Origin: Archangium sp.
GTDB taxonomy: Bacteria; Myxococcota; Myxococcia; Myxococcales; Myxococcaceae
DNA: 64,000 nt
Reading direction: 5' to 3'
NCBI GenBank assembly: GCA_047600485.1
Contig: JASGKS010000001.1
Location: 6,848,259-6,912,258, forward strand
How positions within the stretch are numbered: position 1 is the first letter of the stretch; each line of letters begins with the position of its first letter. Below the pieces are notes generated by a model that saw only the letters and a list, made by a program, of their open reading frames with translations, had not been told where the DNA came from and searched no databases. Positions 1 to 64,000 of this stretch are shown piece by piece. The position numbers and the translations under genes were made by a program.

Positions 1-1740
1 GGGCAACAGGGTCTCGCGCCCGAGAAACCACGAGGTGTCCATCTCGCGCAGCGTCAGCCCGTTCTGCGCGAACGCCTGCAACAGCCCCGGCACCTCGGGC
101 GACTGCATGAAGCCGAACCGCGCGACGACGCGCACGAAGCCGTGCTCCAGCGGAGTGACCGTGAGCCGCTCTTCCTGCGCGACGTGCGGCGTATCGGTGG
201 TCTGCACCGTGAGCAGCACCACGCGCTCGTGCACCACCTTGTTGTGTTTGAAGTTGTGCAAGAGCGCCGGCGGCGTGCCGCTCGCGTTGCCCGTCATGAA
301 CACCGACGTGCCCGGCACGCGCAGCACCTTCGTCACCGTGAAGCTCTCGAGAAACGAGTCGAGCGGCAGTGACGTTTCCTGCAGCCGTTCGTTGAGCACC
401 ACGCGGCCCCGGCTCCACGTCGTCATCAACAGGAAGATGCCCACCGCGAGCGCGAGCGGAAACCAGCCGCCGTCGAGAATCTTCACGGTGTTCGCCACGA
501 GGAACGAGGTGTCGATGACGAAGAAGCCGCCGAACACGAAGAGCGCGAGGCCGAGGCTCCACTTCCACATTTCACGCGCCACGAGGAAGGCGAGCAGCGC
601 GGTGATGACCATCGTGCTCGACACCGCGATGCCGTACGCCGCGGCGAGGTTGCTCGAGGTCTTGAAGCCCAGCACCAGCGCCATCACCGCGAGCATCAGC
701 GCCCAGTTCACGCCGGGCACGTAGATCTGCCCAATCTGCGTCGCGCTGGTGTGGACGATTTCGAGTCGCGGGCAGAAGCCCAGCTGCACCGCCTGCCGCG
801 TCAGCGAGAACGCTCCTGAGATGACGGCCTGCGAGGCGATGCACGCCGCCGCGGTCGAGAGCGCCACCAGCGGCAACACGGCCCACGAAGGCGCGAGCAG
901 GAAGAACGGGTTCTCCACCGCCTTCGGGTTCTCGAGCACCAGCGCGCCCTGGCCGAAGTAGTTGAGCAACAGCGCCGGCAACACCAACGCAAACCACGAC
1001 ACACGAATGGGCTTCACGCCGAAGTGACCCATGTCTGCGTAGAGCGCCTCGCCGCCCGTCACCGCGAGGAACACGCCGCCCAGCACCAGCGAGCCGCCGA
1101 CGCCGTGCGCGAGGAAGAACGACACGCCGTGCATCGGGTTGAGCGCCGCGAGCACCGCGGGGTGTTGCATGATGCCCTTCATGCCAAGCGCGGCGAGCGC
1201 GAGGAACCACAGGAAGGTGACGGGACCGAAGAGCGCTCCGACGCCGCCGGTGCCGAAGCGTTGAATCGCGAAGAGCAGCACCAGCACCACGATGCTGAGC
1301 GGAAGAATGAAGGGCGTGAAGCCGGGCTTCACCACCGCGATGCCTTCCAGCGCGCTCAGCACCGAAATCGCAGGCGTGATGATGCCGTCACCGTAGAGCA
1401 GCGCCGCGCCGAAGATGCCGAGGCCGACCACCACCCAGCGCGCGCGCCCGCCCTTGCGCATCACCAGCGCCATCAACGCCAGAATGCCGCCCTCGCCGTG
1501 GTTGTCGGCGCGCAGCACCAGCGCGAGGTACTTCACCGAGACGACCAGCACGAGCGCCCAGGTGATGAGCGAGAGCACTCCCAACACGTTGGTGTCGTTC
1601 ACCTGCAGCGGCTCGTGGCCGCCGAAACATTCGCGAAAGGCGTAGAGCGGGCTGGTGCCGATGTCGCCGTAGACGACGCCGAGCGCCGCGATGCACAGGG
1701 TCACCAGTTCCCGACCCGTCGGCTGCGTCCGTGGACTCAT
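1..1740 (-). CDS. kup: K+ uptake transporter Kup (KUP/HAK/KT family), 3'-partial: C-terminus runs off the window start
   Basis: Minus-strand translation from the ATG at 1740 gives MSPRTQPTGRELVTLCIAALGVVYGDIGTSPLYAFRECFGG... The GVVYGDIGTSPLY block is the Kup signature. The frame stays open to position 1 through multiple TM segments and a Kup-like C-terminal region (..GFMQSPEVPGLL..). It is absent from the ORF track only because no stop lies inside the window. Confidence 0.85.
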   Translation of the reverse strand, partial: MSPRTQPTGRELVTLCIAALGVVYGDIGTSPLYAFRECFGGHEPLQVNDTNVLGVLSLITWALVLVVSVKYLALVLRADNHGEGGILALMALVMRKGGRARWVVVGLGIFGAALLYGDGIITPAISVLSALEGIAVVKPGFTPFILPLSIVVLVLLFAIQRFGTGGVGALFGPVTFLWFLALAALGMKGIMQHPAVLAALNPMHGVSFFLAHGVGGSLVLGGVFLAVTGGEALYADMGHFGVKPIRVSWFALVLPALLLNYFGQGALVLENPKAVENPFFLLAPSWAVLPLVALSTAAACIASQAVISGAFSLTRQAVQLGFCPRLEIVHTSATQIGQIYVPGVNWALMLAVMALVLGFKTSSNLAAAYGIAVSSTMVITALLAFLVAREMWKWSLGLALFVFGGFFVIDTSFLVANTVKILDGGWFPLALAVGIFLLMTTWSRGRVVLNERLQETSLPLDSFLESFTVTKVLRVPGTSVFMTGNASGTPPALLHNFKHNKVVHERVVLLTVQTTDTPHVAQEERLTVTPLEHGFVRVVARFGFMQSPEVPGLLQAFAQNGLTLREMDTSWFLGRETLLP

Positions 1741-1866
1741 GCCCCCGGGGTTACTGAGCAGGGCCTCAAGGAGACGTAGGAAGCCGCGCACCGCGCATCA
1801 AGGAAACATCAAGATGAACGGCGAACCGCGCGGTTACGAGGCGACGGGAGTATCAACACCAGCGTC

Positions 1867-2910
1867 ATGGCCTACCTGCTGACTGCTGGCCTCATCGCCC
1901 TCGCCACCACCGTCGGGCTCTTTGCGCGAGGCCACTTCGCCGAGCCCGATGTGGTGATGCTGTACCTGCTGGTGGTGGTGGTGGCCGCCACGCGCTTCGG
2001 TCGCGGGCCCGCGCTGGTCGCCTCAGCCTTGTCGGTGCTGGCGTACGACTTCTTCTTCGTCACTCCGAACTTCACCTTCGCGGTGGCGGACGAGCGGCAC
2101 CTGGTCACCTTCGCCACGCTGTTCATCGTCGGCCTGAGCATCAGCGCGCTCGCCGACGCCGCGCGAGCGCACGCGTTGAAGGCGCACACCGAGGAGCTCA
2201 AGTCGTCGCTGTTGTCTTCCGTTTCGCACGACCTGCGCACTCCGCTCGCGGCCATCACCGGAGCGGCCACCACGCTGCGCGACCGCGGCAACGACTTGCA
2301 GCCCGGGCAACGCAACGAGCTCATCGGTGCCATCTGCGACGAAGCGGAGCGGCTCGAGCGTCTGGTCGGCAATCTGCTCGACATGTCGCGGCTGCAGTCG
2401 GGCGTGCTCGAAGTGAAGCGCGAGTGGGTGCCGCTCGAAGAAGTCATCGGCGCGGCGCTGGGTCACGTCGAAGCGCAGCTCGGCGAGCGGCCGGTGCACG
2501 TGCAGTTGCCGCCGACGTTGCCGCTGGTGCCGGTCGACTCCGTGCTGCTCGAGCAGGTGTTCACCAACCTGCTCGACAACGCGTCTCGCTACACGCCGCA
2601 GAAGAGCGCGGTCACCATCTCGGCGCGACAGGTGGGCGAAGCAGTCGAGGTGAACGTCGACGACGAAGGGCCGGGGCTCGAGCCCGGGACCGAGACACGC
2701 GTGTTCGAGAAATTCTTCCGCGGAAAGAAGGTCACCAGCGCCGGGGCCGGCCTCGGCCTCGCCATCTGCCGCGGCGTCATCGAAGTGCACGGAGGCACAC
2801 TGACGGCCTCGCGCGCTCCGAGCGGTGGCGCGCGCTTCACGCTGACGTTGCCCCTGGTGGGCCAGCCGCCTCCGCCGGTTCCCAAAGAGCTGCAGGAGGC
2901 GCGGTCATGA
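1867..2910 (+). CDS. kdpD: Sensor histidine kinase of the KdpD C-terminal type (DUF4118-like membrane domain + HisKA + HATPase); lacks the N-terminal KdpD/Usp sensor domains
   Basis: 347 aa. Four TM helices (LLVVVVAATRFG.., LAYDFFFVTPNF..) are followed by an H-box SHDLRTPLAAITGAATTL and a HATPase G-box GAGLGLAICRGVIEVHGG, matching the C-terminal half of E. coli KdpD. Its stop overlaps the kdpE start (ATGA). Confidence 0.8.
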   Translation: MAYLLTAGLIALATTVGLFARGHFAEPDVVMLYLLVVVVAATRFGRGPALVASALSVLAYDFFFVTPNFTFAVADERHLVTFATLFIVGLSISALADAARAHALKAHTEELKSSLLSSVSHDLRTPLAAITGAATTLRDRGNDLQPGQRNELIGAICDEAERLERLVGNLLDMSRLQSGVLEVKREWVPLEEVIGAALGHVEAQLGERPVHVQLPPTLPLVPVDSVLLEQVFTNLLDNASRYTPQKSAVTISARQVGEAVEVNVDDEGPGLEPGTETRVFEKFFRGKKVTSAGAGLGLAICRGVIEVHGGTLTASRAPSGGARFTLTLPLVGQPPPPVPKELQEARS

Positions 2911-3611
2911 GCGTCGACCCCACGGTGTTGCTCATCGAAGACGAGCCGCAGATGCGCCGCTTCTTGCGCGCGTCGCTCGATGGAAACGGCTTCAAGCTCG
3001 TCGAGGCGAGCACCGCTGCCGAAGGGCAATCGCTCGCCGCGAGTCACAACCCGGAACTGATTCTGTTGGACCTCGGCCTGCCCGACGGCGACGGCATCAC
3101 GTTGACGAGGCAGCTGCGCGAGTGGGCGCGCATGCCCATCATCGTCATCAGCGCGCAGGGCCGCGAGGCGAACAAGGTCGAAGCGCTCGATGCCGGAGCC
3201 GACGACTACCTGACCAAGCCCTTCGGCGTGAACGAGCTGCTGGCGCGCATGCGCGTTGCGCTCCGCCACGCGGCGGCGGCAGGTGGAACGACCGAGCCGA
3301 TGTTCGAGCTGGGCAAGGTGAAGATCGATCTCCAGCGCCGCGAAGTGACGCGCGAGGGAAAAGACGTGCACCTCACGCCCATCGAATACCGGCTGCTGGT
3401 GTTGCTCGCGCAGCACGCCGGCAAGGTGCTGACGCACGGCCACATCTTGAAAGAGGTGTGGGGCCCGGGCAGCGCGCAGCAGACGCACTACCTGCGCGTG
3501 TACATGGCGCAGCTGCGACAGAAGCTCGAAGACGACCCTGCGCGACCGAAGCTGCTCATCACCGAGCCCGGCGTCGGCTACCGATTGAAGGACGGCGTGT
3601 CGCCCACTTGA
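2907..3611 (+). CDS. kdpE: OmpR-family response regulator KdpE
   Basis: 234 aa, starting MSVDPTVLLIEDEPQMRRFLRASLDG...LILLDLGLPDGDGI...DAGADDYLTKPFGVNELLARMRVALRH...HLTPIEYRLL...GYRL. This is near-collinear with E. coli KdpE (REC + winged-helix). Confidence 0.9.
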   Translation: MSVDPTVLLIEDEPQMRRFLRASLDGNGFKLVEASTAAEGQSLAASHNPELILLDLGLPDGDGITLTRQLREWARMPIIVISAQGREANKVEALDAGADDYLTKPFGVNELLARMRVALRHAAAAGGTTEPMFELGKVKIDLQRREVTREGKDVHLTPIEYRLLVLLAQHAGKVLTHGHILKEVWGPGSAQQTHYLRVYMAQLRQKLEDDPARPKLLITEPGVGYRLKDGVSPT

Positions 3612-3690
3612 GCGAGCTCTTGATGCCGCCTTGATGTGCGGCCGTCGCGTCTTGACGCTGTCCTGATCAGCCCGTCGCTACACCACGCGC

Positions 3691-4947
3691 ATGTGGTCAG
3701 CCGTCGCGTTGGTCCTGGCAGGAACGCCGCCCGACTTCTCGTGGGCGCCGGCAAACGGTGGAGCTCCCGACCGTCCGCTCACGTGGGGCCCGTTCTCGGG
3801 CGAAGTGCGCGTCGACACCGTCTACCACTACAGCTTCGCCAACCCGGTCGACGACACCATCAGCGGCTCGAGCGAAGTGTTCCGCCACGGCGAGGTGCAG
3901 GTCACCCAGCTCGGGTTCGGCGGCGATTTTCTGTACAAGAATGTGCAGGCCCGGCTGATGACGCAGTTCGGGATGTATTCGCAGACCACTCCGCGAAACG
4001 ACGCGAGCCCGTCGCGCGGTCAGTGGAACCTCGCCGACGCGTACCGCTACATCTCCGAGGCGTACGCCGGGTACCACTTCGACGTGCTCGCGGGCATCAA
4101 CGTGCAGGCCGGCATCTTCATGTCGTACATCGGCCTGTGGAGTTATTACAATTTCGACAATTGGACGTACCAACCGTCCTACGTGAGCTCGAATACGCCG
4201 TGGTTCTTCAACGGTGTTCGCGCGCAAATCTGGATCACTGACTCGCTGAAGATTGAGCCGTGGCTGGTGAACGGCTGGCAGTCGTACGGCCGCTTCAACA
4301 ACGGCCTCGGCGGCGGCGGGCAGATTCTCTGGCGGCCGACGGGCGCGCTCAGCCTCGTCAGCAACAACTACTTCGGCACCGACACGCTCGGGAACGCGAT
4401 GCGCTACCGCGTGCACACCGACGACAGCGTCTCGGTGAAGTACTTCGAGTCTCCGGGCGGCGTGCTGAGCAAGGCGGCGGTGTCGCTCACGCTCGACGCT
4501 GGCTGCGAGTTCGGCGGCGGAGTGACCTGCGGCACTCAGTATTTCCTCGGCTTCATGGCGTACCACCGCGCGTGGTTCTGGTCTGACCACCTGGCGCTCA
4601 CCGTCGGCGGCGGAGCCATCACCAACCCGGGCCGCTACCTGGTGTTGCTCCCGCCCATCAACGGCGCGAGCGCTTCATCGGGCACTCCGTATTTCACGGC
4701 GAACCCGGGCGACGGCTTCGACGCGTGGGACCTGCAGGTGACGTTCGACGTGATGCCCATCGGGTACCTCACCGCTCGCACCGAGTTCAATCACCGGGCG
4801 GCGAGCGTTCCGTATTTCACGGGGCGCGGCGGCGTGACGCCTCCGGGTGGCAATCAAGGCGGTGCGGGCTCACTGGTCGAAGGCTGGACTCCGGATCTCT
4901 CGCGCACCGAAGACCGGCTCACCTTCTCGCTCATGGTGAAATTGTGA
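3691..4947 (+). CDS. Putative outer-membrane beta-barrel porin
   Basis: 418 aa with an N-terminal hydrophobic leader (MWSAVALVLAG), many alternating aromatic/hydrophilic beta-strand-like segments, and Gly/Asn/Tyr/Trp-rich turns. No enzymatic motif is visible. It lies immediately downstream of kdpDE. Confidence 0.45.
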   Translation: MWSAVALVLAGTPPDFSWAPANGGAPDRPLTWGPFSGEVRVDTVYHYSFANPVDDTISGSSEVFRHGEVQVTQLGFGGDFLYKNVQARLMTQFGMYSQTTPRNDASPSRGQWNLADAYRYISEAYAGYHFDVLAGINVQAGIFMSYIGLWSYYNFDNWTYQPSYVSSNTPWFFNGVRAQIWITDSLKIEPWLVNGWQSYGRFNNGLGGGGQILWRPTGALSLVSNNYFGTDTLGNAMRYRVHTDDSVSVKYFESPGGVLSKAAVSLTLDAGCEFGGGVTCGTQYFLGFMAYHRAWFWSDHLALTVGGGAITNPGRYLVLLPPINGASASSGTPYFTANPGDGFDAWDLQVTFDVMPIGYLTARTEFNHRAASVPYFTGRGGVTPPGGNQGGAGSLVEGWTPDLSRTEDRLTFSLMVKL

Positions 4948-4967
4948 AGACCGACGCTCCTGGAATC

Positions 4968-5138
4968 GTGTTGCCGTTGCTGGTGCTGCTGGTGTGCGTG
5001 CCAGTCGTCTTCTTGCGCGTGAATGATCAACAGACCGCGCTCGCCACGGCGTTCTCGACCCTGGCCGTGCTCGCGCTGGCGCTCGGACGGGGAACGAACG
5101 AGCGCATCCGCCGCGTGCGTCGCCAGTGGTGGTGGTGA
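4968..5138 (+). CDS. Possible small two-helix membrane protein (56 aa, GTG start)
   Basis: It is the C-terminal in-frame part of track ORF 4725..5138. The sequence MLPLLVLLVCVPVVFLRVNDQQTALATAFSTLAVLALALGRGTNERIRRVRRQWWW starts 21 nt after the porin stop. It has two hydrophobic stretches and no homolog I recognise. Confidence 0.2.
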   Translation: MLPLLVLLVCVPVVFLRVNDQQTALATAFSTLAVLALALGRGTNERIRRVRRQWWW

Positions 5139-5150
5139 ATACTGCGGCGC

Positions 5151-5612
5151 ATGCGCGCACTCCTCTTCGTCGTGGTGTGTCTGTCGTCGGCTCTCGCGTT
5201 CGCGGGTGACCTCACGGTGCAGGACCTCGCGAAGCTGAAGGCTGATCAAAACAAAGCGCGTGACGCGGTCGCCAAGAAGTACGGCGACAAGCCGAGCGGT
5301 GAGCAGCGCCGCGCGATGGTGAAGGAACAGAACGAGGCCGCGCAGGCGGTGCTCGACAAAGCCGGAGTCGACGAGAAGGACTACGTGCGCGCCACCGCGC
5401 GGGCGAACGGCAACGACGTCGACCAGGTGATGAAGGCGATGGAGAAGGCCGAAGAGGCGAAGAAGAAGGCCGCGGCCAAGACGGGCGGCGCAGGCACCTC
5501 GGGTGACACGAGCGGTGGAGGAACCGCCGGTGACCAGGCTGCCGACGACGCCGCTGCTGCCGCCGAGATGGACAAGCAGATGAATCTCAAGAGCGGCGGC
5601 AAGAAGAAATAA
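5151..5612 (+). CDS. Hypothetical secreted protein, Lys/Ala/Glu-rich with a Gly-rich C-terminus
   Basis: 153 aa. It has a signal peptide MRALLFVVVCLSSALAFAG and charged coiled-coil-like low complexity, then GGAGTSGDTSGGGTAGD. Confidence 0.5.
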   Translation: MRALLFVVVCLSSALAFAGDLTVQDLAKLKADQNKARDAVAKKYGDKPSGEQRRAMVKEQNEAAQAVLDKAGVDEKDYVRATARANGNDVDQVMKAMEKAEEAKKKAAAKTGGAGTSGDTSGGGTAGDQAADDAAAAAEMDKQMNLKSGGKKK

Positions 5613-5613
5613 A

Positions 5614-5656
5614 TCTCCCTCTCCTTGCGAAGCGGGGAGAGGGCCGGGGTGAGGGG
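5614..5656 (+). repeat. Dispersed palindromic repeat, copy 1 (subtype with TTGCGAAGC loop), immediately after the TAA stop of the upstream + gene
   Basis: Sequence TCTCCCTCTCCTTGCGAAGCGGGGAGAGGGCCGGGGTGAGGGG. It contains the hairpin CCCTCTCC / GGAGAGGG followed by a G-tract tail, and is nearly identical to the copy at 61193. Confidence 0.7.
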
Positions 5657-5690
5657 CTGGTGCAACCTCAACCGTCGAGGGGGAACTCAC

Positions 5691-7658
5691 ATGAAGGCCG
5701 TGCTCAAGGTGTTGCTCGGGCTCACGCTCGGGCTCGTCATCGCCGAGTTCGCGTTCCGCATGCGCGACGACGGAGCGTTTCCGCATCTCAACTTCTACGT
5801 GGCCGACGAAGCGCTCGGCGCGCGGCTGCAGCCCAACGCGTCGATGAAGCTCCGCGTCGGCGAGAACAACCCGCTCACCACGGTGACGACCAATTCTCGC
5901 GGCTACCGCGGCGCGGAATGGGCGGCGCCTTCGCCGAACGACGTGCTGGTGGTCGGAGACAGCCAGACCTTCGGCCTCGGCGTGAACGACGACGAGACGT
6001 TCAGCGCGAAGCTCGCGAAGGAACTGAACGCGCCGGTCTTGAACCTCGGCGTGCCGACGTGGGGCCCGCTCGAATACTCGGCCGCGCTCGAAGAGCAGTT
6101 GAAAGACCGCAAGCCGCGCGCGTGCGTCTACGTGCTCAACCTCGCCAACGACCTGTTCGAGGCCGACCGCCCGAACTCGAAGCGCCACAAAATCTGGGAC
6201 GGCTGGGCGGTGCGCGCAGAGACCGCGCCGGCGTCGGTGACGAACTTCCCGGGCCGCTCGTGGTTCATGTCGCAGAGCCACCTGGTGTTCGGCGTTCGCA
6301 AGCTGATGCACAAGAAAGACGTGTTGGACGAGGGGTTCCGCTCGGAAGGTTCGTTCACCGACGTGGTCGCGGCGTCCGAGACGATGCGCGCCGAAGCGGC
6401 CGATGAGCCGACGAAGAAGTTCCTCGCCGCGCGCAAGGAACTCGACGACCAGCTCCGCGCCGTGAGCTCGAAGCTCGAGGAGCACTTCGAGCAGAAAATC
6501 TACGACGACGACGAGTGGGCGACGAAGTTGAGCGAGCGCGCTGGAGAGAACCCCAACGACATCTTCGACGAAGACGGTGAAGCGGGCCGCAGCGTGAACA
6601 GCACCGCGCTGCATCTGGTCACCGCGGCGATGTCCGACTCCAACAACGACGCGTGGCTCAAGAAGCTCGCTGATGAGAAGGGCGACCCGGAATTGAAGCG
6701 CATCATCGACGAGCGCAAAGAACTGCGCGCCAAGATGCTCGCGCTGCGCATCGAGTCGCAGGCCCTCAACGAGGTGCCGCTCGATCGCGTGCTCGCGCGA
6801 ACCAAGAAGGCGTGTGAAGCGGCGGGCGCGCGGCTGCTGGTGGTGACCTTGCCGCTCGACGTGATGGTCTCGCCCGACGAGTGGAAGAAGTACGGCACCA
6901 AGCCCATCGACCTCACGCCGACGGTCGCGCTGCGCCAGAGCCTCACGCGACGCATCGAAGCGCTGGGCGCCGAAGCCGTCGACCCGACGTTCGCGCTCGC
7001 GGCGGTCGAGCCCGGAGCGTTCCTCGACAAGGACCTGCACATGACTCCGAAGGGTCACGAGCAGGTCGCGGGAGTCATCGCCAACATCCTGCGCTCGCCG
7101 CCAAAGGCGCCGGTGCTGCAGCTGCCTGCCGGGCGTTCGTGGCTGCCAACGCAGGCGGAGTGCGAGGCCGCTCCGGAGTGCACGGTGAAGGGCAGCTCGA
7201 AGGCGAAGTGTTCGACCAAGTTGATTCGCGAGTGGCTGTTCGTCGACTGCGAGCTGTCACCCGATGGGCCGCACCTCAAGCTGGTGAACGTCACGAGCGG
7301 CGGTCACGGCGACGCGTACAGCGCGAGCAACGGGCGTTTCTACGTGCCGATTCTCGAGGGCGACTCGGTGCGCGCGACGTTCTCGTGGTTCATGGAAGAG
7401 CGAGAGCTGCAGCTCGATTTCCCCAAGGGCGGGAAGCTGGCGATGTCGTTCACCGACGCGAAGAAAGCGTCGCCTCCCGCAAGCTCGAACGTCGCTACGC
7501 CCGCCGCGTTCCCCGAGACCGACGTGTCGTGCCCCGCGGGCGAGCTGGTCTCGGGCGCGACGCGGCGGTGCGCGAAGCCGTGCTCGGCTGATCATCGCTG
7601 CGCCGAAGGGCAGCATTGCGAGCCGTGGCCGACCGGAGAGTTCTGCGCAACGCCTTGA
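5691..7658 (+). CDS. SGNH/GDSL-hydrolase-family protein with an N-terminal TM anchor, a coiled-coil insert and a Cys-rich C-terminal domain
   Basis: The start MKAVLKVLLGLTLGLVIAEF is preferred over the upstream TTG of the track ORF. A GDS block VLVVGDSQTFGLGV and a block V DLHMTPKGHEQVA are present. The C-terminus has about 14 Cys. A paralog lies at 15843..17873 on the opposite strand. Confidence 0.6.
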   Translation: MKAVLKVLLGLTLGLVIAEFAFRMRDDGAFPHLNFYVADEALGARLQPNASMKLRVGENNPLTTVTTNSRGYRGAEWAAPSPNDVLVVGDSQTFGLGVNDDETFSAKLAKELNAPVLNLGVPTWGPLEYSAALEEQLKDRKPRACVYVLNLANDLFEADRPNSKRHKIWDGWAVRAETAPASVTNFPGRSWFMSQSHLVFGVRKLMHKKDVLDEGFRSEGSFTDVVAASETMRAEAADEPTKKFLAARKELDDQLRAVSSKLEEHFEQKIYDDDEWATKLSERAGENPNDIFDEDGEAGRSVNSTALHLVTAAMSDSNNDAWLKKLADEKGDPELKRIIDERKELRAKMLALRIESQALNEVPLDRVLARTKKACEAAGARLLVVTLPLDVMVSPDEWKKYGTKPIDLTPTVALRQSLTRRIEALGAEAVDPTFALAAVEPGAFLDKDLHMTPKGHEQVAGVIANILRSPPKAPVLQLPAGRSWLPTQAECEAAPECTVKGSSKAKCSTKLIREWLFVDCELSPDGPHLKLVNVTSGGHGDAYSASNGRFYVPILEGDSVRATFSWFMEERELQLDFPKGGKLAMSFTDAKKASPPASSNVATPAAFPETDVSCPAGELVSGATRRCAKPCSADHRCAEGQHCEPWPTGEFCATP

Positions 7659-7703
7659 TCCGCCTCGGGCGAAACGGGAATTACCGGGCCGAATATGTAG
7701 GGC

Positions 7704-8594
7704 ATGGCTCCAGTTACGAACCGACCTGCTCCGCGAATCCCACCTCCCCCGCCTCGCCCTGCGCCGGCGCCAATCCGCCCTCAGGCCCCCGCTCGTAGTG
7801 CTCCGCCGCAGACGCTGACTCAGCGGGGCGTCAGCTTCTTCGAGCGCAACCGCACCAACCTGCAGCAGACCGGAGCGGCCGTCATGCGCGCGCGGACGCA
7901 GCTCACCGACGCCGCCAACGCTGCGCGTCGCCTGCAAGGAAATCCGGTCGTCAACGCGCGCAACACGACGTCGACGTTCGGTCGCGCGATGCGCCCGCTG
8001 CGCATCGGTGGCTCGGTGTTCGGTATGGCGAACAACGTGCGTCGTCTGCCGGGTCAGATGGCGACGGCGTTCACCGACATTCGCCGCGCGTTTCGCACCG
8101 GCTCGGCCGCCGACCGCATTCAGGCCGAGCGTTCGTCGCGCACCGCGCTGAGCACGTATTCCACCATCGGCGACACGGCCGCCGCGTTCCGTCGCAACGC
8201 GCGGGCCGCGACGTACGGCGTGACGCGCACCATTCAGCAGCGTGCTCCGCAGCTCGCCGCGCGTGTCGGTGAGACCGCGACGCGGCTGGCTGAATCGAGC
8301 GCGGCGCGCATCGCGACCCGCGTCATCTCCAACCCCGCGGTGCGCGCGACGGCTTCGGTCGCTGGCCGCTCGCTCGCGCGCTTCGTACCTGCCGCCAACG
8401 TGGCCATCGCCGCGCTCGACATTCGCGAAGCGCGCCGCGCGCTGGCCGACCCGAACGCCAGCACCGGCCGTCGCGTGACGTCGGTCATCACCGCGATTGG
8501 CTCGACTGTCGCGGCCTCCAACATCCCCGTCGTGTCGCAAATCGGCGCGGCGGTCTCGACCATCTCGTCGGCGATCGGCTGGTTGTTCTCATGA
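7704..8594 (+). CDS. Hypothetical protein: Pro-rich N-terminus, Ala/Arg/Thr/Ser-rich body, hydrophobic C-terminal segment
   Basis: 296 aa. It starts MAPVTNRPAPRIPPPPPRPAPAPIRPQAP... and ends AIGSTVAASNIPVVSQIGAAVSTISSAIGWLFS. GC3 is lower over the first ~40 codons. Its stop overlaps the start of the downstream gene (ATGA). Confidence 0.45.
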   Translation: MAPVTNRPAPRIPPPPPRPAPAPIRPQAPARSAPPQTLTQRGVSFFERNRTNLQQTGAAVMRARTQLTDAANAARRLQGNPVVNARNTTSTFGRAMRPLRIGGSVFGMANNVRRLPGQMATAFTDIRRAFRTGSAADRIQAERSSRTALSTYSTIGDTAAAFRRNARAATYGVTRTIQQRAPQLAARVGETATRLAESSAARIATRVISNPAVRATASVAGRSLARFVPAANVAIAALDIREARRALADPNASTGRRVTSVITAIGSTVAASNIPVVSQIGAAVSTISSAIGWLFS

Positions 8595-9613
8595 TTCGTC
8601 ACAAGCTCGCGGCGATTCCCGAGAAGGCTCAGCTGCAGTTGCCGGTGGCGATTGCTCCGTCGCTCGACGCGTTGGTGGTGAAGGCTCCGAAGGTCGTGCC
8701 GTTCACCGCCGAAGACCTGATGCTCTTCGCGGATCAGCTCGCTCGTGAGCGCGCGCCGAAGATGAAACGGAAGTACGGAGAGAAGCTGCAGCTCGGAGAC
8801 GTCGCCGTCATCGACGTGCTGGCGTACCACCAGGGCAAGCTGCTCCCGTTCAGCGCGCGTCAGGGCATGGAGATTGAAGTCGGCGCCGGCGATTCGCTGC
8901 CGTGGCTCGACGAGTCGCTGCTCGAGTGCGCGGTCGGTGACGGGCTCGAGCTGCCGGTCACGTTGCCGAACGACGAGCTGGTCGAGGCGATGCGCGGAGC
9001 CGAGGTCACGTATCTGGTCGACGTCGTGTCGGCGTACCGCGTCGAGCTGCCGTCGGTGGACAGTGCGGACTTCTTGTCTCTGCTGAGCCGCAAGGCCACG
9101 ACGCTCGACGGCGCGATGGAAGAACTGTCGGAGCAGCTCGAAGCGCAGCGCATCGCCGAAGCGTGGGAAGAAGCGCGCGAGTGCGTCATCGACGAGCTCG
9201 TTCGTCGCACCGAGGTAACGCTCTCGCCCGAGCTGGTCGACGAAGAAATCAAGCGCGCGTGGATGCGCGTCGAGCTGCCGCTGCTCGAGTCGAAGGGCTT
9301 CGAGCCCGATGAACTTCGTGAAGCGCTGAGCGGTTGGCTCGGTGATGGCCCCACGCGCACCGACGCCGAGCGCAGACTGCGGCTCGCGCTCGGAGTGAAG
9401 GCCTTCGCCGAGAAGGAACAGCTCACCTTCGACAAGGACGCGATGAAGTTGATGGTCGACGACGCGAAGGCGCGCTTCGGAATCAACAAGGAAGAGGTGC
9501 GCAAGGCGCTGAAGGACCCGCGCGCTCCGGCGCACGACCAGATGGTCGCGGTCGGAATTCAGATGCGCGTGCTCGAGCTGGCGATGAGCGCTGCGAAGAT
9601 CGACTGGGTGTGA
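8591..9613 (+). CDS. Trigger-factor-like protein (PPIase-like plus TF C-terminal domain) lacking the N-terminal ribosome-binding domain
   Basis: 340 aa. The stretch GDVAVIDVLAYHQGKLLPFSARQGMEIEVGAGDSLPWLDESL...VTLPNDELVEAMRGAEVTYLVDVVSAYRVELPSVDSADF parallels the E. coli Tig segment GDRVTIDFTGSVDGEEF...MIPGFEDGI...[36 protein letters not shown]. The C-terminal helical arm begins TLSPELVDEEIKRA. There is no GFRxGKVP-type N-domain. Confidence 0.55.
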   Translation: MIRHKLAAIPEKAQLQLPVAIAPSLDALVVKAPKVVPFTAEDLMLFADQLARERAPKMKRKYGEKLQLGDVAVIDVLAYHQGKLLPFSARQGMEIEVGAGDSLPWLDESLLECAVGDGLELPVTLPNDELVEAMRGAEVTYLVDVVSAYRVELPSVDSADFLSLLSRKATTLDGAMEELSEQLEAQRIAEAWEEARECVIDELVRRTEVTLSPELVDEEIKRAWMRVELPLLESKGFEPDELREALSGWLGDGPTRTDAERRLRLALGVKAFAEKEQLTFDKDAMKLMVDDAKARFGINKEEVRKALKDPRAPAHDQMVAVGIQMRVLELAMSAAKIDWV

Positions 9614-9614
9614 A

Positions 9615-10028
9615 TCAGCGCGGCGTGATGGGCGCCTTCTTGAACCGGCCCCACGCGACGAACGCCGCGAGACCACCCATCACGAAGTTGGGCACCAGGC
9701 CGCCGTACTCTCCACGCGAGACGTGGAAGCCGGCGGCGAGAATCATCACCACGACGAGCCCGGCGGCGGCGAGCGCGGTGAGCTTCGGCTGAATGCGCGT
9801 GAGCGACGGGAGCAGCAGCCCGATTCCTCCGAGCAGCTCGCTGACGCCGATGAAGCGCACCAGCGCGGGTGGAACGGCGCCGGGCCACACCATCTGCTTC
9901 GCGAGCTCTTCGATGGGCGCGGTCGACTTCATGAGACCCGCCATTCCGAACGCGAGCGCGAGCAGGACCTGAACGATCCACAGCGCGATGTTGAGACCCT
10001 TCGAGGGCTGGGTGGTTTCGGTCGACAT
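9615..10028 (-). CDS. DoxX-family membrane protein
   Basis: 137 aa with four TM helices. The LALAFGMAGLMK and LLGGIGLLLP motifs are typical of DoxX. It is divergent from an HxlR regulator, the classic pairing. Confidence 0.8.
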   Translation of the reverse strand: MSTETTQPSKGLNIALWIVQVLLALAFGMAGLMKSTAPIEELAKQMVWPGAVPPALVRFIGVSELLGGIGLLLPSLTRIQPKLTALAAAGLVVVMILAAGFHVSRGEYGGLVPNFVMGGLAAFVAWGRFKKAPITPR

Positions 10029-10092
10029 GACGTGGTTCCTGTTCGTGCTCCCGGTGCCTGCATGGCCCGTTGGTACCTGTTAGTAACTGGCC

Positions 10093-10536
10093 ATGCCGAG
10101 AGCGCAAGAAGGCACATTGATGTCACCGGGTCTGAAGAAGGTGGCGGTTCCAGTTCGCGCGGTCGACCCGGCGTGCATGGCGGTGCGCGACGTGCTCTCG
10201 CTGGTCGGCGACAAGTGGAGCGTGCTGGTGGTCGGCATTCTCGGCAACGGCACGCAGCGGTTCAGCGAGTTGAAGCGCTCCATCGAGGGCATCTCGCAGC
10301 GCATGCTGACGCTCACGCTGCGCGGGCTCGAGCGCGATGGCTTGGTGAAGCGCACGGTGTTTCCGACCGTGCCTCCGCGGGTGGAATACGAGCTGACGAA
10401 GCTCGGCCGCACGTTGCTCGGGCCGGTGAGCGCGCTCGCGAGCTGGGCGAACGAGAATCACGAAGAGCTCACGGCGGCGCGGAAGAAATACGAGCTCAAG
10501 AATCCCCCTCTCCCGCGAGGGAGAGGGTTGGGGTGA
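10093..10536 (+). CDS. HxlR-family (MarR-like winged-helix) transcriptional regulator; C-terminus extended by the dispersed repeat
   Basis: The core [75 protein letters not shown] is canonical HxlR. The likely start is MSPGLKK (about 10120). The last 10 aa ([10 protein letters not shown]) are encoded by repeat copy 2. Confidence 0.8.
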
Positions 10537-10539
10537 GGG
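10503..10539 (+). repeat. Dispersed palindromic repeat, copy 2 (GCGA-loop subtype), forming the 3' end of the HxlR ORF and lying between convergent genes
   Basis: CCCCCTCTCCCGCGAGGGAGAGGGTTGGGGTGAGGGT. Coordinates are corrected by -1 for the label drift in this zone. Confidence 0.7.
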
Positions 10540-10547
10540 TCGAAGAC

Positions 10548-11447
10548 TCAGCGAAGTCTGGCTTGCGTCTGCACGTCAGCGAACTCAGCAACCGCTGAGA
10601 GCACCGCCTTCAGCACCGGGCTCGCGCGTCGCTCCGGCAGATAGAGCACGAAGATGTCGATGCTCTGCCCCACGTGCGTCGGCAGCACGCGCACCAATCG
10701 CTCGTCGGCGACTTCCGAGAACACGACGTGAAAGGGCAGCAGCGCAATGCCCACGCCCGCGACCGCGGCCTCACGCAGCGCCGAGAGATCATTCGTCACC
10801 AACCGCGTCGCCACCGGAAACGAACCGCCCTTCAGCCTCGGCCACGCGGGCGCGCTGCCTGGCGTCGCCATCGTCAGCAGCGCATGGCCCTGCAGCTCAT
10901 CGATGTTCTGCGGCGTGCCGTGCGCCTTCAGATAGTCGGGTGACGCCACGGCGATGAGCTCGGCTTCCGCGAGGCGCCGCCGCAACCAGCCGCTCGGCTC
11001 CGGAGTACCCATCACCAACACCGCGTCGAACCCGTCTTCCAGCCGCAGCGACTGCCGGTCGGTCACGGTGAGCTCGAGGTCGATGAGCGGGTGACGCGAG
11101 TGCAGGAACGCGAAGAACCAACCGATGAACGCGCCGCTCACGCCGGCCGGCATCGCGAGGCGAAGTACCCCTCGTACTTCGTTGCCGGTGGCGAGCACTT
11201 CTTCCCGCACCGTTTCCAACTGTGCCAACGACGCAACGGCGCCCTCGACCAGCCGACGCCCGGCGGTGGTGAGCACGAAGCGATGCGTGGTGCGCTCGGC
11301 AATCTTCAACCCGAGAATTTCTTCCACGCGCGCGAGGCGACGACTCACGGTACTGCGCGGAACTCCGAGCTCGCGGGCGCTCTGACTCACCGAGCCGGTG
11401 CGGGCGAGATTCACCACCGTTGGAAGCAGCGGGAGGAGTTCTTCCAT
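10548..11447 (-). CDS. LysR-family transcriptional regulator
   Basis: 299 aa. The HTH is MEELLPLLPTVVNLARTGSVSQSARELGVPRSTVSRRLARVEEILGLKIAERTTHRFVLTTAGRRL, followed by a LysR substrate-binding domain. The track ORF 10548..12194 fuses it to a wrong-frame N-terminal extension that is antisense to the divergent + gene. Confidence 0.85.
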   Translation of the reverse strand: MEELLPLLPTVVNLARTGSVSQSARELGVPRSTVSRRLARVEEILGLKIAERTTHRFVLTTAGRRLVEGAVASLAQLETVREEVLATGNEVRGVLRLAMPAGVSGAFIGWFFAFLHSRHPLIDLELTVTDRQSLRLEDGFDAVLVMGTPEPSGWLRRRLAEAELIAVASPDYLKAHGTPQNIDELQGHALLTMATPGSAPAWPRLKGGSFPVATRLVTNDLSALREAAVAGVGIALLPFHVVFSEVADERLVRVLPTHVGQSIDIFVLYLPERRASPVLKAVLSAVAEFADVQTQARLR

Positions 11448-11525
11448 GCCCCGGGCCCTGTAGCACCAACGCACCACCAGATGGCATGCATGAGGCATCG
11501 ACGAGACACCCCTTTCCGGTGCCTC

Positions 11526-12395
11526 ATGCGTCGCATGCTTGGTTTCTACGACGCCGCTCCGAAGTTGCAGTCCAGCGAACAGGTGCTCGGCGCGTACAAG
11601 TCGTTCCTCGTCGCGCGCAACGGAGAAGGCTTCTCCGCGCGCGAGCAGAAGATGCACGAGGTCTTCGACGCCACGCGCGCTCCCACGGCGCGGAGCATCG
11701 ACGGCACGCACTTCAATCAGGTGTACCTGGGCGCTCCGGTGACCGGCATGAGCTCCGACGAACTCGCGCTGCTGGCCTTCGTGAAGATGAACGCCGGCGA
11801 AGCGTACGGCGTGGAGTGCGTGGCGAAGGCGCGCGAGCAGGAAGTCGAGAAGCCCGGCGTGGCGAGCGACGTGGAAAAGCTCATCACCCACGAGGAGATG
11901 TTCCACACGCGAATCCTCCTCGGCGCGGCGGGCCACTTCGACGGCGGTGATGGTCAGCGGCTCACGGTGCGCGGCGCGTGGACGCCGTCGGTGATGGTGC
12001 GCACGCTCATCGGAGCGCTGGTGCACGCGCCGCGGTCGCTGTTCCACCCGGTGCTGCTGGGCGCGGAAATCGCGGGCGTGTTCGCTTTCAACTGGATGCT
12101 CGAGCGGCTCTCGTCGCTGTTCCCCGAAGCGCCCGCAGTGCGGGAGTCGATGGAGCAGCGGCTGCACGAAGTACTCGTCGACGAGGTCGGTCACATCGCG
12201 TTCAATCGCGTGCTCGTCGGAGCGCCGGGCCGAGCGGTCGCTCGCAGCATCGCGTCGCAGGTCGTGTGGGCGCAGCAGCTCACGTCGCCGGAATTGAAGG
12301 CGCTTGGTTTTGATTCATCGGTGCTCAGCCGGATGAGCACCTTCGACCTCAGCTCGTTGCCAGCCGAGGTCCAACGTCGCGCGTTCTTCGCGTGA
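11526..12395 (+). CDS. Ferritin-like / diiron-carboxylate family protein (two E-x2-H motifs)
   Basis: 289 aa, divergent from LysR. The two motifs are ITHEEMFHTRI and VDEVGHIAFNRV. The first 145 codons of track ORF 11091..12395 are antisense to LysR and are rejected. Confidence 0.45.
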   Translation: MRRMLGFYDAAPKLQSSEQVLGAYKSFLVARNGEGFSAREQKMHEVFDATRAPTARSIDGTHFNQVYLGAPVTGMSSDELALLAFVKMNAGEAYGVECVAKAREQEVEKPGVASDVEKLITHEEMFHTRILLGAAGHFDGGDGQRLTVRGAWTPSVMVRTLIGALVHAPRSLFHPVLLGAEIAGVFAFNWMLERLSSLFPEAPAVRESMEQRLHEVLVDEVGHIAFNRVLVGAPGRAVARSIASQVVWAQQLTSPELKALGFDSSVLSRMSTFDLSSLPAEVQRRAFFA

Positions 12396-12413
12396 CGGTC
12401 TGGGGGTGGAGTC

Positions 12414-12998
12414 GTGATTTCTCTCGTGCTCGTGGTGCTGGCCGCGCCTCCTGAGGACGCGCCGTTCAAGTTCGTCGAAGAGGTCGGTGACATTCGCGTC
12501 GAAGCGCGCCCGCGTGAGGGTTCTGACTTCAGTGAGCTGCGATTGAGCACGGTGACCAACGTAACGGTCGACGCGCTGTGCACCGCGGCGTTCGGTGATG
12601 GCTCGATTCCGCCCGGAGATCCGTACGTGCGTGAGCGCAGGGTGTTGCGCGAGGTCTCGCGTGATGAGCGCATCATGTACGACCGCGTGGTGCCGCCGCT
12701 CGTCTCGGAGCGCGACTACGCGGTGCGCGTGAAGCGTGAACGCGGGCAGACGAACTGCGTGGTGAAGTTCGATTTGGCGAACGAAGCGGCGCCGCCGCCG
12801 GTCGCAGATCGCGTGCGCTTGCCGCGGCTGACCATCACCTGGCGCTTCGAGAAGAACGCCGAAGGGAAGACGACGGTCGTCTACACCGCGCACTCCGAGC
12901 CGGGCGGGAGCGTGACCGCGTTCATCTCAGAGGGGCCGCGACGAAAGACCGAGATCGACGTGGTGCGGCGCACGCTGAAGCGAGCCTCCGGAATCTAA
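12414..12998 (+). CDS. START/SRPBCC-like lipid-binding-fold protein (tentative)
   Basis: 194 aa, 18 nt downstream of the diiron gene (probable operon). It has a beta-rich pattern containing TITWRFEKNAEGKTTVVYTAHSEPGG. The family assignment comes from motif resemblance only. Confidence 0.35.
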   Translation: MISLVLVVLAAPPEDAPFKFVEEVGDIRVEARPREGSDFSELRLSTVTNVTVDALCTAAFGDGSIPPGDPYVRERRVLREVSRDERIMYDRVVPPLVSERDYAVRVKRERGQTNCVVKFDLANEAAPPPVADRVRLPRLTITWRFEKNAEGKTTVVYTAHSEPGGSVTAFISEGPRRKTEIDVVRRTLKRASGI

Positions 12999-13086
12999 GT
13001 CTCCTCTGGAGAGGCGGCCATGAGTTGGGCGGCGCCCAAACGAACTCACGCTGCCTCACCTGCGTGCACGCTCGCGGCGTGGCACG

Positions 13087-15090
13087 GTGGCACGCATGCG
13101 TTGGTCGCTCCTCTGTTTCACGCTCGTAGCGTGCGCCCCACCCGACCCTGACTCGGCTCGCATCTACGCCTTCGAAGAAGACCGCGAATCGGTTCGCTCC
13201 GCGCTGCATGGCCTGAGCACCGCCGCACGCTTCACGCAGGACACCGACCTCGAGCGCGCTGCCGCCGAGCTCGGGCTGGGGCTCGTCCTCATCCGCGATG
13301 GGCAGACGTGCCCCGGGTGTTACGAGCTGATTCCCCGCAACGAGCGTGTCGTCGAGCTGCATGCGTCGACCGAGCTGGGCGTGCAGTACGGCCTCGCGCA
13401 CTGGCTCGAGTCACTCGGTTACGGCTTCTTTCACCCGAACCACACGCGCGAGCCCGAGCACTTCCCGAAGAAGCTCTCGCTCACGGCGGCGAAGTACGTG
13501 CCCGAGATTCCGCGGCGAGGACTGCACCTGCACACGCTCCACCCCATCGAGCCGATGTTCGATTTCTGGGTGCCGTCGGACGAACACTTCGAAGGCGCGA
13601 AGGCGACCATCGACTGGCTGATTCGCAATCGCGGCAACTACATCCAATGGGCGGCGCTCGACGACATTCGCAAGGACCCGGCGAAGGCCGCGCAGTGGCG
13701 CGTGCACACCAACCGCATTCTCTCCTACGCGAGCGAGCGCGGCGTTGAGACCGGGCTCACCGTGCAGCTCTTCGACAACGCGTCGCTGCAGCAGTCGTAC
13801 ACGCTCATCGATTCGGCGCGCCCTGATGACGAGGCGGCGTTGACCGAGCGGCTGCGCACCGTGGTCGACGGCGTTCCGTTCGGAAATCTCAACGTGTCGT
13901 TCGGCGAGTTCTTCGGCGCCGACCCGCAGGCCTTCATCGACAAGGTCGACACCACCGAGCGATTGCTGAGCGCCATTCGTCCTGACGCGTCGATGTCGGC
14001 GGTGGTGCACGTTGGCGACACGCCAGAGCTGCGCGTCACGTACCAGGGCCGCGAGCAGCTCTATTACTTCCTCGTGCGGTACGTGAACCCGCGCATCATC
14101 CCGCGCGTGCACACGGTGATGTTCTACAACTTGTTCGATTCCGCGGGCGGCGCGTACCAGCACCGTGACTTCTCGGAGCACCGCGAGTTCCTGCGCGAGC
14201 GCATCGAGCGCGGAGTTCCCGCGAGCTACTACCCGGAGTCGGCGTATTGGGTCGCGTTCGACAACTCGGTGCCGACGTATTTGCCGGTGTACCTGCGCTC
14301 GCGCTTCACCGACCTCGCGGGCATTCGCGCGCTGGCAGACACCGGCTTCGCCAACCTCGATGAGCACCTGGTGTTCAGCAGCGGTTGGGAATGGGGCTAC
14401 TGGCAGAACGACGCGATGACGCTGCGCATGTCGTACGCGCTGCCGTCGAAGTGGAGTGACGGGCTCGACGCTGCGCTCGGCCCGACGGCGGGCGACATCG
14501 CGCGACGGCTCGGTGAGGTGCAGCACCGCGCGCTCATCGTCGAAGAGCTCGCTCCGTGGTTGGCGGGGAGAGATCAGGTCATCGACGCTGCGGCCACGCT
14601 CGGCCACATCGCCGCGCCGGATCGCCTGGCGTTCTCCGCGTTGGGTGCGGACTTCGGCGCGACGCTGCAGAAGCTCGAGACGCACGCGCTCGAGGTCGAA
14701 GCGCTCGCGAGCGAGGCGTCGCCGCTGCGAGGTGACGATGCGTTCTTGAACGAGTTCGTCGACGGCGTGGAAATCACCGCGGCGCGCACGCGCTTCATCT
14801 GGGCAGTGGCTTCCGCGGCGCGCGCCTTCAATCTGGGTCAGCCGCACGACGCGTTCCTGCAGCAAGCGCAGGATGCCTTCGCGCGCGGCACGCGACTCGC
14901 CGGACAGCGGCGCGTTGGGTTTCACCACCCGAACCCGTCACTGCTCGTCTCCGACGGGAGCAACCCGACGTTCTACGACTACGGCTATCTGCGCGACGCG
15001 AACACGCTGTGCTTCTGGAAACGCGAGCTCGCGCAGGTTCGCAACCTCGTCGAGAACGCCGGGCTCACGGTGCCCGGCTGCGTCCTCTGA
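13087..15090 (+). CDS. Large hypothetical lipoprotein (667 aa); a TIM-barrel glycosidase-like fold is possible but unproven
   Basis: Lipobox LVACAPP. There is no clear catalytic motif. The stop is followed 3 nt later by repeat copy 3. Confidence 0.5.
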   Translation: MARMRWSLLCFTLVACAPPDPDSARIYAFEEDRESVRSALHGLSTAARFTQDTDLERAAAELGLGLVLIRDGQTCPGCYELIPRNERVVELHASTELGVQYGLAHWLESLGYGFFHPNHTREPEHFPKKLSLTAAKYVPEIPRRGLHLHTLHPIEPMFDFWVPSDEHFEGAKATIDWLIRNRGNYIQWAALDDIRKDPAKAAQWRVHTNRILSYASERGVETGLTVQLFDNASLQQSYTLIDSARPDDEAALTERLRTVVDGVPFGNLNVSFGEFFGADPQAFIDKVDTTERLLSAIRPDASMSAVVHVGDTPELRVTYQGREQLYYFLVRYVNPRIIPRVHTVMFYNLFDSAGGAYQHRDFSEHREFLRERIERGVPASYYPESAYWVAFDNSVPTYLPVYLRSRFTDLAGIRALADTGFANLDEHLVFSSGWEWGYWQNDAMTLRMSYALPSKWSDGLDAALGPTAGDIARRLGEVQHRALIVEELAPWLAGRDQVIDAAATLGHIAAPDRLAFSALGADFGATLQKLETHALEVEALASEASPLRGDDAFLNEFVDGVEITAARTRFIWAVASAARAFNLGQPHDAFLQQAQDAFARGTRLAGQRRVGFHHPNPSLLVSDGSNPTFYDYGYLRDANTLCFWKRELAQVRNLVENAGLTVPGCVL

Positions 15091-15093
15091 ACT

Positions 15094-15132
15094 CCCCCTC
15101 TCCCGCGAGGGAGAGGGTCGGGGTGAGGGTGG
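15094..15132 (+). repeat. Dispersed palindromic repeat, copy 3, between convergent genes
   Basis: CCCCCTCTCCCGCGAGGGAGAGGGTCGGGGTGAGGGTGG, starting 4 nt after the TGA at 15088-15090. Confidence 0.75.
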
Positions 15133-15144
15133 ACCGAAAGAAGT

Positions 15145-15846
15145 TCACTTCGGGAGTCGGAGGTCGTTGAGCACTCGCCGAGACTGATCACGGCGGATTG
15201 GCGGGAGACTCTCGTCGTTCGCGAGTTGCTCCAGCCCGTCGAGCAACTTCCACTTCCGCCCACCAGGCGGCAGGCGATGCAGCTCGAGTGACGGTCCCGG
15301 CACGCGACAGACGCGATCGACTCGCACCAGCGCCTGCGAGCCTTGCGCGGCATCGATGACTCCGAAGATGACGACGCCCGTCTGCGCGAGCAGTGAATCG
15401 AAGAGCAGCGCGTCGTTCTCGCGCCACACGCGACGCGGCTCGAACGGATTTTCGATACCGAGCTCGACACTCCCGCCGCGAAGCCCGAGGAACGAGCCGC
15501 ACGTCACTCGCGTCGAGCGCGCGACCTCTTCTTCGATTTCCGCGAGCGTCAGCTCGGCGTCAACCGATGGGAGATACCGACCGACGAGCCGGTACTCGGT
15601 GATCATCTGACTGCAGTCGAGCTCGAGCACGCCGAGCTGGCCGCGCACGTGAATGGTCTGCCCCGGCTCGAAAGACTCGCCGCTCGCGACGCTCGGAGCG
15701 TCAGCCCATTCCTGCGGCAAACACGGAGGCAACGCCTCGACGCGCGCACTCCATTCGCGCCAGGTCTGTGCGCGCACGTCAACCGCAACCGGTTCGGGGC
15801 GGTGCGCACAGCTCATCGCGAAGACGGCGAAGAGAAGAAATCTCAC
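15145..15846 (-). CDS. Hypothetical secreted protein or lipoprotein
   Basis: A GTG start gives MRFLLFAVFAMSCAHRP.. (signal peptide with a Cys). The start overlaps the stop of the upstream SGNH paralog by 4 nt. The upstream part of track ORF 15145..16017 is rejected as an antisense extension. Confidence 0.4.
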   Translation of the reverse strand: MRFLLFAVFAMSCAHRPEPVAVDVRAQTWREWSARVEALPPCLPQEWADAPSVASGESFEPGQTIHVRGQLGVLELDCSQMITEYRLVGRYLPSVDAELTLAEIEEEVARSTRVTCGSFLGLRGGSVELGIENPFEPRRVWRENDALLFDSLLAQTGVVIFGVIDAAQGSQALVRVDRVCRVPGPSLELHRLPPGGRKWKLLDGLEQLANDESLPPIRRDQSRRVLNDLRLPK

Positions 15847-17873
15847 TGGCGGCAGCGCCCCGCACGGCCCGCGCCGTTCGCGCACTTCGGTCGAAACCCG
15901 GGATGTCCCTGCGCACACGCCATCAGCGCGACGCAGTCGGCTGCGTACTGCTGGATGCACGGCATGCTCGTCTCTCCCCACACTTCCGTCTTGTCCTCGA
16001 GCAACTGCTGCGCGCACCGCGAGTACTGACTCAGCGCGTCCTGATGCGGCAACGGCGGGTCATCTTCGAACTCGTTCACCGGATGGAAGACGATCTTCTC
16101 GAGCGGGCCGTTCACCGTGAATTGTTCATCGAGCCCCTCGAAGTCGAAGGTGATGACGAATTCCTGCGGAGGCTCGAGGGGAATCACCGCGCTCACGGCT
16201 CCGACACCACCACCGCTCAGCGCGAGCTCGTTCGCATCACCCTTCGTCACCATCACCGAGCGGCCGGACCGACAGAACACGCGCAGCCACGACTTCGCGA
16301 TGCGCGCCTCGCATTCATCGAGAGTGGTTTCGATCGGAATCTGCGGAGCCTCGTCCCACTCCAGCGGCGTCGGCAGCTCGGCCAGCTCACTTCGCGGCGG
16401 AGCCGGCTCGCGCAACGTCTCCGCGATGACCTTCGCAACGACACCCTGCCCCTTCGGCGTGAGGTGAAGATCTCCGTCGAGAAACGCTCCCGGTTCCGTG
16501 GCGCGCAGCGGCTCGAGCAGATCGACCGCACGCATTCCCGCGGCGCGCGTCACCTCGACGAGCTGACGATTCAAGGTGAGCGTGCCCTCGAGATCGATCG
16601 GCTCCGCTCCGTACTTCTTCCACTCGTCACGCGAGACCTGCACGTCGAGCGGCAGCACGACGAGCGTCACCTGCACACCCGGGTGCGAACGCTCGAACTC
16701 CGAAAGCAAGTCACGCACGCTCGTGACCAGCGCCGGAGGCAGCGGCTCGGCCGAAGGCATCGACCACCGCAAATTCTGAATTCGCGCGCGCGCTTCCTTC
16801 TTCTCGGCCTCGAGCGCGAGCCGCTTCGCCCGGGCGTTCTCGATCGCCTTCAGTTGCTGCTCACGAAACACCGCGCGCTTCTTCACGTCTTCGATGCGGG
16901 CATTCTCGAGCTGCTCAGCGGCGAGCCGAATCATGTCCGCGGTGATGGTCACGCGGCGCGACATCTCGAAGCCGCCTTGCCACACGATGTCTCCGGGGTT
17001 CGCGTTCGCCGTCTTCTCGAGCCGGAAGCCACGCAGCGGGCCGGTGCCGATGTGCTGCTCGGGGCCTTCCCACGCCTCGGCCTGCTCCGGCTCGGGCGGC
17101 TGCTTCTCGAGCGTGCGTTTCTCTTTGAGCAGCTCTTCATTCACCGCGCTACGCGCGCTCTTGTCGGCGACTTCATCGCGCGGCGCAGGCTGAAGCTCGA
17201 CCAAATCCTTCCAGTGCCCTTCTGACTTCAGCGACTCACTGATGTCCTTCCCCGCGAGCCAGCGTCGCAGCGCGTAGACCAGATGGGACTTCGCCATCAG
17301 CGCGTGGCGGAACGGAAACTGCGTCACCTCGCCCGGAGCGTTCTCCTTCCGCACCGCCCAGCCGTCCCACACCGCGTGCCGCGTGGTGTTCGGCCGCGTG
17401 AGCTCGAAGAAGTCGTTGCTCGCGTTGAGTACGAACACGACATGCTTCGCCTTGCGCGTCTTCAGAAGCTCGTCGGCGGTCGCCAGGTATTCGCGCGGGC
17501 CGTACGTGGGAACGCCAGCGTTCAGAACCGGAACCTTCAGCTCGGCCGCGAGCACCGCCGACGCAGTCTCACCATCTTCCACGCCCAGCCCGAAGACCTG
17601 GGAGTCACCGACCACGATGACGTCTTCTCCCGTCGTCGCTGGCCATTCACCGCCTCGGAAGCCGAGCGAGTTGGTGCGCGCCGTCGTGATGGGGTTGACG
17701 CCGAGCTTCAGACTTTCGCTCGCGTTCGACTCGAGACGAACCGCGCGCTCGGCATCGGGCACGTAGAAATTCACATGCGGGAACGACGCATCGTCTCGTG
17801 CGCGGAAGAGGAACTCCGCCGCGACGAGACCGATGGTGAGGCCCACGAAAATCTGCAGCGCCTTCTTGATCAC
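15843..17873 (-). CDS. SGNH/GDSL-hydrolase-family protein, paralog of 5691..7658
   Basis: Same architecture as the paralog: TM anchor IFVGLTIGLVAAEF, GDS block VIVVGDSQVFGLGV, DLHLTPKGQGVVA, and a Cys-rich C-terminus. The GTG start at 17873 overlaps the upstream gene's stop as GTGA. The alternative ATG at 17957 would overlap the upstream gene by 88 nt. Confidence 0.6.
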   Translation of the reverse strand: MIKKALQIFVGLTIGLVAAEFLFRARDDASFPHVNFYVPDAERAVRLESNASESLKLGVNPITTARTNSLGFRGGEWPATTGEDVIVVGDSQVFGLGVEDGETASAVLAAELKVPVLNAGVPTYGPREYLATADELLKTRKAKHVVFVLNASNDFFELTRPNTTRHAVWDGWAVRKENAPGEVTQFPFRHALMAKSHLVYALRRWLAGKDISESLKSEGHWKDLVELQPAPRDEVADKSARSAVNEELLKEKRTLEKQPPEPEQAEAWEGPEQHIGTGPLRGFRLEKTANANPGDIVWQGGFEMSRRVTITADMIRLAAEQLENARIEDVKKRAVFREQQLKAIENARAKRLALEAEKKEARARIQNLRWSMPSAEPLPPALVTSVRDLLSEFERSHPGVQVTLVVLPLDVQVSRDEWKKYGAEPIDLEGTLTLNRQLVEVTRAAGMRAVDLLEPLRATEPGAFLDGDLHLTPKGQGVVAKVIAETLREPAPPRSELAELPTPLEWDEAPQIPIETTLDECEARIAKSWLRVFCRSGRSVMVTKGDANELALSGGGVGAVSAVIPLEPPQEFVITFDFEGLDEQFTVNGPLEKIVFHPVNEFEDDPPLPHQDALSQYSRCAQQLLEDKTEVWGETSMPCIQQYAADCVALMACAQGHPGFRPKCANGAGRAGRCRQ

Positions 17874-19435
17874 ATTCCCTGCACGCCGGGCGCGGTGGCG
17901 ACGTCGTACGCGAACGTGATCTGCGACTGCGCGCGCGGCTCCAGCTCGACCACCCACGTCGCGAAGCCGTTCTCGTCGACCTTCGGCTTGGGCGTGGTGC
18001 GCTTCGCGCCGAGCGTGATTTTCACCTGCTCGATTTCCGAGACGGGCATGCGCTCGATGACTTCGATCTTCTTCGGCTCGTCACCGAGGCTCGACACGTA
18101 GAGCCACACCGTCTTCGTCATCGTCTTCCAGTCGGTCGACGTCGCGTCCTGCGTGCGGTCTCGCTCGGTGCGGGCGAGGCGCAGCGTCGAGTCGGGCCCG
18201 AACGACAGCTTGAACTCCTCACCCGGAGCGACGAACAGGACCTTCGTCCAACCCACGAAGCCGTTCTGCAAGAGCAGCTCGACCGGCCCCGCGAGAATCG
18301 GGAACTTCGCTTCGTTCTTCTGCAGCGACGTGAGGAACACGCGCAGCTCGACCTCGGGGTACGCGACGAGCTTCTGCTGGGGCGTCGCGCTGAACTCGAA
18401 GAGCGGCACGGTGTTCGGCCGGCCATCGCTCGGCACGGTGCACGGACCCTTCGCCTCGAGGTTGCGAATTTCACCGCCGTCGTCGACGCCCGGCAGCTCG
18501 ACGGTCGAAGGCGGAGGCGCACCACCGGGCCCACCGCTCGCCTTCGCTTTCTGAATCACGACCTCGCGCGCGGCGACCACCAGCTTCTCGTTCTTCTTCT
18601 GCGCGGCGAGCAGGTCGTCGGACAACAGCGGCGGCTCGATGCCGAGCGACGCGCGCGCGGTGGAGAACACGAGCTTGCAGTTCGCCCAGTCCTCTCCGGT
18701 GTTCTGCCAGACGCACGCGCGGCTCTCGAAGCTGAACTTGCCGTCGGCCAGTCGCGCGGTGTGCAGCGGGCGCCACAGCGCGTTGGGCACCGTGTACTCG
18801 AAGGTGATTTCCACGTTCGCGTCGGCGGTGGTCACCACGTCGGCCTCGAGCCACGTCACGAAGCGCGAGTCGGGCCGGTCGAACGCCTGACGCTGATTCA
18901 CCAGGCGCTGACGGTCTTCGACCAGGTCGCGCTGCTGGTGCTGCAGCTCGAGGTGCTTCGCGCGCAGCCCGCGAATCTTCTCGAACAGCCCTTCGAGCAA
19001 GTCCTTCCACGGCGACTGCGGCTGGCCCCACGACACGTCTTCGGGCAATTCGGTGAACGCGCGGGTGAGCACCTGCTCGAGCCGTTCCTTGCGGCCGTCG
19101 ACGAGGCCCGCGTCTTCCACCAGGCGACGCCACTGCTCGGTGAGCTTCTCGATCTCGAGCTCGAGGTTCTTCAACGCCTCGGGCTTCTCGCGTGGAGCCA
19201 CCTTCATCGCGCGGCGCACGCGCACGTCGCTGACCTTCGCTCCATTGGAAGCGACGGCGCGCAGCGACAGGTCCTGCAGCACGGGCGCGACCTCGGGCAC
19301 CAGCACCAGGTGTTGCCCCGCGCTCAACTTCACGCTGCCCACGCGCTGCACCTGCGCGCGGTCTTCGAGCAGCGTCACCTTCTTCACCGGCGCCTCGAAC
19401 GTCACGGCCTTCTCGGGAAAGAGACTCATGTTCAC
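17870..19435 (-). CDS. DUF4139/DUF4140-like protein (mucoidy-inhibitor MuiA-like family, tentative)
   Basis: 521 aa. The layout is an N-terminal beta-rich region, a central coiled coil (LELEIEKLTEQWRRLVEDAGL..), and a C-terminal beta-rich domain. Its start overlaps the upstream paralog's stop by 4 nt. Confidence 0.45.
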   Translation of the reverse strand: MNMSLFPEKAVTFEAPVKKVTLLEDRAQVQRVGSVKLSAGQHLVLVPEVAPVLQDLSLRAVASNGAKVSDVRVRRAMKVAPREKPEALKNLELEIEKLTEQWRRLVEDAGLVDGRKERLEQVLTRAFTELPEDVSWGQPQSPWKDLLEGLFEKIRGLRAKHLELQHQQRDLVEDRQRLVNQRQAFDRPDSRFVTWLEADVVTTADANVEITFEYTVPNALWRPLHTARLADGKFSFESRACVWQNTGEDWANCKLVFSTARASLGIEPPLLSDDLLAAQKKNEKLVVAAREVVIQKAKASGGPGGAPPPSTVELPGVDDGGEIRNLEAKGPCTVPSDGRPNTVPLFEFSATPQQKLVAYPEVELRVFLTSLQKNEAKFPILAGPVELLLQNGFVGWTKVLFVAPGEEFKLSFGPDSTLRLARTERDRTQDATSTDWKTMTKTVWLYVSSLGDEPKKIEVIERMPVSEIEQVKITLGAKRTTPKPKVDENGFATWVVELEPRAQSQITFAYDVATAPGVQGM

Positions 19436-21663
19436 GCCTCCCTTCGGTTGCCGCCGACGAGTTCATTGTTCGCGTAGAGCTTCACGCGGTACTGCGCGCT
19501 CAACTTCTGCGTCGCGCCCGGCTTCACGGTGAACGTCCACTTGCGGCCGCCTTCGATGACGCGCCCGCGCTCTTCTTGTTTGTACGGCTCCCACGGCGGT
19601 TTGACCGTGCCCTCGTCGACCACCACTTCGGCGTCGGGTGCGGGCTGCGGCACGCGCTCGCGGATTTCGCAGTTCGCCGCGCGCTCGAGGTTGTTCACCA
19701 CGTCGAAGCTCAGGTCGTGAATCAGCTCGTTGGTCGCGACCACCTTGTCGCCCGAGCGCTGCTCGACGTACTTCGTGTTGCGCGCGACCTTGATGCCCTG
19801 CTCCACGCCGAGCGAGAGCTTGAAGTCACCGCCCGGAGCGACCGACGGCAGCCGTGTGGTGAGCACGTATTCTCCGCCGACGCTCACCTCGACCGGCCCG
19901 GGCAGCAGCGGAATCGAGATGGGGTTGCGCACCAGCGCCTGGCGGTAGACCGACGTGTCTTCACGCGGCACGCAGACGTAGAGCACTTCGCTCGTCGCGG
20001 TGCGCGTGCCCACGGGAACCGAGTGGAACGTGCCATCGCTCGGCACGTCGACCGCCGCGTCGGTGTCGTAGACGTAGTCGTACCAACCGGCCTCGGAGCG
20101 CACGTCGACGGTTCCGTTCGGCGCCGCGAGGTTGAACAGTTCGTGACCCTGGCGCTCGGCGTTCTCCACCAAAGACAACACATCGAAGGTGACGACCAGG
20201 CCGAGCGCAGAGAGTGAGTCGGTCAGTGATTGACGGCGATCGACTGGCGTGAGGCTCCCGCGGGTGTGGGCGCCCGACGCGCTCAGTCGCAGCGACGCGT
20301 AGAGCATCACGTCGAGCTGCGCCTCGACCTCACCGCCGCCGCCGAACTCGTCGCTCTCTTCCTTCATCATGTCGCGCGCCGCGGCCTTCTTGGCCTTCAT
20401 CGGCGGACCACCGCGACCGCCCGGCGCCGGAGCCGGAGCAGCCATCGCCGGCGGAGGCGCGGGAGGCGGCATGGCACCCGCCGACGCGCCCATGCTCATG
20501 GTCAGCGTGCGCATCGACACCGACTTCTCGCGGCGCACTGAGCGCTCCTCTTCCATCGAATCGTCGAGTGACGCTTCGGCGGCCGGCGCCATGTCGGGCT
20601 CGGGCGGCTGGAGCATCGGAGGCGCGGCGACCACGATGCCTCCCGAGAGCGCAGGCGGCTGCCACGAGGGAATCACCGGCACTGCCGCGCGCGCCGAAGC
20701 GAGCCCACGGTCGTAGTCGAGGAACAGCGAGCTCGCGCCCTGCGGCGGAGGGCGGAAGCCGCGCTGCGACGGCGGAGGCGGCTGCGCGCGACCGATGCGA
20801 ATCGCTCCCAGCTCGGGGAGCTCGGTCCAGCTCATGGGAGACGCGGTGGAGAGACGCAGCGTCACACCGCGCCAGTCTTCACCGGTGCGCTGCGCGACGA
20901 CGGCGCGCATCTGCAGGTCGGCCTGCGTGCAGTCGCGCGTCATGCGGCACTGGTAGGCAGGCGCCCAACGCGCGCCGAGCACGAAGTACTCGAGCACCAG
21001 GCGCGCCTTCTTCGCCTTGTCGGTGGTGACGAGCGTGGCGGTGACCGACTTCTGCAGCTCGTCGGGCTTCACGTGCCACGCGGTCGAGGCGAGCGAGATT
21101 TGCCGCTGCAGCTCGCGCTGTTTTTCTTCGAGCTGCTTCACCTCGTCACGCGCACTGCGCATCAACGCGATGCGGGCGGCGACGGAGTCTTCGTAGAGCT
21201 GCTCCATCGCCACGCGCGCGCCCATCGGAGCGGGCGGCGGCATCTTTCCCTCTTCACCATCGGGGCGCGGGAGCACGTTGAGCGCGCTCAGGCGATCGAG
21301 CTCGGCCTGCAACTGCGCGAGGCGGTCGTGTTGCACGCTGAGCGCGTCTTGCACCTCGCGCAGGGCCTTCGCTTCGGGAGCGACGGGCGGCGTGCCCCGC
21401 GGCGGCGCGAACAAACCGACGCGCACGTTGGACAGCAGGAGCATCTGACCTTCGGCTTCCAGGCGAACGCGCACCGTGTGGTCGGCGAGCGCGAGCGGGA
21501 GGCCGGTGACGAAGACCTCGGGCGGTGTCCCTCCCGAGAAGTCGAGCTCGGCGGTCCGGCGAACGGTGGCTCCGCGGTGGTACAGCGTGACTGATTCGAC
21601 GCGCGTCTCGATGGGCTTCACGTGGGTGGTTCCCTCCGGGCGTGGAGAAACCCACGCCCTCAT
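19432..21663 (-). CDS. DUF4139-like paralog with a Pro/Ala/Met-rich low-complexity insertion
   Basis: The start is taken as MRAWVSPRPEG.. (ATG at 21663), leaving a 100-nt divergent region with parD. The insertion is PPPAPPPAMAAPAPAPGGRGGPPMKAKK. The terminal domains are collinear with 17870..19435. Confidence 0.45.
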   Translation of the reverse strand: MRAWVSPRPEGTTHVKPIETRVESVTLYHRGATVRRTAELDFSGGTPPEVFVTGLPLALADHTVRVRLEAEGQMLLLSNVRVGLFAPPRGTPPVAPEAKALREVQDALSVQHDRLAQLQAELDRLSALNVLPRPDGEEGKMPPPAPMGARVAMEQLYEDSVAARIALMRSARDEVKQLEEKQRELQRQISLASTAWHVKPDELQKSVTATLVTTDKAKKARLVLEYFVLGARWAPAYQCRMTRDCTQADLQMRAVVAQRTGEDWRGVTLRLSTASPMSWTELPELGAIRIGRAQPPPPSQRGFRPPPQGASSLFLDYDRGLASARAAVPVIPSWQPPALSGGIVVAAPPMLQPPEPDMAPAAEASLDDSMEEERSVRREKSVSMRTLTMSMGASAGAMPPPAPPPAMAAPAPAPGGRGGPPMKAKKAAARDMMKEESDEFGGGGEVEAQLDVMLYASLRLSASGAHTRGSLTPVDRRQSLTDSLSALGLVVTFDVLSLVENAERQGHELFNLAAPNGTVDVRSEAGWYDYVYDTDAAVDVPSDGTFHSVPVGTRTATSEVLYVCVPREDTSVYRQALVRNPISIPLLPGPVEVSVGGEYVLTTRLPSVAPGGDFKLSLGVEQGIKVARNTKYVEQRSGDKVVATNELIHDLSFDVVNNLERAANCEIRERVPQPAPDAEVVVDEGTVKPPWEPYKQEERGRVIEGGRKWTFTVKPGATQKLSAQYRVKLYANNELVGGNRREA

Positions 21664-21730
21664 CGAAGGTTCCAACGAAAACGCACGTGTTCTTGTGACA
21701 GCCCAGCGGCCCACCAGCTCGGGGAGGCCC

Positions 21731-21763
21731 TTGACGGTGTGGTGCACTACAAATGTAATGCAC
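21731..21763 (+). promoter_or_regulatory. Sigma-70-like promoter TTGACG-N17-TGTAAT with an overlapping near-perfect palindrome (GTGCACTACA aa TGTAATGCAC), immediately upstream of parD; the transcript may be leaderless
   Basis: The -35 TTGACG is at 21731-21736 and the -10 TGTAAT at 21754-21759, with the ATG at 21766. The palindrome 21742-21763 is a 9/10 inverted repeat covering the -10. This is the classic autoregulated toxin-antitoxin promoter layout. Confidence 0.45.
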
Positions 21764-21765
21764 GC

Positions 21766-22023
21766 ATGAAGACGTCGCTGCTGCCAGCCACGCGGGTCGA
21801 CCCGAAGTTGCGGGTTCGCATCGAGGCGCTCTTGAGCGAAGGGGAGACGCTCTCTTCCTTCATCGAGTCGGCGGTCCTGAATCAGGCGAACTGGCGTGAC
21901 GAGCAGCGTGCCTTCGTTGCTCGAGGTCTCGAGGCCGAGGCGTCGGGCGACTGGGTGGAGCCGGCTGCCGTGTTCAAAGCGGTGCGCACCGCCGCAGGGA
22001 AGAAGCGCCGCAAGAATCCATGA
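21766..22023 (+). CDS. Ribbon-helix-helix antitoxin (ParD-like)
   Basis: 85 aa, MKTSLLPATRVDPKLRVRIEALLSEGETLSSFIESAVLNQ... It has an RHH-like N-terminus and an acidic C-terminus, and overlaps the toxin start by 4 nt (ATGA). Confidence 0.6.
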   Translation: MKTSLLPATRVDPKLRVRIEALLSEGETLSSFIESAVLNQANWRDEQRAFVARGLEAEASGDWVEPAAVFKAVRTAAGKKRRKNP

Positions 22024-22322
22024 AGCGGTATCGCGTTCTCTTCTCGCGCACCGCGAGTCGCGACCTGCAACGGCTCGCCGCGTTTCTTCGCTCTCGCGAC
22101 GCTGCCGACGCCCGGCTCGTGGAGCCGACTCTGCGTGCTGCGGTGGAGGCGCTGAAGCGCCTTCCGTTCCTCGGCCGGGTCGCGGCCAACCAGACAGACC
22201 CGACTCTGCGCGAGTTGCTCATTCCGTTCGGCGCGACCGGCTACGTGCTGCTCTATCGCGTGAGGACCGGAGAGATCAGGGTGCTGGCTGTTCGGCATCA
22301 GCTCGAAGGGCAGTACCAGTAG
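22020..22322 (+). CDS. ParE/RelE-family toxin
   Basis: 100 aa, MKRYRVLFSRTASRDLQRL...GYVLLYRVRTGEIRVLAVRHQ. This matches the ParE/RelE fold pattern. Confidence 0.7.
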   Translation: MKRYRVLFSRTASRDLQRLAAFLRSRDAADARLVEPTLRAAVEALKRLPFLGRVAANQTDPTLRELLIPFGATGYVLLYRVRTGEIRVLAVRHQLEGQYQ

Positions 22323-23157
22323 CGAGGCGCCCGTTGAGGAACGAGTCGACCTCGTCCCACGCGGCGTCGCGCAGGAGGATGTCCTGGTGGCCGACGCCTT
22401 CGAGGCGCACGAAACGGCGTGGGCCCGCGAGCGCTTCGTAGATTCGCAGCGAGTGTTTCATCGGCAGATACGCATCTTCCGAGCCGTGCAGCAGCAACAC
22501 CGGCACCGTGATTTTCGCAGCCGACTTCACCGGTGAGACATCGGCGACGTTGAAGTGCGCTTCACGCTCGGCGACCTCGACCGCGCGTGCCTGCGCCTTC
22601 GCGTCGAGGAAGAAGGGCGCCTTGTCCCGCACCACGGTCTGCAAGTCGGCGAACGGTGCGCCGGCGACCACCAGCTTGATGCGCGGGTCTTGCGCCGCGG
22701 CCTGCAGCACCACCGCTGCGCCCAGAGACTCTCCGACCACCGCGACCGGCAGCTCGCGACCGAAGCGCGCGAGCGCGGTGTCGATCACGAGACTCAAGTC
22801 GCCCGCTTCCTTCGCACCGTACGTGACGAATTCGCCCTTCGACTCGCCATGCGCGCGCTGGTCGTAGGCGACGACTGCGTAGCCCTCGGCGACGAAGCGC
22901 TCGGCGGCCGAGACGAAGTGCTGACGGTTGATGTCCTTGCCGTGCACGAAGACCACGACGGCGCGCGGCGTGTCTTTCGGAGCGAAGCGCCAACCGAACA
23001 ACGCGACGCCGTCGGTGGTGGTGACCTCGAAGTTCTCGTGCGGAATGGAGGGCTCGCCGATGACCGGGACGCGCATCGGCATTACCAACGCGCCGGAGGC
23101 GAAGTTCCCGGCGACACAGCCGGAGAGAACGAGACAGAGAAGCGGTGCAAATCGCAT
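22276..23157 (-). CDS. Alpha/beta-hydrolase-fold lipoprotein
   Basis: Start MRFAPLLCLVLSGCVAG. A nucleophile elbow GESLGAAV and the run VVFVHGKD..HGSEDAYLP are present. Its 3' end overlaps parE convergently by 47 nt. Confidence 0.75.
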   Translation of the reverse strand: MRFAPLLCLVLSGCVAGNFASGALVMPMRVPVIGEPSIPHENFEVTTTDGVALFGWRFAPKDTPRAVVVFVHGKDINRQHFVSAAERFVAEGYAVVAYDQRAHGESKGEFVTYGAKEAGDLSLVIDTALARFGRELPVAVVGESLGAAVVLQAAAQDPRIKLVVAGAPFADLQTVVRDKAPFFLDAKAQARAVEVAEREAHFNVADVSPVKSAAKITVPVLLLHGSEDAYLPMKHSLRIYEALAGPRRFVRLEGVGHQDILLRDAAWDEVDSFLNGRLATGTALRADAEQPAP

Positions 23158-23353
23158 CGCCGTGGCAGGTGCACGACGTGTGCGCGTGGCAACGGGCTGA
23201 TCATTCGCGGCCGTTGCGCAGCGTTCTGCGCAGCTCACGTCACGGAGGCGACACAGCACTGCACTGGGGAGGGCAGAGCACTCGGGTCTCGGGCCGTGCA
23301 CGACGCCAGCAGCCCCTCACGTCGAACGAATTCTGCTCACGGCACTCACCACT

Positions 23354-23371
23354 TCGTGAATTTGGCTGTGC
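23354..23371. promoter_or_regulatory. Perfect 8-bp-arm palindrome TGGCTGTG-cc-CACAGCCA in a locally lower-GC intergenic region
   Basis: It lies about 200 nt upstream of the hydrolase start and about 170 nt downstream of the 23543 gene's stop. It is a candidate operator or terminator stem. Confidence 0.25.
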
Positions 23372-23542
23372 CCACAGCCACTTTCACGTACTGGTGAAAA
23401 GTGAGACAAATTCCCCTCAAATTGAGGAGCACCCGCGCTTTCTGGCACGGCCGAGAACTAGAAACAACGACCCACCCCAATGCAGTTGATCGATCGGTCC
23501 GCTCGGAGCGAACAGCCATTTTTACGAAATCGTGCGCCGTCA

Positions 23543-25351
23543 TCAGCGATACGTGACCGGGCCGTCGTTGCCGTTGCGACCGTTCGAGCCGTCCCAGCCG
23601 TTCGAGCCGTCGTTGCCTCGGTAACCATCTGACGCGCTCGGCAAGGTGGTCGTCACCGCCGACGTGCCGCTTCCCGTAGTGCACGTCGTTCCCGAGCCAC
23701 CGCGACCCCCATCTCCGCCGCGGCCGCCGCGACCACCGTCACCGCCGCGACCGCCCGTTCCTCCGCGCGAGACGATGATGCGACGCACGAGCTCGGTGTC
23801 TTGCTGCGGACACGGCCCCGGGCACCGCAGCTCGACCTGCACCGGACCGCCATCTCCCGCAGGCCCACCATCGGTGCCGTTGCCGCCGGAGCTCCCGTTG
23901 CCGCCGCTGCCGCCTGAAGTCGCCGGAGACGAAGGGCACGTCGCGCTGCTGCCGCTCACTCCGCGCGAGCCGTCGCTGCCGCGGTAGCCGTCAGTGCCGT
24001 TCTGCCCATCACCACCGCGACTGCCGAACTCGAACGCGCGGCTCGTCATCTTCGGCACCACGACGAAGCGTCGCTCGGCCGACTGGCTCACGCCCTCGAG
24101 CAGCAGGTAGTCACCCGCGCTGGTCGCCATCACATTCACTGCGGGCCCGACCTGGCCCGTGCTGCCCGAGAAATACGAAGCGCTCGGCTCGAGGAACTGC
24201 ACCGGCACCGAGAGTGACGTCACCAGCTTTCCCGACAGGCGCACGGCGACGAGCAGCCCTTCACCCGAGCGCGCGAGCTCGAACACCTGCTGCATCGGCA
24301 TCGAGTCAGGCAATCGCGCCACGCCCTCGCCGTCGACTCGCATCGCTCCCGCGAACTCGACCTCGCGCGCATCGATGCACGGCTCGACGCGCATCGCCTC
24401 GGCCGCCTCACAGAGCGCGAGCGGCTTGCTGTACTTCACCGCGAAGCGCAGGTGCGGCTTCAAGTCGAACGCCGGCATCACCTCGTCGTGTTCCGGACCC
24501 GGAGCGACGAGCGCGGCGACCTGCTTGTACGTGTTCTGTCGAATCTTCACGTTGAAGGGCAACGGCATCGGCAGCTCCGGCCGCTCGAGCGCGAGTGACT
24601 TCACCGGCTGCGCCCAGCGCCCCGTCGCCATCAGCGCCTTCTCGACTTCATCGGCCCTCGCCTTCACCTCCGGCCAATCGCTGCGCTCGATGCGCAAGCG
24701 CACCAGCCGCCGCTTCGCGTCTTCACGCAACGACGCGCTCGGCACGCGCGAGGCCATGCGCGTCAAAACCAGATCGTCCTGCGCCGTGTTGATGAGCTCG
24801 GTGGTGAGCGGCTGGCCTCCGTACTGACCGTGGTCGAGCTCGAGCGTGGTCATCAACGCGTAGAAGACCGGCGGCGACGCGGGGTTCACTTCGTTCATGC
24901 GCTTCATCAACACGTCGAGCGAGGCCGACGGTTCACGCGGGCGCGCGTCGAGCACTTCGTTCACCGCGATGAGCCGCTCGGCGCCCTTCGGGTCTTCGAG
25001 GAGCGCGAGCACCACCTTCGCCAGCCGGCCGAGCAGAAACTCTCGCGTCGCGGGTGGAATCGCGGGCACCAGCAACTTGCCGCACGCACCCCAGCGCTGC
25101 GGAGCGAGCGTGTCTTCGCGCAGCGCTTCGACGAACGGCTCGGCGAGCTGCTCATCGAGTCGCTGCAACGGACCCGAGCCGCACACCGCGACGTCGGCGT
25201 TGTCTTGCGTGAGGTAGTGCACCAGCGCGTCGCCCGGCCAGCGCGCCGAATCTTCGTTGAGCTGCTCGAGCGTGTACGGGAGCGGGAACTGGTGCTTGCA
25301 ACCCGCGAAGGTGAACACCGCCACCAGGGCCAGGCTCAGTCGGAGCGACAT
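23543..25351 (-). CDS. Hypothetical lipoprotein with a Gly-rich collagen-like C-terminal repeat region
   Basis: Start MSLRLSLALVAVFTFAGC. The C-terminal ~170 aa are built from DGYRG[SN]DGS.G, GGSGGNG and GGRGGDGGRGGRGGDGG repeats. Confidence 0.5.
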   Translation of the reverse strand: MSLRLSLALVAVFTFAGCKHQFPLPYTLEQLNEDSARWPGDALVHYLTQDNADVAVCGSGPLQRLDEQLAEPFVEALREDTLAPQRWGACGKLLVPAIPPATREFLLGRLAKVVLALLEDPKGAERLIAVNEVLDARPREPSASLDVLMKRMNEVNPASPPVFYALMTTLELDHGQYGGQPLTTELINTAQDDLVLTRMASRVPSASLREDAKRRLVRLRIERSDWPEVKARADEVEKALMATGRWAQPVKSLALERPELPMPLPFNVKIRQNTYKQVAALVAPGPEHDEVMPAFDLKPHLRFAVKYSKPLALCEAAEAMRVEPCIDAREVEFAGAMRVDGEGVARLPDSMPMQQVFELARSGEGLLVAVRLSGKLVTSLSVPVQFLEPSASYFSGSTGQVGPAVNVMATSAGDYLLLEGVSQSAERRFVVVPKMTSRAFEFGSRGGDGQNGTDGYRGSDGSRGVSGSSATCPSSPATSGGSGGNGSSGGNGTDGGPAGDGGPVQVELRCPGPCPQQDTELVRRIIVSRGGTGGRGGDGGRGGRGGDGGRGGSGTTCTTGSGTSAVTTTLPSASDGYRGNDGSNGWDGSNGRNGNDGPVTYR

Positions 25352-25451
25352 GTGGCGAAGCTGATCAGAGGCCCGCCAGCGCGCGCCAGTAATATGGAGT
25401 GCAGCGGATTGCGGTCCGCCCGCGAACGACCGGGTAATATGGTGTGCCGCC

Positions 25452-26198
25452 ATGACGCCCGTGCTGCTGGCCGTGCTCGCCGCAGGTCCCGCGCCCACGG
25501 GTCCGGTAGCCGGTGCGAAACACACACTGTCCATCAGCGAAGCGCGCTCCATCTCGGGCACCATCGGCGGTCGCAAAGCCGAGACGGAACCGCTGCCACA
25601 GCTCGGAAAAGTCACGGTCGCGTGCAGCATCGTCGCAGCTGACGGAATGCACCCCACTTCGCTTCAACTCACGGTGAGCTCCGGAAGTTCCGGATTGAAG
25701 GGCCGCGAGTTCACCGCCGAAGTCATGAGCGGAGAGCTGGTGTTGCGCGACAGCAAAGGTGTGCCGACGCGCGAACAACTCGACGCGACGCGGAGCTTCA
25801 AGCCGTGGATTGCGGGCCTGCTGCGCGACGACCCCATCGTGACGGCCGCGCGCAGTGGTCGTGACGGCTGCAGCGAAGACGCTCGCGCGAAAGTGCTCGA
25901 TGCGACCGCACACGAGGTGCACCGACTCGTCGGAGGCGACGGTCCCTTCGAGCTCGCGCCCGGCGGCGAAGCGACGTGCGCCAAGAAGCAGAACGGCACC
26001 TACCAGCTCAAGTTCACCCTCACGTTGAAGGGCGCCGAATACACCGCGGCGTACGCGTTCAAGGGCACCGTCGAGATCGGCCCGAAAGCGTGGCACGCCA
26101 ACCTCGACCTGAGCGGCACCGCGAAGTTCGAGATGTCTGGTTACGGCGCGAAGGGAAAGATGACGGCGACGTGGGGCGTGAAGTCGGCGCTCAAGTAG
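25452..26198 (+). CDS. Hypothetical secreted protein
   Basis: 248 aa with a hydrophobic N-terminus MTPVLLAVLAAGPA. No motif is recognised. It is divergent from the lipoprotein at 25351. Confidence 0.4.
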   Translation: MTPVLLAVLAAGPAPTGPVAGAKHTLSISEARSISGTIGGRKAETEPLPQLGKVTVACSIVAADGMHPTSLQLTVSSGSSGLKGREFTAEVMSGELVLRDSKGVPTREQLDATRSFKPWIAGLLRDDPIVTAARSGRDGCSEDARAKVLDATAHEVHRLVGGDGPFELAPGGEATCAKKQNGTYQLKFTLTLKGAEYTAAYAFKGTVEIGPKAWHANLDLSGTAKFEMSGYGAKGKMTATWGVKSALK

Positions 26199-26245
26199 CC
26201 AACTGGGCAGCGTGGCCCGAATTCGTTCGTGTTAATTCCTGACGA

Positions 26246-29200
26246 ATGCTGCGAATCGCATTCGTCGTCGCGATGGTGGCCGCGCTGATCAGCGGCTGCG
26301 CTTCGGTCACTCCCTCACTCACGCGCGTGCCGGTGCAAGACGAGCAGAAGCTGCTCGCCGCCGTCGAGGCCTACTACCGCGCGGAGACGCCGGAGCAATT
26401 GCAGGTGGCGCTCCTCGCCGCGCAGGCCGCCGGTAAAGACACTGCGCTCTTCCACGACCTCGCGGCGCGTCAGGCCCAGCTCGAAGCGCGTGACGCCGAC
26501 GTCATCGCGCACCTCGTCGCCGCGCTGCTCGACACCAACGACGACGTGGCGCTGATGCACCTGCACCAGCTCGCCGCCAACGACTTCACGTGGGAGCAAC
26601 GCCCGGTGGTGCGCGGGTTGTTCAAGGCGTTGTCGGAAAGTCACCCCGACCCCGAGGTGCGCGCGCTCGCCGCGTTCCAGCTCGCGCCGATGCTCAACGC
26701 CGAAGGAGACCTCACCGGCCGCGACACGGTCATCGGCGGCATCCCCGGTCAGCTCGACTTCTCGTTCGTCGGCACGTGGGACAACGACCAGGGCAAGGGC
26801 TTCGACCTCGAGCTCGCTCCGGAGCTGCGGCCCGACTTGAGCGAGGAATACGAAGGCCGCGCGGGCTCGCTCAAGTGGAGGCACGACGTTCCGAAAGACG
26901 GGCGCGGCCGCTACGACCTCCTGCAGCTGATGACGCCCACGCGCTGGTCGGCGGCGTTCGCGCAAGGAACGTTCGACGTCACCGCCGCGGGCAACCACGC
27001 GTTGCGCATCACCACCAATGATCCACTCAAGGTGTGGGTCGACGGCCGCCTGGTGTTCGCCGCCGCGCAATTGGAACGCAGCGTCTTCGACCAGCTCGTC
27101 ATTCCGCTCGAGCTCAAGGCCGGCAAGCACACCGTGCTCATCAAGTCCGCGCACCGCGAAGGGCTCTGGTACCTGCACGCGCGCGTCACGCCGTTCGACG
27201 GAGTTCCCTTCAAGCCCGCGCTCGAGTCGCTGCTGCAGTGGCGCGTGCGAAACCTGATGGCCACTCCGGCGCGCATGGTGTCGAACTTGGTCGGTTGGGC
27301 GCACCTCGGCGTGGGCGGAGCGACCACCGTGAAAATCGCTGACGCCGCCGCGGCGCGTCTGCCGAAGTCGCTGGTGATGCGCTCCTGGCTCATCGACGCG
27401 CTCTGGTACAACCAGGAGCGTGGTCGCACCGCCGACCTGCTCGCCGCGCTCGACACCGAGGTGGGCGACTCGCTCCCCTTCATTCGGCTGCGGCAGGCGC
27501 GCTTCCACCAGCAGCAGGGTCTGAAGCAGAAGGCGCGCGAGCGTTTGCTGCAGCTGCAGAAAGACAAGCCTCAGCTTCGCGAGGTGTGGGACCTGCTGGT
27601 CGACGTGTGGCGCGGTGAAGGTTGGACGGAAGACGAGCTGCGCACCGCGAAGGAACGCGAGCAGAAGTTCGGTAACACGCCTGATGACGACATCGAGCTC
27701 TCGCGCTCGCTGGTGCGCTACGGCAAGCGCGCCGAGGCCATCGAGGTGCTCGACAAGATGTTGCGTGCGCTGCCGTATTCGCCCGAAGCGCTGCGCCGTG
27801 AAGCCGACCTCGCGTTCGACGCTTCCGATTTCGAGGAGGCGCGCCGTCATCAGGAGGCTCGGCTCGAGTCGTGGCCCACCGACTACTCGACGTGGCTCGC
27901 GCTCGCCGAGACGCAGCGACGCCGTGGAGATTTGAAGGCCGCCGAAGAGGCGCTCTTGAAAGCCGAGGCGCTGTCACCCGAAGCGTCGATTCCGCGGCAG
28001 CGGCGCGGTGACCTCGCGTACGAGCGCGGCGACACCGCGGGAGCGATTGCGTTGTGGAAGCGCGCCGTCGAGCTCAACCCCGAGAACGAAGCGCTCGCCA
28101 ACCGCGTCGACTTCCTCTCGCCCGAGACGCGCGGCCCGTGGATGGCCGACGTGCCCGACGAGACGAAGTTGGAAGCGCTGTGGAAATCGCGCGCGGGCCT
28201 GAAGCAGGAATCCGGCGCCGACGTGGCGTATCTGCTCGACCATGAAGTGACGCTGCTCAACACCGACGGCTCGACCTCGAACGTGGTGTCGGTGGTGATT
28301 CACGCCTTCAACGCGCAGGGCCGCGACCGCATCATTCGCCAGTCGGTGGGCGGCGGACGGCTGCGCGTGCTCCACGCCTACGCAGTCGACGACAAGGGCC
28401 AGCGCTCGGAAGCGAGCAGCGAGCGCAACAAACAGATTTTCTTCCGCGGCATGCAGCCAGGCTCGACGCTGGTGTTGCAGTACCGGCTCGACTCCCCGCC
28501 GCGCGGCTATCTCGCCCGGTACTACAACGAGACGTGGAGCTTTCAGGGCGTCGGTGACCAGCGCGAAGAATCGACGCTCGTGTTGTGGGCGCCGCTGAGC
28601 GCGAAGCTGCACGAGTTCCAGGTCGGTGAAGTGCAGCACACCGAGGAGAAGCGCGGCGATTTGCTCCGCTTCACGTGGACCACGAAGAAGACGCCGCCGC
28701 TCATCAGCGAGCCGTCGATGCCCACCGTCGGAGAGCTGGCCATCAACCTCTCGCTGTCCACCGTGCCCGACTGGAAGGTCTGGCTCTCGTGGGAACAAGC
28801 GCTGCTGGAAGGCGTGTTCCGCGACAGCCCCGAGCTCGACGTCATCGCGAGCGGCTTGAATCGCGGCAACCCCGACGCGCAGGAAAAGCTCGACCGCATT
28901 CACACCTTCGTCATGGAGGAGATTCGCTACCAGCAGGACTACGAGACCTTCATCGCCGGCGTGAAGCCGCACCCCGCGTCGATGACGCTCGAGCGTCGCT
29001 ATGGCGACTGCAAGGACAAGGCGGTGCTGTTCATCGAGCTGGCGCGCAAGCTCGGCCTCGACGCGCACTTCGCGCTGGTGCGCACGCGCGACGTCGGCCC
29101 GGTGAAGAAGGACGTGCCGATGCAGCAGTTCAACCACGCCATCGTGTACGTGCCCGAGCAGCCCGGCGTGGCGGCGCGCTTCTTCGACCCCACGGCTGAA

Positions 29201-29986
29201 TTGCTCGACGTGGCCGCGGTGCGCACCGACGACGTGGGCACCATGTCGCTGGTGTTCGACCCGAAGACGAACATCCACACGTGGCGCGAGATTCCGTTCC
29301 AGGACGCGTCGTTCAACGCGGAGACCACGCGGCTCTCGCTCGATCTCGACGGCACCGGCGGCGCAAAGGGCACGCTCACGCTCGAGACCGTCGGCCGCAC
29401 CGGCTCGCTCATTCGTCGCATGGCGAAGAACGAGCAGGTCTTCTCGCAAGTCGGTCAGCGCATCGCGAGTTCGTACCTGCCCAACGCCACGATGTCTGAT
29501 CTGCGCGCGCTTGAAGTCGAGTCGCTGCGCGTGCCGGCCGCGATGCGGATGGAAGTGAAGAGCAGCACGCTGGCGCGCACCGAGGGCGACACGCTGCGGC
29601 TCAAGCTGCCGAGCGACGCCAACCCGCGAAACACGTTCTCGCTCGCGACGCGCAAGCACCCGCTGCTGCTCGGCACTCCGCAGCTGAACGCGATGGAGCT
29701 CGAGCTGACGCTGCCCGAGGGCTTCGAGGCGAAGAAGCTGCCTGCGTCGGCGACGGTGACGCTGCCGTGTCTGTCATTGAGTCGCGAGGTGAAGAGCGAA
29801 GGCCGTGTGGTGAAGAGCAAGCAGACGTGGCGCACCACCTGCGAGCGCATTCCTGCGCAGGACTACGCGGCGTACCGCGCGAAGCTCGACGACATGGTGC
29901 GGCTGCTCGACGACGAGCTGGTGTTCGGTCCCGCGGCTGCGAAGGGCGCGCCGAAGAAGCCGGTCGCTGCTCCGGCGAAGAAATAG
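26246..29986 (+). CDS. DUF3857-like / TPR-repeat / transglutaminase-like-core giant protein (1246 aa)
   Basis: Signal or lipobox LISGCAS. There are central TPR-like helical repeats (..ALLKAEALSPEAS..GDTAGAIALWKRAVELNPENEALAN..) and a C-terminal transglutaminase-like core ERRYGDCKDKAVLFIELARKLGLDAHFALVRTRD with the catalytic Cys context. Confidence 0.6.
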   Translation: MLRIAFVVAMVAALISGCASVTPSLTRVPVQDEQKLLAAVEAYYRAETPEQLQVALLAAQAAGKDTALFHDLAARQAQLEARDADVIAHLVAALLDTNDDVALMHLHQLAANDFTWEQRPVVRGLFKALSESHPDPEVRALAAFQLAPMLNAEGDLTGRDTVIGGIPGQLDFSFVGTWDNDQGKGFDLELAPELRPDLSEEYEGRAGSLKWRHDVPKDGRGRYDLLQLMTPTRWSAAFAQGTFDVTAAGNHALRITTNDPLKVWVDGRLVFAAAQLERSVFDQLVIPLELKAGKHTVLIKSAHREGLWYLHARVTPFDGVPFKPALESLLQWRVRNLMATPARMVSNLVGWAHLGVGGATTVKIADAAAARLPKSLVMRSWLIDALWYNQERGRTADLLAALDTEVGDSLPFIRLRQARFHQQQGLKQKARERLLQLQKDKPQLREVWDLLVDVWRGEGWTEDELRTAKEREQKFGNTPDDDIELSRSLVRYGKRAEAIEVLDKMLRALPYSPEALRREADLAFDASDFEEARRHQEARLESWPTDYSTWLALAETQRRRGDLKAAEEALLKAEALSPEASIPRQRRGDLAYERGDTAGAIALWKRAVELNPENEALANRVDFLSPETRGPWMADVPDETKLEALWKSRAGLKQESGADVAYLLDHEVTLLNTDGSTSNVVSVVIHAFNAQGRDRIIRQSVGGGRLRVLHAYAVDDKGQRSEASSERNKQIFFRGMQPGSTLVLQYRLDSPPRGYLARYYNETWSFQGVGDQREESTLVLWAPLSAKLHEFQVGEVQHTEEKRGDLLRFTWTTKKTPPLISEPSMPTVGELAINLSLSTVPDWKVWLSWEQALLEGVFRDSPELDVIASGLNRGNPDAQEKLDRIHTFVMEEIRYQQDYETFIAGVKPHPASMTLERRYGDCKDKAVLFIELARKLGLDAHFALVRTRDVGPVKKDVPMQQFNHAIVYVPEQPGVAARFFDPTAELLDVAAVRTDDVGTMSLVFDPKTNIHTWREIPFQDASFNAETTRLSLDLDGTGGAKGTLTLETVGRTGSLIRRMAKNEQVFSQVGQRIASSYLPNATMSDLRALEVESLRVPAAMRMEVKSSTLARTEGDTLRLKLPSDANPRNTFSLATRKHPLLLGTPQLNAMELELTLPEGFEAKKLPASATVTLPCLSLSREVKSEGRVVKSKQTWRTTCERIPAQDYAAYRAKLDDMVRLLDDELVFGPAAAKGAPKKPVAAPAKK

Positions 29987-29989
29987 CTC

Positions 29990-31177
29990 TTACGGACTCA
30001 GCGCGGGCAGCAGCTCGAAGCCGACGCGGCGGTTCTGCTCGAGGCACGCCGCGTCCTTGCCGTCCTTGCAGAGCGGCTTGCTGTCGCCCCACGACGCGCT
30101 CTCGATTCGCTCGGGGTCCATGCCGCACTTCACGAGCTGCGCGCTGACACTGCCCGCGCGCGTCGCCGAGAGTCGTGCGTTGCCCGCGCGCGTGCCTTTC
30201 TCGTCGGCGTGACCGATGACCTTCACGCGAATGTCGGAGCGCTCCGCAGCGAGCTTGCACACCTCGGCGATGGTCGCCAGGAAGCGCGACTGAATCACGT
30301 CGGAGCCCATCGCGAAGTACACCGTCTGCGGCAGCATCTCGCCGTGCCCGCGGGCGACGACGACCTTCTCCACCACTTTCTCCTTCGCAGGCTCGACGTC
30401 AGCGCAGCCGTCGTCGTCTTCGAAGCCGTTGCGCACTTCGGCGATGAGCGGGCACTTGTCGCTCGCGTCGGCCACTCCGTCACCGTCGTGGTCGTCTTCG
30501 GGGCAGCCGTCGCCGTCACCGATTCCGTCTTTGTCTTCCGCCTGCGTGACGCACTTGTCGACGTCGTCTTTGAGACCGTCGTTGTCGGTGTCGGCCACCA
30601 CCACGGGAGCGACCTCGACGGGCCGCGCCGCCGGCTTCTCGCTCGCGAAACCCTCGAGCGGCACCACGACGTTTCCGCCGAAGGTGAGCAGATGCCCGTC
30701 GTCGTTGGGCCGCAACTCGTCGGGCTGCACGATGTGCTGGTAGCGCGCCATCAAGCCGAGCCCGAGCCACTTCGCCGGGTAGAAGGTCCACCCTGCGCCC
30801 GCATCGAAGGTGAAGCGGAGGAACGGGCCGGTGAAGCCCGGGCCCACGTTGAAGTCGACGAACGGCCCGCCCGCGGTGGGATGAAATTTGAACGACGCAC
30901 GCAGGCCCACGGTCGCCGTCGCGAGATTGCCCGGCGCCTGATTCGCGACCGGGTACCACGCAGAACCGATGCCGAGCTGCGCGAACAAGGGGCCGATGAG
31001 CCGCACGCCCGCGCGCACGTTGCCGCCGCCGCCCCACGTGAAGCGATCTCGATACGTCGGCGTGAGCATCATCTGGCTCGTGCCCTCGAGACCGAACGTC
31101 AACGCACCTGGAGAACCCTGCTGCTGCGCGAACGACACGGCGCTCGACAACGCGACCACCAGAGCGAGCGCTCTCAT
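29990..31177 (-). CDS. OmpA-family outer-membrane protein with thrombospondin type 3 (TSP3) Ca-binding repeats
   Basis: The start MRALALVVALSSAVSFAQQ overlaps the upstream gene's stop as ATGA. It has an N-terminal beta-barrel, TSP3 repeats DTDNDGLKDDVDKC and DKDGIGDGDGCPEDDHDGDGVADASDKCP, and a C-terminal OmpA domain (..VIGHADEKGTRAGNARLSATRAGSV..). The first ~365 codons of track ORF 29990..32272 are wrong-frame antisense to the Cys-repeat array and are rejected. Confidence 0.8.
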   Translation of the reverse strand: MRALALVVALSSAVSFAQQQGSPGALTFGLEGTSQMMLTPTYRDRFTWGGGGNVRAGVRLIGPLFAQLGIGSAWYPVANQAPGNLATATVGLRASFKFHPTAGGPFVDFNVGPGFTGPFLRFTFDAGAGWTFYPAKWLGLGLMARYQHIVQPDELRPNDDGHLLTFGGNVVVPLEGFASEKPAARPVEVAPVVVADTDNDGLKDDVDKCVTQAEDKDGIGDGDGCPEDDHDGDGVADASDKCPLIAEVRNGFEDDDGCADVEPAKEKVVEKVVVARGHGEMLPQTVYFAMGSDVIQSRFLATIAEVCKLAAERSDIRVKVIGHADEKGTRAGNARLSATRAGSVSAQLVKCGMDPERIESASWGDSKPLCKDGKDAACLEQNRRVGFELLPALSP

Positions 31178-34100
31178 CGCGTCACCTGGATTTGGTAGCT
31201 CGCGCAGTTCACTCCGCCGGCGGGTCTCAACACGCGAATGAAGATGGTGGCGGGCCACGTCACGTTGCGCGTCTGCCAGAACGAGCCAGCGACGTTGTCG
31301 GTGAAGGCCCAGTTGGTGACGTTGATGCCGCACATCGCGCCGCTGCTGCACGTCGTCCACACCTGCATCGCGAACGCGTTGCCCGGGTTCGACGCGAACG
31401 CCACCGTCGGCGTGCCCGTGCCGTGGAGCCCCGTGTCCGGGTTGAACGGGAACTGCACCGAGTACCAATCCTCCTGGCCGTTCGCGGGAATCGAGCTCAC
31501 CGGCGTCAGCACCACCGCGCCGACCGGCAGCGAACCGAGCGACATCGCCGCGCCGCACGTCTCGCTCACCGCGTTCACGCACGAGCTGCCGCACACCGTC
31601 TGGCCCGAGGGGCACGAGAAGGTGCACGCGCTGCCGAGACAAATCTGGCCCGACGCGCAGGTGATGCCGCAGCCGCCGCAGTTGTTGCGGTCGGTCGTCG
31701 TGTCGCGACACGTGCCGGAGCAATTCTGCGTGCCCGCGGTGCACGACACCTGGCAGCTGCTCGCGGAGCAGACGCGGCCGGCGGCGCACACCACTCCGCA
31801 GCCGCCGCAGTTGTTGCGGTCGGTCGTCGTGTCGCGGCACGTGCCCGAGCAGTTCTGCTGACCCGCCGCGCAGCTGACCTGACAGGTCCCCGACGAGCAG
31901 ACCTGACCGGCGGCGCACACCACGCCGCAGCCACCGCAGTTGTTGCGGTCCGTCTGCGGGTCGCGACACGTGCCGCCGCACAACAGCTGGCCCGACGCGC
32001 AGCTCACCTGACACGTTCCGCTCGAGCACACCTGGCCCGCAGCGCACGTCACGCCGCAGCCGCCGCAGTTGTTTCTGTCGGTCTGCGTGTCGCGGCACGA
32101 GCCGCTGCAGTTGGTCTGTCCCGCTCCGCAGCTCACGGTGCACGACGCGCCGACGCACACCTGACCCGCGGAGCACATGACATTGCAGCCGCCGCAGTTG
32201 AGCCGGTCGTTCTGCAAGTCGCGGCACGTGCCGCCGCAGTTCGACAAGCCCGTGCCGCAGCTCACCTGACACGCGCTACCCGAGCAGATGGAGCCCGCGG
32301 GACACGCGTTGCCGCACGCGCCGCAGTTCAAGCGGTCGGTCGCCGTGTCGCGGCACACGCCGCCGCAGTTGGTCTGGCCACCGCCGCAGCTCACCGTGCA
32401 CGCGCTCGACTGACAGACCTGGCCCGCGGCGCACGCGCTCCCGCAGGCGTTGCAGTTCAAGCGGTCGGTGGTGAGGTCGCGACACGTGCCGCTGCAGTTG
32501 GTGAGCCCCGTTCCACAGCTGACCTGACACGAGCCGCCGCTGCACACCTGGCCCGCGGGGCACGACGTTCCACACGCTCCGCAGTTCGCGCGGTCGGTGG
32601 TGAGGTCGCGACACGTGCCGCTGCAGTTCGACAAGCCGGCGCCGCAGCTCACCGCGCAGCTTCCCGACGAGCACACCTGACCCGCGGTGCACGCCACGCC
32701 GCAGCCGCCGCAGTTCGCGTTGTCGCTGCTGACGTCGCGACACACGCCGCCACAGTTGGTCTGACCGCCGCCGCAGCTCACGGTGCACGTGCTCCCCGCG
32801 CAGACCTGCCCGGCGGGACACGACGTGCCGCACGCGCCGCAGTTCAAGCGGTCGGTGGTGAGGTCGCGACACGAGCCGCTGCAGTCGGTGAGTCCACTTC
32901 CACAGCTCGTGGTGCACGCGCTGCCGCTGCACACCTGGCCGGCCGCGCACGCGCCGTTGCACGCACCGCAGTTCAAGCGGTCGGTGGTGAGGTCGCGACA
33001 GGTGCCCGAACAATTCGTGAGGCCGGTGCCGCAGCTCACGGTGCACACGCCGCCGCTGCACACCTGACCCGCGCCGCACACGTTGCCGCACGCTCCGCAG
33101 TTCGCGCGGTCACTCGCCACGTCACGACACACGCCGGTGCAATTGGTGAGTCCACCGCCGCAGCTCAAGGTGCACGCGCTCGAGGAGCACACTTCGCCCG
33201 CGCCGCAGTTGGTGGTGCAGGTGCCGCAGTGCAGACGGTCGGTGGTGAGGTCGCGACAGGTACCGGAGCAGTTCGTCAGTCCCGCGCCACAGCTCACGGT
33301 GCACGCGGCGCTGCTGCACACCTCGCCCGCGCCGCACCCGACACCGCAGCCGCCGCAGTTCGCGCGGTCGGTCGAGAGGTCGCGGCACACGCCGGTGCAT
33401 TCGGTGAGTCCCGCGCCGCAGCTCACGGTGCACACGCCGCCGCTGCACACCTCGCCTGCGCCGCACGGAGCTCCGCACGCGCCGCAGTGCAGACGGTCGG
33501 AGCCGAGGTCTCGGCACACGCCTCCGCAGTTGGTGAGTCCACTGCCGCAGCTCACCGTGCACGCGCCGCCGGTGCACACCTGCCCCGCGGGACACGAAGC
33601 GCCGCACGCGTTGCAGTTCAAACGGTCGTTCGACAAGTCGCGGCACACGCCGGAGCAATTGGTGAGCCCCACGCCGCAGTTCACGGTGCACGAGCTCGCG
33701 CTGCACAGCTGTCCCGACGTGCACGCGTTGCCGCACGTGCCGCAGTTGGAGCGGTCGGTGACGAGGTCACGACACACGCCGCCGCAGTCGGTGAGCGACG
33801 CTCCGCACGAAGTGGTGCACACGCCGCCGCTGCACACCTGGCCCGCCGCGCACGCGTTGCCGCACATTCCACAGTTCGCGCGGTCGCTCGCCACGTCACG
33901 GCACACGCCGCCGCAATCGGTGAGCCCGCTCGAGCAGCTCACCTGACACGTTCCGCTCGAGCACACTTCACCGGCGCCGCACGTCACGCCACACGCACCG
34001 CAGTGCGCGCGATCGGTCGCGAGGTCGCGGCAGGTGCCGCCGCAGTTGGTGAAGCCCGCTCCGCAGCTGACCTGACACGCGCCGTTGCTGCACACCTGCC

Positions 34101-36153
34101 CGGCCGCGCACATCGTTCCGCACGCGCCGCAGTTGGTGCGGTCGGTGCCCAGGTCGCGACACGAGCCCATGCAGTCGGTGAGTCCCGCGCCGCACGTCGT
34201 GGTGCACGCGCTGCTGCTGCAGACCTGGCCGTTGCCGCACGGAGCACCGCACGCACCGCAGTTCGAGAAATCGGTGGCGAGGTCGCGACAGGTGCCGGAG
34301 CAATTGGTGAGCCCGGTGGTGCAGCTCACCTGGCACATGCCGGCGCTGCAGATGCTGCCCGACGCGCAGGTGATGCCGCAGCCGCCGCAGTTCAGTCGGT
34401 CGGTCGCCGTGTCACGGCACGAGCCCGAGCAGTTGGTGAGCCCCGAGCCGCAGCTCGTCGCGCACGTTCCACCGACGCACTGCGTGCCGGCGACGCACAC
34501 TGTTCCGCACGCGCCACATGCAAGTGGGTCGGTGGTGGTGTCGCGACAGATGCCGCCGCAGTCGGTGAGTCCGCTCGCGCAGGTGGTGCCGCACGTTCCG
34601 CTCGAGCACACCTGGCCCGACGCGCACGCGGTGGTGCAGTTGCCGCAGTGCAAGCGGTCGGTCGCGGTGTCTCGACACACGCCGCTGCAGTCGGTGAGCC
34701 CGGAGCCGCAGCTGACCTGACACGTTCCGCTCGAGCACACTTCGCCCGCCGCGCACGCCACGCCGCAGCCGCCGCAGTTCAAGCGGTCGGTGCCGAGGTC
34801 GCGACACACGCCGCCGCAATTGGTCGAGCCCGCTCCACAGGTCACGGTGCACGCGCCGCTGCTGCACACCTGGCCCGCGCTGCACGCGTTGCCGCACGCG
34901 TTGCAGTTCAAGCGGTCGTTCGACAGGTCGCGACACACGCCGTTGCAGTCCGACATGCCGGAGCCACAGCTCACCTGACACACGCCGTTGCTGCACACCT
35001 CTCCGGCGCCGCAGGTCGTCGCGCACGCGCCGCAGTGCAATCGGTCGGCGGACAAGTCGCGGCACACGCCGGAACATTCGGTGAGCCCCGCGCCGCAGCT
35101 CACCTCACACGCGCCCACGGTGCAGACGAGACCACTCATGCAGCTCGTGCCGCAGGTTCCACAGTTCGCGCGGTCCGTGGAGAGGTCGCGGCAGGTGCCG
35201 TTGCAGTTGGCGAGGCCGCTCGCGCAGCTGAGCTGACAGGTTCCGTTGCTGCACACCTCGCCCGCGCCGCAGGCCGTTCCGCACGCTCCGCAATTCAACC
35301 GATCAGTTGAATAATCGCGGCAGGTGCCAGCACACAGCGAGAGGCCCGCACCGCAGCTGACCTGACACGTGCCGTTGCTGCACACCTGGCCGGCGCCGCA
35401 CGACGTTCCGCACGCGCCGCAGTTGGCGAGGTCGGTCGAGGTGTCGCGGCAGGTGCCGTTGCAGTTGGTGAGGCTGCCGCCGCAGGTGACGGCGCACGTC
35501 GAGTTGCTGCACACCGTTCCCGACGGGCAGGCGTTGCCGCACGCGCCGCAGTGCAGCCGGCTCGCGGTGAGGTCGAAGCACTGACCGTTGCACTGAGTCT
35601 GGCCGCTCGGACATGCGACCTGACAGAGGCCCGCCTGACACGCTTCTCCGACGGCGCACGCGTTGCCGCACGAGCCACAGTCATCGGGGTCTCGCGTGAG
35701 GTCGGCACAGTGCGTGACGCCGCCCGAGGTGCAGGTGGCGAGCATCGCGCTGCAGGTGAGCTGGCAGGTGCCCTGGTCGCAGACGAGGCCGGGGTCGCAC
35801 GCAGTGCCGCACGCGCCGCAGTGACGCAGGTCGGTGTTGGGGTCGACGCACCGGCCTTCACACTGCAGCTGGCCCGAGGGGCACGTGAGCGAACAGCTGC
35901 CATTCACACACACTTCGCCGCTCGCGCAGGCGGTGCCGCACGCTCCGCAGTTGCGCGCGTCGACGGTCGCGTCGACACATTGATCAGTGCACCACAGCTG
36001 CGTCGCGGGACAGGACGCGAGCGGGTCGATGCCTGCGTCTTCGATGAAGCCGCCCACCAGAGGCTGGCAGACGCAACCGCTCAACGAAGACCACACGAGC
36101 ACGACGGTGAAGCGGGCGAAGCGAGTCACGGGCGCTCCAACGAGAACGTTCAC
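31174..36153 (-). CDS. Giant secreted protein or lipoprotein (1659 aa) built from ~33 tandem 43-aa, 8-Cys repeats (Myxococcus cysteine-rich repeat type) plus a ~150-aa C-terminal beta-rich domain
   Basis: Start MNVLVGAPVTRFARFTVVLVWSSLSGC. The unit is C.(A/S)GLT(N/D)C.G.CRDL.TDR.NCG.CG..C..G.VCS.G.C.VS, repeated with exact 43-aa periodicity. It resembles the TIGR02232-type Myxococcus cysteine-rich repeat. The C-terminus ends ..WQTRNVTWPATIFIRVLRPAGGVNCASYQIQVTR. Confidence 0.8.
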   Translation of the reverse strand: MNVLVGAPVTRFARFTVVLVWSSLSGCVCQPLVGGFIEDAGIDPLASCPATQLWCTDQCVDATVDARNCGACGTACASGEVCVNGSCSLTCPSGQLQCEGRCVDPNTDLRHCGACGTACDPGLVCDQGTCQLTCSAMLATCTSGGVTHCADLTRDPDDCGSCGNACAVGEACQAGLCQVACPSGQTQCNGQCFDLTASRLHCGACGNACPSGTVCSNSTCAVTCGGSLTNCNGTCRDTSTDLANCGACGTSCGAGQVCSNGTCQVSCGAGLSLCAGTCRDYSTDRLNCGACGTACGAGEVCSNGTCQLSCASGLANCNGTCRDLSTDRANCGTCGTSCMSGLVCTVGACEVSCGAGLTECSGVCRDLSADRLHCGACATTCGAGEVCSNGVCQVSCGSGMSDCNGVCRDLSNDRLNCNACGNACSAGQVCSSGACTVTCGAGSTNCGGVCRDLGTDRLNCGGCGVACAAGEVCSSGTCQVSCGSGLTDCSGVCRDTATDRLHCGNCTTACASGQVCSSGTCGTTCASGLTDCGGICRDTTTDPLACGACGTVCVAGTQCVGGTCATSCGSGLTNCSGSCRDTATDRLNCGGCGITCASGSICSAGMCQVSCTTGLTNCSGTCRDLATDFSNCGACGAPCGNGQVCSSSACTTTCGAGLTDCMGSCRDLGTDRTNCGACGTMCAAGQVCSNGACQVSCGAGFTNCGGTCRDLATDRAHCGACGVTCGAGEVCSSGTCQVSCSSGLTDCGGVCRDVASDRANCGMCGNACAAGQVCSGGVCTTSCGASLTDCGGVCRDLVTDRSNCGTCGNACTSGQLCSASSCTVNCGVGLTNCSGVCRDLSNDRLNCNACGASCPAGQVCTGGACTVSCGSGLTNCGGVCRDLGSDRLHCGACGAPCGAGEVCSGGVCTVSCGAGLTECTGVCRDLSTDRANCGGCGVGCGAGEVCSSAACTVSCGAGLTNCSGTCRDLTTDRLHCGTCTTNCGAGEVCSSSACTLSCGGGLTNCTGVCRDVASDRANCGACGNVCGAGQVCSGGVCTVSCGTGLTNCSGTCRDLTTDRLNCGACNGACAAGQVCSGSACTTSCGSGLTDCSGSCRDLTTDRLNCGACGTSCPAGQVCAGSTCTVSCGGGQTNCGGVCRDVSSDNANCGGCGVACTAGQVCSSGSCAVSCGAGLSNCSGTCRDLTTDRANCGACGTSCPAGQVCSGGSCQVSCGTGLTNCSGTCRDLTTDRLNCNACGSACAAGQVCQSSACTVSCGGGQTNCGGVCRDTATDRLNCGACGNACPAGSICSGSACQVSCGTGLSNCGGTCRDLQNDRLNCGGCNVMCSAGQVCVGASCTVSCGAGQTNCSGSCRDTQTDRNNCGGCGVTCAAGQVCSSGTCQVSCASGQLLCGGTCRDPQTDRNNCGGCGVVCAAGQVCSSGTCQVSCAAGQQNCSGTCRDTTTDRNNCGGCGVVCAAGRVCSASSCQVSCTAGTQNCSGTCRDTTTDRNNCGGCGITCASGQICLGSACTFSCPSGQTVCGSSCVNAVSETCGAAMSLGSLPVGAVVLTPVSSIPANGQEDWYSVQFPFNPDTGLHGTGTPTVAFASNPGNAFAMQVWTTCSSGAMCGINVTNWAFTDNVAGSFWQTRNVTWPATIFIRVLRPAGGVNCASYQIQVTR
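31656..35976 (-). repeat. Tandem DNA repeat array, 129-bp unit x ~33, encoding the Cys-rich repeats
   Basis: The 43-codon periodicity of the protein implies a 129-bp unit. Long spurious ORFs on the antisense strand (e.g. 31192..35310, 1372 aa) are a by-product. Confidence 0.65.
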
Positions 36154-36215
36154 AGCAGCTCACCGACGCCGACGCGGGCGCATCAGACCATGGCGGCCCG
36201 AGCGCAGCTACACGC

Positions 36216-38054
36216 TCACTCTTCTTCTTCGAGGAGATTGACGCTCAGCGTCTTCGACTCGCCGCCGACGATCTTCACCGTGCGCTTGCGAGTCTCATTC
36301 AGCCCCACGTTGTTCAGCTCGACGAAGTGTGGGCCTTCGAAGAGCCCCTTCACCGTCACCGGCGTCTGTCCGTACGTCTTGCCGTCGACCTTCACGTAGG
36401 CCCACGGGTCGGCCTTCACGACCAGCGTGCCGCGGCTCAAGGTGTTGATGGTGGTGGTCGCGCCGGCTTCGAGGTTGAGCTTCACGGTCTGCTCGAGACC
36501 CGCGGCCTTGTTGATCAACCGCAGCGTCAACGCACCCGCCGGTCGCTTGAGGGTGAGCGGCGTCGCGCCGAGGTCGTCTTTTCCTTCGAACACGTGCGCG
36601 ACGATGGGCAGGCCTTCGAACACGATGGTCGCTTCACCCGCCGCCGCCTTGCCCGGACCGTCGGAGTTGGTGGTGTTGGTCGGCAGCACGATGACCGGCT
36701 GCTGCGAGAGCTTCCACACCTGGTAGCCGACGCCGCCACCGACACCGATGACGAGCATGCCGACGATGACGAGCCACAGGCCCGGGCCCCGCTTGGCGCC
36801 CGCGGGCTTCGGCTGCGGCGGCGGAGAATCGAAGCTCAGGTTCGGAGCAATCGCCGCGGAAGGAAGCGGTGCGGGCTGCTGGAGCAACGGCGGCTCACTC
36901 ACCTGCACCACCGGCAACGCATCGCGGCTGCGGCGCGCGGTCGGTTGCAACAACGCGCGCGTCTGCTCTTCGACCGTGGGAGGCGTCGAGTGCACCACCA
37001 CGCCTCCGCCCGTCGCGCTCACGCTCTGACCAGCCCATGTACCGCTCACCACCGAGCGCAACGCGGGGCCGGAGCGCTCTTCACTCGCTCCACTCGCCAG
37101 CTCGCTCAACGCGGTGCGCTCGGGGTCACCGGGCGGCCACAGCTTCTGCATGTAGTCGCCGACTTCTTCCGGGTCCGCCGCGCGACCGACTGCTGCCTCG
37201 ACAGCCTGCCGCAAGGCGCGCGCCGATTCGAAGCGCGTGTCGGGGTTCTTCTCGAGCGCCATCATCACCACGTTCGAGAGCGCGACTGAGACCTCGTTGG
37301 TGACTTCGTGCGGAGGCACGGGCCGCTCTTGAATCACCGCGAGCGAAACCGCCGCTTCGTTCGGCCCGGAGAAGGGACGCTTGCGGGTGAGCGCGCGGTA
37401 CATCACCACGCCGAGCGCGAAGAGGTCTGCGCGCCCGTCGATGGGATTGCCGAGCAGATACTCGGGGGCGATGAAGCCGTGCTTGCCCTTCACTGTGCCG
37501 GCCGTGGTGGCGCTCGCGAGCAACGCCGGAGTGGCCGCCTTCGCGATGCCGAAGTCGACGAGCCGCGTCTGACCACTCAGGCTGACGAGCAGGTTGTCGG
37601 GCGAGACGTCGCGGTGCACGAGCCCCAGGTGCGTGCCGTCGCGGTCGCAGAGCCGGTGCGCGTAGTCGAGGCCGCTCGCCGCATCCATCGCGATGCGGGC
37701 GATGATTTTTTCTCCGGGCGGGAGGTTCTTCTCTTTCGCGCGCTTCAGCATGCGCGAGAGCGAGAAGCCCTCGATGTATTCCATCGCCAGGTAGAGGACG
37801 CCGTTCTCGTGCCCGAGGTCGAAAATCTGAACGCAGTTGGGGTGGTTGAGCCGCGCCGCGAGTCGGCCTTCGTTGACGAACATGGTCACGAACGAAGGGT
37901 CGTTCGCGAGGTTGGGAAGAATGGTCTTCACGACCACCAGTTTTTCGAAACCGGCGATGCCGAGCGCGCGCGCGAGCCACACCTCGGCCATGCCGCCCGT
38001 GGCGAGGCGACCCAGCACCTCGTAACGCGTGAGCCGAGGCAGAGGAGTGGACAC
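36216..38054 (-). CDS. Ser/Thr protein kinase with a TM segment and a C-terminal PEGA domain
   Basis: Hanks motifs are present: LGRLATGGMAEVWLA, VKTI, HRDVSPDNLLV, DFGIAK, APE. The TM segment is LWLVIVGMLVIGVGGGV. The C-terminal PEGA is ..GTLVVKADPWAYVKVDGKTYGQTPV.. Confidence 0.85.
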   Translation of the reverse strand: MSTPLPRLTRYEVLGRLATGGMAEVWLARALGIAGFEKLVVVKTILPNLANDPSFVTMFVNEGRLAARLNHPNCVQIFDLGHENGVLYLAMEYIEGFSLSRMLKRAKEKNLPPGEKIIARIAMDAASGLDYAHRLCDRDGTHLGLVHRDVSPDNLLVSLSGQTRLVDFGIAKAATPALLASATTAGTVKGKHGFIAPEYLLGNPIDGRADLFALGVVMYRALTRKRPFSGPNEAAVSLAVIQERPVPPHEVTNEVSVALSNVVMMALEKNPDTRFESARALRQAVEAAVGRAADPEEVGDYMQKLWPPGDPERTALSELASGASEERSGPALRSVVSGTWAGQSVSATGGGVVVHSTPPTVEEQTRALLQPTARRSRDALPVVQVSEPPLLQQPAPLPSAAIAPNLSFDSPPPQPKPAGAKRGPGLWLVIVGMLVIGVGGGVGYQVWKLSQQPVIVLPTNTTNSDGPGKAAAGEATIVFEGLPIVAHVFEGKDDLGATPLTLKRPAGALTLRLINKAAGLEQTVKLNLEAGATTTINTLSRGTLVVKADPWAYVKVDGKTYGQTPVTVKGLFEGPHFVELNNVGLNETRKRTVKIVGGESKTLSVNLLEEEE

Positions 38055-38895
38055 GCGCTGCAGACTCTACTCAGAGTGCCCGCGCGTGCCCCGCCCGAAG
38101 AAACCACCGCGTTGGTTGGAGGCCGCGAGGCTGCGCAACGACGGAACGCCGGCCGATTGGCTCTCCCGGGCGCTGGCGCGCTCGGGCGTGATGCCCCTCA
38201 AGGAAGCCGAAGAGGCGATTCGGGCCGGTCGCGTGGTGGTCGATTCGCGCGTCGCCACCGAGCCGCTGATGCCGGTGACGGTGGGCAAGAGCGTGGTGAA
38301 GGTCGACGACGCGAAGGTGTCGCTCGACTGGAAGACGCGCGTGCTGATGCTGCACAAGCCGGCCGGAGTGGTGACGCACGGCTCTGACCCGCAGGGAATC
38401 GGCACGGTGTTCGAGGTGCTGCTGTCGGCACTGCCCGCGGAGCTGTTGCGCTTCGGGTGGCACGCCGTGGGCCGGCTGGATCGCGACACGACGGGACTGC
38501 TGCTGTTCACCAACGACGAGAAGTTCGTCGCGCATGCGACGGCGCCGGAGACGCATCTGCCCAAGCGTTACGTCGCGCGCGTGAGCGGTGAAGTGACGGA
38601 CGAGAAGCTGCAGACGCTGCGGCGCGGCGTACAGCTCGAGGACTTCATGACGCGGCCGGCGAAGGCGACGCGGCGAGAGGCCGATGTCGTCGAGTTGGTG
38701 CTCACCGAGGGCAAGTTCCACCAGGTGAAGCGGATGCTGGGTGAGGTCGGGCTGCCGACGCTCACGCTTCATCGCGAGGCGGTGGGCACGCTGGAGCTCG
38801 ACGTGCCGGAGCGTGCACTGCGCGAGTTGAGCGACGACGAGGTCCGCGACAACCTCAGCTATCCCCCTCTCCCGCGAGGGAGAGGGTCGGGGTGA
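38029..38895 (+). CDS. RsuA/RluB-type pseudouridine synthase (S4 domain + catalytic domain); the start is uncertain and the C-terminus is extended by the dispersed repeat
   Basis: The sequence ..HAVGRLDRDTTGLLLFTNDEKFVAH..KRYVARVSG...GKFHQVKRMLGEVG..L.HREAVG is collinear with E. coli RsuA, including the catalytic Asp in RLDRDTTG. The annotated start overlaps the divergent kinase by 26 nt, and a GTG near 38086 is an alternative. The last 10 aa, [10 protein letters not shown], come from repeat copy 4. Confidence 0.75.
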   Translation: MSRGRGVDTRCRLYSECPRVPRPKKPPRWLEAARLRNDGTPADWLSRALARSGVMPLKEAEEAIRAGRVVVDSRVATEPLMPVTVGKSVVKVDDAKVSLDWKTRVLMLHKPAGVVTHGSDPQGIGTVFEVLLSALPAELLRFGWHAVGRLDRDTTGLLLFTNDEKFVAHATAPETHLPKRYVARVSGEVTDEKLQTLRRGVQLEDFMTRPAKATRREADVVELVLTEGKFHQVKRMLGEVGLPTLTLHREAVGTLELDVPERALRELSDDEVRDNLSYPPLPRGRGSG

Positions 38896-38901
38896 GGGTG
38901 G
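38863..38901 (+). repeat. Dispersed palindromic repeat, copy 4, forming the 3' end of the RsuA-like ORF
   Basis: CCCCCTCTCCCGCGAGGGAGAGGGTCGGGGTGAGGGTGG, identical to copy 3. Confidence 0.75.
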
Positions 38902-38905
38902 ACCT

Positions 38906-40015
38906 CTATTTCGCCGTCGTGGGCGGAGGCGGGTTGAGCGCCGCGGAAATCACCCGCGCCGCGCTCGGAGCCGCGAGCGTGCCGCCGCTGTAGCCAGTCG
39001 AAGTGGTCTCGATGCCCACGTAGACGACGAACGGAACGCGGTCCTGGGTGGCAGCTTCAGCGAGCGGAAACCCGGCGAAGTTCGCCCAATTCACGCCGTC
39101 TTCGATTTGCCACGTGCCGGTCTTCCCCGCGACGGCATGCAACGGCAGCCGCGCGGGTGCGCCCGTGCCGTCGTCGCGCGCCACGGTCTGCGCGAGCAAC
39201 AGCTGCATGCGCGTCGCCGTCTTCGCGGTGAACGCCTGCCGCGCCGTCTTCTCTCCCGCGCGCGTCACGGCCACCGGGTGGTACCGCCCCTCGTCGGCGA
39301 ACGCGCCGTACGCCGCCGCAATCTGCAGCGGAGAAATCTCGACGTCCGCGCCGAACGCCACGCGGTACCGCGCAGGAGGCTCGAGCGTGCGCACATTCGG
39401 CACGTGGCCCTTGCGCATCTTCGGCAGCATCGTCTGGTCGAGCTGCAGCGACTCGTACAGCGCGGCGAGCGGCTCGGCGCCCAGCTGCTCGGCGACCTTC
39501 GCGGTGCCGATGTTCGACGAGAAGACGAGCACGTCTTCCACGCTCATCTCTCCGCGCGGCACGCGGTCGTTGATGATCTCCTTCTCGCCGAGCCGCCACT
39601 TGCCGCCCTCGCCCATCACCGTGGTCGTCTCCTCGACCACGCCTTGATCGAGCGCCGCGGCGATGGTGAACGACTTCATGACCGAGCCCGGGTCGACGGC
39701 GCGCGTCGCGGCGAGCCACGGCTCGTTGACCGTGCCTTCACGCCCGCCCATCGCGAGGAGTGCTCCGGTGGACGGGTCGAGCATCACGATGACCGCCCGC
39801 TTGTTGGCCGGCTCGGCGCTGAGGCGATCGAGCTCGGCTTCGACCACGCGCTGCAACGAGAGGTCGATGGTGCAGTCCTTCGCGCCATCGCAGAGCGCAT
39901 CGCGCGCTCCTTCGGGTCCGACGACCCGCGCCTGCGAGGCACAGGCGACACACGTGGCCAGCAACACTGCGGTCGAGAACACACGAAGAGTGGGCATGTG
40001 CCCGGCGTGGAGCAA
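38906..40015 (-). CDS. Penicillin-binding-protein transpeptidase-domain lipoprotein (TP domain only)
   Basis: Lipobox LLATCVACAS. The SxxK motif is SVMK, the SxN motif is FSSNIG and the KTG motif is AGKTGT. At 369 aa it has no dimerisation or glycosyltransferase domain. Confidence 0.65.
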   Translation of the reverse strand: MLHAGHMPTLRVFSTAVLLATCVACASQARVVGPEGARDALCDGAKDCTIDLSLQRVVEAELDRLSAEPANKRAVIVMLDPSTGALLAMGGREGTVNEPWLAATRAVDPGSVMKSFTIAAALDQGVVEETTTVMGEGGKWRLGEKEIINDRVPRGEMSVEDVLVFSSNIGTAKVAEQLGAEPLAALYESLQLDQTMLPKMRKGHVPNVRTLEPPARYRVAFGADVEISPLQIAAAYGAFADEGRYHPVAVTRAGEKTARQAFTAKTATRMQLLLAQTVARDDGTGAPARLPLHAVAGKTGTWQIEDGVNWANFAGFPLAEAATQDRVPFVVYVGIETTSTGYSGGTLAAPSAARVISAALNPPPPTTAK

Positions 40016-40040
40016 CGCGAGTGCCAGCGCATGACTCAGA

Positions 40041-41201
40041 TCAGTTGCTGGGAATCACCGCGGTGTTCCCGCACTTCCCGGGCTCGCGAATCGGCGGTCT
40101 CGGCACCACGCGCGCGCTCCACACCGTGCCGGGGTCGACGAACATCGAATTCACCGCGTCGACCTCTTCCTTCTCCCACGTCACCGGCCCTTCGCAGTTC
40201 GGCGCCGAGAAGAACCACACCTTCGCCGCGGGAAATGACACGGGAATTCGCGACTCGAGCAACACGCCGTTGGCGCGCAACTCCGGAGTGGAAGGCGGCA
40301 ACGACTCGTCGACCACCAGCGTCTCCTCGCCTTCGACGCAGCGCCAGTTGCCGAGCCAGTCGTACGCGCGAATGCTCCACTGCGTCTCCGGCTCGAACAA
40401 CCGCACGACGAAGTGACACGAGCCATTCCCGAAATCACAGCCGTAGAACCCGCTGCCGAGACAGTGCGGGTGCTCGTAGAACCGCACCGTCTGCATGTCG
40501 AAGTCGCCGGTGACGTGAAGCCGCGCGGAGTTCGACGACGCGGGGTTCGGGCTCGTCACCTCGGCGCGAAAGACTCTCGGCGGGACGGTGTCGGTGAGCA
40601 ACGAAATCGTCGCGCACTGCGAGTGTTGACCCGTCACGTCGGTGCTCTGCACGGCGAAGCTGCGCGTGGTGTTTTCGGGCAGCACCACCAGCACGCCGTC
40701 TGATTCGAAGCGCTCCTTCGAGAGCACGTGCAGCACCGCTCCGCCGCAGGTGTCTTGAAACAGCGTGACGAACGCCGCGTCGGGCGCCGTGCCGCTGAGC
40801 GAGAAGCGCGGCTGCAACGAAGGGCTGGGAGGTGTCGACTTCAGCGTCGGTCTCGGCGGAGCAGTCTTCGGCTCGAAGCGCACGCGCAGCGGTGTCGAGC
40901 ATTCCGAGCGCTCACCCTTCGCGGTCACCGCGCGCGCGGAGAACACGTTGTCGAAGAGCGGCACCAGCGCCACCTCGACGCCTTCGGCCAGGGCCTCGCT
41001 CGACACTTCTTTCAAGACCGGGCCTGCGCACGCTTCGTCGACGAACAGCCGCACTCGCGCGTCCGGCGGAGCGGTGGCCTTCAACTTCACGTTCGCGAAG
41101 GGCGTTGGTGATTCCATCGATTCGAAGAGGGGCGCTTCGGGAATGCCGGGAGTCGGTGGTGGTGGTTCGCAGGCGATGAGCAGTGACGCGAACAGGAGCA
41201 T
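40041..41201 (-). CDS. Hypothetical lipoprotein with beta-sandwich (Ig-like) repeats
   Basis: The start MLLFASLLIACEPP is preferred. The upstream 18 codons of the track ORF are encoded by repeat copy 5 (..HAKRGEGRGEGLA). There are two similar ~120-aa Cys-containing modules. Confidence 0.5.
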   Translation of the reverse strand: MLLFASLLIACEPPPPTPGIPEAPLFESMESPTPFANVKLKATAPPDARVRLFVDEACAGPVLKEVSSEALAEGVEVALVPLFDNVFSARAVTAKGERSECSTPLRVRFEPKTAPPRPTLKSTPPSPSLQPRFSLSGTAPDAAFVTLFQDTCGGAVLHVLSKERFESDGVLVVLPENTTRSFAVQSTDVTGQHSQCATISLLTDTVPPRVFRAEVTSPNPASSNSARLHVTGDFDMQTVRFYEHPHCLGSGFYGCDFGNGSCHFVVRLFEPETQWSIRAYDWLGNWRCVEGEETLVVDESLPPSTPELRANGVLLESRIPVSFPAAKVWFFSAPNCEGPVTWEKEEVDAVNSMFVDPGTVWSARVVPRPPIREPGKCGNTAVIPSN

Positions 41202-41206
41202 GGCCA

Positions 41207-41252
41207 GCCCCTCTCCCCGGCCCTCTCCCCGCTTCGCATGGAGAGGGAGATT
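41207..41252 (-). repeat. Dispersed palindromic repeat, copy 5 (minus orientation), directly after the stop of the gene at 41252..42244
   Basis: The plus-strand sequence is CCCCTCTCCCCGGCCCTCTCCCCGCTTCGCATGGAGAGGGAGAT. Its reverse complement matches the TTGCGAAGC-loop subtype with a loop variant ATGCGAAGC. Confidence 0.7.
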
Positions 41253-42244
41253 CATCGCGCGGAGATCTCCGACAGCGCGGTGATGGGCACCAGCGCGCCC
41301 GCTTCGTCGACGAACGACACGCGCAACGTGAGCGCGCGCAGGTTCGGAGACTGCGAGATGAACGCGCCCGGCTCGTCACAGAACTCGCTCTCGCGGTCGA
41401 GCTTCACCGCGTCGAGCCGCGCCGTCCCACCGGGATTCCACTGGTCGTAATCAACCACGAAGTTGAATTCGTACTTCACGTTCACCGCGGCGCGCTCGAG
41501 CACCAGCCCGTGGAACAACATGGTGTGGAGGATGAAGTCCTCGCCGAAGTTGAAGACCAGCGTGCGCGTGCCGGGCGCGAACGTGTACGGGAGGAACCGC
41601 CCGTCGGTGAGCGGGCACGGCTTCACGTCGATGAACGGGCACTCACCACCACGTGAAGCGGGAGCGTCGCGCACCGTGACCTGCACCGGAGTCCAGTCGG
41701 TCTCCCGCCGCGTCTCGACCGGCACGTAGTCGACGCGACCGAGCGAATCGATGGGCACTTCCTTCCACTCGAAGGCGTGCGTGATGTTGCGGCGCCGGTA
41801 GTCGCGATTGAGCGCGTAGTCGACGTTGCTGAACTGCGGGCCACGCCACGCGATGGCTCCGTCGACCTCGAGTTCGTCGAACGATTCGTCGTTCGAGCCA
41901 CGCCACGGGCCGAGCTCCAAATCGGCGTCGGGAAACCAGAAGCGCCGCACGAGGTGGTACGACGGGTTCGGCGCGTCGGACTCGATCGAGAAGAAGCGAC
42001 GGTCGTTTTCTCCGCCCGTGATTTCCTGCCGCAGCACCGAGAACGAGAAGCGACCGTCCGCGTCGGCGGTGGTGACGTCGAGCGGCTCCAACGCCGAGCA
42101 GCGCGACTTCGAGGCGACCTTGTTGCGCAACAGCCGCACCTCGACGTTCGGCTCCGCGGTGCCTGAGACGAGGAACGTGTCTTCCGGCAGTGGGCACGCG
42201 CTCCACCCCAACCACAGACCGAGCCACGCGAGCCGTCGCAACAC
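41252..42244 (-). CDS. Hypothetical lipoprotein
   Basis: 330 aa, start MLRRLAWLGLWLGWSACP. No recognised domain. It is 1 nt downstream of the TonB-dependent receptor stop. Confidence 0.5.
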   Translation of the reverse strand: MLRRLAWLGLWLGWSACPLPEDTFLVSGTAEPNVEVRLLRNKVASKSRCSALEPLDVTTADADGRFSFSVLRQEITGGENDRRFFSIESDAPNPSYHLVRRFWFPDADLELGPWRGSNDESFDELEVDGAIAWRGPQFSNVDYALNRDYRRRNITHAFEWKEVPIDSLGRVDYVPVETRRETDWTPVQVTVRDAPASRGGECPFIDVKPCPLTDGRFLPYTFAPGTRTLVFNFGEDFILHTMLFHGLVLERAAVNVKYEFNFVVDYDQWNPGGTARLDAVKLDRESEFCDEPGAFISQSPNLRALTLRVSFVDEAGALVPITALSEISAR

Positions 42245-44571
42245 TCAGTACCTCGCCTTCGCCCCGAGGAAGGGCAGCACGGCGGGAATGGTGAACGGCG
42301 TCTTCTTCAGCACGCGCGTGTCTCCGGAAGGAAGGACCTCGTAGGTGTAGCCCAGCACTTCGCGCGTGACGCTGGCGTTGAAGACGTCGAGGAACAGCTC
42401 GAAGGTGAAGGCGCTGAAGGTCCACGTACGCGAGATGCGAGCGTCGACGCGCGCGAACGCCGGGAGCCGTGGCTCACTCGTCAAACTCTGCGGAACCCAC
42501 GTCGGCTGCAGCGTGCCCGGGTCGAGCCCTTCGGTCATCGCGCGGCTGCTGATGATGCCGCTCTCGGGCCGACCGGTGTTCACGTGCAGACCGAGGCTGA
42601 CGTGAATCGCGAACGGCAACACCACGCCGCCGGTGAGATGCAGCACGTGCGCTTGATCGAACTCGAACGGCACCCAGCGCTGCTCGGAATCGGTGACGCG
42701 CCCGCTGCCGTCGAAGTCGAAGACCGTGCGCAACCGCTCGCTGCGTTGAAACGTGTACGAGAGCCAGCCGAACCAGCGGCCCTCGGGTCGCTTGCGAATC
42801 ATCAGCTCGAGGCCCCACGCGCGGCCCTGCGTCGACGACGCTCCTCCCATGCGCGCGCGGTTCTGCAGCAGGTCTTCGAGCGAGTACTCGATGGGTCGGG
42901 TGATTTGATTCCAATACAGCGAGCCGGTGGCCTCGAAGCCGAACGGGAGCAACGCGTCCGCACCGACTTCGGTCTTCACCGCTTGCTGCAGACCATCACG
43001 CAAACCGGCGAGGTCGGTGACGGGGAGATTGAGCAACACCGTCGGCGCTTGATGCGCGAGTGACGCAGCGGCGCGGAAGCCGAGCTCGTTGCTGAACGCG
43101 TAGCGAACCAACAACCGCGGCTCCGGAGCGAACCGCATCACGTCAGGCGCGTCGACGAAGTAGCCGTCGAGTCGCAGACCGAGCTGCGTGGTGAAGTGGC
43201 CGGCCTTCCACTGCAGCTCAGCAAAGCCGCCGACGAGCGCTCCGGCGGTGGCGGGCTCGCGGAAGCTCGCTGCGGGTCCACTCATCGCCGACGGGTCACG
43301 GTCGATGTCGAACTTGGTGCTCTGCCGTTCGACGTCGAAGCCCAGACTCAGCTCGAGCGCGTCGCTGAGCGCGCCGTCCCACCGCATGCGGCCGCCGATG
43401 GATTTTCGCGCCATCAAGAATTGCCCGAAGCGCACGTCGTCGCGTTCGCCGAGGAGCCCGAGCTCTTCGATGCCCGCGGTGAGGCCGAGCTCGAGCTGAC
43501 CTCCGAGCGCGGGGCGGCGGTATGAGAGGTCGGCGCGGTGGAACTTGCTGGTGAGCAGCGCGGTGAACGTCCCGGGGCCGTTCGCTTTCACGCCCGCTTC
43601 GTCGATGACGCCGAGCACCAGCGCGCGCACTTTGCCGTCGCCCACGTTCCAGACCACGCGGCCCTGGTAGTCGCCGAAGCTCACCACCGGTGTCGGCAGC
43701 GGAGGCGTCGGTGGAAACACCGCCTTCGCAATCGCCGCGGCGAGTGGACCCGCGTAGCTCACGCGGCCCGCGACGGTGACGTGGAGATTCAATGGCTCGA
43801 TGGGCACCGCGACGAACGCGCCCGCGTTGAGCAAGTCGACGCTCGCGGTGACCTGCAGCTTCGATGATGGTTTTGCGAGGCGGCCGTCGATGGCTCCACC
43901 GAGGAGCCGGCCGAGTCGCGCGGGCAACACGCCGGGGAAGAAATCGACCTTCTCGATGAAGTCGGGGTGCACCACGCCGGGCCCGCGAGCAGGTGGTACA
44001 GCTGGGGAACCTTCACGCCGTCGACGAAGAAGCCGGTGGCCGCTGGCTGCGCGCCTCGCACCACGGGGTACGAGAGGCCCGAGGCGATGCTCGACACGCC
44101 CGGCAACAACATCGCCACGCGGAACGGATCGCCCATGGTGCCGGCGATTTCCTGCAGCTCGACGCGCGAGAGTTCGATGCGTGAAGGGCCTTCGTCGCGA
44201 CGCGCGCGCACGACGGTTTCCCAACCTTCGACTGCTCGTTCGAGGCGGTAGCGAACCTCGACGCGTTGGCGCGGAGCGAGCGTCTCGGTGACCTCGAGCG
44301 GGCGAAAGCCGGACGCGCGCACGAGCAGTTCGAGCGTGAGGCCACCGTCGGCGTTGCTCGTCTCGGTGGTGAGCTCGAAGTGGCCCTCGGCGTCGGTCTG
44401 CGCGAGCACCGTGCCTCCGTCGCGCAGCACGAGCTCCGCGAGAGGAATGGGCTCTCGCGTGCCGCGCGCTTCGACTGAGCCGATGAGCGTCGCACCCTCA
44501 CCCCGACCCTCTCCCTCGCGGGAGAGGGGGACAGTTTGTGCGAGGGTCAGGACGACGAGAAGCGCGAGCAC
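42245..44571 (-). pseudogene. TonB-dependent-receptor-like outer-membrane protein (CarboxypepD_reg-like N-domain + plug + barrel) split by a -1 frameshift near 43975; this is either a pseudogene or a sequencing error
   Basis: Track ORFs 43789..44571 (..FFVDGVKVPQLYHLLAGPAW then garbage) and 42245..44224 (garbage then VVHPDFIEKVDFFPGVLPARLGRLLGG..., ending ..LGAKARY) sit in different frames. Restoring one G in the run GGCCCGGCG(G)TGGTGCAC joins them into ..LAGPAVVHPDF... The GTG start gives a signal peptide MLALLVVLTLAQT. Confidence 0.55.
44493..44530 (-). repeat. Dispersed palindromic repeat, copy 6 (minus orientation), 40 nt after the TerB-like gene's stop and translated in-frame inside the TonB-dependent receptor N-terminus
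   Basis: The plus-strand sequence is CACCCTCACCCCGACCCTCTCCCTCGCGGGAGAGGGGG. It encodes [14 protein letters not shown] between the signal peptide and the first domain. Confidence 0.7.
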
Positions 44572-44572
44572 G

Positions 44573-44893
44573 TCACGCGAGCGACGCGACGATCTTCTTG
44601 AGCAGCGCCGACTCCTCGGGCTTCACCTTTCCATCGGCGAGCACCAGCGTCCGCGCAGCCATCACCGCATCGTCCGCTCGCGTCTTCAGCAACGCATAGT
44701 CGGGCTCCGCGGGCTTCTTCCCTTCCTTCACGTCTTCGAGCAGCTGCTGCAGCGCCGCTTCGGGAACGGTCCAGCTTCTCCCGAGCGACAGCAGCAGCTG
44801 CGATTCCTGCTGGTCCACTCCTCCGTCCACCCACGCCACGTGCACGAGGAGCTTCAGCACTTCGAGATTGAACGTGTCTTCGGAGGAGCTCAC
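44573..44893 (-). CDS. TerB-like small protein (tentative)
   Basis: 106 aa, LEVLKLLVHVAWVDGGVDQQESQLLLSLGR...RTLVLADGKVKPEESALLKKI. This is the TerB/DjlA-N-like pattern of a paired helical metal-binding module. Confidence 0.4.
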   Translation of the reverse strand: MSSSEDTFNLEVLKLLVHVAWVDGGVDQQESQLLLSLGRSWTVPEAALQQLLEDVKEGKKPAEPDYALLKTRADDAVMAARTLVLADGKVKPEESALLKKIVASLA

Positions 44894-44905
44894 AGACGCG
44901 CGACG

Positions 44906-46213
44906 CTACACCTTTCGCGCGGCCGCGCGACGACTCAGCGTCACCAACCCGCCGAGCGCCAACACGGCCAGCGAGAGATCGAAGCCCGACGCCGAGCACC
45001 CACTCGCGCCGCGGTCCGGCGAAGCGCTCAGCTTCAGCGATGACGTCGCCTCACGGTTGTTCGGGTACGAGCGGTCGGCGAACGCCAGGTGCGCCTGCAG
45101 CTGAATGTCGTACTCACCATCGACATCGGCCGTGAAGCTCGGCACCGAGCCGTCGAGGTACGCGTACTGCCAGTGGCGCGACGTGCTCACCACGCCCTCG
45201 GGGTTCACCACCGCCGCCTTCGAACCCTGCGGCCGCGACTTCACGGTCCACGCGTATTCGATGGCCGCGCCGTTGCGATTGGCGAACAGCGGCAGACGGA
45301 ACTTCTCACCAGCCTTCAGCACAATCGAACCACCGGCGTGCACGCGGAACGGCCCGTTCGGGTCGAGGCAGTCCTCTTTGTTGTTCGGGTCGACCACCAC
45401 GCAGTACTTCGCATCGCAGCCATCACCGAGGCCGTCGCCGTCGTCGTCGAGCTGCAAGCGATTGCGCAAGAGCGTGCAGTTGTCCGCCGTGTTGAGGATG
45501 CCGTCGTTGTCCATGTCGAGGTCGCACACGTCACCCATGCCGTCGAGGTCGGTGTCGAGCTGCGAGGCGTTCACGGTCGCGAGGCAGTTGTCGAAGGTGT
45601 CACTCACGTTGTCGCCGTCGACGTCGGCGTTGCAGCGCGCGTCGGCGATGGGCGTGTTGCCCGGGTTCGGCAACAGCGGGCACACGTCGAGCGTGTCGGG
45701 AATTCCGTCCGCGTCGTCGTCGGGGTTGCACACGTTGCCGAGCGAAGCGCTGGCGCTCGTCTTCAGCTGGTCGCGGTTCGGAATGCTCGGGCAGTTGTCG
45801 ACGAGGTTGTCGACGCCGTCTCCGTCCATGTCGGCGTCGCAGCCGTCTCCGCTGCCGTCGCCGTCGGTGTCGAGCTGACCGAAGTTCGAAGCGGCCGCGC
45901 AGTTGTCGCACGCGTCGCCGATGCCATCGCCATCACCGTCGAGCTGGTCGCGGTTGCTCGCGAACGCGCAGTTGTCGGCGTCGTCCGACTTGCCGTCACC
46001 GTCGGCGTCGTCGGTGTACGCGAGCGTCTTGCCGTCGTCCGTCATCGCGACCCACACCGAGCAACCGCAGCCACACCCGCAGCCGCAGCCGCCGCCCTCT
46101 TCCTTCGGCTTACCGCACATCGAGCCGAGACACTCCGGGTTGTCCTGGCTCTGCGCGAACGCGGGCAGCGCAGTGAGACAGGCGAGCGCAAGAACGATTG
46201 GGAGTGTCTTCAT
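44906..46213 (-). CDS. Secreted TSP3-repeat protein with a (GC)4 Cys run and a MYXO-CTERM-like C-terminal sorting signal
   Basis: Signal peptide MKTLPIVLALACLTALPAFA, then EEGGGCGCGCGCGCS. More than 8 TSP3 repeats follow (DDADGDGKSDDADNC, DGDGDGIGDACDNC, DTDGDGSGDGCD..). The tail is GCSASGFDLSLAVLALGGLVTLSRRAAARKV, i.e. Gly-Cys, a hydrophobic span, then an Arg-rich end. Confidence 0.75.
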   Translation of the reverse strand: MKTLPIVLALACLTALPAFAQSQDNPECLGSMCGKPKEEGGGCGCGCGCGCSVWVAMTDDGKTLAYTDDADGDGKSDDADNCAFASNRDQLDGDGDGIGDACDNCAAASNFGQLDTDGDGSGDGCDADMDGDGVDNLVDNCPSIPNRDQLKTSASASLGNVCNPDDDADGIPDTLDVCPLLPNPGNTPIADARCNADVDGDNVSDTFDNCLATVNASQLDTDLDGMGDVCDLDMDNDGILNTADNCTLLRNRLQLDDDGDGLGDGCDAKYCVVVDPNNKEDCLDPNGPFRVHAGGSIVLKAGEKFRLPLFANRNGAAIEYAWTVKSRPQGSKAAVVNPEGVVSTSRHWQYAYLDGSVPSFTADVDGEYDIQLQAHLAFADRSYPNNREATSSLKLSASPDRGASGCSASGFDLSLAVLALGGLVTLSRRAAARKV

Positions 46214-46281
46214 CGGGCTTCTCCTTGTGGTGAGCCCGACTCGTGAACTGTCGTACTTCCCGCGGTTCAACCGCTCGAAGA

Positions 46282-48123
46282 TCAGCTGGTTGCGTCAGGT
46301 CGCAGCAGCAATTTGAACTCCGCCTCGAGGGCGTCGGCGGTGAACGGCTTGTTGAGCCGGCCGGTGAGCGGCTGCGCGAGCAACGTCGCCAACAAATCTT
46401 CGGGAGCGAACCCCGAGCAGAACACCACCGGCTGCTCCGGGAGAATCTGACGAATGGCGAAGAACGTGTCGCGCGCCGAGAGCCCGGGCATCATCAAGTC
46501 GAGCACCACCAGCGCGGGTTTTTCTTTCGCGGTGGCGAGCAGCTCGAGCGCCTTCGCGCCGTCGCTGGCTTCCATCACCCGGTAGCCGAGGCGCTCCAGC
46601 AGCCGGCCCATCGAGCGACGCACGAGGTCTTCGTCGTCGATGACGAGAATCAACTCGTGCCCGCCGCCCGGAGCCGCCTGCGCCGCGCTCGACTCGACGC
46701 TCGGCGCGTCTCCCGCGACGACCGGGAAGCGCAGCTGAAAACGCGTGCCCTCACCGACTTCGCTGTGCACCGTGATGTCGCCGTCGTGACCGCGCACCGC
46801 CGAGTCGACGGTGGCGAGCCCGAGGCCCGTGCCGCGCCCGCGTTCCTTGGTGGTGAAGAACGGGTCGAAGATGTGCGCCATCACCTCGGGCGCCATGCCC
46901 ATGCCGGTGTCGATGACGTCGAGCCGCACGAGCCCGGGTTGATCATCGCTGGTGCGGAAGGTGAGCGTGCCGCCGTCGGGCATCGCGTCGCGCGCGTTGA
47001 GCGCGAGGTTGATGAACGCGTTCGAGAGCTGCGCGGAATCGGCGAGGAGCCGCGAGTGCTTCGCGTTGCGCTCGACCACCAGCGTGATGCGCCGGTCGAG
47101 CGTGCGCTGGAGAATGGTGAGCGCGTCGTCGAGCACGAAATGCAAATCGGTCGGCACGCGGTGCGAGTGGTCCTTGCGGCTGAACTGCAGCAACTGCCGC
47201 GTGAGGCTCGCGGCCTGTGACGCGGCGGACAAGATGGTGCCCACCGACTCCTGACCCGACGCGCTGAGCGGTTCCAGCTTGAGCAACTCGGACGCGGCCA
47301 TGATGGCGCCCAGCATGTTGTTGAAGTCGTGCGCCACGCCGCCGGCGAGCTGGCCCACCGCGTCCATTCGGCTGGAGTGACGCAGCCGTTCCTCGATGTG
47401 CCGTTCTTCGGTGACGTCCTGAATCGCGCCCGAGAGACGACGCGGCTCGCCTTCGGGAATGCCGTGCAGCCGCACGCGGCGTCGCTTGCCGCCCGGCCGC
47501 TCGAGCTCGACCTCGAGTCGAAACGGAGCGCCGCGCTGCAACCCCTGCTCGTGCGCGACCCGCACCGCCTCGCGGTGTTCGGGCACGAAGCGCGCGAGCG
47601 CACCGTCGAGCGTCGGAGTGAACTCGCGCTCACTCACGCCGAAGATGCGGAAGGTCTCCGAGGTCCACACGAGCGTCCTGGTGCGCCCGTCGTATTCCCA
47701 ACCGCCGACGTCGGTGACCGCCTGCGTTCGCTCGAGGAAACGCTTCTGGCGTTCCAGGTCTTTCACCACGCTCTGCTGCTCGGTGACGTCGAGCGCGAAG
47801 CCGGCCACGCCCATCACCTGACCGTCGGTCGAATAGACCGGGAACTTCGTCGAGAAGAACGTGCGCACGTCGGGCGGCACCTGCACTTCTTCGAAGCGCC
47901 GACTCGGCATGCGCGAGGCGAGCACCTCGCGGTCGTTGTTCACGAAGGCGTCAGCCTGTTCTTTGGCGAACAGCTCGTGGTCGGTCTTGCCCTCGACGGT
48001 CTCGCGCGAGGTGCGGAACGCGTTGACCCACGCGTTGCTGATCAACATGTACCGGCCATCGAGGTCCTTGATGAACGCGATGACCGGAGAGTTGCGGATG
48101 AATTGAGTCAGCAGGTCGAGCAC
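46282..48123 (-). CDS. Hybrid sensor histidine kinase: two PAS domains + HisKA + HATPase + C-terminal receiver
   Basis: H-box HDFNNMLGAI and the N/G boxes are present. The receiver is ILVIDDEDLVRRSMGRLLERLGYRVMEASDGAKALELL...VVLDLMMPG. Confidence 0.85.
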   Translation of the reverse strand: MLDLLTQFIRNSPVIAFIKDLDGRYMLISNAWVNAFRTSRETVEGKTDHELFAKEQADAFVNNDREVLASRMPSRRFEEVQVPPDVRTFFSTKFPVYSTDGQVMGVAGFALDVTEQQSVVKDLERQKRFLERTQAVTDVGGWEYDGRTRTLVWTSETFRIFGVSEREFTPTLDGALARFVPEHREAVRVAHEQGLQRGAPFRLEVELERPGGKRRRVRLHGIPEGEPRRLSGAIQDVTEERHIEERLRHSSRMDAVGQLAGGVAHDFNNMLGAIMAASELLKLEPLSASGQESVGTILSAASQAASLTRQLLQFSRKDHSHRVPTDLHFVLDDALTILQRTLDRRITLVVERNAKHSRLLADSAQLSNAFINLALNARDAMPDGGTLTFRTSDDQPGLVRLDVIDTGMGMAPEVMAHIFDPFFTTKERGRGTGLGLATVDSAVRGHDGDITVHSEVGEGTRFQLRFPVVAGDAPSVESSAAQAAPGGGHELILVIDDEDLVRRSMGRLLERLGYRVMEASDGAKALELLATAKEKPALVVLDLMMPGLSARDTFFAIRQILPEQPVVFCSGFAPEDLLATLLAQPLTGRLNKPFTADALEAEFKLLLRPDATS

Positions 48124-48136
48124 GGGCGCTGTCCTC

Positions 48137-49591
48137 TTACTCCACCCACGAGAGCGGGCTCGACGGCGTGTGCAGCCGCGTGACCGTCACGTCGCGCACG
48201 TGCTTCTGCCCGTCGGGCGTGACGACCTCGAGCTTGTGCGGCCCGACGCTCACTTCGAAGCGCCCCGGAGCAAACCCCACCGACTTGCCGTCGACCTTCA
48301 CCTCGCCGCGCAGCAGGGCTTCGCCGCCGATGCTGATCAGTCCCGTGCCGGTCTCGACCACGACCGCGGGAATCACCTTCGTCGGGACCTTCGGTCGCAC
48401 GACACCTTCAGTGGGCGCCGGAGTGGACGCGTCGGGCACGAACGACTTCTCGGGAGCCGGCACTTCCGCTTCCACTTTCGGTTGCGTGTCGACGACAGGC
48501 TTGAGCACCACCGGAGGTGGAGGCAACGGCTGCGGCTCACTGAAGAGCACCGACACGCCGACGCCCGTCACGCCCGCCAGACCGACGACGAGAAATGGAA
48601 CCCACGCGCGACGCGTCGGCTTCGGCGAGCTCGCGACGACCGGCTTCGACGGCACCATCGGCGTCGCCTGCTCGATGAACGCGTCACGCGACGGAGCGAC
48701 CGACGCGACCCACTCCGCCAACGCCTTGCGCGGCTCGGCACCGGCGGCTTCTCTGACCGCGATGGCCGAGCACGCGAGCGCGAACGCCTCGGCGCTCTCG
48801 TAGCGTTCGGCTTTGTTCCGCCGCGTGGCGCGCGCAATTACGTCGCGCAGCTCGGGGTGCACGTCGAACGACAGCGTGAGTTCCTGGCCCGCGAGCAAGT
48901 CGACCAGCGCGTTCTCGTCGCGCAGCGCGCTCTCTCCGGTGAGCAGCGCGTGCAGCACGCAGCCGAGCGCGAACACGTCGGTGCGCGCGTCGAGCGAGCC
49001 GCGAATCGCCTGCTCCGGAGCCATGTACGCCGGCTTCCCGCGCGCCACGCCACCGACGGTCTTCTCGGTGCGCCCTTCAGCGAGCGCGATGCCGAAGTCG
49101 GAAAGCTTCACGTCACCGCCGCGCGAGACGAGGACGTTCTGTGGGCTCACGTCGCGGTGCACGATGTTGAGTGGCTTGCCGTCGTCCGACGTCGCGGCGT
49201 GCGCGAAGTGCAGCGCGTGACCGACCGTCGCGCACACGTGCAGCGCGAGCGCGACCGGCATGGGTTTGCTCATCGCCCGGCCCCACTTCGCGAGGCGCCA
49301 CACGTCGAAGCCGTCGATCAACTCCAGCACCTGAAACGCGCGGCCCGCTTCGACGCCGAAGTCGAGAATCGAGACGATGCCCGCGTGGTGCAGGCGGCTG
49401 GTGATGCGCGCCTCGTCGAGGAACATGCGCTCGAACGCGCCACCATCTTCTTCCTGCCGCGCGAAGAGCTGCTTGATGGCGACGCGCCGTGTGAAGCCCG
49501 CGTCACCGTGCGCGACCGCGAGCCACACCTCGGCCATGCCGCCTTCCGCGAGACGGCGCTGCAGCTCGTAGCGGCCAGCGAGGCGCGTCAT
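48137..49591 (-). CDS. Ser/Thr protein kinase with a TM segment and a C-terminal PEGA domain
   Basis: Kinase motifs LAEGGMAEVWLA, HRDVSPQNVLV, DFGIA, APEQ. The TM segment is WVPFLVVGLAGVTGVGVSVL and the PEGA is ..LLRGEVKVDGKSVGFAPGRFEVSVGPHKLEV.. Confidence 0.85.
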   Translation of the reverse strand: MTRLAGRYELQRRLAEGGMAEVWLAVAHGDAGFTRRVAIKQLFARQEEDGGAFERMFLDEARITSRLHHAGIVSILDFGVEAGRAFQVLELIDGFDVWRLAKWGRAMSKPMPVALALHVCATVGHALHFAHAATSDDGKPLNIVHRDVSPQNVLVSRGGDVKLSDFGIALAEGRTEKTVGGVARGKPAYMAPEQAIRGSLDARTDVFALGCVLHALLTGESALRDENALVDLLAGQELTLSFDVHPELRDVIARATRRNKAERYESAEAFALACSAIAVREAAGAEPRKALAEWVASVAPSRDAFIEQATPMVPSKPVVASSPKPTRRAWVPFLVVGLAGVTGVGVSVLFSEPQPLPPPPVVLKPVVDTQPKVEAEVPAPEKSFVPDASTPAPTEGVVRPKVPTKVIPAVVVETGTGLISIGGEALLRGEVKVDGKSVGFAPGRFEVSVGPHKLEVVTPDGQKHVRDVTVTRLHTPSSPLSWVE

Positions 49592-49609
49592 GGGTTGAGC
49601 TCTTGACGA

Positions 49610-51196
49610 CTACGCGAACAAGTCTTTCACGACATCGGTCAGCTGCTTCGGCGCGCGCACCGGGTGGTAGTGCACCGTCAACGCCGAGGCGAAGTCCTTC
49701 GCGGTCGCCGGCCGCTGCGTGCGTTCCTTCTCGAGCGCCGAGCGCACCAGCGCTTCGAGCGGCCCCGAAATCTCGTCGCGCCGCTCGCGCACCGAGACCT
49801 CTTTCTTCGCGCGAATCGCTTCCGTCAATTCTTCGAGCGTGTTGCCGACGAAGGGCTGCTCGAGGGTGAGCAGCTCGTAGAGCGTCACGCCCGCGGCCCA
49901 CAAATCGACCGACGGCGTGTGCGAGCCCATCAGCGCTTCCGGAGCGAGGTACGTCGGCCGCCCTTCCTTCAACGCGCGGCGCGCATCGCCCGAGCGGCGC
50001 GCGGTGCCGAAGTCGCCGAGCTTGATGGCTCCCGACTTCGCGATGAAGACGTTGTGCGGAGAGACGTCGCCGTGCACCAGTTCCCACGGCGCGCCGGTCT
50101 CGTCTTTCACGCCGTGCACCGCCGAGAGCGCGTCGAGCAGCACCTTCACCAGGTAGCAGGCGACGTCGATGGGCAGCTTCTTCTTGCGAGAGCGCGCGCG
50201 GCGGAGAATTTGCGAGAGGTCGTGGCCCTCGACGAGCTCCATCGCGAGGTAGTGCTGACCGTCGACCACGCCCGAGTCGACGAGCTTCACGATGTTGGCG
50301 TGCTTGAGCAGCGAGAGCGTCCTCGCTTCTTGCTCGAAGGCCTTCACCGCCTTCGCGTCACTCGCGCGGCGAGCGTGGAGCCGCTTGAGCGCCACCTGGT
50401 CGCCCTTGCGCGGCCCCTCGAAACCGCGCGCGGCGTGCACCACACTGGTGCCTCCGGTGCCGAGCAGCGTCATCACTTCCCACGGGCCGATGCGCTCGGG
50501 GCCTCCGTCACCTTTCGCAGCGGGAGGCGCGAGCGCGTCGACCTTTTCCTTCACGCCGGGCTTGGAGTCGGAAGAGAACTGCACCGACACGCCCTGCTCG
50601 GAGACGTTCACCACCGTCGCCGGCGCAGTCACTTCGCCGGTCGGCAGCCGAATCTCGACCTCGACCTTTTCGCGCAGCACCGGCGGCGGCGTCAGCGTGC
50701 GAAGCAGCGCGCCACCGGCCGACACGTTCTGCACCACCGCTTCGATTTTCTTGTCGCCGACCAGCACCGTGGCGGGCGCGATGACGGGCAGACGCGGCTC
50801 GGAGCGACGCTCGGGACTCTGCGCGAGCACCTCGTCGAGCACCTTGAGCACTTCGTCGGGCAACAGGCCGAGCCGCTGCACGCCGCACTGCTCGAAGCGG
50901 GACAGGAACTCGGCGCGCGCGCGGAAGTCGTCGCTGAGTTCCCACACCTTTCCGCCTGCGTGCTCACCTGCGTTGGTGATGGCGGCCTGGGTGCCCTCAC
51001 TGAAACGGTCTTCGCGGAAGCGGAGAATGACGAAGAGCTCCGGGCCGCCGAGGCGCAGACCGAGGTCGACCTGCAACAACGCCTCATCGAGGGCAGACAG
51101 CCAGATGTCGACGCAGCGGATGGCGCTCTGCCGGCGGTGACCTGATGCGTTCTCGAAGACGATCGCGCGCTCGACCGTCTCAACTCCGGCGCTCAC
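49610..51196 (-). CDS. PilZ-domain / Ser/Thr-kinase fusion protein
   Basis: The central PilZ signature is ERRSEPRLPV...QNVSAGGALLRT (RxxxR ... N.S.GG). It is followed by a Hanks kinase (LGTGGTSVVHAA, HGDVSPHNVFI, DFGTAR, APE). Confidence 0.7.
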   Translation of the reverse strand: MSAGVETVERAIVFENASGHRRQSAIRCVDIWLSALDEALLQVDLGLRLGGPELFVILRFREDRFSEGTQAAITNAGEHAGGKVWELSDDFRARAEFLSRFEQCGVQRLGLLPDEVLKVLDEVLAQSPERRSEPRLPVIAPATVLVGDKKIEAVVQNVSAGGALLRTLTPPPVLREKVEVEIRLPTGEVTAPATVVNVSEQGVSVQFSSDSKPGVKEKVDALAPPAAKGDGGPERIGPWEVMTLLGTGGTSVVHAARGFEGPRKGDQVALKRLHARRASDAKAVKAFEQEARTLSLLKHANIVKLVDSGVVDGQHYLAMELVEGHDLSQILRRARSRKKKLPIDVACYLVKVLLDALSAVHGVKDETGAPWELVHGDVSPHNVFIAKSGAIKLGDFGTARRSGDARRALKEGRPTYLAPEALMGSHTPSVDLWAAGVTLYELLTLEQPFVGNTLEELTEAIRAKKEVSVRERRDEISGPLEALVRSALEKERTQRPATAKDFASALTVHYHPVRAPKQLTDVVKDLFA

Positions 51197-51258
51197 ATCG
51201 ACAAGTGTAGCCCGGAAACACGCGCTCGCCTTTCACCTCGTGCGATGATGCGTGCGCG

Positions 51259-52371
51259 ATGTCCGGTGATCGTCGTTTTACCGTGGCTCAACTCCGCGCC
51301 CACGAAGACGCGAACGAGTTGAACTTGCGACCGCCGGACGGAATTTCACGCGCATTCAACGTGGCCATTGGTGACCCGCAGGCCTCGCTGGCGATGTTCC
51401 TGCGGGTACTCGATTTGAACGGGCTCCTCGGAGAGAACGGCCGAATTCGCCCGGAAGTGGGCCTCGTCTCGCTGGGAGATCATTTCGACTGGGGCCGGCC
51501 CGAAGACCGCGAGAGCGCGACCGAAGACGGCACGCGCATTCTGGCGTGGCTCGCCGCGCACCCGCCTGATCAGGTGCAGATCATCGTGGGCAACCACGAC
51601 CTCGTTCGCGTGGGAGAGCTCTCGAGCTTCACCGACGCGCAATACGTGGAAGCACGGCAGCTCGCCGAGATGGCCATCAGCCCCAACCGCGTCGCCGAGT
51701 TCAAGGAGCGCTACCCGATGCTCGCCAGCCCGGCGGTCATCTCGCGCGACTACTCGTGCTTCGACACACGGCAGCGTTCGCTCGTCTCGCGGTTGTTGAA
51801 GAAGAAGCGGCTGCGGCTGGCGGTTGCTCCGTCGAGTGACCTGCTGCTGGTGCACGCCGGAGTGACCACCGAAGACCTCGAGGTGTTCGGCCCGCTGCCG
51901 GTCTACGACGCGCCGACCATCGCCGCGACGCTCAACAACTTCCTCGATGCGCGCGTGGCGAAGTGGAAGGGCGATGGGCCGCTCGACCTCGCGCCGCTGC
52001 ACGAGCTCGGTTCGGCCGAAGGTGGAGAAGCGCGCGGAATTCTCGCGCACCGCCCGGCGAACCCCGAGTTGAAGAAGACCGACCGCGCCGCGCGACGCTA
52101 CGACCCGCGGCTGTTGCCCAGCGGCGTGACGCAGGTCATCGGCCACATCAACGACAAGAAGTGCCGCGAGCTGATGGGAAGCTGGGCCGAGACGCCGAAG
52201 CACGAATTCGGTGTGCTGCGCGGCCTGAAGCTCGGCATGAAGCCGAAGTACCACGCGCGCTGCGATGACGAAGACCGCCTGGTGTTCGTCGACGGCGCGA
52301 TGAACATGGTGGCGCCGTTCGAGTACGAGCTGTTCGACCTGGAATTGCGGCAGCGGTTGATTCTGCGCTGA
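51259..52371 (+). CDS. Calcineurin-like metallophosphoesterase; PPP-like Ser/Thr phosphatase candidate
   Basis: The motifs GDHFDWGRP (GDxxDRG-like) and GNHD are in PPP order. 370 aa. Confidence 0.55.
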   Translation: MSGDRRFTVAQLRAHEDANELNLRPPDGISRAFNVAIGDPQASLAMFLRVLDLNGLLGENGRIRPEVGLVSLGDHFDWGRPEDRESATEDGTRILAWLAAHPPDQVQIIVGNHDLVRVGELSSFTDAQYVEARQLAEMAISPNRVAEFKERYPMLASPAVISRDYSCFDTRQRSLVSRLLKKKRLRLAVAPSSDLLLVHAGVTTEDLEVFGPLPVYDAPTIAATLNNFLDARVAKWKGDGPLDLAPLHELGSAEGGEARGILAHRPANPELKKTDRAARRYDPRLLPSGVTQVIGHINDKKCRELMGSWAETPKHEFGVLRGLKLGMKPKYHARCDDEDRLVFVDGAMNMVAPFEYELFDLELRQRLILR

Positions 52372-55300
52372 CTACTTCGCGACCGGCTTCAACGACTGCC
52401 GCTGCAGGAAGCGCACGAAGAGCTGCACCACCTCGGGGCGGAAGCGATGCGCGACCTTGGACCCGATGAGCTCGACGATTTGGTCCTTGGGCATCGCCTC
52501 GCGTGAAGCGGTCGCGGTGCTGAGCGACTCGTACGCCCGCGCGAGCGCCACGATGCTGCCCATCAAGCCAATCGACGCCATCGCGCCGAGGCTGCCGGGC
52601 CGTTCGCGCGTGCCCCAGTCGAGGTCCTGCTCGACGAGAATCGACGACCACGACGCCGCGGCTGGAGCATCACCCAGCTTCACGAACGGGAAGCGCACCG
52701 AAGTCTTCCGCGCAGCCGCGATGGCTTGTTGATCAGCCTCGGTCAGCTTCCCCGCGCGCTCGAGCATCTCGTCCTTCAAGTCGAAGTTGCCCACCTCGCT
52801 GAAGAACGACACCTGCGCCAAATCCATCAGCTGTTGATGCTCGAGGCCCAGCTCTCCGCCGAACATCACCGCGAGCATCATCACGTTCGCCGCGTGGAAC
52901 ACCTCGGCTTCGGCGTTGCGCTTGCGCGGCGTGAGGCCCGCGAAACGCACCATGCGTGAGTGCGCGGCCGTCGCCACCTCGTGGAAGACCTGCCGCACGT
53001 CGGGCATCTCGGCGCGCGGGTTCATCTTCCGCTCCGTCATCCACGCGCGGAACCCGAGCACCAGGTCGACGTACCGAATCATCGCTTCGCGCGAGAAGTC
53101 GGTCATCGGCGACGGGCGGATGTCGGGCTTCGCCGGCTTCGGCTGCTGGTTGTTCGCCGACACCAGCGTGATGGACGAGGTCTCGATGCCTTCGGCGTTC
53201 GCGCCCGCAGCGAGCCAGCGCACCAGCAATTCCAATTCAGCGCGCGGAGGCTGGCGCGTGAACGTGAAGCCCGCCACGCCGCGGCTCTCGAACGCCTTCT
53301 TCACGCGCTCGACCGCGCCGTCGTTGCCTTCGCCGACGGGCGCTCCATTCACGGTGAGCGAAGGAGAGGTCGTCACGCTCGCCTGCGCGCCCGCCGGCAG
53401 CAGCGCCGCGAGCGTCTTGCTGATGCGGGTGAACGCGGTGTCGAACAATTCGCTGTCGAGCTCGACGAGGCGCGAGGCCTGAGAGAGCGCGTGCAGGTCC
53501 ATCAACACGTCGCGCCACGCGGGCGGGTTGCGGTCCCACCTCCGAAGCTCGCCGACGTGCGACGTGGTCTCGGCAATCAACGCCGCCGAGCGCAGATGCC
53601 GGTCGGCCGCCGCGCGCACCGAATCGCCCTGCGACGAATCGTCGTTCACGCGCTGCATGAGCGAGGCCGCGTCGTCGCCCTTCATCACCGCGAGGCCTTC
53701 GAGCACCTCGACCTTGCGGCCTTCCGACTTGGCGCGACCGAGCAGCGGGCGCTGTGCGAGCTCGCTGGCCATCATCGACAGCGCCTCGGGCGAGTTCGAC
53801 TGGCCGATGGAAATCCACAGCGCGCGGCGTTCCTGGTCGGTGCGGGTGCTCGCGTTGTTGGGCTCGACCACGCCCTTGAGCGCCGCCAACACGCGCTCGG
53901 GGAAGTGCTTTCCGAGGAGCTGAATCGAGTGCAGCCGCGTCTCCGATTCCTCGTCGGTGACGCCCTGGCACACCAGCTTGTACGCGTCGTCCGAGCCCGC
54001 GCGCGCGAGGCCGGTCAACACCTCGCGACGGCGTGCGGGGTCGAGCCGGGCGAGCAGCTCACGCACGATGCGCGAGCGGTCTCCGACGCGGCCCTTCTCG
54101 AGGCAGTACACCAATTCCATGATGCGCCGCGGCCGCTTGGGCGCGAGCAAGTCGATGAACGGCTGCGGGCTGAGCGCGCACAACGACGCGAGGCCGGGGA
54201 GCAGCGCATCACGCGACGCAGCGAGGTCGATGTTCTCGAACAGCGAAATCCACGTCGGGCCGAACGCGGGGCCAAAGAAGGCGATGAGCTTGCCGAGCCC
54301 TTCAGCATCGGCCGGCTTGTTCTCGCGCAACCGCAGCGAGATGCGACGCGCGTTCTCGGTGGTCGCGAACTGCGAGATGGCGAAGTCGTACGCCCACTTG
54401 TGCAGCGCGTCGGCCTCGCCGTGGAACTTGAGGCGCTCGAGCAACGTCGCGAGCGTGCCCCACGCTTCCGCCATGAAGAGACCGTCGATGGCGCCGGCCA
54501 GCCGCTCGGAGACGAGTGATTCGGGCTCGACGTACTTGAGCAGCCGCGCGGCGTGGTCGGCGTAGCGCACCAGCAGGTGCAGCCCTTCGTCGCGCGCGAG
54601 TTCCTTGCGCACGCTCTCGAGCTCGACGGCGGTGCCCAGACCCGGGCCCGTGTCGTAGAGCCGCATGGTCGTCGCGTCGGCCATCACCACCGCGGCGCGA
54701 ACTTCAGGCGTGCTCGCGACTGGATTTGGCGGTTGCTGCTGCGCGGGAACGTGCGCGGCGAAACCGCCCGAGCGCGACGGCGGCGGAGCGAGCGGCAAGC
54801 CCTGACCGGGACCCGGCGTCGGCGGGCGTGAAATCGGCAAGCCGCGGCCCGGCCCCGGCGTGTGCGGAGAAATCGCGGGCGGCGGTGGCGCGCTCGCGAC
54901 GGACATTGGCAGCCCGCGGCCCGGCCCCGGCGTGTTGAGCGGCAGACCCTTGCCCGGCCCCGGCGTGAGCGACGACGGCGCGTGCTGAGGGAACGAGCCG
55001 GAGCTGCGCGACTTCGTGCCCGGCGTCAGCGGACCCGCGGTGCCGCGCGCGTTGAACGCTTCGATGGGCACAGCCGCGGCAGTCGAGCCGACGGTGATGC
55101 GCATGCCGCCGCCATCATCGTCATCGTCGTCTTTCTTCGCAGCGGGCGGCGGCGGAGGCGGCGGAAGCTTCTGCGTCGACGGGCGCGCGACGGCCGCGGT
55201 GGCGATGGGCGTGAGCCCCGACATGTCGACGTCGGAGAAGAATTGATCGAACAGCTCCTCGCTGTGCTTCTTCGCGGCGGCGCTCTGCAGCGGAGGCACG

Positions 55301-56451
55301 ACGGGCTTCGCGGCAACGGGCGTGGGCGGTGAAACAGCCGGCGGCGGCGGCAGCGGCTGCGTGGTGCGGGCCATCGGCGCACCGAACGCGGCGAACGGGT
55401 CACCTCCCGCAGCGGGAACTCCGCTGGGCGGAGAGATGCGTGAAGGCGAGAGCTGCTTGGCGACGTACGGCGTGGCGACGGACGCGGGCGTGGGCGACGT
55501 GCCGGGCTTGTTCGGAGAAGAGGCCGGCTCTTCCTGGTACTGCGTGGCGAGCGAGGCGAGCTGGCGAGTGCCGACGCGCACGCCGCTCCCGGCGACGAAT
55601 TCTTCGAGGGCCGAAGCGAGCTCGCGGCAATTCTGGAAGCGAACGTTGAGGTTCTTCGCCATCGCCTTGGCGACGATGTTGGCGTACTCGCGCGGCACGT
55701 CAGGAACGCGGCGCGTGAGCGGCACCGGGTCGGTCTTGATGATGTCGGCGATGAGCTGTTGATCAGGTACCTGCTCGTACGGCCGCGTGCCGGCAGCGAA
55801 CTCGTAGAGGATGACGCCGAGCGCGTAGACGTCGGCGCGCAGGTCGGCCTCTCCGATGATCTGCTCGGGAGGCATGTACGCAATCTTCCCCTTCACCGTG
55901 CCGTCGAAGGTCGCGGCCTGCGCACCGGTCTTCGCGATGCCGAAGTCGACGACCTTCACCGCGCCGTTGCGCGCAATGAGCATGTTGTCGGTGCTCACGT
56001 CGCAGTGAATGAGGCCCATCGGCTTGCCCGACGCGTCGGCGAACTCGTGCACGTACGCGAGGCCTTCACAGGCTTCTTCGATGACGCGCGCGCCGACGGC
56101 GAGTGGAATTCGGCGGTCGGGCGAGGCGCGCAGAATCGAGCGCAGGTTCGGACCGTCGACGAATTCCATCGCGAGGAAGTACGTGCCGTTCACTTCACCG
56201 AAGTCGAAGATTTGAACGACTGCGGGGTGCGCGAACTGCGCGGCGATGCGCGCTTCCTGCAGGAACATCGAGACGAACGATTCGTCCTTCGCGAGCGTCG
56301 GCAGAATGCGTTTGATGACGAGTGATTTCTCGAACCCGCCGGGTCCGATGACTTTCGCCAGAAACACCTCGGCCATGCCGCCCGTGGCCAGCTTCCGAAC
56401 CAGGTGGTACCGACCGAGCTGTTCCCCTTCGCTCGCCATCGCCGGGCGCAT
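52372..56451 (-). CDS. Large Ser/Thr protein kinase (1359 aa): N-terminal kinase, Pro-rich linker with tandem TPGPG(R/K/Q)GLP motifs, ~800-aa helical C-terminal domain of unknown function
   Basis: Kinase motifs LATGGMAEVFLA, HCDVSTDNMLI, DFGIAK, PPE. The linker contains LTPGPGKGLPLN/TPGPGRGLPMS/..TPGPGRGLPIS/..TPGPGQGLPLA. The stop abuts the phosphatase stop (52371/52372). Confidence 0.8.
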   Translation of the reverse strand: MRPAMASEGEQLGRYHLVRKLATGGMAEVFLAKVIGPGGFEKSLVIKRILPTLAKDESFVSMFLQEARIAAQFAHPAVVQIFDFGEVNGTYFLAMEFVDGPNLRSILRASPDRRIPLAVGARVIEEACEGLAYVHEFADASGKPMGLIHCDVSTDNMLIARNGAVKVVDFGIAKTGAQAATFDGTVKGKIAYMPPEQIIGEADLRADVYALGVILYEFAAGTRPYEQVPDQQLIADIIKTDPVPLTRRVPDVPREYANIVAKAMAKNLNVRFQNCRELASALEEFVAGSGVRVGTRQLASLATQYQEEPASSPNKPGTSPTPASVATPYVAKQLSPSRISPPSGVPAAGGDPFAAFGAPMARTTQPLPPPPAVSPPTPVAAKPVVPPLQSAAAKKHSEELFDQFFSDVDMSGLTPIATAAVARPSTQKLPPPPPPPAAKKDDDDDDGGGMRITVGSTAAAVPIEAFNARGTAGPLTPGTKSRSSGSFPQHAPSSLTPGPGKGLPLNTPGPGRGLPMSVASAPPPPAISPHTPGPGRGLPISRPPTPGPGQGLPLAPPPSRSGGFAAHVPAQQQPPNPVASTPEVRAAVVMADATTMRLYDTGPGLGTAVELESVRKELARDEGLHLLVRYADHAARLLKYVEPESLVSERLAGAIDGLFMAEAWGTLATLLERLKFHGEADALHKWAYDFAISQFATTENARRISLRLRENKPADAEGLGKLIAFFGPAFGPTWISLFENIDLAASRDALLPGLASLCALSPQPFIDLLAPKRPRRIMELVYCLEKGRVGDRSRIVRELLARLDPARRREVLTGLARAGSDDAYKLVCQGVTDEESETRLHSIQLLGKHFPERVLAALKGVVEPNNASTRTDQERRALWISIGQSNSPEALSMMASELAQRPLLGRAKSEGRKVEVLEGLAVMKGDDAASLMQRVNDDSSQGDSVRAAADRHLRSAALIAETTSHVGELRRWDRNPPAWRDVLMDLHALSQASRLVELDSELFDTAFTRISKTLAALLPAGAQASVTTSPSLTVNGAPVGEGNDGAVERVKKAFESRGVAGFTFTRQPPRAELELLVRWLAAGANAEGIETSSITLVSANNQQPKPAKPDIRPSPMTDFSREAMIRYVDLVLGFRAWMTERKMNPRAEMPDVRQVFHEVATAAHSRMVRFAGLTPRKRNAEAEVFHAANVMMLAVMFGGELGLEHQQLMDLAQVSFFSEVGNFDLKDEMLERAGKLTEADQQAIAAARKTSVRFPFVKLGDAPAAASWSSILVEQDLDWGTRERPGSLGAMASIGLMGSIVALARAYESLSTATASREAMPKDQIVELIGSKVAHRFRPEVVQLFVRFLQRQSLKPVAK

Positions 56452-56485
56452 CGTAGCGACGCAACCACCTGAAACACACGCGAGT

Positions 56486-58021
56486 TCAGTCAGCCTGCAT
56501 GCCCGGCCAGGAGACCTCGCGCGCTCGGAAGAATTCGACTTGCGAACGGGTGAGCCGCGGGCCTTGTGAGCTGAGTCGGCGGAGGTAGTCCTTCAGGTCG
56601 CGAGAGGCGGGCCGGGACCAGCCAAGCTCTGCGACTCCCAGCAATCGCGGGAAGATCATCGACTCGAGCTCTGCATCGGAGTCGATGAACTCGGTCCACG
56701 CCGCACCCTCCACACCTACGATCGACGACTCAGGCACACCTTCGAGCAGATCGACCGGTTCCCAATCGTAGGAATGGGAAACGCTGACGAAGCCGGCCCA
56801 GAAGGTGCCCACGTCCTTCGGCGTGTCGAGCGCGTACTGCATGTCGAAGTAGAGCCGCCTGGCGGGCGACAGCAGGATCAGCGCTCCCTGATCAGCGGCC
56901 TGCTTCGCGAGTGCCGGGTTCACCCAGTGCTGCACGATGGTGTTCGAGTCTGCACCGGCGCGCGCGAGCTCTTCCCAGCCGATGACGTGTTTGCCGTTCG
57001 CTTCGATGGCGGTGCGGGCGCGGTTGATCATCGCGCGGTAGTCGTCGAGCGTCGTCTGCTGCGCTTCGTCGCCGCCCAGATGAATCCACGGCCCCGGAGT
57101 GAGTGACGCGACCTCGCCGATGACGTCGTCGATGAAGGTGAAGGTCTCGGGCCGCGAGGCGCAGAGCGAGCTGAAGCCGACCATCGTGCCGGTGTAGGGC
57201 GCGGGCGACACGCCGTCGCAGTTGAGTTCGGGAAGTGAAGCGAGCGCGGCGGTGGTGTGGCCGGGCAGATCGATTTCCGGAACGACGACGATGAAGCGCG
57301 CCGCCGCGTAGTCGACGAGCTCGGTGTAGTCGTTGCGGGTGAGGAAGCCGCCCTGTCCTCCGCCGACTGCCGTCGAGGCGCCGATGGTGGTGAGCGTCGG
57401 GCGCGTCTGCAGCTCGAGCCGCCAGCCCTGATCATCGGTGAGGTGCAGGTGGAGGCGGTTCAACTTGTAGCGAGCCATCACGTCGATGAGCTTCTTCAGC
57501 TCGGCGACCGAGAAGAAGTGGCGCGCGAGGTCGACCATCAGCCCCCGCCAAGGGAAACGTGGGCCGTCGTGAAGCTCGCCGGTGAGGAGCGCGAAGGAGC
57601 CCGGCGTGTCGTACGCAGGCAACAGCTGCAGCAGCGTCTGCGTGCCGTAGAAGATTCCCGAGAACGTCGGCGCGCTGATGGTGACGCCTCCTCGCGAGAC
57701 GCGAAGTGAATAGGCCTCGTTGCGCGCCAGCGCGTTCGGGCCGAGCTCGAGCGCCTCGAGTCGAATGGTCGCGCTCGACGCGGTGCTGACGGGCCATTCC
57801 CAACCGGTGCGCGCGCGAAGCTCGGTCGCGAGCAGCTCGGCCATCGGGAGGAGCTCGACGCGCGAGACGCCGATGTTGCTGCGCGGGTCGAAGGTGTGCA
57901 CTCCGGAGGCGGAGTCGACGAAGGTCTCCTCGGGCACCGGGAGAACCGTGTCCCACGTCTGCACGGGCGCGGGTGCGCACGCGGTGACGAGGAGAAGTGC
58001 GAGCCCCACGAGTCGCGTCAC
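56486..58021 (-). CDS. GH20 beta-N-acetylhexosaminidase lipoprotein
   Basis: A GTG start gives MTRLVGLALLLVTACAP and overlaps the TetR stop as GTGA. The motifs RYKLNRLHLHLTDDQGWRLE and VVVPEIDLPGH are GH20 catalytic (the D-E pair is in LPGHT..). The upstream ~175 codons of track ORF 56486..58549 are rejected. Confidence 0.8.
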   Translation of the reverse strand: MTRLVGLALLLVTACAPAPVQTWDTVLPVPEETFVDSASGVHTFDPRSNIGVSRVELLPMAELLATELRARTGWEWPVSTASSATIRLEALELGPNALARNEAYSLRVSRGGVTISAPTFSGIFYGTQTLLQLLPAYDTPGSFALLTGELHDGPRFPWRGLMVDLARHFFSVAELKKLIDVMARYKLNRLHLHLTDDQGWRLELQTRPTLTTIGASTAVGGGQGGFLTRNDYTELVDYAAARFIVVVPEIDLPGHTTAALASLPELNCDGVSPAPYTGTMVGFSSLCASRPETFTFIDDVIGEVASLTPGPWIHLGGDEAQQTTLDDYRAMINRARTAIEANGKHVIGWEELARAGADSNTIVQHWVNPALAKQAADQGALILLSPARRLYFDMQYALDTPKDVGTFWAGFVSVSHSYDWEPVDLLEGVPESSIVGVEGAAWTEFIDSDAELESMIFPRLLGVAELGWSRPASRDLKDYLRRLSSQGPRLTRSQVEFFRAREVSWPGMQAD

Positions 58022-58605
58022 GAGCGGGCTCCCAACGACTGCCACGCGAGCGCGGGGAGATTCTTGCGCAGCCAGGCGGGCGAGAAGTCCGCGCCGAGCA
58101 ACCAGCGGCGGCAGGCCTCGTGACTGGGCCCGAGGAGCACGACGTCGAGCAGCTCGGGTTCCCATCGAGGGAGTTCTTTCGCGAAGGGCTTCAGCCGACT
58201 CAGCAACGGAGCCATCGCTTCTCGCTTTCTCTTCACGATGCGCGCCTGCAACGCCGGAGCGAACCGCAGCCCGACGGCCTCGTACATCACGCGCGCTTCT
58301 CGCTCGTGGGCGAAGACCCAGTCGAGGTGTGAGCGCACCAACTCTTCGACGAGCTGGCGGGCGGTGGTGGCTCCTTCGAGCTTCGCGGTGAGCTCGGAGA
58401 AGAGGCGCGCGAAGATTCGCTCCAGCAGCGCGGCGGTGACGTCGGGAATTCCGTCGGGGAAGAGGTGGTACACGCTCGACGGGCTGGCCTTCGCCGCGGC
58501 ACGGATTTCTTCGATGCCGGCGCCGAAGACTCCGCTCTTCGCGAAGCACGACAACGCTGCGTCGAGAATGGCTTCACGGCGCGAATCGCCGTCCTTGCGT
58601 CTCAT
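58018..58605 (-). CDS. TetR-family transcriptional regulator
   Basis: 195 aa. The HTH is REAILDAALSCFAKSGVFGAGIEEIRAAAKASPSSVYHLFPDG. It is the in-frame C-terminal part of track ORF 58018..58968. Confidence 0.8.
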   Translation of the reverse strand: MRRKDGDSRREAILDAALSCFAKSGVFGAGIEEIRAAAKASPSSVYHLFPDGIPDVTAALLERIFARLFSELTAKLEGATTARQLVEELVRSHLDWVFAHEREARVMYEAVGLRFAPALQARIVKRKREAMAPLLSRLKPFAKELPRWEPELLDVVLLGPSHEACRRWLLGADFSPAWLRKNLPALAWQSLGARS

Positions 58606-58647
58606 GTGAAGGGTGGACCCTACACGAGGTGCGCGCCGATCACTGGG

Positions 58648-58685
58648 CCCTCTCCCCGACCCTCTCCCCTGTCGGGGAGAGGGAG
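58648..58685 (-). repeat. Dispersed palindromic repeat, copy 7 (minus orientation), in the TetR/SDR divergent intergenic region
   Basis: CCCTCTCCCCGACCCTCTCCCCTGTCGGGGAGAGGGAG. It is the only copy not directly 3' of a co-oriented gene. Confidence 0.65.
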
Positions 58686-58732
58686 TTTCGATTTGGAATG
58701 TTCCTCCAACTAGAGGAATACTCCAACTCAAC

Positions 58733-59467
58733 ATGGACCTCATCCTCACCGGAGCCTCGCGCGGCATCGGAGCGGCACTGACTTCGGCACTGCGCCAGCG
58801 CGACGACCTGCGGCTCTTCCTCGTCGCCCGGGACTCCAGCCGACTCGAAGCCCTCGCCGCGCAGTGCCGGAACGCGAAGGTATTCAGCGTCGATCTCGCG
58901 AGCGTGCAGGCCGCGAGTGAGCTGGGGCAACGGCTCGCGAGCGAAGTCACGAACGGAGCAACCCTCATTCACAACGCCGGCCTCTGGCCATCAAAGCTCG
59001 AGCTCACCGCCGAGGGTTTCGAGCGCGCCTACGCGGTGAACCACCTCGCACCGCTGGCGCTGCAGGAGCCCCTGCTCGAAGCGAAGCTGCTCTCGCGGGT
59101 CCTCGTCGTCGGCGCCGGCTTGATGGTGAAAGGCCGCTTCGACGCCGCGAAGACTCCGAGCGGCAAAGACTTCTCGAGCTTCCGCACCTACGCCACCACC
59201 AAGCGCTGCTTCGCCGAAGCGACCCGCGCGACGGCCGCACGACAGCCTGAAGTCGACTTCGCCGTCGTTCACCCCGGCGTCGTGAACACCGAACTCGGCG
59301 CGCGCACCGGCCCGCTCGGCTGGCTCCTCAAACTCGTGAAGCGAAACTGGGAATCCCCGCAGCTCTGCGCGGCGCGGCTCGCTCGGTTGCTCGAGCGTTC
59401 CCGCTGGTCGCAGCCCGGAACCGCCGCATGGTTCTTCGAAGAGGCGCAGCAGCCGTGGCCGATTTGA
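58733..59467 (+). CDS. Short-chain dehydrogenase/reductase (SDR) family oxidoreductase
   Basis: MDLILTGASRGIGAAL (TGxxxGxG), NAG and Y..K (YATTKRC) are present. The upstream 40 codons of track ORF 58613..59467 cover the repeat and are rejected. Confidence 0.8.
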   Translation: MDLILTGASRGIGAALTSALRQRDDLRLFLVARDSSRLEALAAQCRNAKVFSVDLASVQAASELGQRLASEVTNGATLIHNAGLWPSKLELTAEGFERAYAVNHLAPLALQEPLLEAKLLSRVLVVGAGLMVKGRFDAAKTPSGKDFSSFRTYATTKRCFAEATRATAARQPEVDFAVVHPGVVNTELGARTGPLGWLLKLVKRNWESPQLCAARLARLLERSRWSQPGTAAWFFEEAQQPWPI

Positions 59468-59479
59468 TAGACGGCGATC

Positions 59480-60559
59480 ATGTTCCCGGTCGCGGTCATG
59501 CTCGCTGTGTCGCTGCAGGCTGCACCTGACGGCCGCAGCTCGGTGACGGTGGTGGTCGACGGCCCCGCAGCGGGCGAGACGCGGCAGACGTTGAGCAGCG
59601 TCACCCTCCCGGTCGAGCTGCGGCTCGCCGATACGCCGACCGCGCTCGAAGCACCGACGCAGAGCGCATGGCCCGCGAAGCTCGCCGCCGCCCGCAAGGC
59701 CTATGTCGGCGCGCAGTTCGCCGAATGTCTCAAGCAGCTCGAAGGTGACTCCGCTGTGCCCGAGCTCCTCTCGACTGGCGAACGCGCGCTCGCGGCCCGA
59801 CTCCTCGCGTGGCGCGCCGCGTGTCACACCGGAGCCAACCAGCCGCAGCCCGCGCGCGTCGCCGCCGAAGCGCTCGCCACCTTCCAGCTCGCGGTGCCCG
59901 AAGACGTGGGCTCGATGACTCCCGACGTCGAGGCGCTGTTGGCTCGAGCCGTCACCCAGGTCGGAGCGACCCCGCTGCGAAAGCTGCGAGTCGAGAGCAC
60001 TCCGTCGGGTGCGTCGGTCGAAGTCGATGGTCGGCCCGCCGCCTGCACTACGCCCTGCACCGTGGATGTGTTGGCCGGAACGCACGTTTTGAAATTGTCG
60101 GCTGATGGCTACAGCCCGTCGTGGCAGTTGGTGGCTCGAGACGACACCACCGCCGCGACGCTGCAGGCCGCGACGCCCGAGCTCGCCGCGAGTCAGTGGC
60201 GCGCGCGCGTGCAGCGTGGAGACGCGGTCGACTCCGATGCGTCGGTGAAGTTGCTGTCGAATGCGCTGCGGGCGCCGCGTCTCGCGGTGGTGACGAGCGA
60301 CGCCGCGGCACCGAAGACCCTGCGCGGCGCGCTCGCCGTCGACGGAGTGCTCACCACCCGCGCCGAGCGCCTCGGAGACGCCGAGGGCCTGGTGCGCGAC
60401 CTGCTCGTGCGCGGGCTCATCGTCGAAGAGACGCCTCCTTTCTACAAACGCTGGCCGTTCTGGGTGGCGGTCGGTGTCGCCGCCGTCGCCGCCGGAGTGA
60501 CCACCGCCGTTCTCGTCAGCACTCGCCGCACCATCACCAGCGTGGAGCTGAAGCCGTGA
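59480..60559 (+). CDS. PEGA-domain protein with a C-terminal TM anchor
   Basis: PEGA: LRVESTPSGASVEVDGRPAACTTPCTVDVLAGTHVLKLSADGYSP. TM: WPFWVAVGVAAVAAGVTTAVLV. It lies 12 nt after the SDR gene. Confidence 0.6.
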   Translation: MFPVAVMLAVSLQAAPDGRSSVTVVVDGPAAGETRQTLSSVTLPVELRLADTPTALEAPTQSAWPAKLAAARKAYVGAQFAECLKQLEGDSAVPELLSTGERALAARLLAWRAACHTGANQPQPARVAAEALATFQLAVPEDVGSMTPDVEALLARAVTQVGATPLRKLRVESTPSGASVEVDGRPAACTTPCTVDVLAGTHVLKLSADGYSPSWQLVARDDTTAATLQAATPELAASQWRARVQRGDAVDSDASVKLLSNALRAPRLAVVTSDAAAPKTLRGALAVDGVLTTRAERLGDAEGLVRDLLVRGLIVEETPPFYKRWPFWVAVGVAAVAAGVTTAVLVSTRRTITSVELKP

Positions 60560-61191
60560 ACGCGCGCGCACTCCTCTTTACTGCGGGACTCCTGCTGCTC
60601 GGCGGTTGTGTGGAGACGCGCTCCGTCGCGTTGACCTTCGGCTCCGATGGCGAAGGCCTCGATGGCTTCATGTGCAAGGACAGCACGGACACGCAGCTCC
60701 TCTCTCGTTTGCCGAGCGGCGGAAAAGCGAGCCTGGTCATCGACTTCATTCGCCTGGGCGGCGTGCCCGGGTGCCGCACCGGTCAGCTGATGAAGTGGTG
60801 TGGCTCGCACGACTGCTCGGCGATTCAGCAGACGCGCTCGTGCGTCGAGGTGAAGTTGCCGGGCCCGAACGCGGCGCGCGAAGAGCTGCGCACGCAATTG
60901 CTCGGCGCGATTCGCGAGAGTGGTGGGTTTCAGGCGCTGGCCGATGCGCCCGATGAGTTCGTCATCGTGCGCGTGGTCGGGACGGCGCAGTCGTGTGATT
61001 CGCTCCTGCCTTCGGGTGACGCGCCGCTGCCGGCGTTCGACAAGTCACAGCTCGTCGGGTGCGCGTACAGCTGCCCGGTGTTGCTCGACAAGGTCGACCA
61101 GGACGTCTACCTCGGCTTCGAGACGCTCACCGCGTCGTGCGAGCAGGGCGTGCGCATCTGCAGCGACGGCCAGCTGCAGTGGCAGCCCTGA
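60556..61191 (+). CDS. Hypothetical Cys-rich lipoprotein
   Basis: The GTG start overlaps the PEGA gene's stop (GTGA). The sequence begins VNARALLFTAGLLLLGGCVE and has 11 Cys in the mature part. The upstream 145 codons of track ORF 60121..61191 are rejected. Confidence 0.5.
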   Translation: MNARALLFTAGLLLLGGCVETRSVALTFGSDGEGLDGFMCKDSTDTQLLSRLPSGGKASLVIDFIRLGGVPGCRTGQLMKWCGSHDCSAIQQTRSCVEVKLPGPNAAREELRTQLLGAIRESGGFQALADAPDEFVIVRVVGTAQSCDSLLPSGDAPLPAFDKSQLVGCAYSCPVLLDKVDQDVYLGFETLTASCEQGVRICSDGQLQWQP

Positions 61192-61192
61192 T

Positions 61193-61234
61193 CTCCCTCT
61201 CCTTGCGAAGCGGGGAGAGGGTCGGGGTGAGGGG
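61193..61234 (+). repeat. Dispersed palindromic repeat, copy 8 (plus orientation), immediately after the TGA of the lipoprotein gene
   Basis: TCTCCCTCTCCTTGCGAAGCGGGGAGAGGGTCGGGGTGAGGGG. It differs from copy 1 at one position. Confidence 0.75.
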
Positions 61235-61276
61235 CAGATACGAGCAGAGCCCTGATGGATGCTTCCGTCTGATCAG

Positions 61277-61319
61277 CCCCTCTCCCCAGCCCTCTCCCCG
61301 CTGTCGCAGGGAGAGGGAG
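61277..61319 (-). repeat. Dispersed palindromic repeat, copy 9 (minus orientation), abutting the stop of the sigma-54 activator gene; copies 8 and 9 form an inverted pair between convergent genes
   Basis: The plus-strand sequence is CCCCTCTCCCCAGCCCTCTCCCCGCTGTCGCAGGGAGAGGGAGT. Confidence 0.7.
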
Positions 61320-62627
61320 TCATTCGCCGCGGAGCTTGTGCCGCTGCAAGAGCTCGATGAGATGCGAGCGATCCATCTTCGCGTGACGTGACGCCGCGCT
61401 CACGTTGCCGCCCGTCACCTCGAGCAGCTTCTTCAAGTAGTGCACCTCGAACTTGTTCAGCACCTCGGCGCGCGCGTCCTTGTACGTGCGCTCGGGCCCG
61501 GGCATCGCGTTCGGGTCGGCGGTCGAAGCGCTCGTCGCATCGAGCTCCGGCGGCTCGCCCATCGCCAGCGTCGCCTCGACGAGGTTGCGCAGCTCACGCA
61601 CGTTGCCCGGCCAGGGATGCGCGCGGAGCGCAGTGAGCGCGTCCTTGTTGAACAGCGACTCCAGCTTCGCCTCGCTGCCCGCCTCGCGCAGGAAGTGAGT
61701 GATGAGCAGCTCGAGGTCTTCCGCGCGCGAACGCAGCGGCGGCACGTCGAGCTTCACCACCGCGAGCCGGAAGAACAGGTCGAGACGGAACTGCCCGCTG
61801 TTCACCGCCGCGCGCAGGTCGCGATGCGTGGCCGACACCACGCGCACGTCGACGTTCAATTCTTCCGAGCCGCCGACGCGACGAAAGCGCCGACGCTCGA
61901 GCACGCCCAGCAACGACGCCTGCAGCGTCGGCGACAGCTCACCAATCTCGTCGAGAAACACCGTGCCGCCGTTCGCGCGCTCGAAGGCGCCGGCGTGGCG
62001 GCGGTCTGCTCCCGTGAACGCGCCGCGCTCGTGACCGAACAGCTCACTCGCCACGAGCCCCGGAGAGAGCGACGCGCAGTCGACGGTGACGAACGGCTTA
62101 CCCGCGCGCGCGCCGCGCTCGTGCAGCGCCATGGCGATGAGCTCTTTGCCCGTACCCGACTCGCCCTGCAGCAGCACCGCACTGTCGCTGCGAGCCGCCT
62201 TGTCGATGCGCGCGAGCAAGGTGCGCATCACCGGCGACTGGCCCTTCAACGGCCCGAGTGAATCGTGCTCCGAGAGCTCGACGCTGCCGGTCTTGCCGCT
62301 GCCGACCTCGAGCTGCGTGTGCCCCAACTGCAACACGGTGCCCGGAGGCACGAGCGCTTCGGTCAACGCGAGGCCATGCGCGAGCGTGCCGTTGGTCGAG
62401 CTCAGGTCGCGCACCGCCACCTTGTCGCCACGGCGCGAAAGCTCGACGTGAAAACGCGAGACCGACGGGTCAGTGAGCTTGAGGGTGTTGCCTTCCGCGA
62501 TGCCGACGGTGAGCGCCTCGGTCACGTCACTCACTGCGAGGCCCAGGTCTGGTCCTGCGACGACACGCACCGACAACGTGCGCACCGGCAACCCCACGAC
62601 CGCGATGGGCAGCGTCCCTTCACTCAT
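61320..62627 (-). CDS. Sigma-54-dependent transcriptional activator with an N-terminal FHA domain (FHA + AAA+ sigma-54 interaction domain + Fis-type HTH)
   Basis: The start is MSEGTLPIAVVGL (ATG at 62627). The FHA is ..VSRFHVELSRRGDKVAVRDLSSTNGT... The AAA+ module has GESGTGKE, GAFTGA, and ESELFGHERGAFTGA followed by a GAFERANGGTVFLDEI block. The C-terminus carries an HTH. The upstream 70 codons of the track ORF are rejected. Confidence 0.85.
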   Translation of the reverse strand: MSEGTLPIAVVGLPVRTLSVRVVAGPDLGLAVSDVTEALTVGIAEGNTLKLTDPSVSRFHVELSRRGDKVAVRDLSSTNGTLAHGLALTEALVPPGTVLQLGHTQLEVGSGKTGSVELSEHDSLGPLKGQSPVMRTLLARIDKAARSDSAVLLQGESGTGKELIAMALHERGARAGKPFVTVDCASLSPGLVASELFGHERGAFTGADRRHAGAFERANGGTVFLDEIGELSPTLQASLLGVLERRRFRRVGGSEELNVDVRVVSATHRDLRAAVNSGQFRLDLFFRLAVVKLDVPPLRSRAEDLELLITHFLREAGSEAKLESLFNKDALTALRAHPWPGNVRELRNLVEATLAMGEPPELDATSASTADPNAMPGPERTYKDARAEVLNKFEVHYLKKLLEVTGGNVSAASRHAKMDRSHLIELLQRHKLRGE

Positions 62628-62662
62628 GGGTGCGCGTTGTACTTCACCCTCACGGCTCCGGG

Positions 62663-62701
62663 CTGTCGGCTGTTCCCGACAGCTGTCGGCTCGACCCGAC
62701 A
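62663..62701. promoter_or_regulatory. Two tandem 20-bp palindromes (CTGTCGG-N6-CCGACAG and CTGTCGG-N5-CCCGACA); candidate enhancer-binding-protein site (UAS) or operator in the divergent region between the sigma-54 activator and the YVTN lipoprotein gene
   Basis: The full sequence is GGCTGTCGGCTGTTCCCGACAGCTGTCGGCTCGACCCGACAAC. The central CCGACAGCTGTCGG is itself a perfect 14-bp palindrome. Confidence 0.4.
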
Positions 62702-62733
62702 ACCTTCGGGGCCTGATCCAACGGAAGGGCCGC

Positions 62734-62747
62734 GGCGCGCCGTTTGC
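62734..62747 (+). promoter_or_regulatory. Weak sigma-54 (-24/-12) promoter candidate CGGCGCG-ccgt-TTGCT (GG-N10-GC spacing) about 15 nt upstream of the lipoprotein ATG
   Basis: The spacing is exact. The -24 element matches 4 of 6 positions of TGGCAC, and the -12 TTGC is present. It is co-located with the FHA enhancer-binding protein and the tandem palindromes. Confidence 0.25.
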
Positions 62748-62761
62748 TGACGGGTCCCGGC

Positions 62762-64000
62762 ATGAACTTCCAAGCCAAAACAATCCTGGGGGCAGTCGTC
62801 GTAGCGATGCTGAGCGCGTGTCCGCCCAACCCGACACCCGATGGCGGCGCAGGCGGAGGCTCGGGCGGCGGCGGAGGCGTGACTGGCGGTGGCGGCGGCG
62901 GAGGCGATGACGCCGGCACCGGCGGCGGCGGTGGCGCTGGTGGTGGAAGCGGCGGCGGCTCGGGTGGTGGAAGCGGTGGCGGTAGCGGCGGAGGCATGGG
63001 TGGCGGCATGGGCGGCGGTATGGGTGGCAGTGGCGGCAGCGGCGGTGGCGGCGGCGTGACCGGCCCCATCCTCTCGCGCGTCTCGCGCTCGACTCCGGTG
63101 GACATCACCGAGAACGACACCCTCATCGCAATGGTGAACCAGGACAGCAACTCGCTGTCGTTCTTCTCGTCGGCGACGAAGACGCGCACCGCGTCGGTGA
63201 ACTTCGCGAACGACTCGATGCCGGTGTCGGTCGTCCTTCACCCTGACGGCACGACGGCGTTCGTCGCGCTGCGCCGCTCCGGTGAGCTGGCGAAGGTGAC
63301 GGCCATCGACACCATCAACCCGGTCGTCTCGGGCACGCGTGCGACGGTCGGCGCGGAGCCGACGGGCGTGGCGCTCACTCCGAGCGGCGCGGTCGCCGTG
63401 GTCGCGAACTTCAACGAAGGCACGCTGAGCTTCGTCGACACCGCGAGCATGAGCGTGATGGGCACGGCGAACGTCGGCGGCAACCCGCGCGCGCTGGTCA
63501 TCAGCAACGACGGCGACACCGACGACTTCGACGAGAAAATCTACGTGACGCAGTTCTACGGCGAGGCCACCGCTGAGATGAGCGACAGCGGCCGCGTCGG
63601 AAAGGTGCAGGTGGTCGACGTCAACACCCGCTCCGTCACCGCCACCATTTCACTGCAGCCCATCGCGGACACCGGCTTCAACGTCGCCCTCCCCGACGGC
63701 GGGCCGGGAACCAACGTGGGCTGCGGCATCAACCAGCTGTTCTCCATCACGCTCAACAACGGCAAGGGCTACGTGACGAGCGTGTGCGCCGCGCCGCAGG
63801 GCCCGGTGTTCAAGTTCACCAACGTGTTCGCCGCGGTGTCGGTGTTCGACACGGCGACCAACACCGAAGACACGGGCATCGCGGGCACGGCGGCGTTGAG
63901 CAAGCTCGTCGCGGCGCAGGGCACCTCGACCTCGAACCTCCTCGGCGTTCCCATCGGCATCGACTTCAAGCCGAACAGCAACGTGGCGTACGTCATCTCG
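62762..64000 (+). CDS. Lipoprotein with a long Gly-rich linker and YVTN-family beta-propeller repeats; 3'-partial at window end
   Basis: MNFQAKTILGAVVVAMLSACPPNP, then about 70 aa of GGGSGGG/GGGMGGG, then repeats such as ..VVLHPDGTTAFVALRRSGELAKV.., ..VALTPSGAVAVVANFNEGTLSFVD.. and ..RALVISNDGD... There is no stop in the window, so it is absent from the ORF track. Confidence 0.65.
   Translation, partial: MNFQAKTILGAVVVAMLSACPPNPTPDGGAGGGSGGGGGVTGGGGGGGDDAGTGGGGGAGGGSGGGSGGGSGGGSGGGMGGGMGGGMGGSGGSGGGGGVTGPILSRVSRSTPVDITENDTLIAMVNQDSNSLSFFSSATKTRTASVNFANDSMPVSVVLHPDGTTAFVALRRSGELAKVTAIDTINPVVSGTRATVGAEPTGVALTPSGAVAVVANFNEGTLSFVDTASMSVMGTANVGGNPRALVISNDGDTDDFDEKIYVTQFYGEATAEMSDSGRVGKVQVVDVNTRSVTATISLQPIADTGFNVALPDGGPGTNVGCGINQLFSITLNNGKGYVTSVCAAPQGPVFKFTNVFAAVSVFDTATNTEDTGIAGTAALSKLVAAQGTSTSNLLGVPIGIDFKPNSNVAYVIS

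Follow-up and report, generated by a model that had tools for sequence, protein, structure and literature searches.

Four co-directional genes and their junctions

The locus lies in a 64-kb window (the whole stretch of DNA analysed, 64,000 nucleotides of an Archangium genome) and consists of four genes on the same, minus strand: g1 (19432..21621) and g2 (17870..19429), which are two members of the MuiA family, g3 (15843..17873), which encodes an SGNH protein, and g4 (15145..15846), which encodes a putative lipoprotein. The first-pass annotation of this DNA had described a four-gene operon, and all four co-directional minus-strand open reading frames do display a coding-type GC pattern by codon position. 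It had also placed an ATGA or GTGA tetranucleotide at 19435-19432, 17873-17870 and 15846-15843, and had read each as a 4-nt overlap of stop and start codons. A tetranucleotide is present at all three positions, and it is GTGA in every case and ATGA in none. The overlap itself is secure only between g2 and g3. With the starts of g1, g2 and g3 taken from the lengths of the NCBI proteins (729, 519 and 676 aa), the gaps along the string are +2 nt for g1/g2, -4 nt for g2/g3 and -4 (or -43) nt for g3/g4, where the start of g4 is uncertain.

Such tight gene spacing is routine operon packing. NTGA overlaps are common in this window, where at least three further ATGA overlaps occur in unrelated gene pairs (HK/RR 2907-2910, 8591-8594, and antitoxin/ParE 22020-22023). 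The Shine-Dalgarno (SD) sequence within g1 and the GTGA between g2 and g3 resemble the coupled junctions of bacterial operons, which have an ATGA-type overlap or an SD inside the upstream gene. On the whole, the locus is a composite operon with nothing unusual about it, and the families that make it up are known ones.

A conserved pair of MuiA-family genes

Both g1 and g2 had been called DUF4139-type proteins, and HMM annotation bears this out: each matches DUF4140, DUF4139 and TIGR02231 (the MuiA family) above the curated cut-offs, with the two Pfam domains in the N-to-C order of the MuiA family. For g1 the scores are 206.2 bits for TIGR02231 (NCBIfam, cut-off 112.6), 47.9 bits for DUF4140 and 107.8 bits for DUF4139; for g2 they are 264.6 bits (cut-off 112.6), 59.2 bits and 109 bits, respectively. 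The two are distant paralogs, with 27-36% identity. The long paralog, g1 (729 aa), carries a coiled coil between DUF4140 and DUF4139, and the short one, g2, is 100% identical to an NCBI protein of 519 aa (P0121). The AF2 model of g2 (pLDDT 79.6) has a beta-sandwich and a coiled-coil hairpin, with additional beta domains. The Pro/Ala/Met-rich insert reported earlier for one DUF4139-type protein is plainly visible in the sequence of g1, as a low-complexity stretch of its DUF4139 domain at approximately 20254..20811 on the minus strand; the 205 positions of the DUF4139 model are stretched over residues 224-728 of the 743-aa reading of g1. In g2, a shorter disordered loop (residues 259-321, pLDDT <50) occupies the same place. 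MuiA is reported to be periplasmic; by contrast, g1 and g2 lack a hydrophobic segment at their N-termini, and no signal peptide is visible in either.

The start of g1 is GTG 21621, as in the deposited NCBI record (MFT3712148.1, 729 aa). We rejected ATG 21663, because the sister genome reads ATC there and has an in-frame TGA only 9 nt before its own start, and also position 21747, which is ruled out by an in-frame stop in the sister genome. The latter had been named, with 17957, as an alternative ATG start; both codons are GTG, and both are unsupported. At the g1/g2 junction (19427..19442, minus strand), the SD sequence GGGAGG (19442-19437) is followed by the TGA stop of g1 (19434-19432), a 2-nt spacer and ATG 19429-19427. 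GGGAGG lies 7 nt from ATG 19429 versus 1 nt from the competing GTG 19435. One ortholog (L086) shares the N-terminal sequence MSLFPEKA but has CTGA at the stop, so that translation can start at the ATG only. Because the 519-aa deposited protein, the SD distance and the CTGA of the ortholog all favour ATG 19429 over GTG 19435, we read this junction as a 2-nt spacer with no overlap.

The arrangement of the two genes recurs well beyond Archangium. Where 600 nt or more of sequence precede a g2 homolog, which is so in 65 loci, a g1-type gene lies directly upstream in 59. The gap is between -4 and +5 nt at 48 of 61 distinct long/short junctions, +1 being the commonest value, and an SD-like motif is found within the last 15 nt of g1 at 51 of the 61. 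Called genes at four loci (L001, L081, L083 and L084) also form the long and short pair, with gaps of 1-4 nt. We found no conserved third gene around the DUF4139 pair, and neither g3 nor g4 lies downstream of it in any of 48 metagenome loci with at least 1.5 kb of downstream sequence each. Because the search for metagenome loci used peptide patterns from relatives of g2, very distant members of the family are under-sampled. By these sequence comparisons, the MuiA-family pair is an ancient, widely conserved bicistron, and evolutionary conservation among the junctions of the four genes is confined to g1/g2.

Pseudomonas aeruginosa MuiA (PA1494), the type member of TIGR02231, belongs to the same NCBIfam family as g1 and g2 and shares their DUF4140 and DUF4139 domains. 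In P. aeruginosa, however, muiA is a single named gene, whereas in Archangium an ancient long and an ancient short paralog form a pair that is predicted to be translationally coupled. The ECF sigma factor SbrI drives expression of muiA in P. aeruginosa, and the protein is tied both to an envelope-stress regulon and to alginate (PMC10418997). P. aeruginosa is also the only species for which a MuiA phenotype, inhibition of mucoidy and alginate with envelope-stress regulation, is known (PMC10418997, PMC7603352). In the literature searched, MuiA appears for P. aeruginosa only, DUF4139, DUF4140 and TIGR02231 receive passing mentions only, in five papers, and no paper was found that brings together "mucoidy inhibitor" and Myxococcus.

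A lineage-specific SGNH paralog

The third gene had been described as a membrane-anchored SGNH protein, and the sequence agrees with this on both counts, with an SGNH-type domain and an N-terminal anchor. Its start is GTG 17873, which is that of the 676-aa NCBI protein (P0001) and of the closest homologs; translation from the alternative GTG 17957 would cross 88 nt of g2 in another frame, and no homolog supports that start. The GTGA at 17870..17873 (minus strand), which thus joins the g2 stop to the g3 start, is found identically in a sister Archangium MAG. The protein comprises a transmembrane helix (residues 2-26), an SGNH domain split by a helical insert of ~230 aa, a C-terminal beta domain and a Cys-rich tail, with all 8 Cys residues in the C-terminal 160 residues. 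Across 24 homologs, the Block I motif G89-D90-S91-Q92, with the nucleophile Ser, is invariant. The invariant residues G120/G125, N150 and N153-D154 fit the Block II Gly and the Block III Asn, assigned by position only, and invariant D468-L-H470 provides an Asp/His pair with D-x-H spacing, versus D-x-x-H in the canonical Block V. The juxtamembrane residues E20, F23 and D27 are invariant as well.

The AF2 model of g3 (pLDDT 75.8, and 90-98 in the blocks of the catalytic domain) and Foldseek both return the SGNH alpha/beta/alpha fold. The Foldseek matches include CgnD (8a2n, E 1e-5), a GDSL lipolytic protein, TesA, Axe2 and DltD, most of them with a probability of 0.9-1.0; TM-scores normalized on the query are low (0.09-0.22) because g3 is three times longer. 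Pfam Lipase_GDSL_2 reaches 28.3 bits, below its 32.9 cut-off, and matches with the C-terminal half of the model only, the domain being split by the insert. ALGX (PF16822) scores 31.5 bits versus a gathering cut-off of 26.5, although over model positions 42-134 of 268 only. The AlgJ/AlgX family, periplasmic SGNH-like O-acetyltransferases that act on alginate, has a D-x-H motif, and g3 shares it, together with the AlgJ-like combination of N-terminal anchor and periplasmic catalytic domain. It differs from that family in that its nucleophile Ser is N-terminal, in the GDSQ block, following the classical SGNH order, in that its fold is interrupted by the long helical insert and, with respect to AlgX, in having the C-terminal beta domain and Cys-rich tail in place of a carbohydrate-binding module. 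Unlike in alginate systems, the scan of flanking genes turned up neither an AlgI-type MBOAT nor any other alginate gene. DltD resembles g3 in its N-terminal anchor and extracytoplasmic SGNH-like domain. Classical SGNH/GDSL hydrolases (TesA, Axe2) and myxobacterial CgnD share its fold, but not the D-x-H form of Block V.

The SGNH family to which g3 belongs is, from its distribution in sequences, a Myxococcota-wide enzyme family with other usual partners. DUF4139 genes were found nearby by tblastn and HMM in only 1 of 79 loci of the family, and 47 of the 79 have a ferritin-like gene and a carbamoyltransferase gene (NodU/CmcH-type) as followers, company that suggests a pathway for modifying glycans or lipids in which DUF4139 has no part. 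Apart from this genome, a single sister Archangium MAG has an SGNH gene following the DUF4139 pair. The Archangium genome has two further paralogs of g3. One SGNH-family paralog, a second copy already noted in the first-pass annotation, is indeed present at 5691..7658 on the plus strand (655 aa, QM817_31215, with the exact protein in the NCBI record); it is 42% identical to g3 over 532 aa and occupies a syntenic position in the sister MAG. The neighbouring genes at 5151-5612, 7704-8594 and 8591-9613 were tested as conserved partners of the SGNH family, and they are not. The sister counterpart of one of the other g3 paralogs (L065) does have the usual ferritin-like and carbamoyltransferase partners.

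These data bear on the possibility that g1, g2 and g3 were recruited as a functional unit in the Archangium lineage, in which the cytoplasmic pair might, for instance, control or sense the target of the periplasmic enzyme, and g4 would be irrelevant. The GTGA and the gene order are kept in two genomes in spite of only 53% identity in g3, and the residues E20, F23 and D27 could contact cytoplasmic partners. However, the arrangement is limited to two closely related MAGs, the 53% identity of g3 compares with 79-88% for g1 and g2, which fits a relaxed extra paralog better than a subunit, and two other paralogs are retained, one of them with its usual partners in the sister MAG. We therefore regard recruitment as unlikely.

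A genome-specific putative lipoprotein gene

The last gene, g4, had been called a small lipoprotein, a call that we accept as putative on the basis of the homolog alignment, where the Cys of the lipobox is aligned in all homologs. Most of their boxes are such as L-A-T-A-C, L-L-A-A-C or L-V-A-G-C; the signal region of g4, MRFLLFAVFAMSC, whose start codon is uncertain, has the box A-M-S-C, non-canonical at -3 and -2 with respect to [LVI][ASTVI][GAS]C. The NCBI call starts g4 at GTG 15777 (210 aa). GTG 15846, which gives 233 aa and a 4-nt overlap with the g3 stop (GTGA, 15843..15846, minus strand), or GTG 15885, with a 43-nt overlap, is likelier, because GTG 15777 removes the conserved lipobox. 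No Pfam or NCBIfam model matches g4, which has 7 representatives among 1.84 billion proteins, and its closest homolog stands by itself in another setting. The sister MAG has no g4: the g3/g4 junction, unique to this genome, falls at the edge of an indel of ~780 bp, where positions 15864-15087 of the window stand in place of 66 nt in the sister.

Given its position on the indel, with a REP-like element adjacent, g4 might be a decaying gene fragment, leaving an operon of effectively three genes. Its C-terminus falls short of the conserved end of its homologs by ~30 aa, its lipobox is non-canonical, its GC3 (0.77) is below that of g1, g2 and g3, and the NCBI gene call leaves out the signal peptide entirely. 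On the other hand, the 233-codon frame is unbroken, with a coding-type GC pattern, and over the greater part of the protein g4 shares 40-56% identity with its homologs and keeps the invariant Cys78. We consider decay improbable, to about the same degree as the recruitment of g3.

A probable composite gene string

We think it likely that these co-directional genes are a composite string, made of a conserved pair, a lineage-specific g3 and a genome-specific g4, and not a dedicated four-protein system. Its core would be the MuiA-family bicistron, with DUF4140 beta-sandwich, coiled-coil hairpin and DUF4139 beta domains. The last codons of g1 (..N-R-R-E-A) spell GGGAGG, and the ATG of g2 lies a few bases past the stop, which would lead to translational coupling; g1 and g2 might then be synthesized in approximately equimolar amounts and assemble into a cytoplasmic heteromer through their coiled coils. 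In this Archangium lineage only, an extra SGNH paralog would have joined the end of the pair through the GTGA overlap, g3 being predicted to be membrane-anchored and periplasm-facing, with a serine esterase/acyltransferase fold of the SGNH type. In this genome only, the indel would then have put g4 at the 3' end of g3.

Conservation of junction and gene order in relatives is graded accordingly: g1/g2 is conserved, g2/g3 is found in 2 genomes, and g3/g4 in this genome alone. The translational coupling claimed in the first-pass annotation is thus plausible from the tight spacing and conserved family-wide at g1/g2, but confined to two genomes at g2/g3 and to one at g3/g4. Fixed stoichiometry, derived from overlaps at every junction, does not hold up, with one secure 4-nt overlap and four genes that do not travel together. 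Co-transcription would represent a recent juxtaposition and not a conserved functional partnership, although that of g2 and g3 is not very recent, since both genomes keep the GTGA although identity between their g3 proteins is down to 53%. Selection may be maintaining this overlap. It would not be absurd to link a MuiA-type pair functionally with an enzyme that modifies the envelope, since P. aeruginosa MuiA is tied to an envelope-stress regulon and to alginate (PMC10418997).

It is very improbable that the four products form an envelope complex, with stoichiometry fixed by the stop/start overlaps, that modifies surface polysaccharide or lipid, as had been proposed: the tight junctions (+2, -4 and -4 nt), names that point to alginate (MuiA as mucoidy inhibitor, the partial AlgX-domain match of g3) and the envelope-stress regulon of P. 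aeruginosa MuiA (PMC10418997) would agree with it, but the synteny check found the four genes together in this genome alone, the sister MAG lacking g4 and all 48 other DUF4139-pair loci with enough downstream sequence lacking g3; the compartments differ, with no export signal in g1 and g2, and g3 and g4 predicted to be extracytoplasmic; the scan of flanking genes, within ~10 kb, yielded no gene for polysaccharide synthesis, a glycosyltransferase, an MBOAT or export; and 4-nt overlaps are commonplace in the window.

The composite reading makes the long and short MuiA-family pair, with its built-in coupling junction, the unit to study for DUF4139 function. It also comes with corrected starts, for g1 and g2 with respect to the earlier model, and for g4 with respect to the deposited annotation, in which the conserved lipoprotein signal is cut off. 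A bolder proposal, possible but rather doubtful, is that the locus brings together two conserved units absent from the literature searched: an obligate equal-amount cytoplasmic MuiA heteromer, with the ribosome-binding site built into the conserved C-terminal N-R-R-E codons of g1, and an envelope-modification pathway of SGNH protein, ferritin-like protein and carbamoyltransferase. If this were true, the MuiA pair would be an unrecognised two-subunit module of Myxococcota and of unassigned low-GC metagenome contigs, and the physical joining of both units in the Archangium lineage would offer a first experimental handle on DUF4139 function.

Transcription signals and surroundings

As judged from the DNA, a single transcript probably covers g1 to g4, since the junctions leave no room for promoters or terminators and a REP-like hairpin follows g4. 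A consensus scan returned 0 promoters and 4 terminator-like sites, versus 4.9 expected, i.e., at or below the shuffle expectation. Rfam gave no matches in 14000-23500, and the 64-kb window contains no tRNAs. The adjacent ParE toxin-antitoxin pair had prompted a reading of the locus as a defence system, which we discarded after PADLOC matched 0 of 6 proteins. The GC-rich hairpin (CCCTCTCCC-TCGC-GGGAGAGGG) lies at 15100..15129, between the convergent ends of g4 and of a gene encoding 667 aa, and is a possible transcription-unit end. Its 21-mer occurs 9 times in the window versus 0.01 expected.

A conserved pair of MuiA-family genes

The window belongs to an Archangium sp. MAG (NCBI locus tags QM817_*), in which it lies on a contig of 9.42 Mb; its G+C content is 65-71%, and its ORFs have identical counterparts among NCBI proteins. 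The interval 15145-21663 is filled by four minus-strand ORFs, each with coding-type GC by codon position (GC3 0.77-0.91), which we number in the direction of transcription: g1 and g2 (a long and a short DUF4139 gene), g3 (SGNH) and g4 (putative lipoprotein). That g1 and g2 are DUF4139-type paralogs, as first proposed, is borne out by HMM annotation, since both score above the curated cut-offs for DUF4140, DUF4139 and TIGR02231 ("mucoidy inhibitor MuiA family"). They share just 27-36% identity and are therefore old paralogs. Within the g1 protein, ~190 residues rich in Pro, Ala and Met form an insert, the equivalent of which in g2 is a shorter disordered loop. We found no hydrophobic segment at either N-terminus, and both proteins are therefore predicted to be cytoplasmic. 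The AlphaFold model of g2 (pLDDT 79.6) comprises an N-terminal beta-sandwich, a long antiparallel coiled-coil hairpin and beta-rich domains; we found no solved structure resembling it beyond the coiled coil. HMM criteria place g1 and g2 in the MuiA family; unlike its one studied member, they look cytoplasmic and form a tandem pair. MuiA of P. aeruginosa belongs to the SbrI envelope-stress regulon (PMC10418997, PMC7603352).

Using a g2 profile, we gathered 72 metagenome loci. A g1-type gene lies directly upstream of the g2 homolog in 59 of the 65 loci with enough upstream sequence, and in the 48 loci where 1.5 kb or more of downstream sequence was available, neither g3 nor g4 follows the pair. 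When the flanking ORFs were clustered de novo, no conserved third gene emerged around the pair. Three distant genomes, Hyalangium gracile among them, also keep the long and short genes together, with gaps of 1-4 nt and different downstream genes in each. The g1-g2 bicistron is most likely the conserved, functionally meaningful unit of this locus.

The junction within the pair is itself conserved. Across 61 distinct g1/g2 junctions, g2 starts between -4 and +5 nt from the g1 stop in 48 (the commonest gaps being +1, with 17 junctions, +3, with 10, and -4, with 8), and a Shine-Dalgarno (SD)-like motif falls within the last 15 nt of g1 in 51. The usual C-terminus of g1, N-R-R-E-A, is encoded as AAC CGN AGG GAG GCN and so spells GGGAGG. 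Taken together, the tight gaps and SD-like motifs argue from sequence that translational coupling of the long and short MuiA-family genes is a conserved design feature. The two proteins would be made in similar amounts, and their coiled coils might join them in a cytoplasmic heteromer. The literature that we searched contained no description of a MuiA-family pair with such a hard-wired coupling junction.

At window positions 19435-19449, and at the g1 3' ends of a related Archangium genome (hereafter the sister MAG, locus L001) and of loci L081-L157, the codons for G-N-R-R-E-A double as the SD sequence of the next gene; this stretch appears to be constrained as protein and as translation signal together. 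In the low-GC metagenome loci L098, L100, L101, L114, L120 and L139, the long and short genes lie ~740-830 nt apart and are not coupled, which could mean that a gene has been inserted or that the operon is organized differently.

Start codons and gene junctions

A start codon overlapping a stop codon is mechanically easy to find, so each junction has to be judged by the true start of the downstream gene. The first-pass annotation described all three junctions as 4-nt overlaps, and GTGA is indeed found at each position (19432-19435, 17870-17873 and 15843-15846). At g1/g2 (AAC CGA AGG GAG GCG TGA AC ATG), we find instead a 2-nt spacer, which fits the family pattern. This is because the NCBI g2 protein has 519 aa, and thus starts at ATG 19429; GGGAGG (19442-19437) lies 7 nt from that ATG and just 1 nt from GTG 19435; and an ortholog with an identical N-terminus (MSLFPEKA, locus L086) has CTGA at the stop, leaving ATG as the sole possible start. 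The only secure 4-nt overlap is that of g2/g3, where GTG 17873 is backed by a 676-aa NCBI protein, the closest g3 homologs share the same first residue, directly at the transmembrane (TM) helix, and the GTGA arrangement is identical in the sister MAG.

At g3/g4, NCBI starts g4 (MFT3712145.1, QM817_31260; 210 aa) at GTG 15777. Six of the seven g4-family representatives have a signal peptide and a lipobox Cys that align to window MRFLLFAVFAMSC, the seventh having no N-terminal region, and the deposited start removes both features from g4, so it was probably mis-called. The true start is probably either GTG 15846, giving the 4-nt overlap, or GTG 15885, giving one of 43 nt. The upper limit of the operon, earlier placed at 21663, was 42 nt too far upstream, since NCBI starts g1 at GTG 21621 (729 aa) and the sister MAG has ATC in place of ATG 21663 and an in-frame TGA 9 nt ahead of the start.

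For this genome, stop/start overlaps are commonplace. Elsewhere in the window, at least three ATGA cases occur in unrelated gene pairs: between a KdpD-like histidine kinase and its response regulator (2907-2910), between a Pro-rich 296-aa protein and a protein with a trigger-factor C-terminal domain (8591-8594), and within an antitoxin/ParE pair (22020-22023). The operon architecture of g1-g4 is ordinary.

The SGNH gene and its family

The description of g3 as a membrane-anchored SGNH-type protein is upheld by its N-terminal TM helix, by invariant motifs (GDSQ with Ser91, N150/N153-D154 and D468-x-H470) and by Foldseek, which groups its model with the SGNH/GDSL enzymes CgnD, TesA, Axe2 and DltD. 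A helical insert of ~230 aa interrupts the SGNH domain, and the C-terminus consists of a beta domain followed by a tail with all 8 cysteines; the anchor and the cysteines argue for a periplasmic catalytic domain. Motifs and fold thus match the superfamily, whereas the D-x-H spacing departs from the canonical one. We did not file g3 as an AlgX/AlgJ acetyltransferase, given this spacing and a match to the AlgX domain that is partial.

The g3 family is large and belongs to Myxococcota, with proteins of 650-770 aa. By tblastn and HMM searches, DUF4139 genes are nearby in only one of 79 genome loci of this family, that of the sister MAG. At 47 of these 79 loci, the genes directly downstream of the SGNH gene encode a ferritin-like/rubrerythrin-like protein of ~220 aa and a NodU/CmcH-type carbamoyltransferase (PF02543+PF16861), as in L008 (9931-10716 and 10691-12472; loci L006-L080); the window contains neither gene. 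This triad is conserved throughout Myxococcota and could represent a modification pathway not yet described; we found no account of the triad in the literature searched. To us, it is the triad and the MuiA-family pair with its coupling junction that form the more interesting residue of the locus.

At least three SGNH paralogs exist in the window's genome: g3, the second copy at 5691-7658, correctly recognized at first pass, and QM817_33720 elsewhere on the contig. The sister MAG has a further paralog (L065) in a ferritin-like and carbamoyltransferase context, and QM817_33720 is the counterpart of this copy. Between the two genomes, g3 (15843-17873) is 53% identical, versus 88% for g2, 79% for g1 and 75% for the 667-aa convergent gene that faces the 3' end of g4, making g3 the fastest-evolving gene of the neighbourhood; the 5691-7658 paralog is 65% identical, and all neighbouring genes 75-88%. 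This fast divergence of both exposed SGNH enzymes suggests relaxed or diversifying selection.

A probable composite gene string

The last gene, g4, has no Pfam or NCBIfam match, and its family is tiny: a search of 1.84 billion proteins gave 7 representatives. Compared with its relatives, g4 is ~30 residues short at the C-terminus. Its closest homolog stands alone, amid unrelated neighbours. The sister MAG has, in order, a ParE module, the long and short DUF4139 genes, the SGNH gene and, 44 nt on, the convergent gene (668 aa), with no g4 at the equivalent locus; in the DNA alignment, window 15864-15087 (~780 bp, including g4) stands in place of 66 nt. Adjoining this indel is a copy of a REP-like intergenic element, GGGAGAGGGTCGGGGTGAGGG, found 9 times in 64 kb versus 0.01 expected (5635-5655, 10519-10539, 15109-15129, 38878-38898, 41209-41229, 44495-44515, 58648-58668, 61213-61233 and 61278-61298). 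Several copies (5635, 15109 and 41209 among them) sit just beyond gene ends, and the one after g4 forms the hairpin CCCTCTCCC-TCGC-GGGAGAGGG. The four genes are probably one transcript, ended by this hairpin at ~15100-15129.

Synteny does not sustain a four-gene unit: the pair is conserved alone, among the loci compared g3 adjoins it only here and in the sister MAG, and g4 follows g3 in the window's genome only. We suggest that g3 is an additional copy from a family of periplasmic serine esterases/acyltransferases and joined the pair in the common ancestor of the two Archangium MAGs, and that g4 was gained, or retained, in the window's genome only. The GTGA overlap, kept in two diverged genomes, leaves room for a functional link between g1/g2 and g3 specific to this lineage, which we consider unlikely. 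The surface polysaccharide or lipid modification complex first read into the four products is not supported, as the genes are not co-conserved, the products are predicted to lie in different compartments, the flanking genes scanned (LysR and HxlR regulators, a DoxX protein, the KdpD-like two-component pair, an OmpL-like porin, an alpha/beta hydrolase and a TPR-transglutaminase) include no polysaccharide-synthesis gene, and the "alginate" flavour of MuiA and AlgX is a matter of names only. Nothing that we found points to joint action of the four products, and we favour the composite origin.

Divergent from g1 lies a type II toxin-antitoxin pair, consisting of an 85-aa antitoxin candidate without Pfam match (21766-22023, plus strand) and a ParE toxin (22020-22322, plus strand; PF05016, 47.6 bits), which is kept at the equivalent place in the sister MAG.

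Follow-up and report, generated by a model that had tools for sequence, protein, structure and literature searches.

An NTD-PilZ Module with Intact c-di-GMP Motifs Fused to a Non-RD Hanks-Type Kinase in Myxococcaceae, and Its Divergent Atypical Metallophosphoesterase

The PilZ-Kinase Locus

The window analyzed here, a stretch of 64,000 nucleotides from Archangium sp., carries on its minus strand a gene (49610..51196; GTG start, stop codon at 49610-49612) that encodes a soluble three-domain signaling protein of 528 aa. The minus frame is taken as the coding one because its GC3 is 0.87, versus 0.72 in the long shadow ORF of the plus strand. The product has 100% identity with a protein from a MAG at NCBI that carries the annotation 'protein kinase [Archangium sp.]'. 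Its domains, in order, are an N-terminal domain, hereafter abbreviated as NTD, then PilZ and then a Hanks-type kinase; the last two are recognized by Pfam, and an AlphaFold2 model of the protein has a mean pLDDT of 88.8 and a pTM of 0.59. The initial annotation of this DNA had proposed a PilZ domain lying N-terminal to a complete Hanks kinase, to be checked with Pfam, and the searches bear this out for both the PilZ domain (PF07238, aa 129-212, E=6.3e-14, 52.6 bits against a gathering cutoff of 22.5 bits) and the kinase (Pkinase PF00069, aa 240-498, E=4.6e-38, 131.6 bits); what it had overlooked is the conserved NTD ahead of PilZ.

Downstream of this gene lies a tightly packed block on the same minus strand (44906..49591, gaps of 11-18 nt), in which the ORFs and Pfam indicate a kinase with a weak PEGA match (48137-49591), a PAS-PAS hybrid histidine kinase (46282-48123) and a thrombospondin-type-3-repeat protein (44906-46270). 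The PilZ-kinase gene had been described as the head of a long operon, which holds in the window genome but is not a conserved situation: the block is kept loosely in a single ortholog locus, L005, with a 511-aa gene intervening between it and the PilZ-kinase, and is absent from the 17 other ortholog loci. A conserved operon headed by the PilZ-kinase was consequently rejected. Terminator-like matches around these genes are no more than background (nine found vs. 7.4 expected), and no GGDEF or EAL genes are present among the scanned genes of the window. On the other side, a 62-bp intergenic region (51197..51258) separates the PilZ-kinase from a divergent gene for an atypical metallophosphoesterase of 370 aa (51259..52371, plus strand), next to which a 1359-aa Hanks kinase is encoded on the minus strand (52372..56451).

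The conservation of residues was evaluated in a set of 48 orthologous sequences with 45-88% identity, the mean column identity across the alignment being 57%. The NTD-PilZ-kinase family is confined to uncultured Myxococcaceae MAGs; among the best 120 homolog matches, cultured Myxococcus and Stigmatella contribute no full-length relative, only kinase-only proteins of ~300 aa. The gene upstream of one such kinase-only relative, in Myxococcus sp. SDU36, was considered as a split-off sensor and rejected, for it encodes an unrelated TPR protein showing no similarity.

The N-Terminal Domain

The NTD (aa 7-124; 50825..51178, minus strand) has a ferredoxin/ACT-like fold with the order beta-alpha-beta-beta-alpha-beta-alpha-beta-alpha and corresponds to no Pfam or NCBIfam model; moreover, the 528-aa protein has no match to the Pfam models YcgR, YcgR_2 or PilZN at E<=1. 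A search of 1.84 billion proteins matched the domain in only 46 cluster representatives. Wherever Pfam resolved the remainder of these proteins, the NTD stands ahead of PilZ, kinase and/or receiver domains, and the superfamily includes proteins with the order NTD-PilZ-PilZ-receiver. PilZ is present in 25 of the 44 superfamily members scanned, and each of the 18 long members examined with a PilZ match has the NTD ahead of it, while the outputs lying downstream vary between kinase and receiver domains, a pattern characteristic of a sensor module that is reused. Four charged residues of the NTD, E9, R10, D44 and R94, are invariant in the 48 orthologs, most of which also share the same length of 11 residues for the linker between NTD and PilZ.

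The PilZ Domain and Its c-di-GMP Motifs

The PilZ domain extends over aa 129-220 (50537..50812, minus strand). In the AlphaFold2 model it comprises six strands (136-146, 149-158, 162-167, 177-184, 187-199 and 202-207) forming a barrel, followed by a C-terminal helix (209-220), with pLDDT of ~80-92, which matches the canonical PilZ fold of six strands plus C-terminal helix (Galperin & Chou, 10.1101/814665). The first of its c-di-GMP motifs, RRxxxR, is represented by RRSEPR (aa 130-135; 50792..50809, minus strand) and falls within the 11-residue linker that follows the NTD. The second, [D/N]hSxxG, in which h is hydrophobic (10.1101/814665), is represented by NVSAGG (aa 157-162; 50711..50728, minus strand), and both are aligned in register with those of the cellulose synthase PilZ domain 4i86. 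R130, R131 and R135 are invariant in 48 of 48 orthologs, as are S159 and G162, whereas position 157 is either N (40 sequences) or D (8 sequences) and position 158 is restricted to L, V or I. The bipartite motif is also kept in 10 of the 14 kinase-bearing members of the wider NTD superfamily. These are the same two motifs that the initial annotation had recognized, with the reservation that they might be coincidental and without HMM support; a chance origin is ruled out by the HMM score combined with the invariance across the 48 orthologs.

On the basis of this motif pattern, the 528-aa protein is likely to bind c-di-GMP. The case of PlpA indicates that PilZ motifs do not by themselves guarantee such binding (PMC8316039), so that motif integrity alone cannot be equated with proof. 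In addition, natural variants exist that keep NTD and kinase without the PilZ barrel, namely P0035 (the same as L011) and P0245, so that some lineages manage without PilZ. Together with the ACT/ferredoxin-like fold of the NTD and its own set of invariant charged residues, these observations would suit a different arrangement, in which PilZ mediates protein-protein interactions or serves as an adaptor without binding c-di-GMP, and the kinase is regulated otherwise, for example by a small ligand on the ACT-like NTD. We regard this arrangement as unlikely and prefer to consider PilZ as the probable site of c-di-GMP recognition.

The Kinase Domain and Its Tether

The kinase domain occupies the rest of the protein (aa 239-528; 49613..50482, minus strand) and, besides its Pfam match, superposes in Foldseek on PknB of M. 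tuberculosis (5u94, E=3.7e-19, TM 0.92). Invariant in the 48 orthologs are G246, G248, K271, E290, H375, D377, N382, the D395-F396-G397 triplet and P419, with position 420 being either E or D; they cover the Gly-rich loop, the VAIK Lys, the alpha-C Glu and the HxD...N, DFG and APE motifs, and from these residues and the model the kinase is predicted to be catalytically complete and competent. The residue in the middle of the HxD motif, which is HGD in the window protein, can be G, C, A or N, but is Arg in none of the 48 orthologs; the absence of the Arg of 'HRD' defines the kinase as non-RD. Kinases of this kind are usually regulated otherwise than by phosphorylation of the activation loop and are often constitutively competent.

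Between PilZ and kinase there is a flexible tether (aa 221-238; 50483..50536, minus strand) rich in P, A and T, which has pLDDT <50 at aa 224-231 and measures 14-69 aa depending on the ortholog. The value of pTM for the whole model does not support any specific docking interface between sensor and kinase. A tether that is this long, flexible and variable in length argues against rigid allosteric coupling and, in conjunction with the frequent constitutive competence of non-RD kinases, would accommodate a situation in which c-di-GMP binds without changing catalysis and steers localization or scaffolding instead, bringing a kinase that is constitutively active to a partner or substrate. However, autoinhibition of the docking type in cis is also compatible with the tether. 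On the available evidence this possibility overlaps with the switching of phosphorylation output that we favor below; taken as a separate explanation it appears to us quite improbable, and the least likely of the alternatives weighed here.

The Divergent Metallophosphoesterase and the Intergenic Region

The metallophosphoesterase gene (64-75% identity) adjoins the PilZ-kinase divergently in 15 of 18 ortholog loci, an adjacency that spans PilZ-kinase orthologs of 43-62% identity. Its product scores 20.0 bits with Pfam Metallophos, under the cutoff of 21.5 bits, yet the motifs GDPQA, GDHFDWG, GNHD, VHAG and GHIN show conservation among 40 members of the family, and the protein belongs to the metallophosphoesterase superfamily. 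The neighboring gene had been called a PPP-like phosphatase on the other strand: a phosphoesterase gene is indeed there, on the opposite strand, but its motifs give no support to the PPP type. The PPP signature GDxHG / GDxVDRG / GNHE is not found in 51259..52371, in which the Arg of GDxVDRG is missing; GNHE is characteristic of PPP enzymes, whereas GNHD is more typical of non-PPP metallophosphoesterases. Searches for a solved structure, carried out with the single sequence as well as with a profile of the 40-member family, returned no PDB sequence matches.

An association with kinases is not a general property of this phosphoesterase family and was rejected as such, for its more distant paralogs occur in a kinase-free setting with AMP-ligase, Exo_endo_phos, TfuA and YcaO. 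A role as protein phosphatase is weakly based because these paralogs are kinase-free and PPP-specific motifs are lacking. Considering the conserved synteny, the metallophosphoesterase is nevertheless plausibly a conserved functional partner of the PilZ-kinase, in which case it would act as the opposing phosphatase.

The 1359-aa protein encoded next to the phosphoesterase, found upstream in 8 of 18 ortholog loci, contributes a further element to be considered. By Pfam and PDB sequence matches it consists of a Hanks kinase, a Pro-rich linker, HEAT repeats and a degenerate HD-GYP domain (about 52375-53106, minus strand), the homology of this C-terminus being with 4mcw (E=5.9e-5) and with 4r8z and 5z7c (both E=0.003). 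The catalytic motifs of HD-GYP proteins are not retained, since SEVGN stands in place of HDIGK and VEQDLDWGTRERP in place of HHERWDGTGYP, and the catalytic His residues are replaced in the window protein as well as in 8 orthologs. Its presence introduces a cyclic-dinucleotide theme in the neighborhood. Together with the GNHD motif, the missing Arg of GDxVDRG and the paralogs without nearby kinase, this would fit a metallophosphoesterase acting on nucleotides rather than on proteins, for example a phosphodiesterase of cyclic (di)nucleotides or of pGpG by which the signal reaching PilZ is shaped. No homology to a characterized nucleotide phosphodiesterase was detected, though, even with the family profile, and two positions that we take to be usual His metal ligands are replaced, by Gln in motif I and by Asn for the second His of GHxH, which makes the chemistry uncertain either way. 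We consider an action on nucleotides rather doubtful, if somewhat less so than the adaptor role discussed for PilZ, and retain the opposing phosphatase as a plausible function.

The intergenic region contains two conserved boxes, both read on the minus strand: CATCATCGCAC (51240-51250), which lies beside the start of the phosphoesterase gene, and GCTACACT (51204-51211), which ends 7 nt before the GTG of the kinase. The equivalent spacers of 13 ortholog loci measure 32-281 bp, with both boxes recognizable in most of them and degenerate in some. A scan of 51197..51258 for consensus sigma-70 elements found nothing; the conserved boxes suggest a leaderless promoter as a candidate idea.

A Proposed Mechanism for c-di-GMP Control of Ser/Thr Phosphorylation

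The explanation that we consider best overall, and reasonably probable, is that the PilZ-kinase contains an NTD-PilZ sensor of c-di-GMP tethered to a non-RD Hanks kinase, the phosphorylation output of which it switches. The NTD and the PilZ barrel, joined by the fixed 11-residue linker with the RRxxxR motif, would form a two-domain sensor coupled through the flexible tether of variable length to the kinase predicted to be competent. Binding of c-di-GMP at the RRxxxR/[N]hSxxG site would re-orient the NTD against PilZ, with the ligand perhaps in the form of an intercalated dimer, as the double-Arg form of RRxxxR suggests by comparison with other PilZ proteins. The docking of the sensor on the kinase, or else the recruitment of a partner or substrate, may then be altered so as to switch the output of Ser/Thr phosphorylation, which the divergent atypical metallophosphoesterase would oppose.

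A broader proposal, which we advance as speculative and unlikely to hold in full, is that the ACT-like NTD and PilZ constitute an unrecognized c-di-GMP sensor cassette restricted to Myxococcota that gates a non-RD Hanks kinase, and that the PilZ-kinase, its co-inherited atypical metallophosphoesterase and the kinase with a degenerate, receptor-like HD-GYP domain form a node converting cyclic-dinucleotide levels into Ser/Thr phosphorylation.

The c-di-GMP effectors known so far act for the most part on machines of motility, synthases of polysaccharides, transcription factors and histidine kinases. In the searchable literature we found no characterized example of a Hanks-type Ser/Thr kinase with activity set by c-di-GMP, nor any biochemically characterized node leading from cyclic dinucleotides to Ser/Thr phosphorylation. 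Myxobacteria depend heavily on both c-di-GMP and Ser/Thr kinase signaling, and if binding and regulation were true, two major bacterial signaling systems would be directly linked; the NTD would then also extend the repertoire of PilZ companions by a domain that is not a barrel. The family offers a clean test case in this respect, for it combines an invariant motif, an active-looking kinase and a conserved partner enzyme with a protein that is compact and soluble and should be amenable to expression in a heterologous host.

Comparison with Known Systems

The PilZ-kinase resembles receptors of the YcgR type in having an N-terminal companion ahead of a canonical PilZ and the RxxxR motif in the linker between the two, where the dinucleotide binds in PilZN-PilZ proteins. 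PilZN-type domains, including the variants PilZN3-7, have been described as, or are predicted to be, beta-barrels resembling PilZ (10.1101/814665). In contrast, the companion found here is an alpha/beta domain of ferredoxin/ACT-like fold, and an enzymatic output is fused to the sensor. PixA, a PilZ-receiver response regulator of M. xanthus that binds c-di-GMP, similarly has a motif-intact PilZ N-terminal to a phospho-signaling domain, but its PilZ lies at the extreme N-terminus (with Arg9 in RxxxR), has no companion domain and is followed by a receiver output instead of a Hanks kinase. SgmT, also of M. xanthus, is akin to the present protein in that c-di-GMP acts directly on a protein kinase, yet its sensor is a GGDEF-type domain, not PilZ, and its output follows histidine-kinase chemistry rather than that of Hanks-type Ser/Thr kinases. 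The references cited in PMC8316039 name SgmT as a histidine kinase that serves as a c-di-GMP receptor.

The closest precedent is Pkn1 (MXAN_1467), a Ser/Thr kinase of Myxococcus xanthus that carries PilZ and the deletion mutant of which is defective in sporulation (PMC8316039), an indication that fusions of kinase and PilZ can be of biological importance. Both are myxobacterial proteins that combine a Hanks-type kinase and PilZ in one polypeptide, which qualifies the earlier remark that PilZ-kinase fusions are not commonly characterized. In Pkn1, however, the kinase is N-terminal and PilZ C-terminal, the latter being without c-di-GMP motifs and predicted not to bind (PMC8844925), whereas the protein studied here has the opposite order, with motifs that are both intact and invariant and with an additional NTD. 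An orthologous relationship with Pkn1, which was compared by description, is rejected on this difference in architecture (NTD-PilZ-kinase vs. kinase-PilZ). The combination of kinase and PilZ is already known from Pkn1; the motif-intact NTD-PilZ-kinase arrangement is new.

The PilZ-Kinase and Its Domains

The PilZ-kinase is encoded on the minus strand by the ORF 49610..51196 (window ORF listing), which starts with GTG and specifies 528 aa. Its GC3 is 0.87 vs 0.72 for the opposite-strand shadow ORF of 493 aa, as expected in a 67%-GC genome, and the minus frame is therefore the true coding frame; an NCBI entry matches the protein with 100% identity and comes from a MAG, labelled Archangium sp., in which it lies on a contig of 9.4 Mb. 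The initial annotation proposed a PilZ domain followed by a Hanks-type kinase, and Pfam recovers both: PilZ (PF07238) at aa 129-212 (E=6.3e-14, 52.6 bits; curated cutoff, 22.5) and Pkinase (PF00069) at aa 240-498 (E=4.6e-38). That description overlooked a third domain at aa 7-124, hereafter NTD, which has no match in Pfam or NCBIfam. The NTD-PilZ-kinase architecture is certain.

Among the matches listed, a homolog search returned about 50 full-length relatives with 42-88% identity, all of metagenome or MAG origin with the labels Archangium sp., Myxococcaceae or Myxococcales; for cultured Myxococcus and Stigmatella, the best matches among the best 120 listed were kinase-only proteins of about 300 aa. 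We aligned 48 orthologs that share 45-88% identity with the query (mean column identity 57%), in which R130, R131 and R135 of the c-di-GMP motif RRSEPR (aa 130-135) and S159 and G162 of NVSAGG (aa 157-162) are invariant, so that these motifs are not coincidental, as the first reading had allowed they might be. Position 157 is restricted to N or D, and position 158, always L, V or I, is the hydrophobic residue of the refined [D/N]hSxxG motif (Galperin & Chou, 10.1101/814665). In the kinase domain, G246, G248, K271, E290, H375, D377, N382, D395-F396-G397 and P419 are invariant; the residue flanked by H375 and D377 is G, C, A or N but in no ortholog R, and the family is therefore consistently non-RD. 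Natural variants with a deleted PilZ barrel, in which the NTD is joined to the kinase, are represented by P0035 (8001..9425 of locus L011, 475 aa), where the deletion starts just after the RRxxxR motif, and P0245 (481 aa).

The NTD is about as conserved as the remainder of the protein, the mean identity of orthologs to the query being 58%, 52% and 63% for NTD, PilZ and kinase, respectively, and its invariant residues across the 48 orthologs include T7, E9, R10, A11, F14, D44, R94 and F97. Its profile matched only 46 proteins at E<=1e-3 among 1.84 billion cluster representatives, at the N-terminus in almost all of them. The scanned proteins contain PilZ (25/44), receiver (18/44) and kinase (12/44) domains, arranged as NTD-PilZ-kinase, NTD-PilZ-PilZ-receiver, NTD-PilZ-receiver-kinase and, in a few cases, NTD-kinase with no detectable PilZ; several shorter proteins of 235-298 aa have no further Pfam domain and may be fragments. 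The motif pair RxxxR...[D/N]xSxxG is intact in 10 of the 14 kinase-bearing representatives. The NTD-PilZ pair thus behaves as a reusable sensor cassette.

Predicted Structure

The AlphaFold2 model built from the 48-sequence alignment has a mean pLDDT of 88.8 and a pTM of 0.59. In this model aa 136-220 form six strands followed by a C-terminal helix, the predicted layout being that of a canonical PilZ domain; pLDDT falls below 50 at aa 224-231. By Foldseek, the modelled aa 239-528 superpose on PknB of Mycobacterium tuberculosis with E=3.7e-19 and a target-normalised TM of 0.92. The best PDB sequence match of the PilZ segment is weak (E=0.19), namely the cellulose synthase PilZ domain 4i86, with which both c-di-GMP motifs are in register. 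The linker between NTD and PilZ, which bears RRxxxR, ranges from 11 to 22 residues and in most orthologs has 11; the Pro/Ala/Thr-rich tether from PilZ to kinase varies from 14 to 69 (median 32.5). These lengths and the low pTM suggest that the sensor unit keeps a fixed geometry and that the kinase is tethered to it flexibly, an arrangement that would favor docking and undocking, or recruitment, over rigid helical coupling.

Genomic Neighborhood

For synteny, we compared 18 loci that carry an ortholog in GTDB species representatives. The phosphoesterase gene (51259..52371, plus strand, 370 aa) is adjacent and divergent in 15 of them, with 64-75% identity, and the gene for a 1359-aa kinase (52372..56451, minus strand) lies upstream in eight. 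Downstream in the window, separated by gaps of 11-18 nt only, follow a kinase with a weak PEGA match, a PAS hybrid histidine kinase and a thrombospondin-repeat protein; this set recurs only at locus L005, with a 511-aa gene interposed behind the PilZ-kinase. The proposed position at the head of a long operon is therefore only a local one; what is conserved is the divergently oriented pair of PilZ-kinase and phosphoesterase. One MAG (JAUXRX01) carries two paralogous NTD-PilZ-kinase genes (L006 and L007), only the former beside a phosphoesterase.

The spacer of the pair is short (62 bp here, 32-281 bp at other loci) and carries two boxes that can be recognised at most loci, CATCATCGCAC beside the phosphoesterase start and GCTACACT nearer the kinase, ending about 7 nt before its GTG. 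A consensus sigma-70 scan of 51197..51258 returned no site; TACACT at that spacing would fit a candidate -10 element of a leaderless transcript, and the conserved boxes suggest back-to-back promoters with leaderless mRNAs.

The phosphoesterase had been described as PPP-like. It is indeed an opposite-strand gene, with the motifs of an atypical metallophosphoesterase, but the PPP signature GDxHG/GDxVDRG/GNHE is absent. It scores 20.0 bits on Pfam Metallophos, below the 21.5 cutoff, and sequence searches of the PDB gave no match, either with the single sequence or with a profile of 40 members. Its family conserves GDPQA, GDHFDWG, GNHD, VHAG and GHIN, in an order that looks like that of metallophosphoesterases. 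The canonical motifs of that superfamily include GDxHG and GHxH; Gln and Asn occupy two positions that usually supply His metal ligands (in the invariant GDPQA and GHIN motifs). Paralogs with 48-50% identity sit in conserved surroundings of an unrelated kind (AMP-ligase, Exo_endo_phos, TfuA, YcaO) that lack a kinase, and thus only one subclade is coupled to the PilZ-kinase; one MAG has both copies. That the enzyme opposes the kinase as a protein phosphatase is plausible, though on a weak basis; action on a nucleotide substrate is a live alternative. The NCBI record, named 'transcriptional regulator', starts 34 codons later; the longer form aligns full-length with orthologs, which supports it.

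At the C-terminus of the 1359-aa kinase, a domain of ~245 residues (about 52375..53106, minus strand) is homologous by PDB sequence search to HD-GYP phosphodiesterases: it matches 4mcw, an HD-GYP protein, with E=5.9e-5, and 4r8z, a c-di-GMP phosphodiesterase, as well as 5z7c, a cGAMP phosphodiesterase, each with E=0.003. Its catalytic motifs are replaced, HDIGK by SEVGN and HHERWDGTGYP by VEQDLDW-GTRERP, and loss of HD, HHE and GYP is common to eight orthologs. The domain has probably lost activity and may be receptor-like. The 1359-aa protein is a second kinase of the neighborhood fused to a domain related to cyclic dinucleotides.

A span of about 20 kb encodes four Hanks-type kinases: the PilZ-kinase and those at 36216..38054, 48137..49591 and 52372..56451, all on the minus strand. 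The first of these three has a clear C-terminal PEGA domain, the second a weak PEGA match below threshold. About 10 kb upstream of the PilZ-kinase, an FHA-domain sigma-54 enhancer-binding protein (61320..62837, minus strand) is a conceivable target of the local Ser/Thr kinases, because FHA domains read phospho-threonine. Thrombospondin type-3 (calcium-binding) repeats are found in two minus-strand products (44906..46270 and 29990..32272), one with an OmpA domain. The 1659-aa ORF 31174..36153 (minus strand) has 34 matches to the plant 'Stigma-specific STIG1-like' Cys-rich repeat PF04885 (E=5.6e-140); such massive repetition is unusual in a bacterium.

Comparison with Known Systems

From its motifs, the PilZ-kinase probably binds c-di-GMP, an estimate tempered by PlpA, a PilZ protein that keeps the motifs intact with binding not reported; direct c-di-GMP control of kinase output is plausible. 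Since the protein is predicted to be soluble and compact, it is readily amenable to in vitro testing. Text searches of the open-access literature found no description of a Hanks kinase regulated by c-di-GMP. Kinase and PilZ are already combined in M. xanthus Pkn1, deletion of which lowers sporulation (PMC8316039); there the kinase is N-terminal and the PilZ, which lacks the c-di-GMP motifs, is C-terminal (PMC8844925). Such fusions are therefore not new as such. M. xanthus PixA likewise joins PilZ to a signalling domain, here a receiver, and binds c-di-GMP; its PilZ sits at the extreme N-terminus and so lacks a companion domain. YcgR-type receptors share the layout of companion domain, RxxxR-bearing linker and PilZ, but their companions are of barrel type. 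The novelty of the PilZ-kinase lies in its reverse domain order, in motifs that are both intact and invariant, in a companion domain that is not a barrel and in its conserved partner genes.

Follow-up and report, generated by a model that had tools for sequence, protein, structure and literature searches.

The 134-bp gap between the divergent genes of an enhancer-binding protein and a lipoprotein in Archangium sp. raises the question of whether so short a stretch can serve as a sigma-54 control region, and what kind of mRNA would arise from a promoter placed directly against the start codon of its target. The gap lies in the stretch of 64,000 nucleotides that we analyzed (the window) and carries two dyads and a -24/-12 element. 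On comparison with related loci, we consider it probable that the gap is a compact sigma-54 control region and that the full circuit proposed here, consisting of the activator, the dyads, the promoter, and a near-leaderless mRNA, operates as described below. The relevant features are as follows.

61320..62627, minus strand: enhancer-binding protein gene (435 aa) with an FHA-like N-terminal domain, a sigma-54 AAA+ domain (GAFTGA), and a probable C-terminal Fis-type HTH
62636..62641, minus strand: TACAAC, putative -10 hexamer of the sigma-A-type promoter of the activator gene, 8 nt before its ATG
62663..62682, no strand: dyad 1, promoter-distal putative UAS, CTGTCGGctgttcCCGACAG, a perfect 7+7 palindrome
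62683..62702, no strand: dyad 2, promoter-proximal putative UAS, CTGTCGGctcgacCCGACAa
62712..62719, no strand: conserved box CCTGATCC between the UAS and the promoter
62733..62748, plus strand: -24/-12 sigma-54-type element, CGGCGCGccgtTTGCT, that is, CGGCGCG-N4-TTGCT
62757..62761, plus strand: predicted transcription start zone
62762..64000, plus strand, running past the end of the window: YVTN-propeller lipoprotein gene, with a lipobox, a Gly-rich linker, and a YVTN beta-propeller

[quoted passage not shown] The AAA+ domain has its Walker A and B motifs (GESGTGKE and FLDEIGE, both conserved), the window protein and every orthologue have the ERGAFTGA loop, and GESGTGKE, GAFTGA, DEIGE, and the HTH segment GNVSAASRHAKMDRSHLIELL are all kept among the orthologues. 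The HTH_8 profile reaches 17.6 bits, under its cutoff of 22; PF02954 is recorded for several orthologues, the segment is highly conserved, and those orthologues that have the dyads also conserve its recognition helix, MDRSHLIELL. An assignment of the activator as NifA was rejected, with the NCBIfam nifA model giving 314 bits against a cutoff of 529. The protein is 100% identical to one from an 'Archangium sp.' MAG.

The target is a YVTN propeller lipoprotein, as had been proposed. Its lipobox is the LSAC of MNFQAKTILGAVVVAMLSAC, and the N-terminal region of the protein resembles the YVTN propeller in PDB 1L0Q (E=6e-25), while the matches to TIGR02276 and Pfam Lactonase fall under their cutoffs. 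Its orthologues are 54-79% identical, and those of full length (823-873 aa) have an additional C-terminal domain similar to di-haem cytochrome c peroxidases and MauG. A profile of this domain, which contains two CxxCH motifs, gave matches to di-haem peroxidases, MbnH, and MauG at E=1e-5.

Upstream of the promoter element, the two adjacent 20-bp palindromes with the half-site CTGTCGG that had been noticed earlier are indeed present at 62663-62702. They abut, with a start-to-start distance of 20 bp; dyad 2 has one mismatch at its outermost base and is perfect when read as TGTCGG-N6-CCGACA. The center of dyad 1 lies at about -86 and that of dyad 2 at about -66 from the predicted sigma-54 start, and dyad 1 spans -36 to -55 relative to the ATG of the activator. 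These neighbors are the only perfect copies of TGTCGG-N6-CCGACA in the 64 kb, and our estimate from base frequencies for one perfect copy in the window is about 0.008; other copies in the window are limited to one-mismatch matches within coding sequence. Allowing at most one mismatch, there are 4 matches in the window against 0.53 expected, and none of 100 shuffles gave at least 4.

The comparison of related loci indicates that the dyads are kept where the surrounding DNA has diverged. With the exception of L084, a locus at a contig end in which no dyads were seen, every Myxococcaceae-like orthologue has TGTCGG-type dyads 5' of the promoter, mostly as tandem pairs with a spacing of 20-21 bp. 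The sequence of dyad 1 is identical in L081, and the other orthologues that have it keep 9-12 of the 12 arm positions. From the dyad center to the C of -12 there are 55 nt in the window, 54-57 nt in L081, L088, L089, and L097, and 78-79 nt in four more loci; across loci the distance from dyad to promoter varies from 55 to 132 nt. The same site accompanies sigma-54-like promoters at other genes in L083, L086, and L097. Tandem dyad-symmetric sites 5' of a -24/-12 element, recurring as a module, thus fit the NtrC-type UAS arrangement that had been suggested, and it is this phylogenetic footprinting, rather than one sequence alone, that supports reading them as a UAS with a sigma-54 promoter. Between the two, the TGATCC of the CCTGATCC box is found at the equivalent place in the window, L081, L082, and L085, and the box is not present in L083 and L086; no match of this box to the IHF consensus could be demonstrated.

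The promoter element has GG at 62734-35 and GC at 62746-47, with exact GG-N10-GC spacing and oriented toward the lipoprotein gene, as the original prediction held. Its distances had been slightly misjudged: it lies 30 nt past the end of palindrome 2 and about 41 nt from its center, not about 50 nt downstream, and 13 nt, not about 15, separate the end of TTGCT from the ATG at 62762. Measured against the extended consensus yTGGCACGrnnnTTGCw, it agrees at 10 of the 12 scored positions, T-26 and A-22 being unmatched; with C at -26 and G at -22, CGGCGCG is the weakest -24 element of the set. Taken by itself, the element is weakly significant (p of about 0.01 for the 134-nt gap on one strand), and its weight comes from its conservation instead of from single-sequence statistics. 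Of 14 orthologous or analogous loci, a set that takes in distant ones with other dyads and other target genes, 13 have an equivalent -24/-12 element directed at the divergent lipoprotein gene, and these elements agree with the consensus at 8-11 of 12 positions. Alignment A1 shows no variation in GG and TTGC, and L087 has GA instead of GC at -12.

Could such an element be a chance match in GC-rich DNA, with the lipoprotein gene served by a sigma-70 or ECF promoter? Shuffled sequences do yield about 12 matches (11.7) per window to TGGCACG-N4-TTGCW with at most 2 mismatches, and the two deviations at -26 and -22 point the same way. The real window, however, has only two such matches, each of them 14 nt before a lipoprotein ATG, and the element is kept in the 13 loci while its flanks diverge. 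A simple scan gave no sigma-70-like hexamer pair for the lipoprotein gene, nor is there a TA-containing -10-like hexamer ahead of its ATG, and we find this explanation very improbable. Even less credible is that the palindromes are an iteron- or REP-like repeat that plays no part in the promoter. A metagenome scan did turn up the same tandem motif in unrelated contigs of lower GC content (L092-L096, L098-L101), repeated 4 to about 20 times in iteron-like arrays. The gap described here, however, has exactly two copies, and their position is orthologous across loci whose activators are 61-89% identical; in about 195 kb of related loci dyad matches at 11 or more of the 12 positions are nearly restricted to these control regions.

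A stronger competitor, though still an unlikely one, is that the dyads are mainly an operator of the activator's own sigma-A promoter, or are bound by another factor, while the lipoprotein promoter is served by a different activator or different sites. Whereas the distance from dyad to promoter varies, the spacing between the edge of the dyads and the activator ATG is nearly constant, 37-39 nt, in the window, L081, L083, and L086, the four closest loci, and in L083 it is so despite about 75 extra nt between dyads and -24/-12 element; this would also fit a purely autoregulatory operator. A conserved -10-like hexamer lies close to the activator ATG: in 10 of 10 orthologues with the activator as first gene, a TAnnnN hexamer is found 7-9 nt before the start codon, and its TA is invariant in alignment A1. 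The sites of PexR likewise overlap and repress a sigma-A promoter (PMC12754779). On the other side, L083 and L086 have a second dyad pair with a -24/-12-like element before the next lipoprotein gene, far from any activator gene start. In L082 and L085, where a SWIM-like ORF has been inserted between dyads and activator gene, the dyads have nevertheless kept their place near the lipoprotein promoter, 78-79 nt from its -12 element. Beside an unrelated activator gene, L097 has three TGTCGG-N6-CCGACA dyads directly 5' of a perfect sigma-54 consensus (TGGCACGgatgTTGCT, TGGCACG-N4-TTGCT), at 54 nt from -12 by our own count; the HTH of this activator differs from that of the window protein, and the dyad motif therefore does not belong to one HTH alone. 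Activation and autoregulation are, moreover, compatible, and PexR shows both.

We therefore return to the preferred reading, a sigma-54 control region governed by the adjacent activator, and describe how it would work. The FHA-type activator would bind through its C-terminal Fis-type HTH to the two abutting dyads TGTCGG-N6-CCGACA (62663-62702), centered about 66 and 86 bp 5' of the start, as two dimers on the same face of the DNA. Once the N-terminal domain released the AAA+ domain, the activator would oligomerize; ATP hydrolysis and the GAFTGA loop would then open the complex of the sigma-54 holoenzyme at CGGCGCG-N4-TTGCT. Transcription of the gene for the YVTN-propeller/di-haem lipoprotein would begin about 3 nt before its ATG and give an essentially leaderless mRNA. 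In a secondary role, the dyads may act on the activator gene. Its TACAAC hexamer suggests a start that would make the activator mRNA leaderless too, and the dyads, at -36 to -75 of this apparently leaderless sigma-A-type promoter, could mediate autoregulation, as for PexR. The sequence elements, the domains, their conservation, and their co-occurrence are observed, and from them we predict DNA binding, sigma-54 dependence, the transcription start, autoregulation, and the kinase input.

The only unusual trait of the circuit is the position of the promoter directly against the start codon. There are 14 nt between the C of the GC and the A of the ATG at 62762; if C62747 is -12, the fixed geometry of sigma-54 promoters places +1 at G62759, and the predicted 5' UTR of about 3 nt has no space for a Shine-Dalgarno sequence. 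The gene starts with ATG, has no Shine-Dalgarno sequence, and its sole other in-frame start would delete the signal peptide. Orthologues with leaders of 43-52 nt carry GGAGG. A GC-to-ATG distance of 13-14 nt recurs in L081, L083, L086, L001, and L003, and a second example in the window, the site at 40011, also has exactly 14 nt. The geometry is statistically enriched: a promoter-to-ATG distance of 12-15 nt is found for 34% of the sigma-54-like sites and for 5% of the controls. A tentative generalization, in our judgment a little short of an even chance, is that the sigma-54 holoenzyme of Myxococcota often initiates at the start codon itself or no more than about 3 nt away from it, defining an enhancer-dependent class of leaderless mRNAs, many of them for envelope lipoproteins; some would be driven by FHA-type activators without the canonical phosphothreonine-binding Arg, which may read kinase, PEGA, or lipoprotein partners by non-canonical contact. 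We found no report linking sigma-54 promoters with leaderless mRNAs in the literature that could be searched; start-site mapping that confirmed this geometry would mean that sigma-54 promoters are able to yield them.

The neighborhood of the activator gene suggests where its input may come from.

36219-38066, 48137-49609, 49613-51232, and 52372-56592, all minus strand: Ser/Thr kinase genes
59480-60559, plus strand: PEGA-domain membrane protein (Pfam PEGA), a conserved neighbor, convergent with the activator gene
60559-61191, plus strand: lipoprotein of about 210 aa, a conserved neighbor, convergent with the activator gene

The four Ser/Thr kinases said to be encoded nearby are thus all in the window. 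The one at 48137-49609 (about 490 aa, Pkinase) shares 44-65% identity with the syntenic kinases of L083-L091 along its entire length; its orthologue adjoins the PEGA gene and is syntenic with the activator in most related loci. The order lipoprotein, activator, lipoprotein of about 210 aa, PEGA protein, kinase is kept in L081, L083, L084, and L086-L091. This synteny makes the kinase a candidate upstream signaling partner, and the likely input would be an envelope signal passed through the syntenic kinase, the PEGA protein, and the small lipoprotein.

The proposal that phospho-Thr signaling controls the circuit fares less evenly, since the synteny of the kinase favors it and the FHA domain itself departs from the canonical form. 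Besides PF00498, the domain matches PF16697 (YscD-type, 46 bits) and, in the PDB, the FHA domains of Rv0020c and GarA. Its SRFH and STNGT align with the SRRH and STNGT/SLNGT of solved FHA domains and preserve the Ser-x-x-His and Asn-Gly motifs. The Arg of the FHA 'GR' motif is the canonical phosphate contact, and where Rv0020c and GarA have G-R, the window protein reads G-I; in orthologues the position is I, N, or T, and Arg is likewise missing from 24 of 26 aligned myxobacterial paralogues. With this canonical phosphothreonine-binding Arg absent, phospho-Thr input to the activator is plausible but only partly supported.

Myxobacteria encode dozens of sigma-54 activators, and to our knowledge the sites, targets, and signals of most of them are not known. 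The locus described here provides a candidate circuit that is compact and conserved and comprises a Ser/Thr kinase, a PEGA protein, a small lipoprotein, an FHA-type activator, an 18-bp dyad, and a propeller/di-haem peroxidase-like lipoprotein, and the predicted motif TGTCGG-sTCGAs-CCGACA can be used for a regulon search in complete genomes. Apart from the promoter/start-codon geometry, it is a standard example of enhancer-dependent transcription.

The architecture is of the classical enhancer-binding-protein (bEBP) type, an ordinary and well-known circuit. In the paradigm system, NtrC-glnAp2 of enteric bacteria, two strong dyad sites also lie upstream of a GG-N10-GC promoter; NtrC dimers on the same DNA face nucleate the AAA+ oligomer, whose GAFTGA loop contacts sigma-54, and NtrC sites also repress an overlapping sigma-70 promoter. 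NtrC is, however, a response regulator activated by Asp phosphorylation, whereas the activator described here has no receiver domain. The NtrC sites are near -110 and -140, about 32 bp apart; the dyads here are centered closer to the start, near -66 and -86, with a spacing of 20 bp. The glnA mRNA has a normal leader. The UAS of NifA, TGT-N10-ACA upstream of sigma-54 promoters, shares the outer TGT...ACA arms with our dyad, whose spacing is TGT-N12-ACA and whose arms are extended to TGTCGG/CCGACA. Within the same phylum, the FHA-domain enhancer-binding proteins of Myxococcus xanthus have the same combination of FHA, sigma-54 AAA+, and HTH domains; judging by its title, a 2005 PNAS paper by Jelsbak, Givskov, and Kaiser has Ser/Thr-kinase input into sigma-54 transcription as its theme. 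The 90%-identity clusters that we inspected contain no M. xanthus member of the activator orthogroup.

The closest characterized parallel is PexR of M. xanthus, a GAF-domain bEBP acting on ahpC/katB (Bastida-Martinez et al., Nucleic Acids Res 2025, PMC12754779). Its tandem CACCG-n6-CGGTG UAS and divergent activator gene have been proven experimentally, the pexR gene is reported as probably leaderless, and the sites overlap a sigma-A promoter, which makes PexR a dual activator and repressor (PMC12754779). In both systems, activator and target are divergent, and tandem interrupted palindromes with a 6-nt spacer lie upstream of a -24/-12 promoter. PexR is proven by experiment and the present circuit is predicted from sequence; the sensory domain is FHA-like here and a metal-binding GAF in PexR, the dyad is TGTCGG-N6-CCGACA instead of CACCG-n6-CGGTG, and there are two sites as compared to three or more. 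The target here is a propeller/di-haem lipoprotein, whose sigma-54 promoter, in contrast to that of the PexR system, abuts the start codon.

The gap (62628-62761) between the activator gene, which encodes an enhancer-binding protein, and the divergent target gene, which encodes a YVTN-propeller lipoprotein, is described, together with these two genes, by the following features.

61320-62627, minus strand: activator gene, 435 aa, with Pfam matches to FHA, Sigma54_activat, AAA_lid_14 and HTH_8
62663-62682: dyad 1, CTGTCGGctgttcCCGACAG, a perfect palindrome abutting dyad 2
62683-62702: dyad 2, CTGTCGGctcgacCCGACAa, with one mismatch, the outermost, abutting dyad 1
62733-62748, plus strand: -24/-12 element, CGGCGCGccgtTTGCT, with exact GG-N10-GC spacing
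62762 to beyond the window end, plus strand: target ORF from its ATG, with a lipoprotein signal peptide, MNFQAKTILGAVVVAMLSAC, and a Gly-rich linker

The two adjacent 20-bp palindromes of the original prediction are present at 62663-62702. Read as TGTCGG-N6-CCGACA, the dyad that we consider a candidate upstream activating sequence (UAS), both are perfect and are the sole perfect copies in the 64-kb window, in which at most one mismatch gives 4 matches against 0.53 expected, a number reached by 0 of 100 shuffles. Assuming that C62747 is position -12, the dyad centres would lie near -66 and -86. With up to two mismatches to TGGCACG-N4-TTGCW, the window contains only two matches, 62733-62748 among them; shuffled sequences give about 12, so that this single match is not strong evidence alone. 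A simple scan of the region for sigma-70 promoters and terminators found no sigma-70 consensus pair and no terminator, and an Rfam search of the region gave no match.

A scan of genome contigs with the activator protein returned, among the matches listed, mostly paralogues and distant relatives of at most 55% identity, the useful yield being the Polyangia-type loci L001, L003 and L004; close orthologues were obtained from the protein database and contig look-ups. The eleven orthologous loci examined (L081-L091) belong to a graded series of activator orthologues, and their synteny extends from MAGs of uncultured, Archangium-like bacteria as far as Hyalangium versicolor and Corallococcus macrosporus DSM 14697. 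The conserved order is the lipoprotein gene, the control gap, the FHA-type activator, a lipoprotein of about 210 aa, a PEGA-domain membrane protein (PEGA gene) and a Ser/Thr kinase gene, with extra genes inserted between the kinase and PEGA genes in the window. Target orthologues of 54-79% identity occur in L081, L083 and L086-L089, and L082 has a 38% relative. The target position is held by an unrelated 720-aa lipoprotein in Hyalangium and Corallococcus, and by a third kind of lipoprotein, with a CxxCH motif in L001, in the Polyangia-type loci.

Across 14 loci, every gap was scanned on the lipoprotein strand for GG-N10-GC, scoring 12 consensus positions. An element matching 8-11 of these positions was found in 13 of the 14 loci, which bears out the predicted sigma-54-like promoter before the lipoprotein, while the best matches on the opposite strand score 4-8. 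The exception is L087, with TGGAACGggtcTTGAT and GA at -12.

Representative -24/-12 elements at related loci
L081: CGGTGCGcggcTTGCT
L083: CGGCACGtgccTTGCG
L088: TGGAACGgcgtTTGCG
L089: GGGCACGccggTTGCG
L090, Hyalangium: TGGTACGgccgTTGCG
L091, Corallococcus: TGGTACGgccaTTGCC
L001, Sandaracinus MAG: GGGCACGtgggTTGCT

In a four-way alignment of the gap, long stretches within the dyad arms are invariant, as are the GG and TTGC of the promoter element, a TA close to where the activator gene begins, and several further columns scattered along the gap. Between UAS and promoter there is a box, CCTGATCC (62712-62719), that contains GATC and is kept in the window, L081, L082 and L085 and absent from L083 and L086; an IHF site sought in this interval gave no convincing match, only the conserved TGATCC box. 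The window sequence CTTCACCCTCACGGC (62643-62657) is similar to CACCCTTCACCGTCAGCGCGG, a unit of about 21 nt present in four tandem copies in L004 (1790-1875), between a single TGTCGGgtcgacCCGACA dyad and the activator gene.

Every Myxococcaceae-like locus other than L084, which sits at a contig end and showed none, has TGTCGG-type dyads (9-12 of 12 arm positions) on the upstream side of the promoter. The pair is spaced by 20-21 bp in most loci and by 34 bp in L089, one of the two sites tending to the full 18-bp palindrome TGTCGGsTCGAsCCGACA. L090 and L091 have a single copy above the scoring threshold; Corallococcus and Hyalangium keep right arms (CCGACA or CCAACA) at 21-bp spacing, with degenerate left arms. 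Measured from the centre of the proximal dyad, the C at -12 is 54-57 nt away in the window, L081, L088, L089 and L097 (an independent metagenomic locus), 78-79 nt in L082, L085, L086, L090 and L091, and about 132 nt in L083, where the dyads have been displaced from the -24/-12 element by an intervening insert at 3829-3910, a perfect inverted repeat of 22 bp (CTGTCCGAGCGGAGTCGAGGAC ... GTCCTCGACTCCGCTCGGACAG). Two sets of dyad-like matches were discarded. The site at 62819-62836 (11/12), inside the lipoprotein gene, was rejected because it codes for a conserved C-P-P-N-P-T peptide after the lipobox and its L081 equivalent has no dyad; the matches that L083 and L086 show within their PEGA genes fall on a conserved run of L-S-A codons, whose window equivalent scores only 10/12, and were treated as coding coincidence.

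The dyads might instead serve the activator gene itself. A TAnnnN hexamer occurs 7-9 nt before the activator start codon in 10 of 10 loci with the activator as first gene (TACAAC in the window; TATGAA, TATGGT, TACAAT, TACAGT, TAGCTT or TAAGGT elsewhere), and in DNA of 67-70% G+C (67% in the window) it is predicted to be the -10 signature of a leaderless activator mRNA. Relative to this promoter, the dyads cover -36 to -75, and they lie 37-39 nt from the ATG in the four closest loci, which makes autoregulation through them plausible and does not exclude a UAS role. Three observations, concerning the following features, argue that the dyads would serve the sigma-54 promoter, beyond the activator gene alone.

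L082 3532-4008 and L085 450-890: SWIM-like ORF of 146-158 aa, with a weak SWIM zinc-finger match
L083 1030-1260 and L086 1100-1330, reverse strand: second dyad pair, overlapping the target stop codon, with a -24/-12-like element
L097 2327-2450, on a contig of 71% GC from a bioreactor metagenome: three tandem TGTCGG-N6-CCGACA dyads downstream of an unrelated sigma-54 activator gene

In L082 and L085, the SWIM-like ORF parts the dyads from the activator gene, and the dyads are still 78-79 nt from the -12 element; the overlap of its stop codon with the activator start codon (ATGA) suggests that the two genes are translationally coupled. In L083 and L086, the second pair is followed by a -24/-12-like element (AGGCACGccgcTTGAA, CGGCACGgcggTTGTA; GA or GT at -12) 13 nt upstream of the ATG of the lipoprotein gene that comes next (755 aa, with a faint GDSL-lipase match), and no activator gene starts nearby. 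Downstream of the target, L081 has only a short gap without dyads, so that the target and the next gene there are probably one operon. In L097, whose activator is 42% identical to that of the window and has a different HTH, the order is activator gene, three dyads, 30 nt, a perfect TGGCACGgatgTTGCT and then a gene for a short-chain dehydrogenase, whose leader has a normal Shine-Dalgarno sequence. The NtrC-type UAS arrangement originally proposed is thus supported by dyads that are conserved in orthologous loci and recur with -24/-12 elements in L083, L086 and L097.

L097 was the one independent activator locus from a metagenome scan for the perfect tandem dyad, which returned no locus orthologous to the window; the other nine hits (L092-L096 and L098-L101) are unrelated contigs of 52-68% GC in which TGTCGG-N6-CCGACA is repeated in tandem, with 4 to about 20 copies per array. 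These arrays look like iterons of plasmids or phages. By tblastn, relatives of the window activator, lipoproteins and PEGA protein were not detected in these nine contigs. The dyad motif is therefore not unique to the window-type system; when the literature was searched for TGTCGG in connection with sigma-54, no title or abstract opening among the papers returned concerned this motif.

The predicted promoter lies against the start codon, with 14 nt between the C of the GC and the A of ATG 62762. Taking this C as -12, the target transcript is expected to begin about 3 nt upstream of the ATG, and the sole alternative in-frame start would remove the signal peptide. The distance is 13-14 nt in the window, L081, L083 and L086, as well as in L001 and L003, two distant loci with unrelated target genes, and 43-52 nt in L082, L085 and L088-L091, with GGAGG evident in the L089 and L091 leaders. 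The window contains another such site.

40011-40026, minus strand: second strong sigma-54-like element, TGGCACtcgcgTTGCT, one mismatch to the consensus

Exactly 14 nt separate it from the ATG of a lipoprotein gene (about 38906-39997, minus strand; beginning MPTLRVFSTAVLLATC, with a penicillin-binding transpeptidase domain), and it immediately follows the stop codon of the preceding gene, within which any UAS would fall.

This geometry was surveyed in the window and all high-GC loci examined (among L001-L101), considering sigma-54-like matches of at least 10/12 with GG and GC intact and a high-GC3 ORF of at least 120 aa within 120 nt, with 5111 weak GG-N10-GC matches as the control. Of 41 matches, 14 (34%) have a start codon 12-15 nt after the GC, compared with 5.2% of controls, in a sample biased to activator-gene neighbourhoods and with some of the fourteen mutually orthologous; 8 are at 13 nt and 4 at 14 nt, and lipoproteins or secreted proteins are the products of many of the ORFs. 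Five short-distance sites (those of comparison loci L009 and L017 and of the PEGA gene in L082-L084) are ambiguous because TGCTAnnnn or GTAGCAC could be a sigma-A -10 element, and most of the remaining ones are without any TA-containing hexamer. Upstream of the PEGA gene, L082-L084 and L086 have sigma-54-like sites that were left out of the evidence, since TGCTAnnnn equally fits the extended -10 of a leaderless sigma-A promoter. The survey suggests that enhancer-dependent leaderless mRNAs may be common in Myxococcota. Among titles and abstracts, we found none linking sigma-54 promoters with leaderless mRNAs, which is not proof of novelty.

Beyond its signal peptide, the target has a Gly-rich low-complexity linker of 80-100 aa after the lipobox (about 62840-63060 in the window), and the rest of the ORF matches a YVTN beta-propeller (PDB 1L0Q, E=6e-25). 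Full-length orthologues of 823-873 aa (e.g. L081 1243-3864) combine the propeller with a C-terminal two-CxxCH domain, whose profile matches di-haem cytochrome c peroxidases, MbnH and MauG (E=1e-5). The two halves also match hydrazine synthase (PDB 5C2V; beta subunit E=4.5e-8, gamma subunit E=0.01), which reflects a shared domain combination and not a shared function.

In the activator protein, Pfam places FHA at residues 40-102, Sigma54_activat at 128-293 (218 bits), AAA_lid_14 and, below threshold, a Fis-type HTH_8 at 391-423; the motifs GESGTGKE, GAFTGA and DEIGE are present. The protein has 100% identity to one encoded by a MAG labelled 'Archangium sp.'. The four Ser/Thr kinase genes reported nearby were confirmed in the window.

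Activator residues about 40-47 (gene 61320-62627, minus strand): FHA 'GR' region
36219-38066, minus strand: Ser/Thr kinase with a C-terminal PEGA domain, an unusual architecture
48140-49609, minus strand: Ser/Thr kinase orthologous to the syntenic kinase of about 490 aa
49613-51232, minus strand: Ser/Thr kinase with an N-terminal PilZ fused to the kinase, an unusual architecture
52372-56592, minus strand: Ser/Thr kinase, counterpart of the 1428-aa kinase of L081

The PEGA domain of the kinase at 36219-38066 recalls the PEGA protein that is encoded separately in the activator module. Phospho-Thr control through the FHA domain, as originally proposed, is only partly upheld: a kinase orthologue is syntenic (44-65% identity to 48140-49609 over the full length), but the canonical Arg of the 'GR' motif is missing. 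The phosphate is contacted by this Arg. In alignments with the solved Rv0020c and GarA FHA domains, the window FHA has Ile opposite it and retains Ser-x-x-His and Asn-Gly; the activator orthologues have I, N or T at this position, and 24 of 26 other aligned myxobacterial FHA-type activators (L001-L037 paralogues) lack the Arg and keep S-x-x-H and N-G. A kinase link to the activator is thus likely, although its chemistry may be non-canonical, and we regard the case for a phosphothreonine-dependent input as evenly balanced.

The architecture of the gap and activator reads as that of a bacterial enhancer-binding protein system, of which NtrC-glnAp2 is the paradigm; that the activator binds the dyads, regulates its own gene and receives input from the kinase, and that the target is transcribed by sigma-54 from the start site given above, are predictions. 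Among characterised systems, PexR of M. xanthus comes closest. This enhancer-binding protein has both roles, activation via a UAS and autoregulation (PMC12754779), and was rejected as an orthologue of the window activator because its sensor is a GAF domain. The distinguishing features of the window system would be an FHA-type activator for which an 18-bp dyad is newly predicted, a conserved kinase/PEGA/lipoprotein neighbourhood, and a putative sigma-54 promoter set against the start codon.
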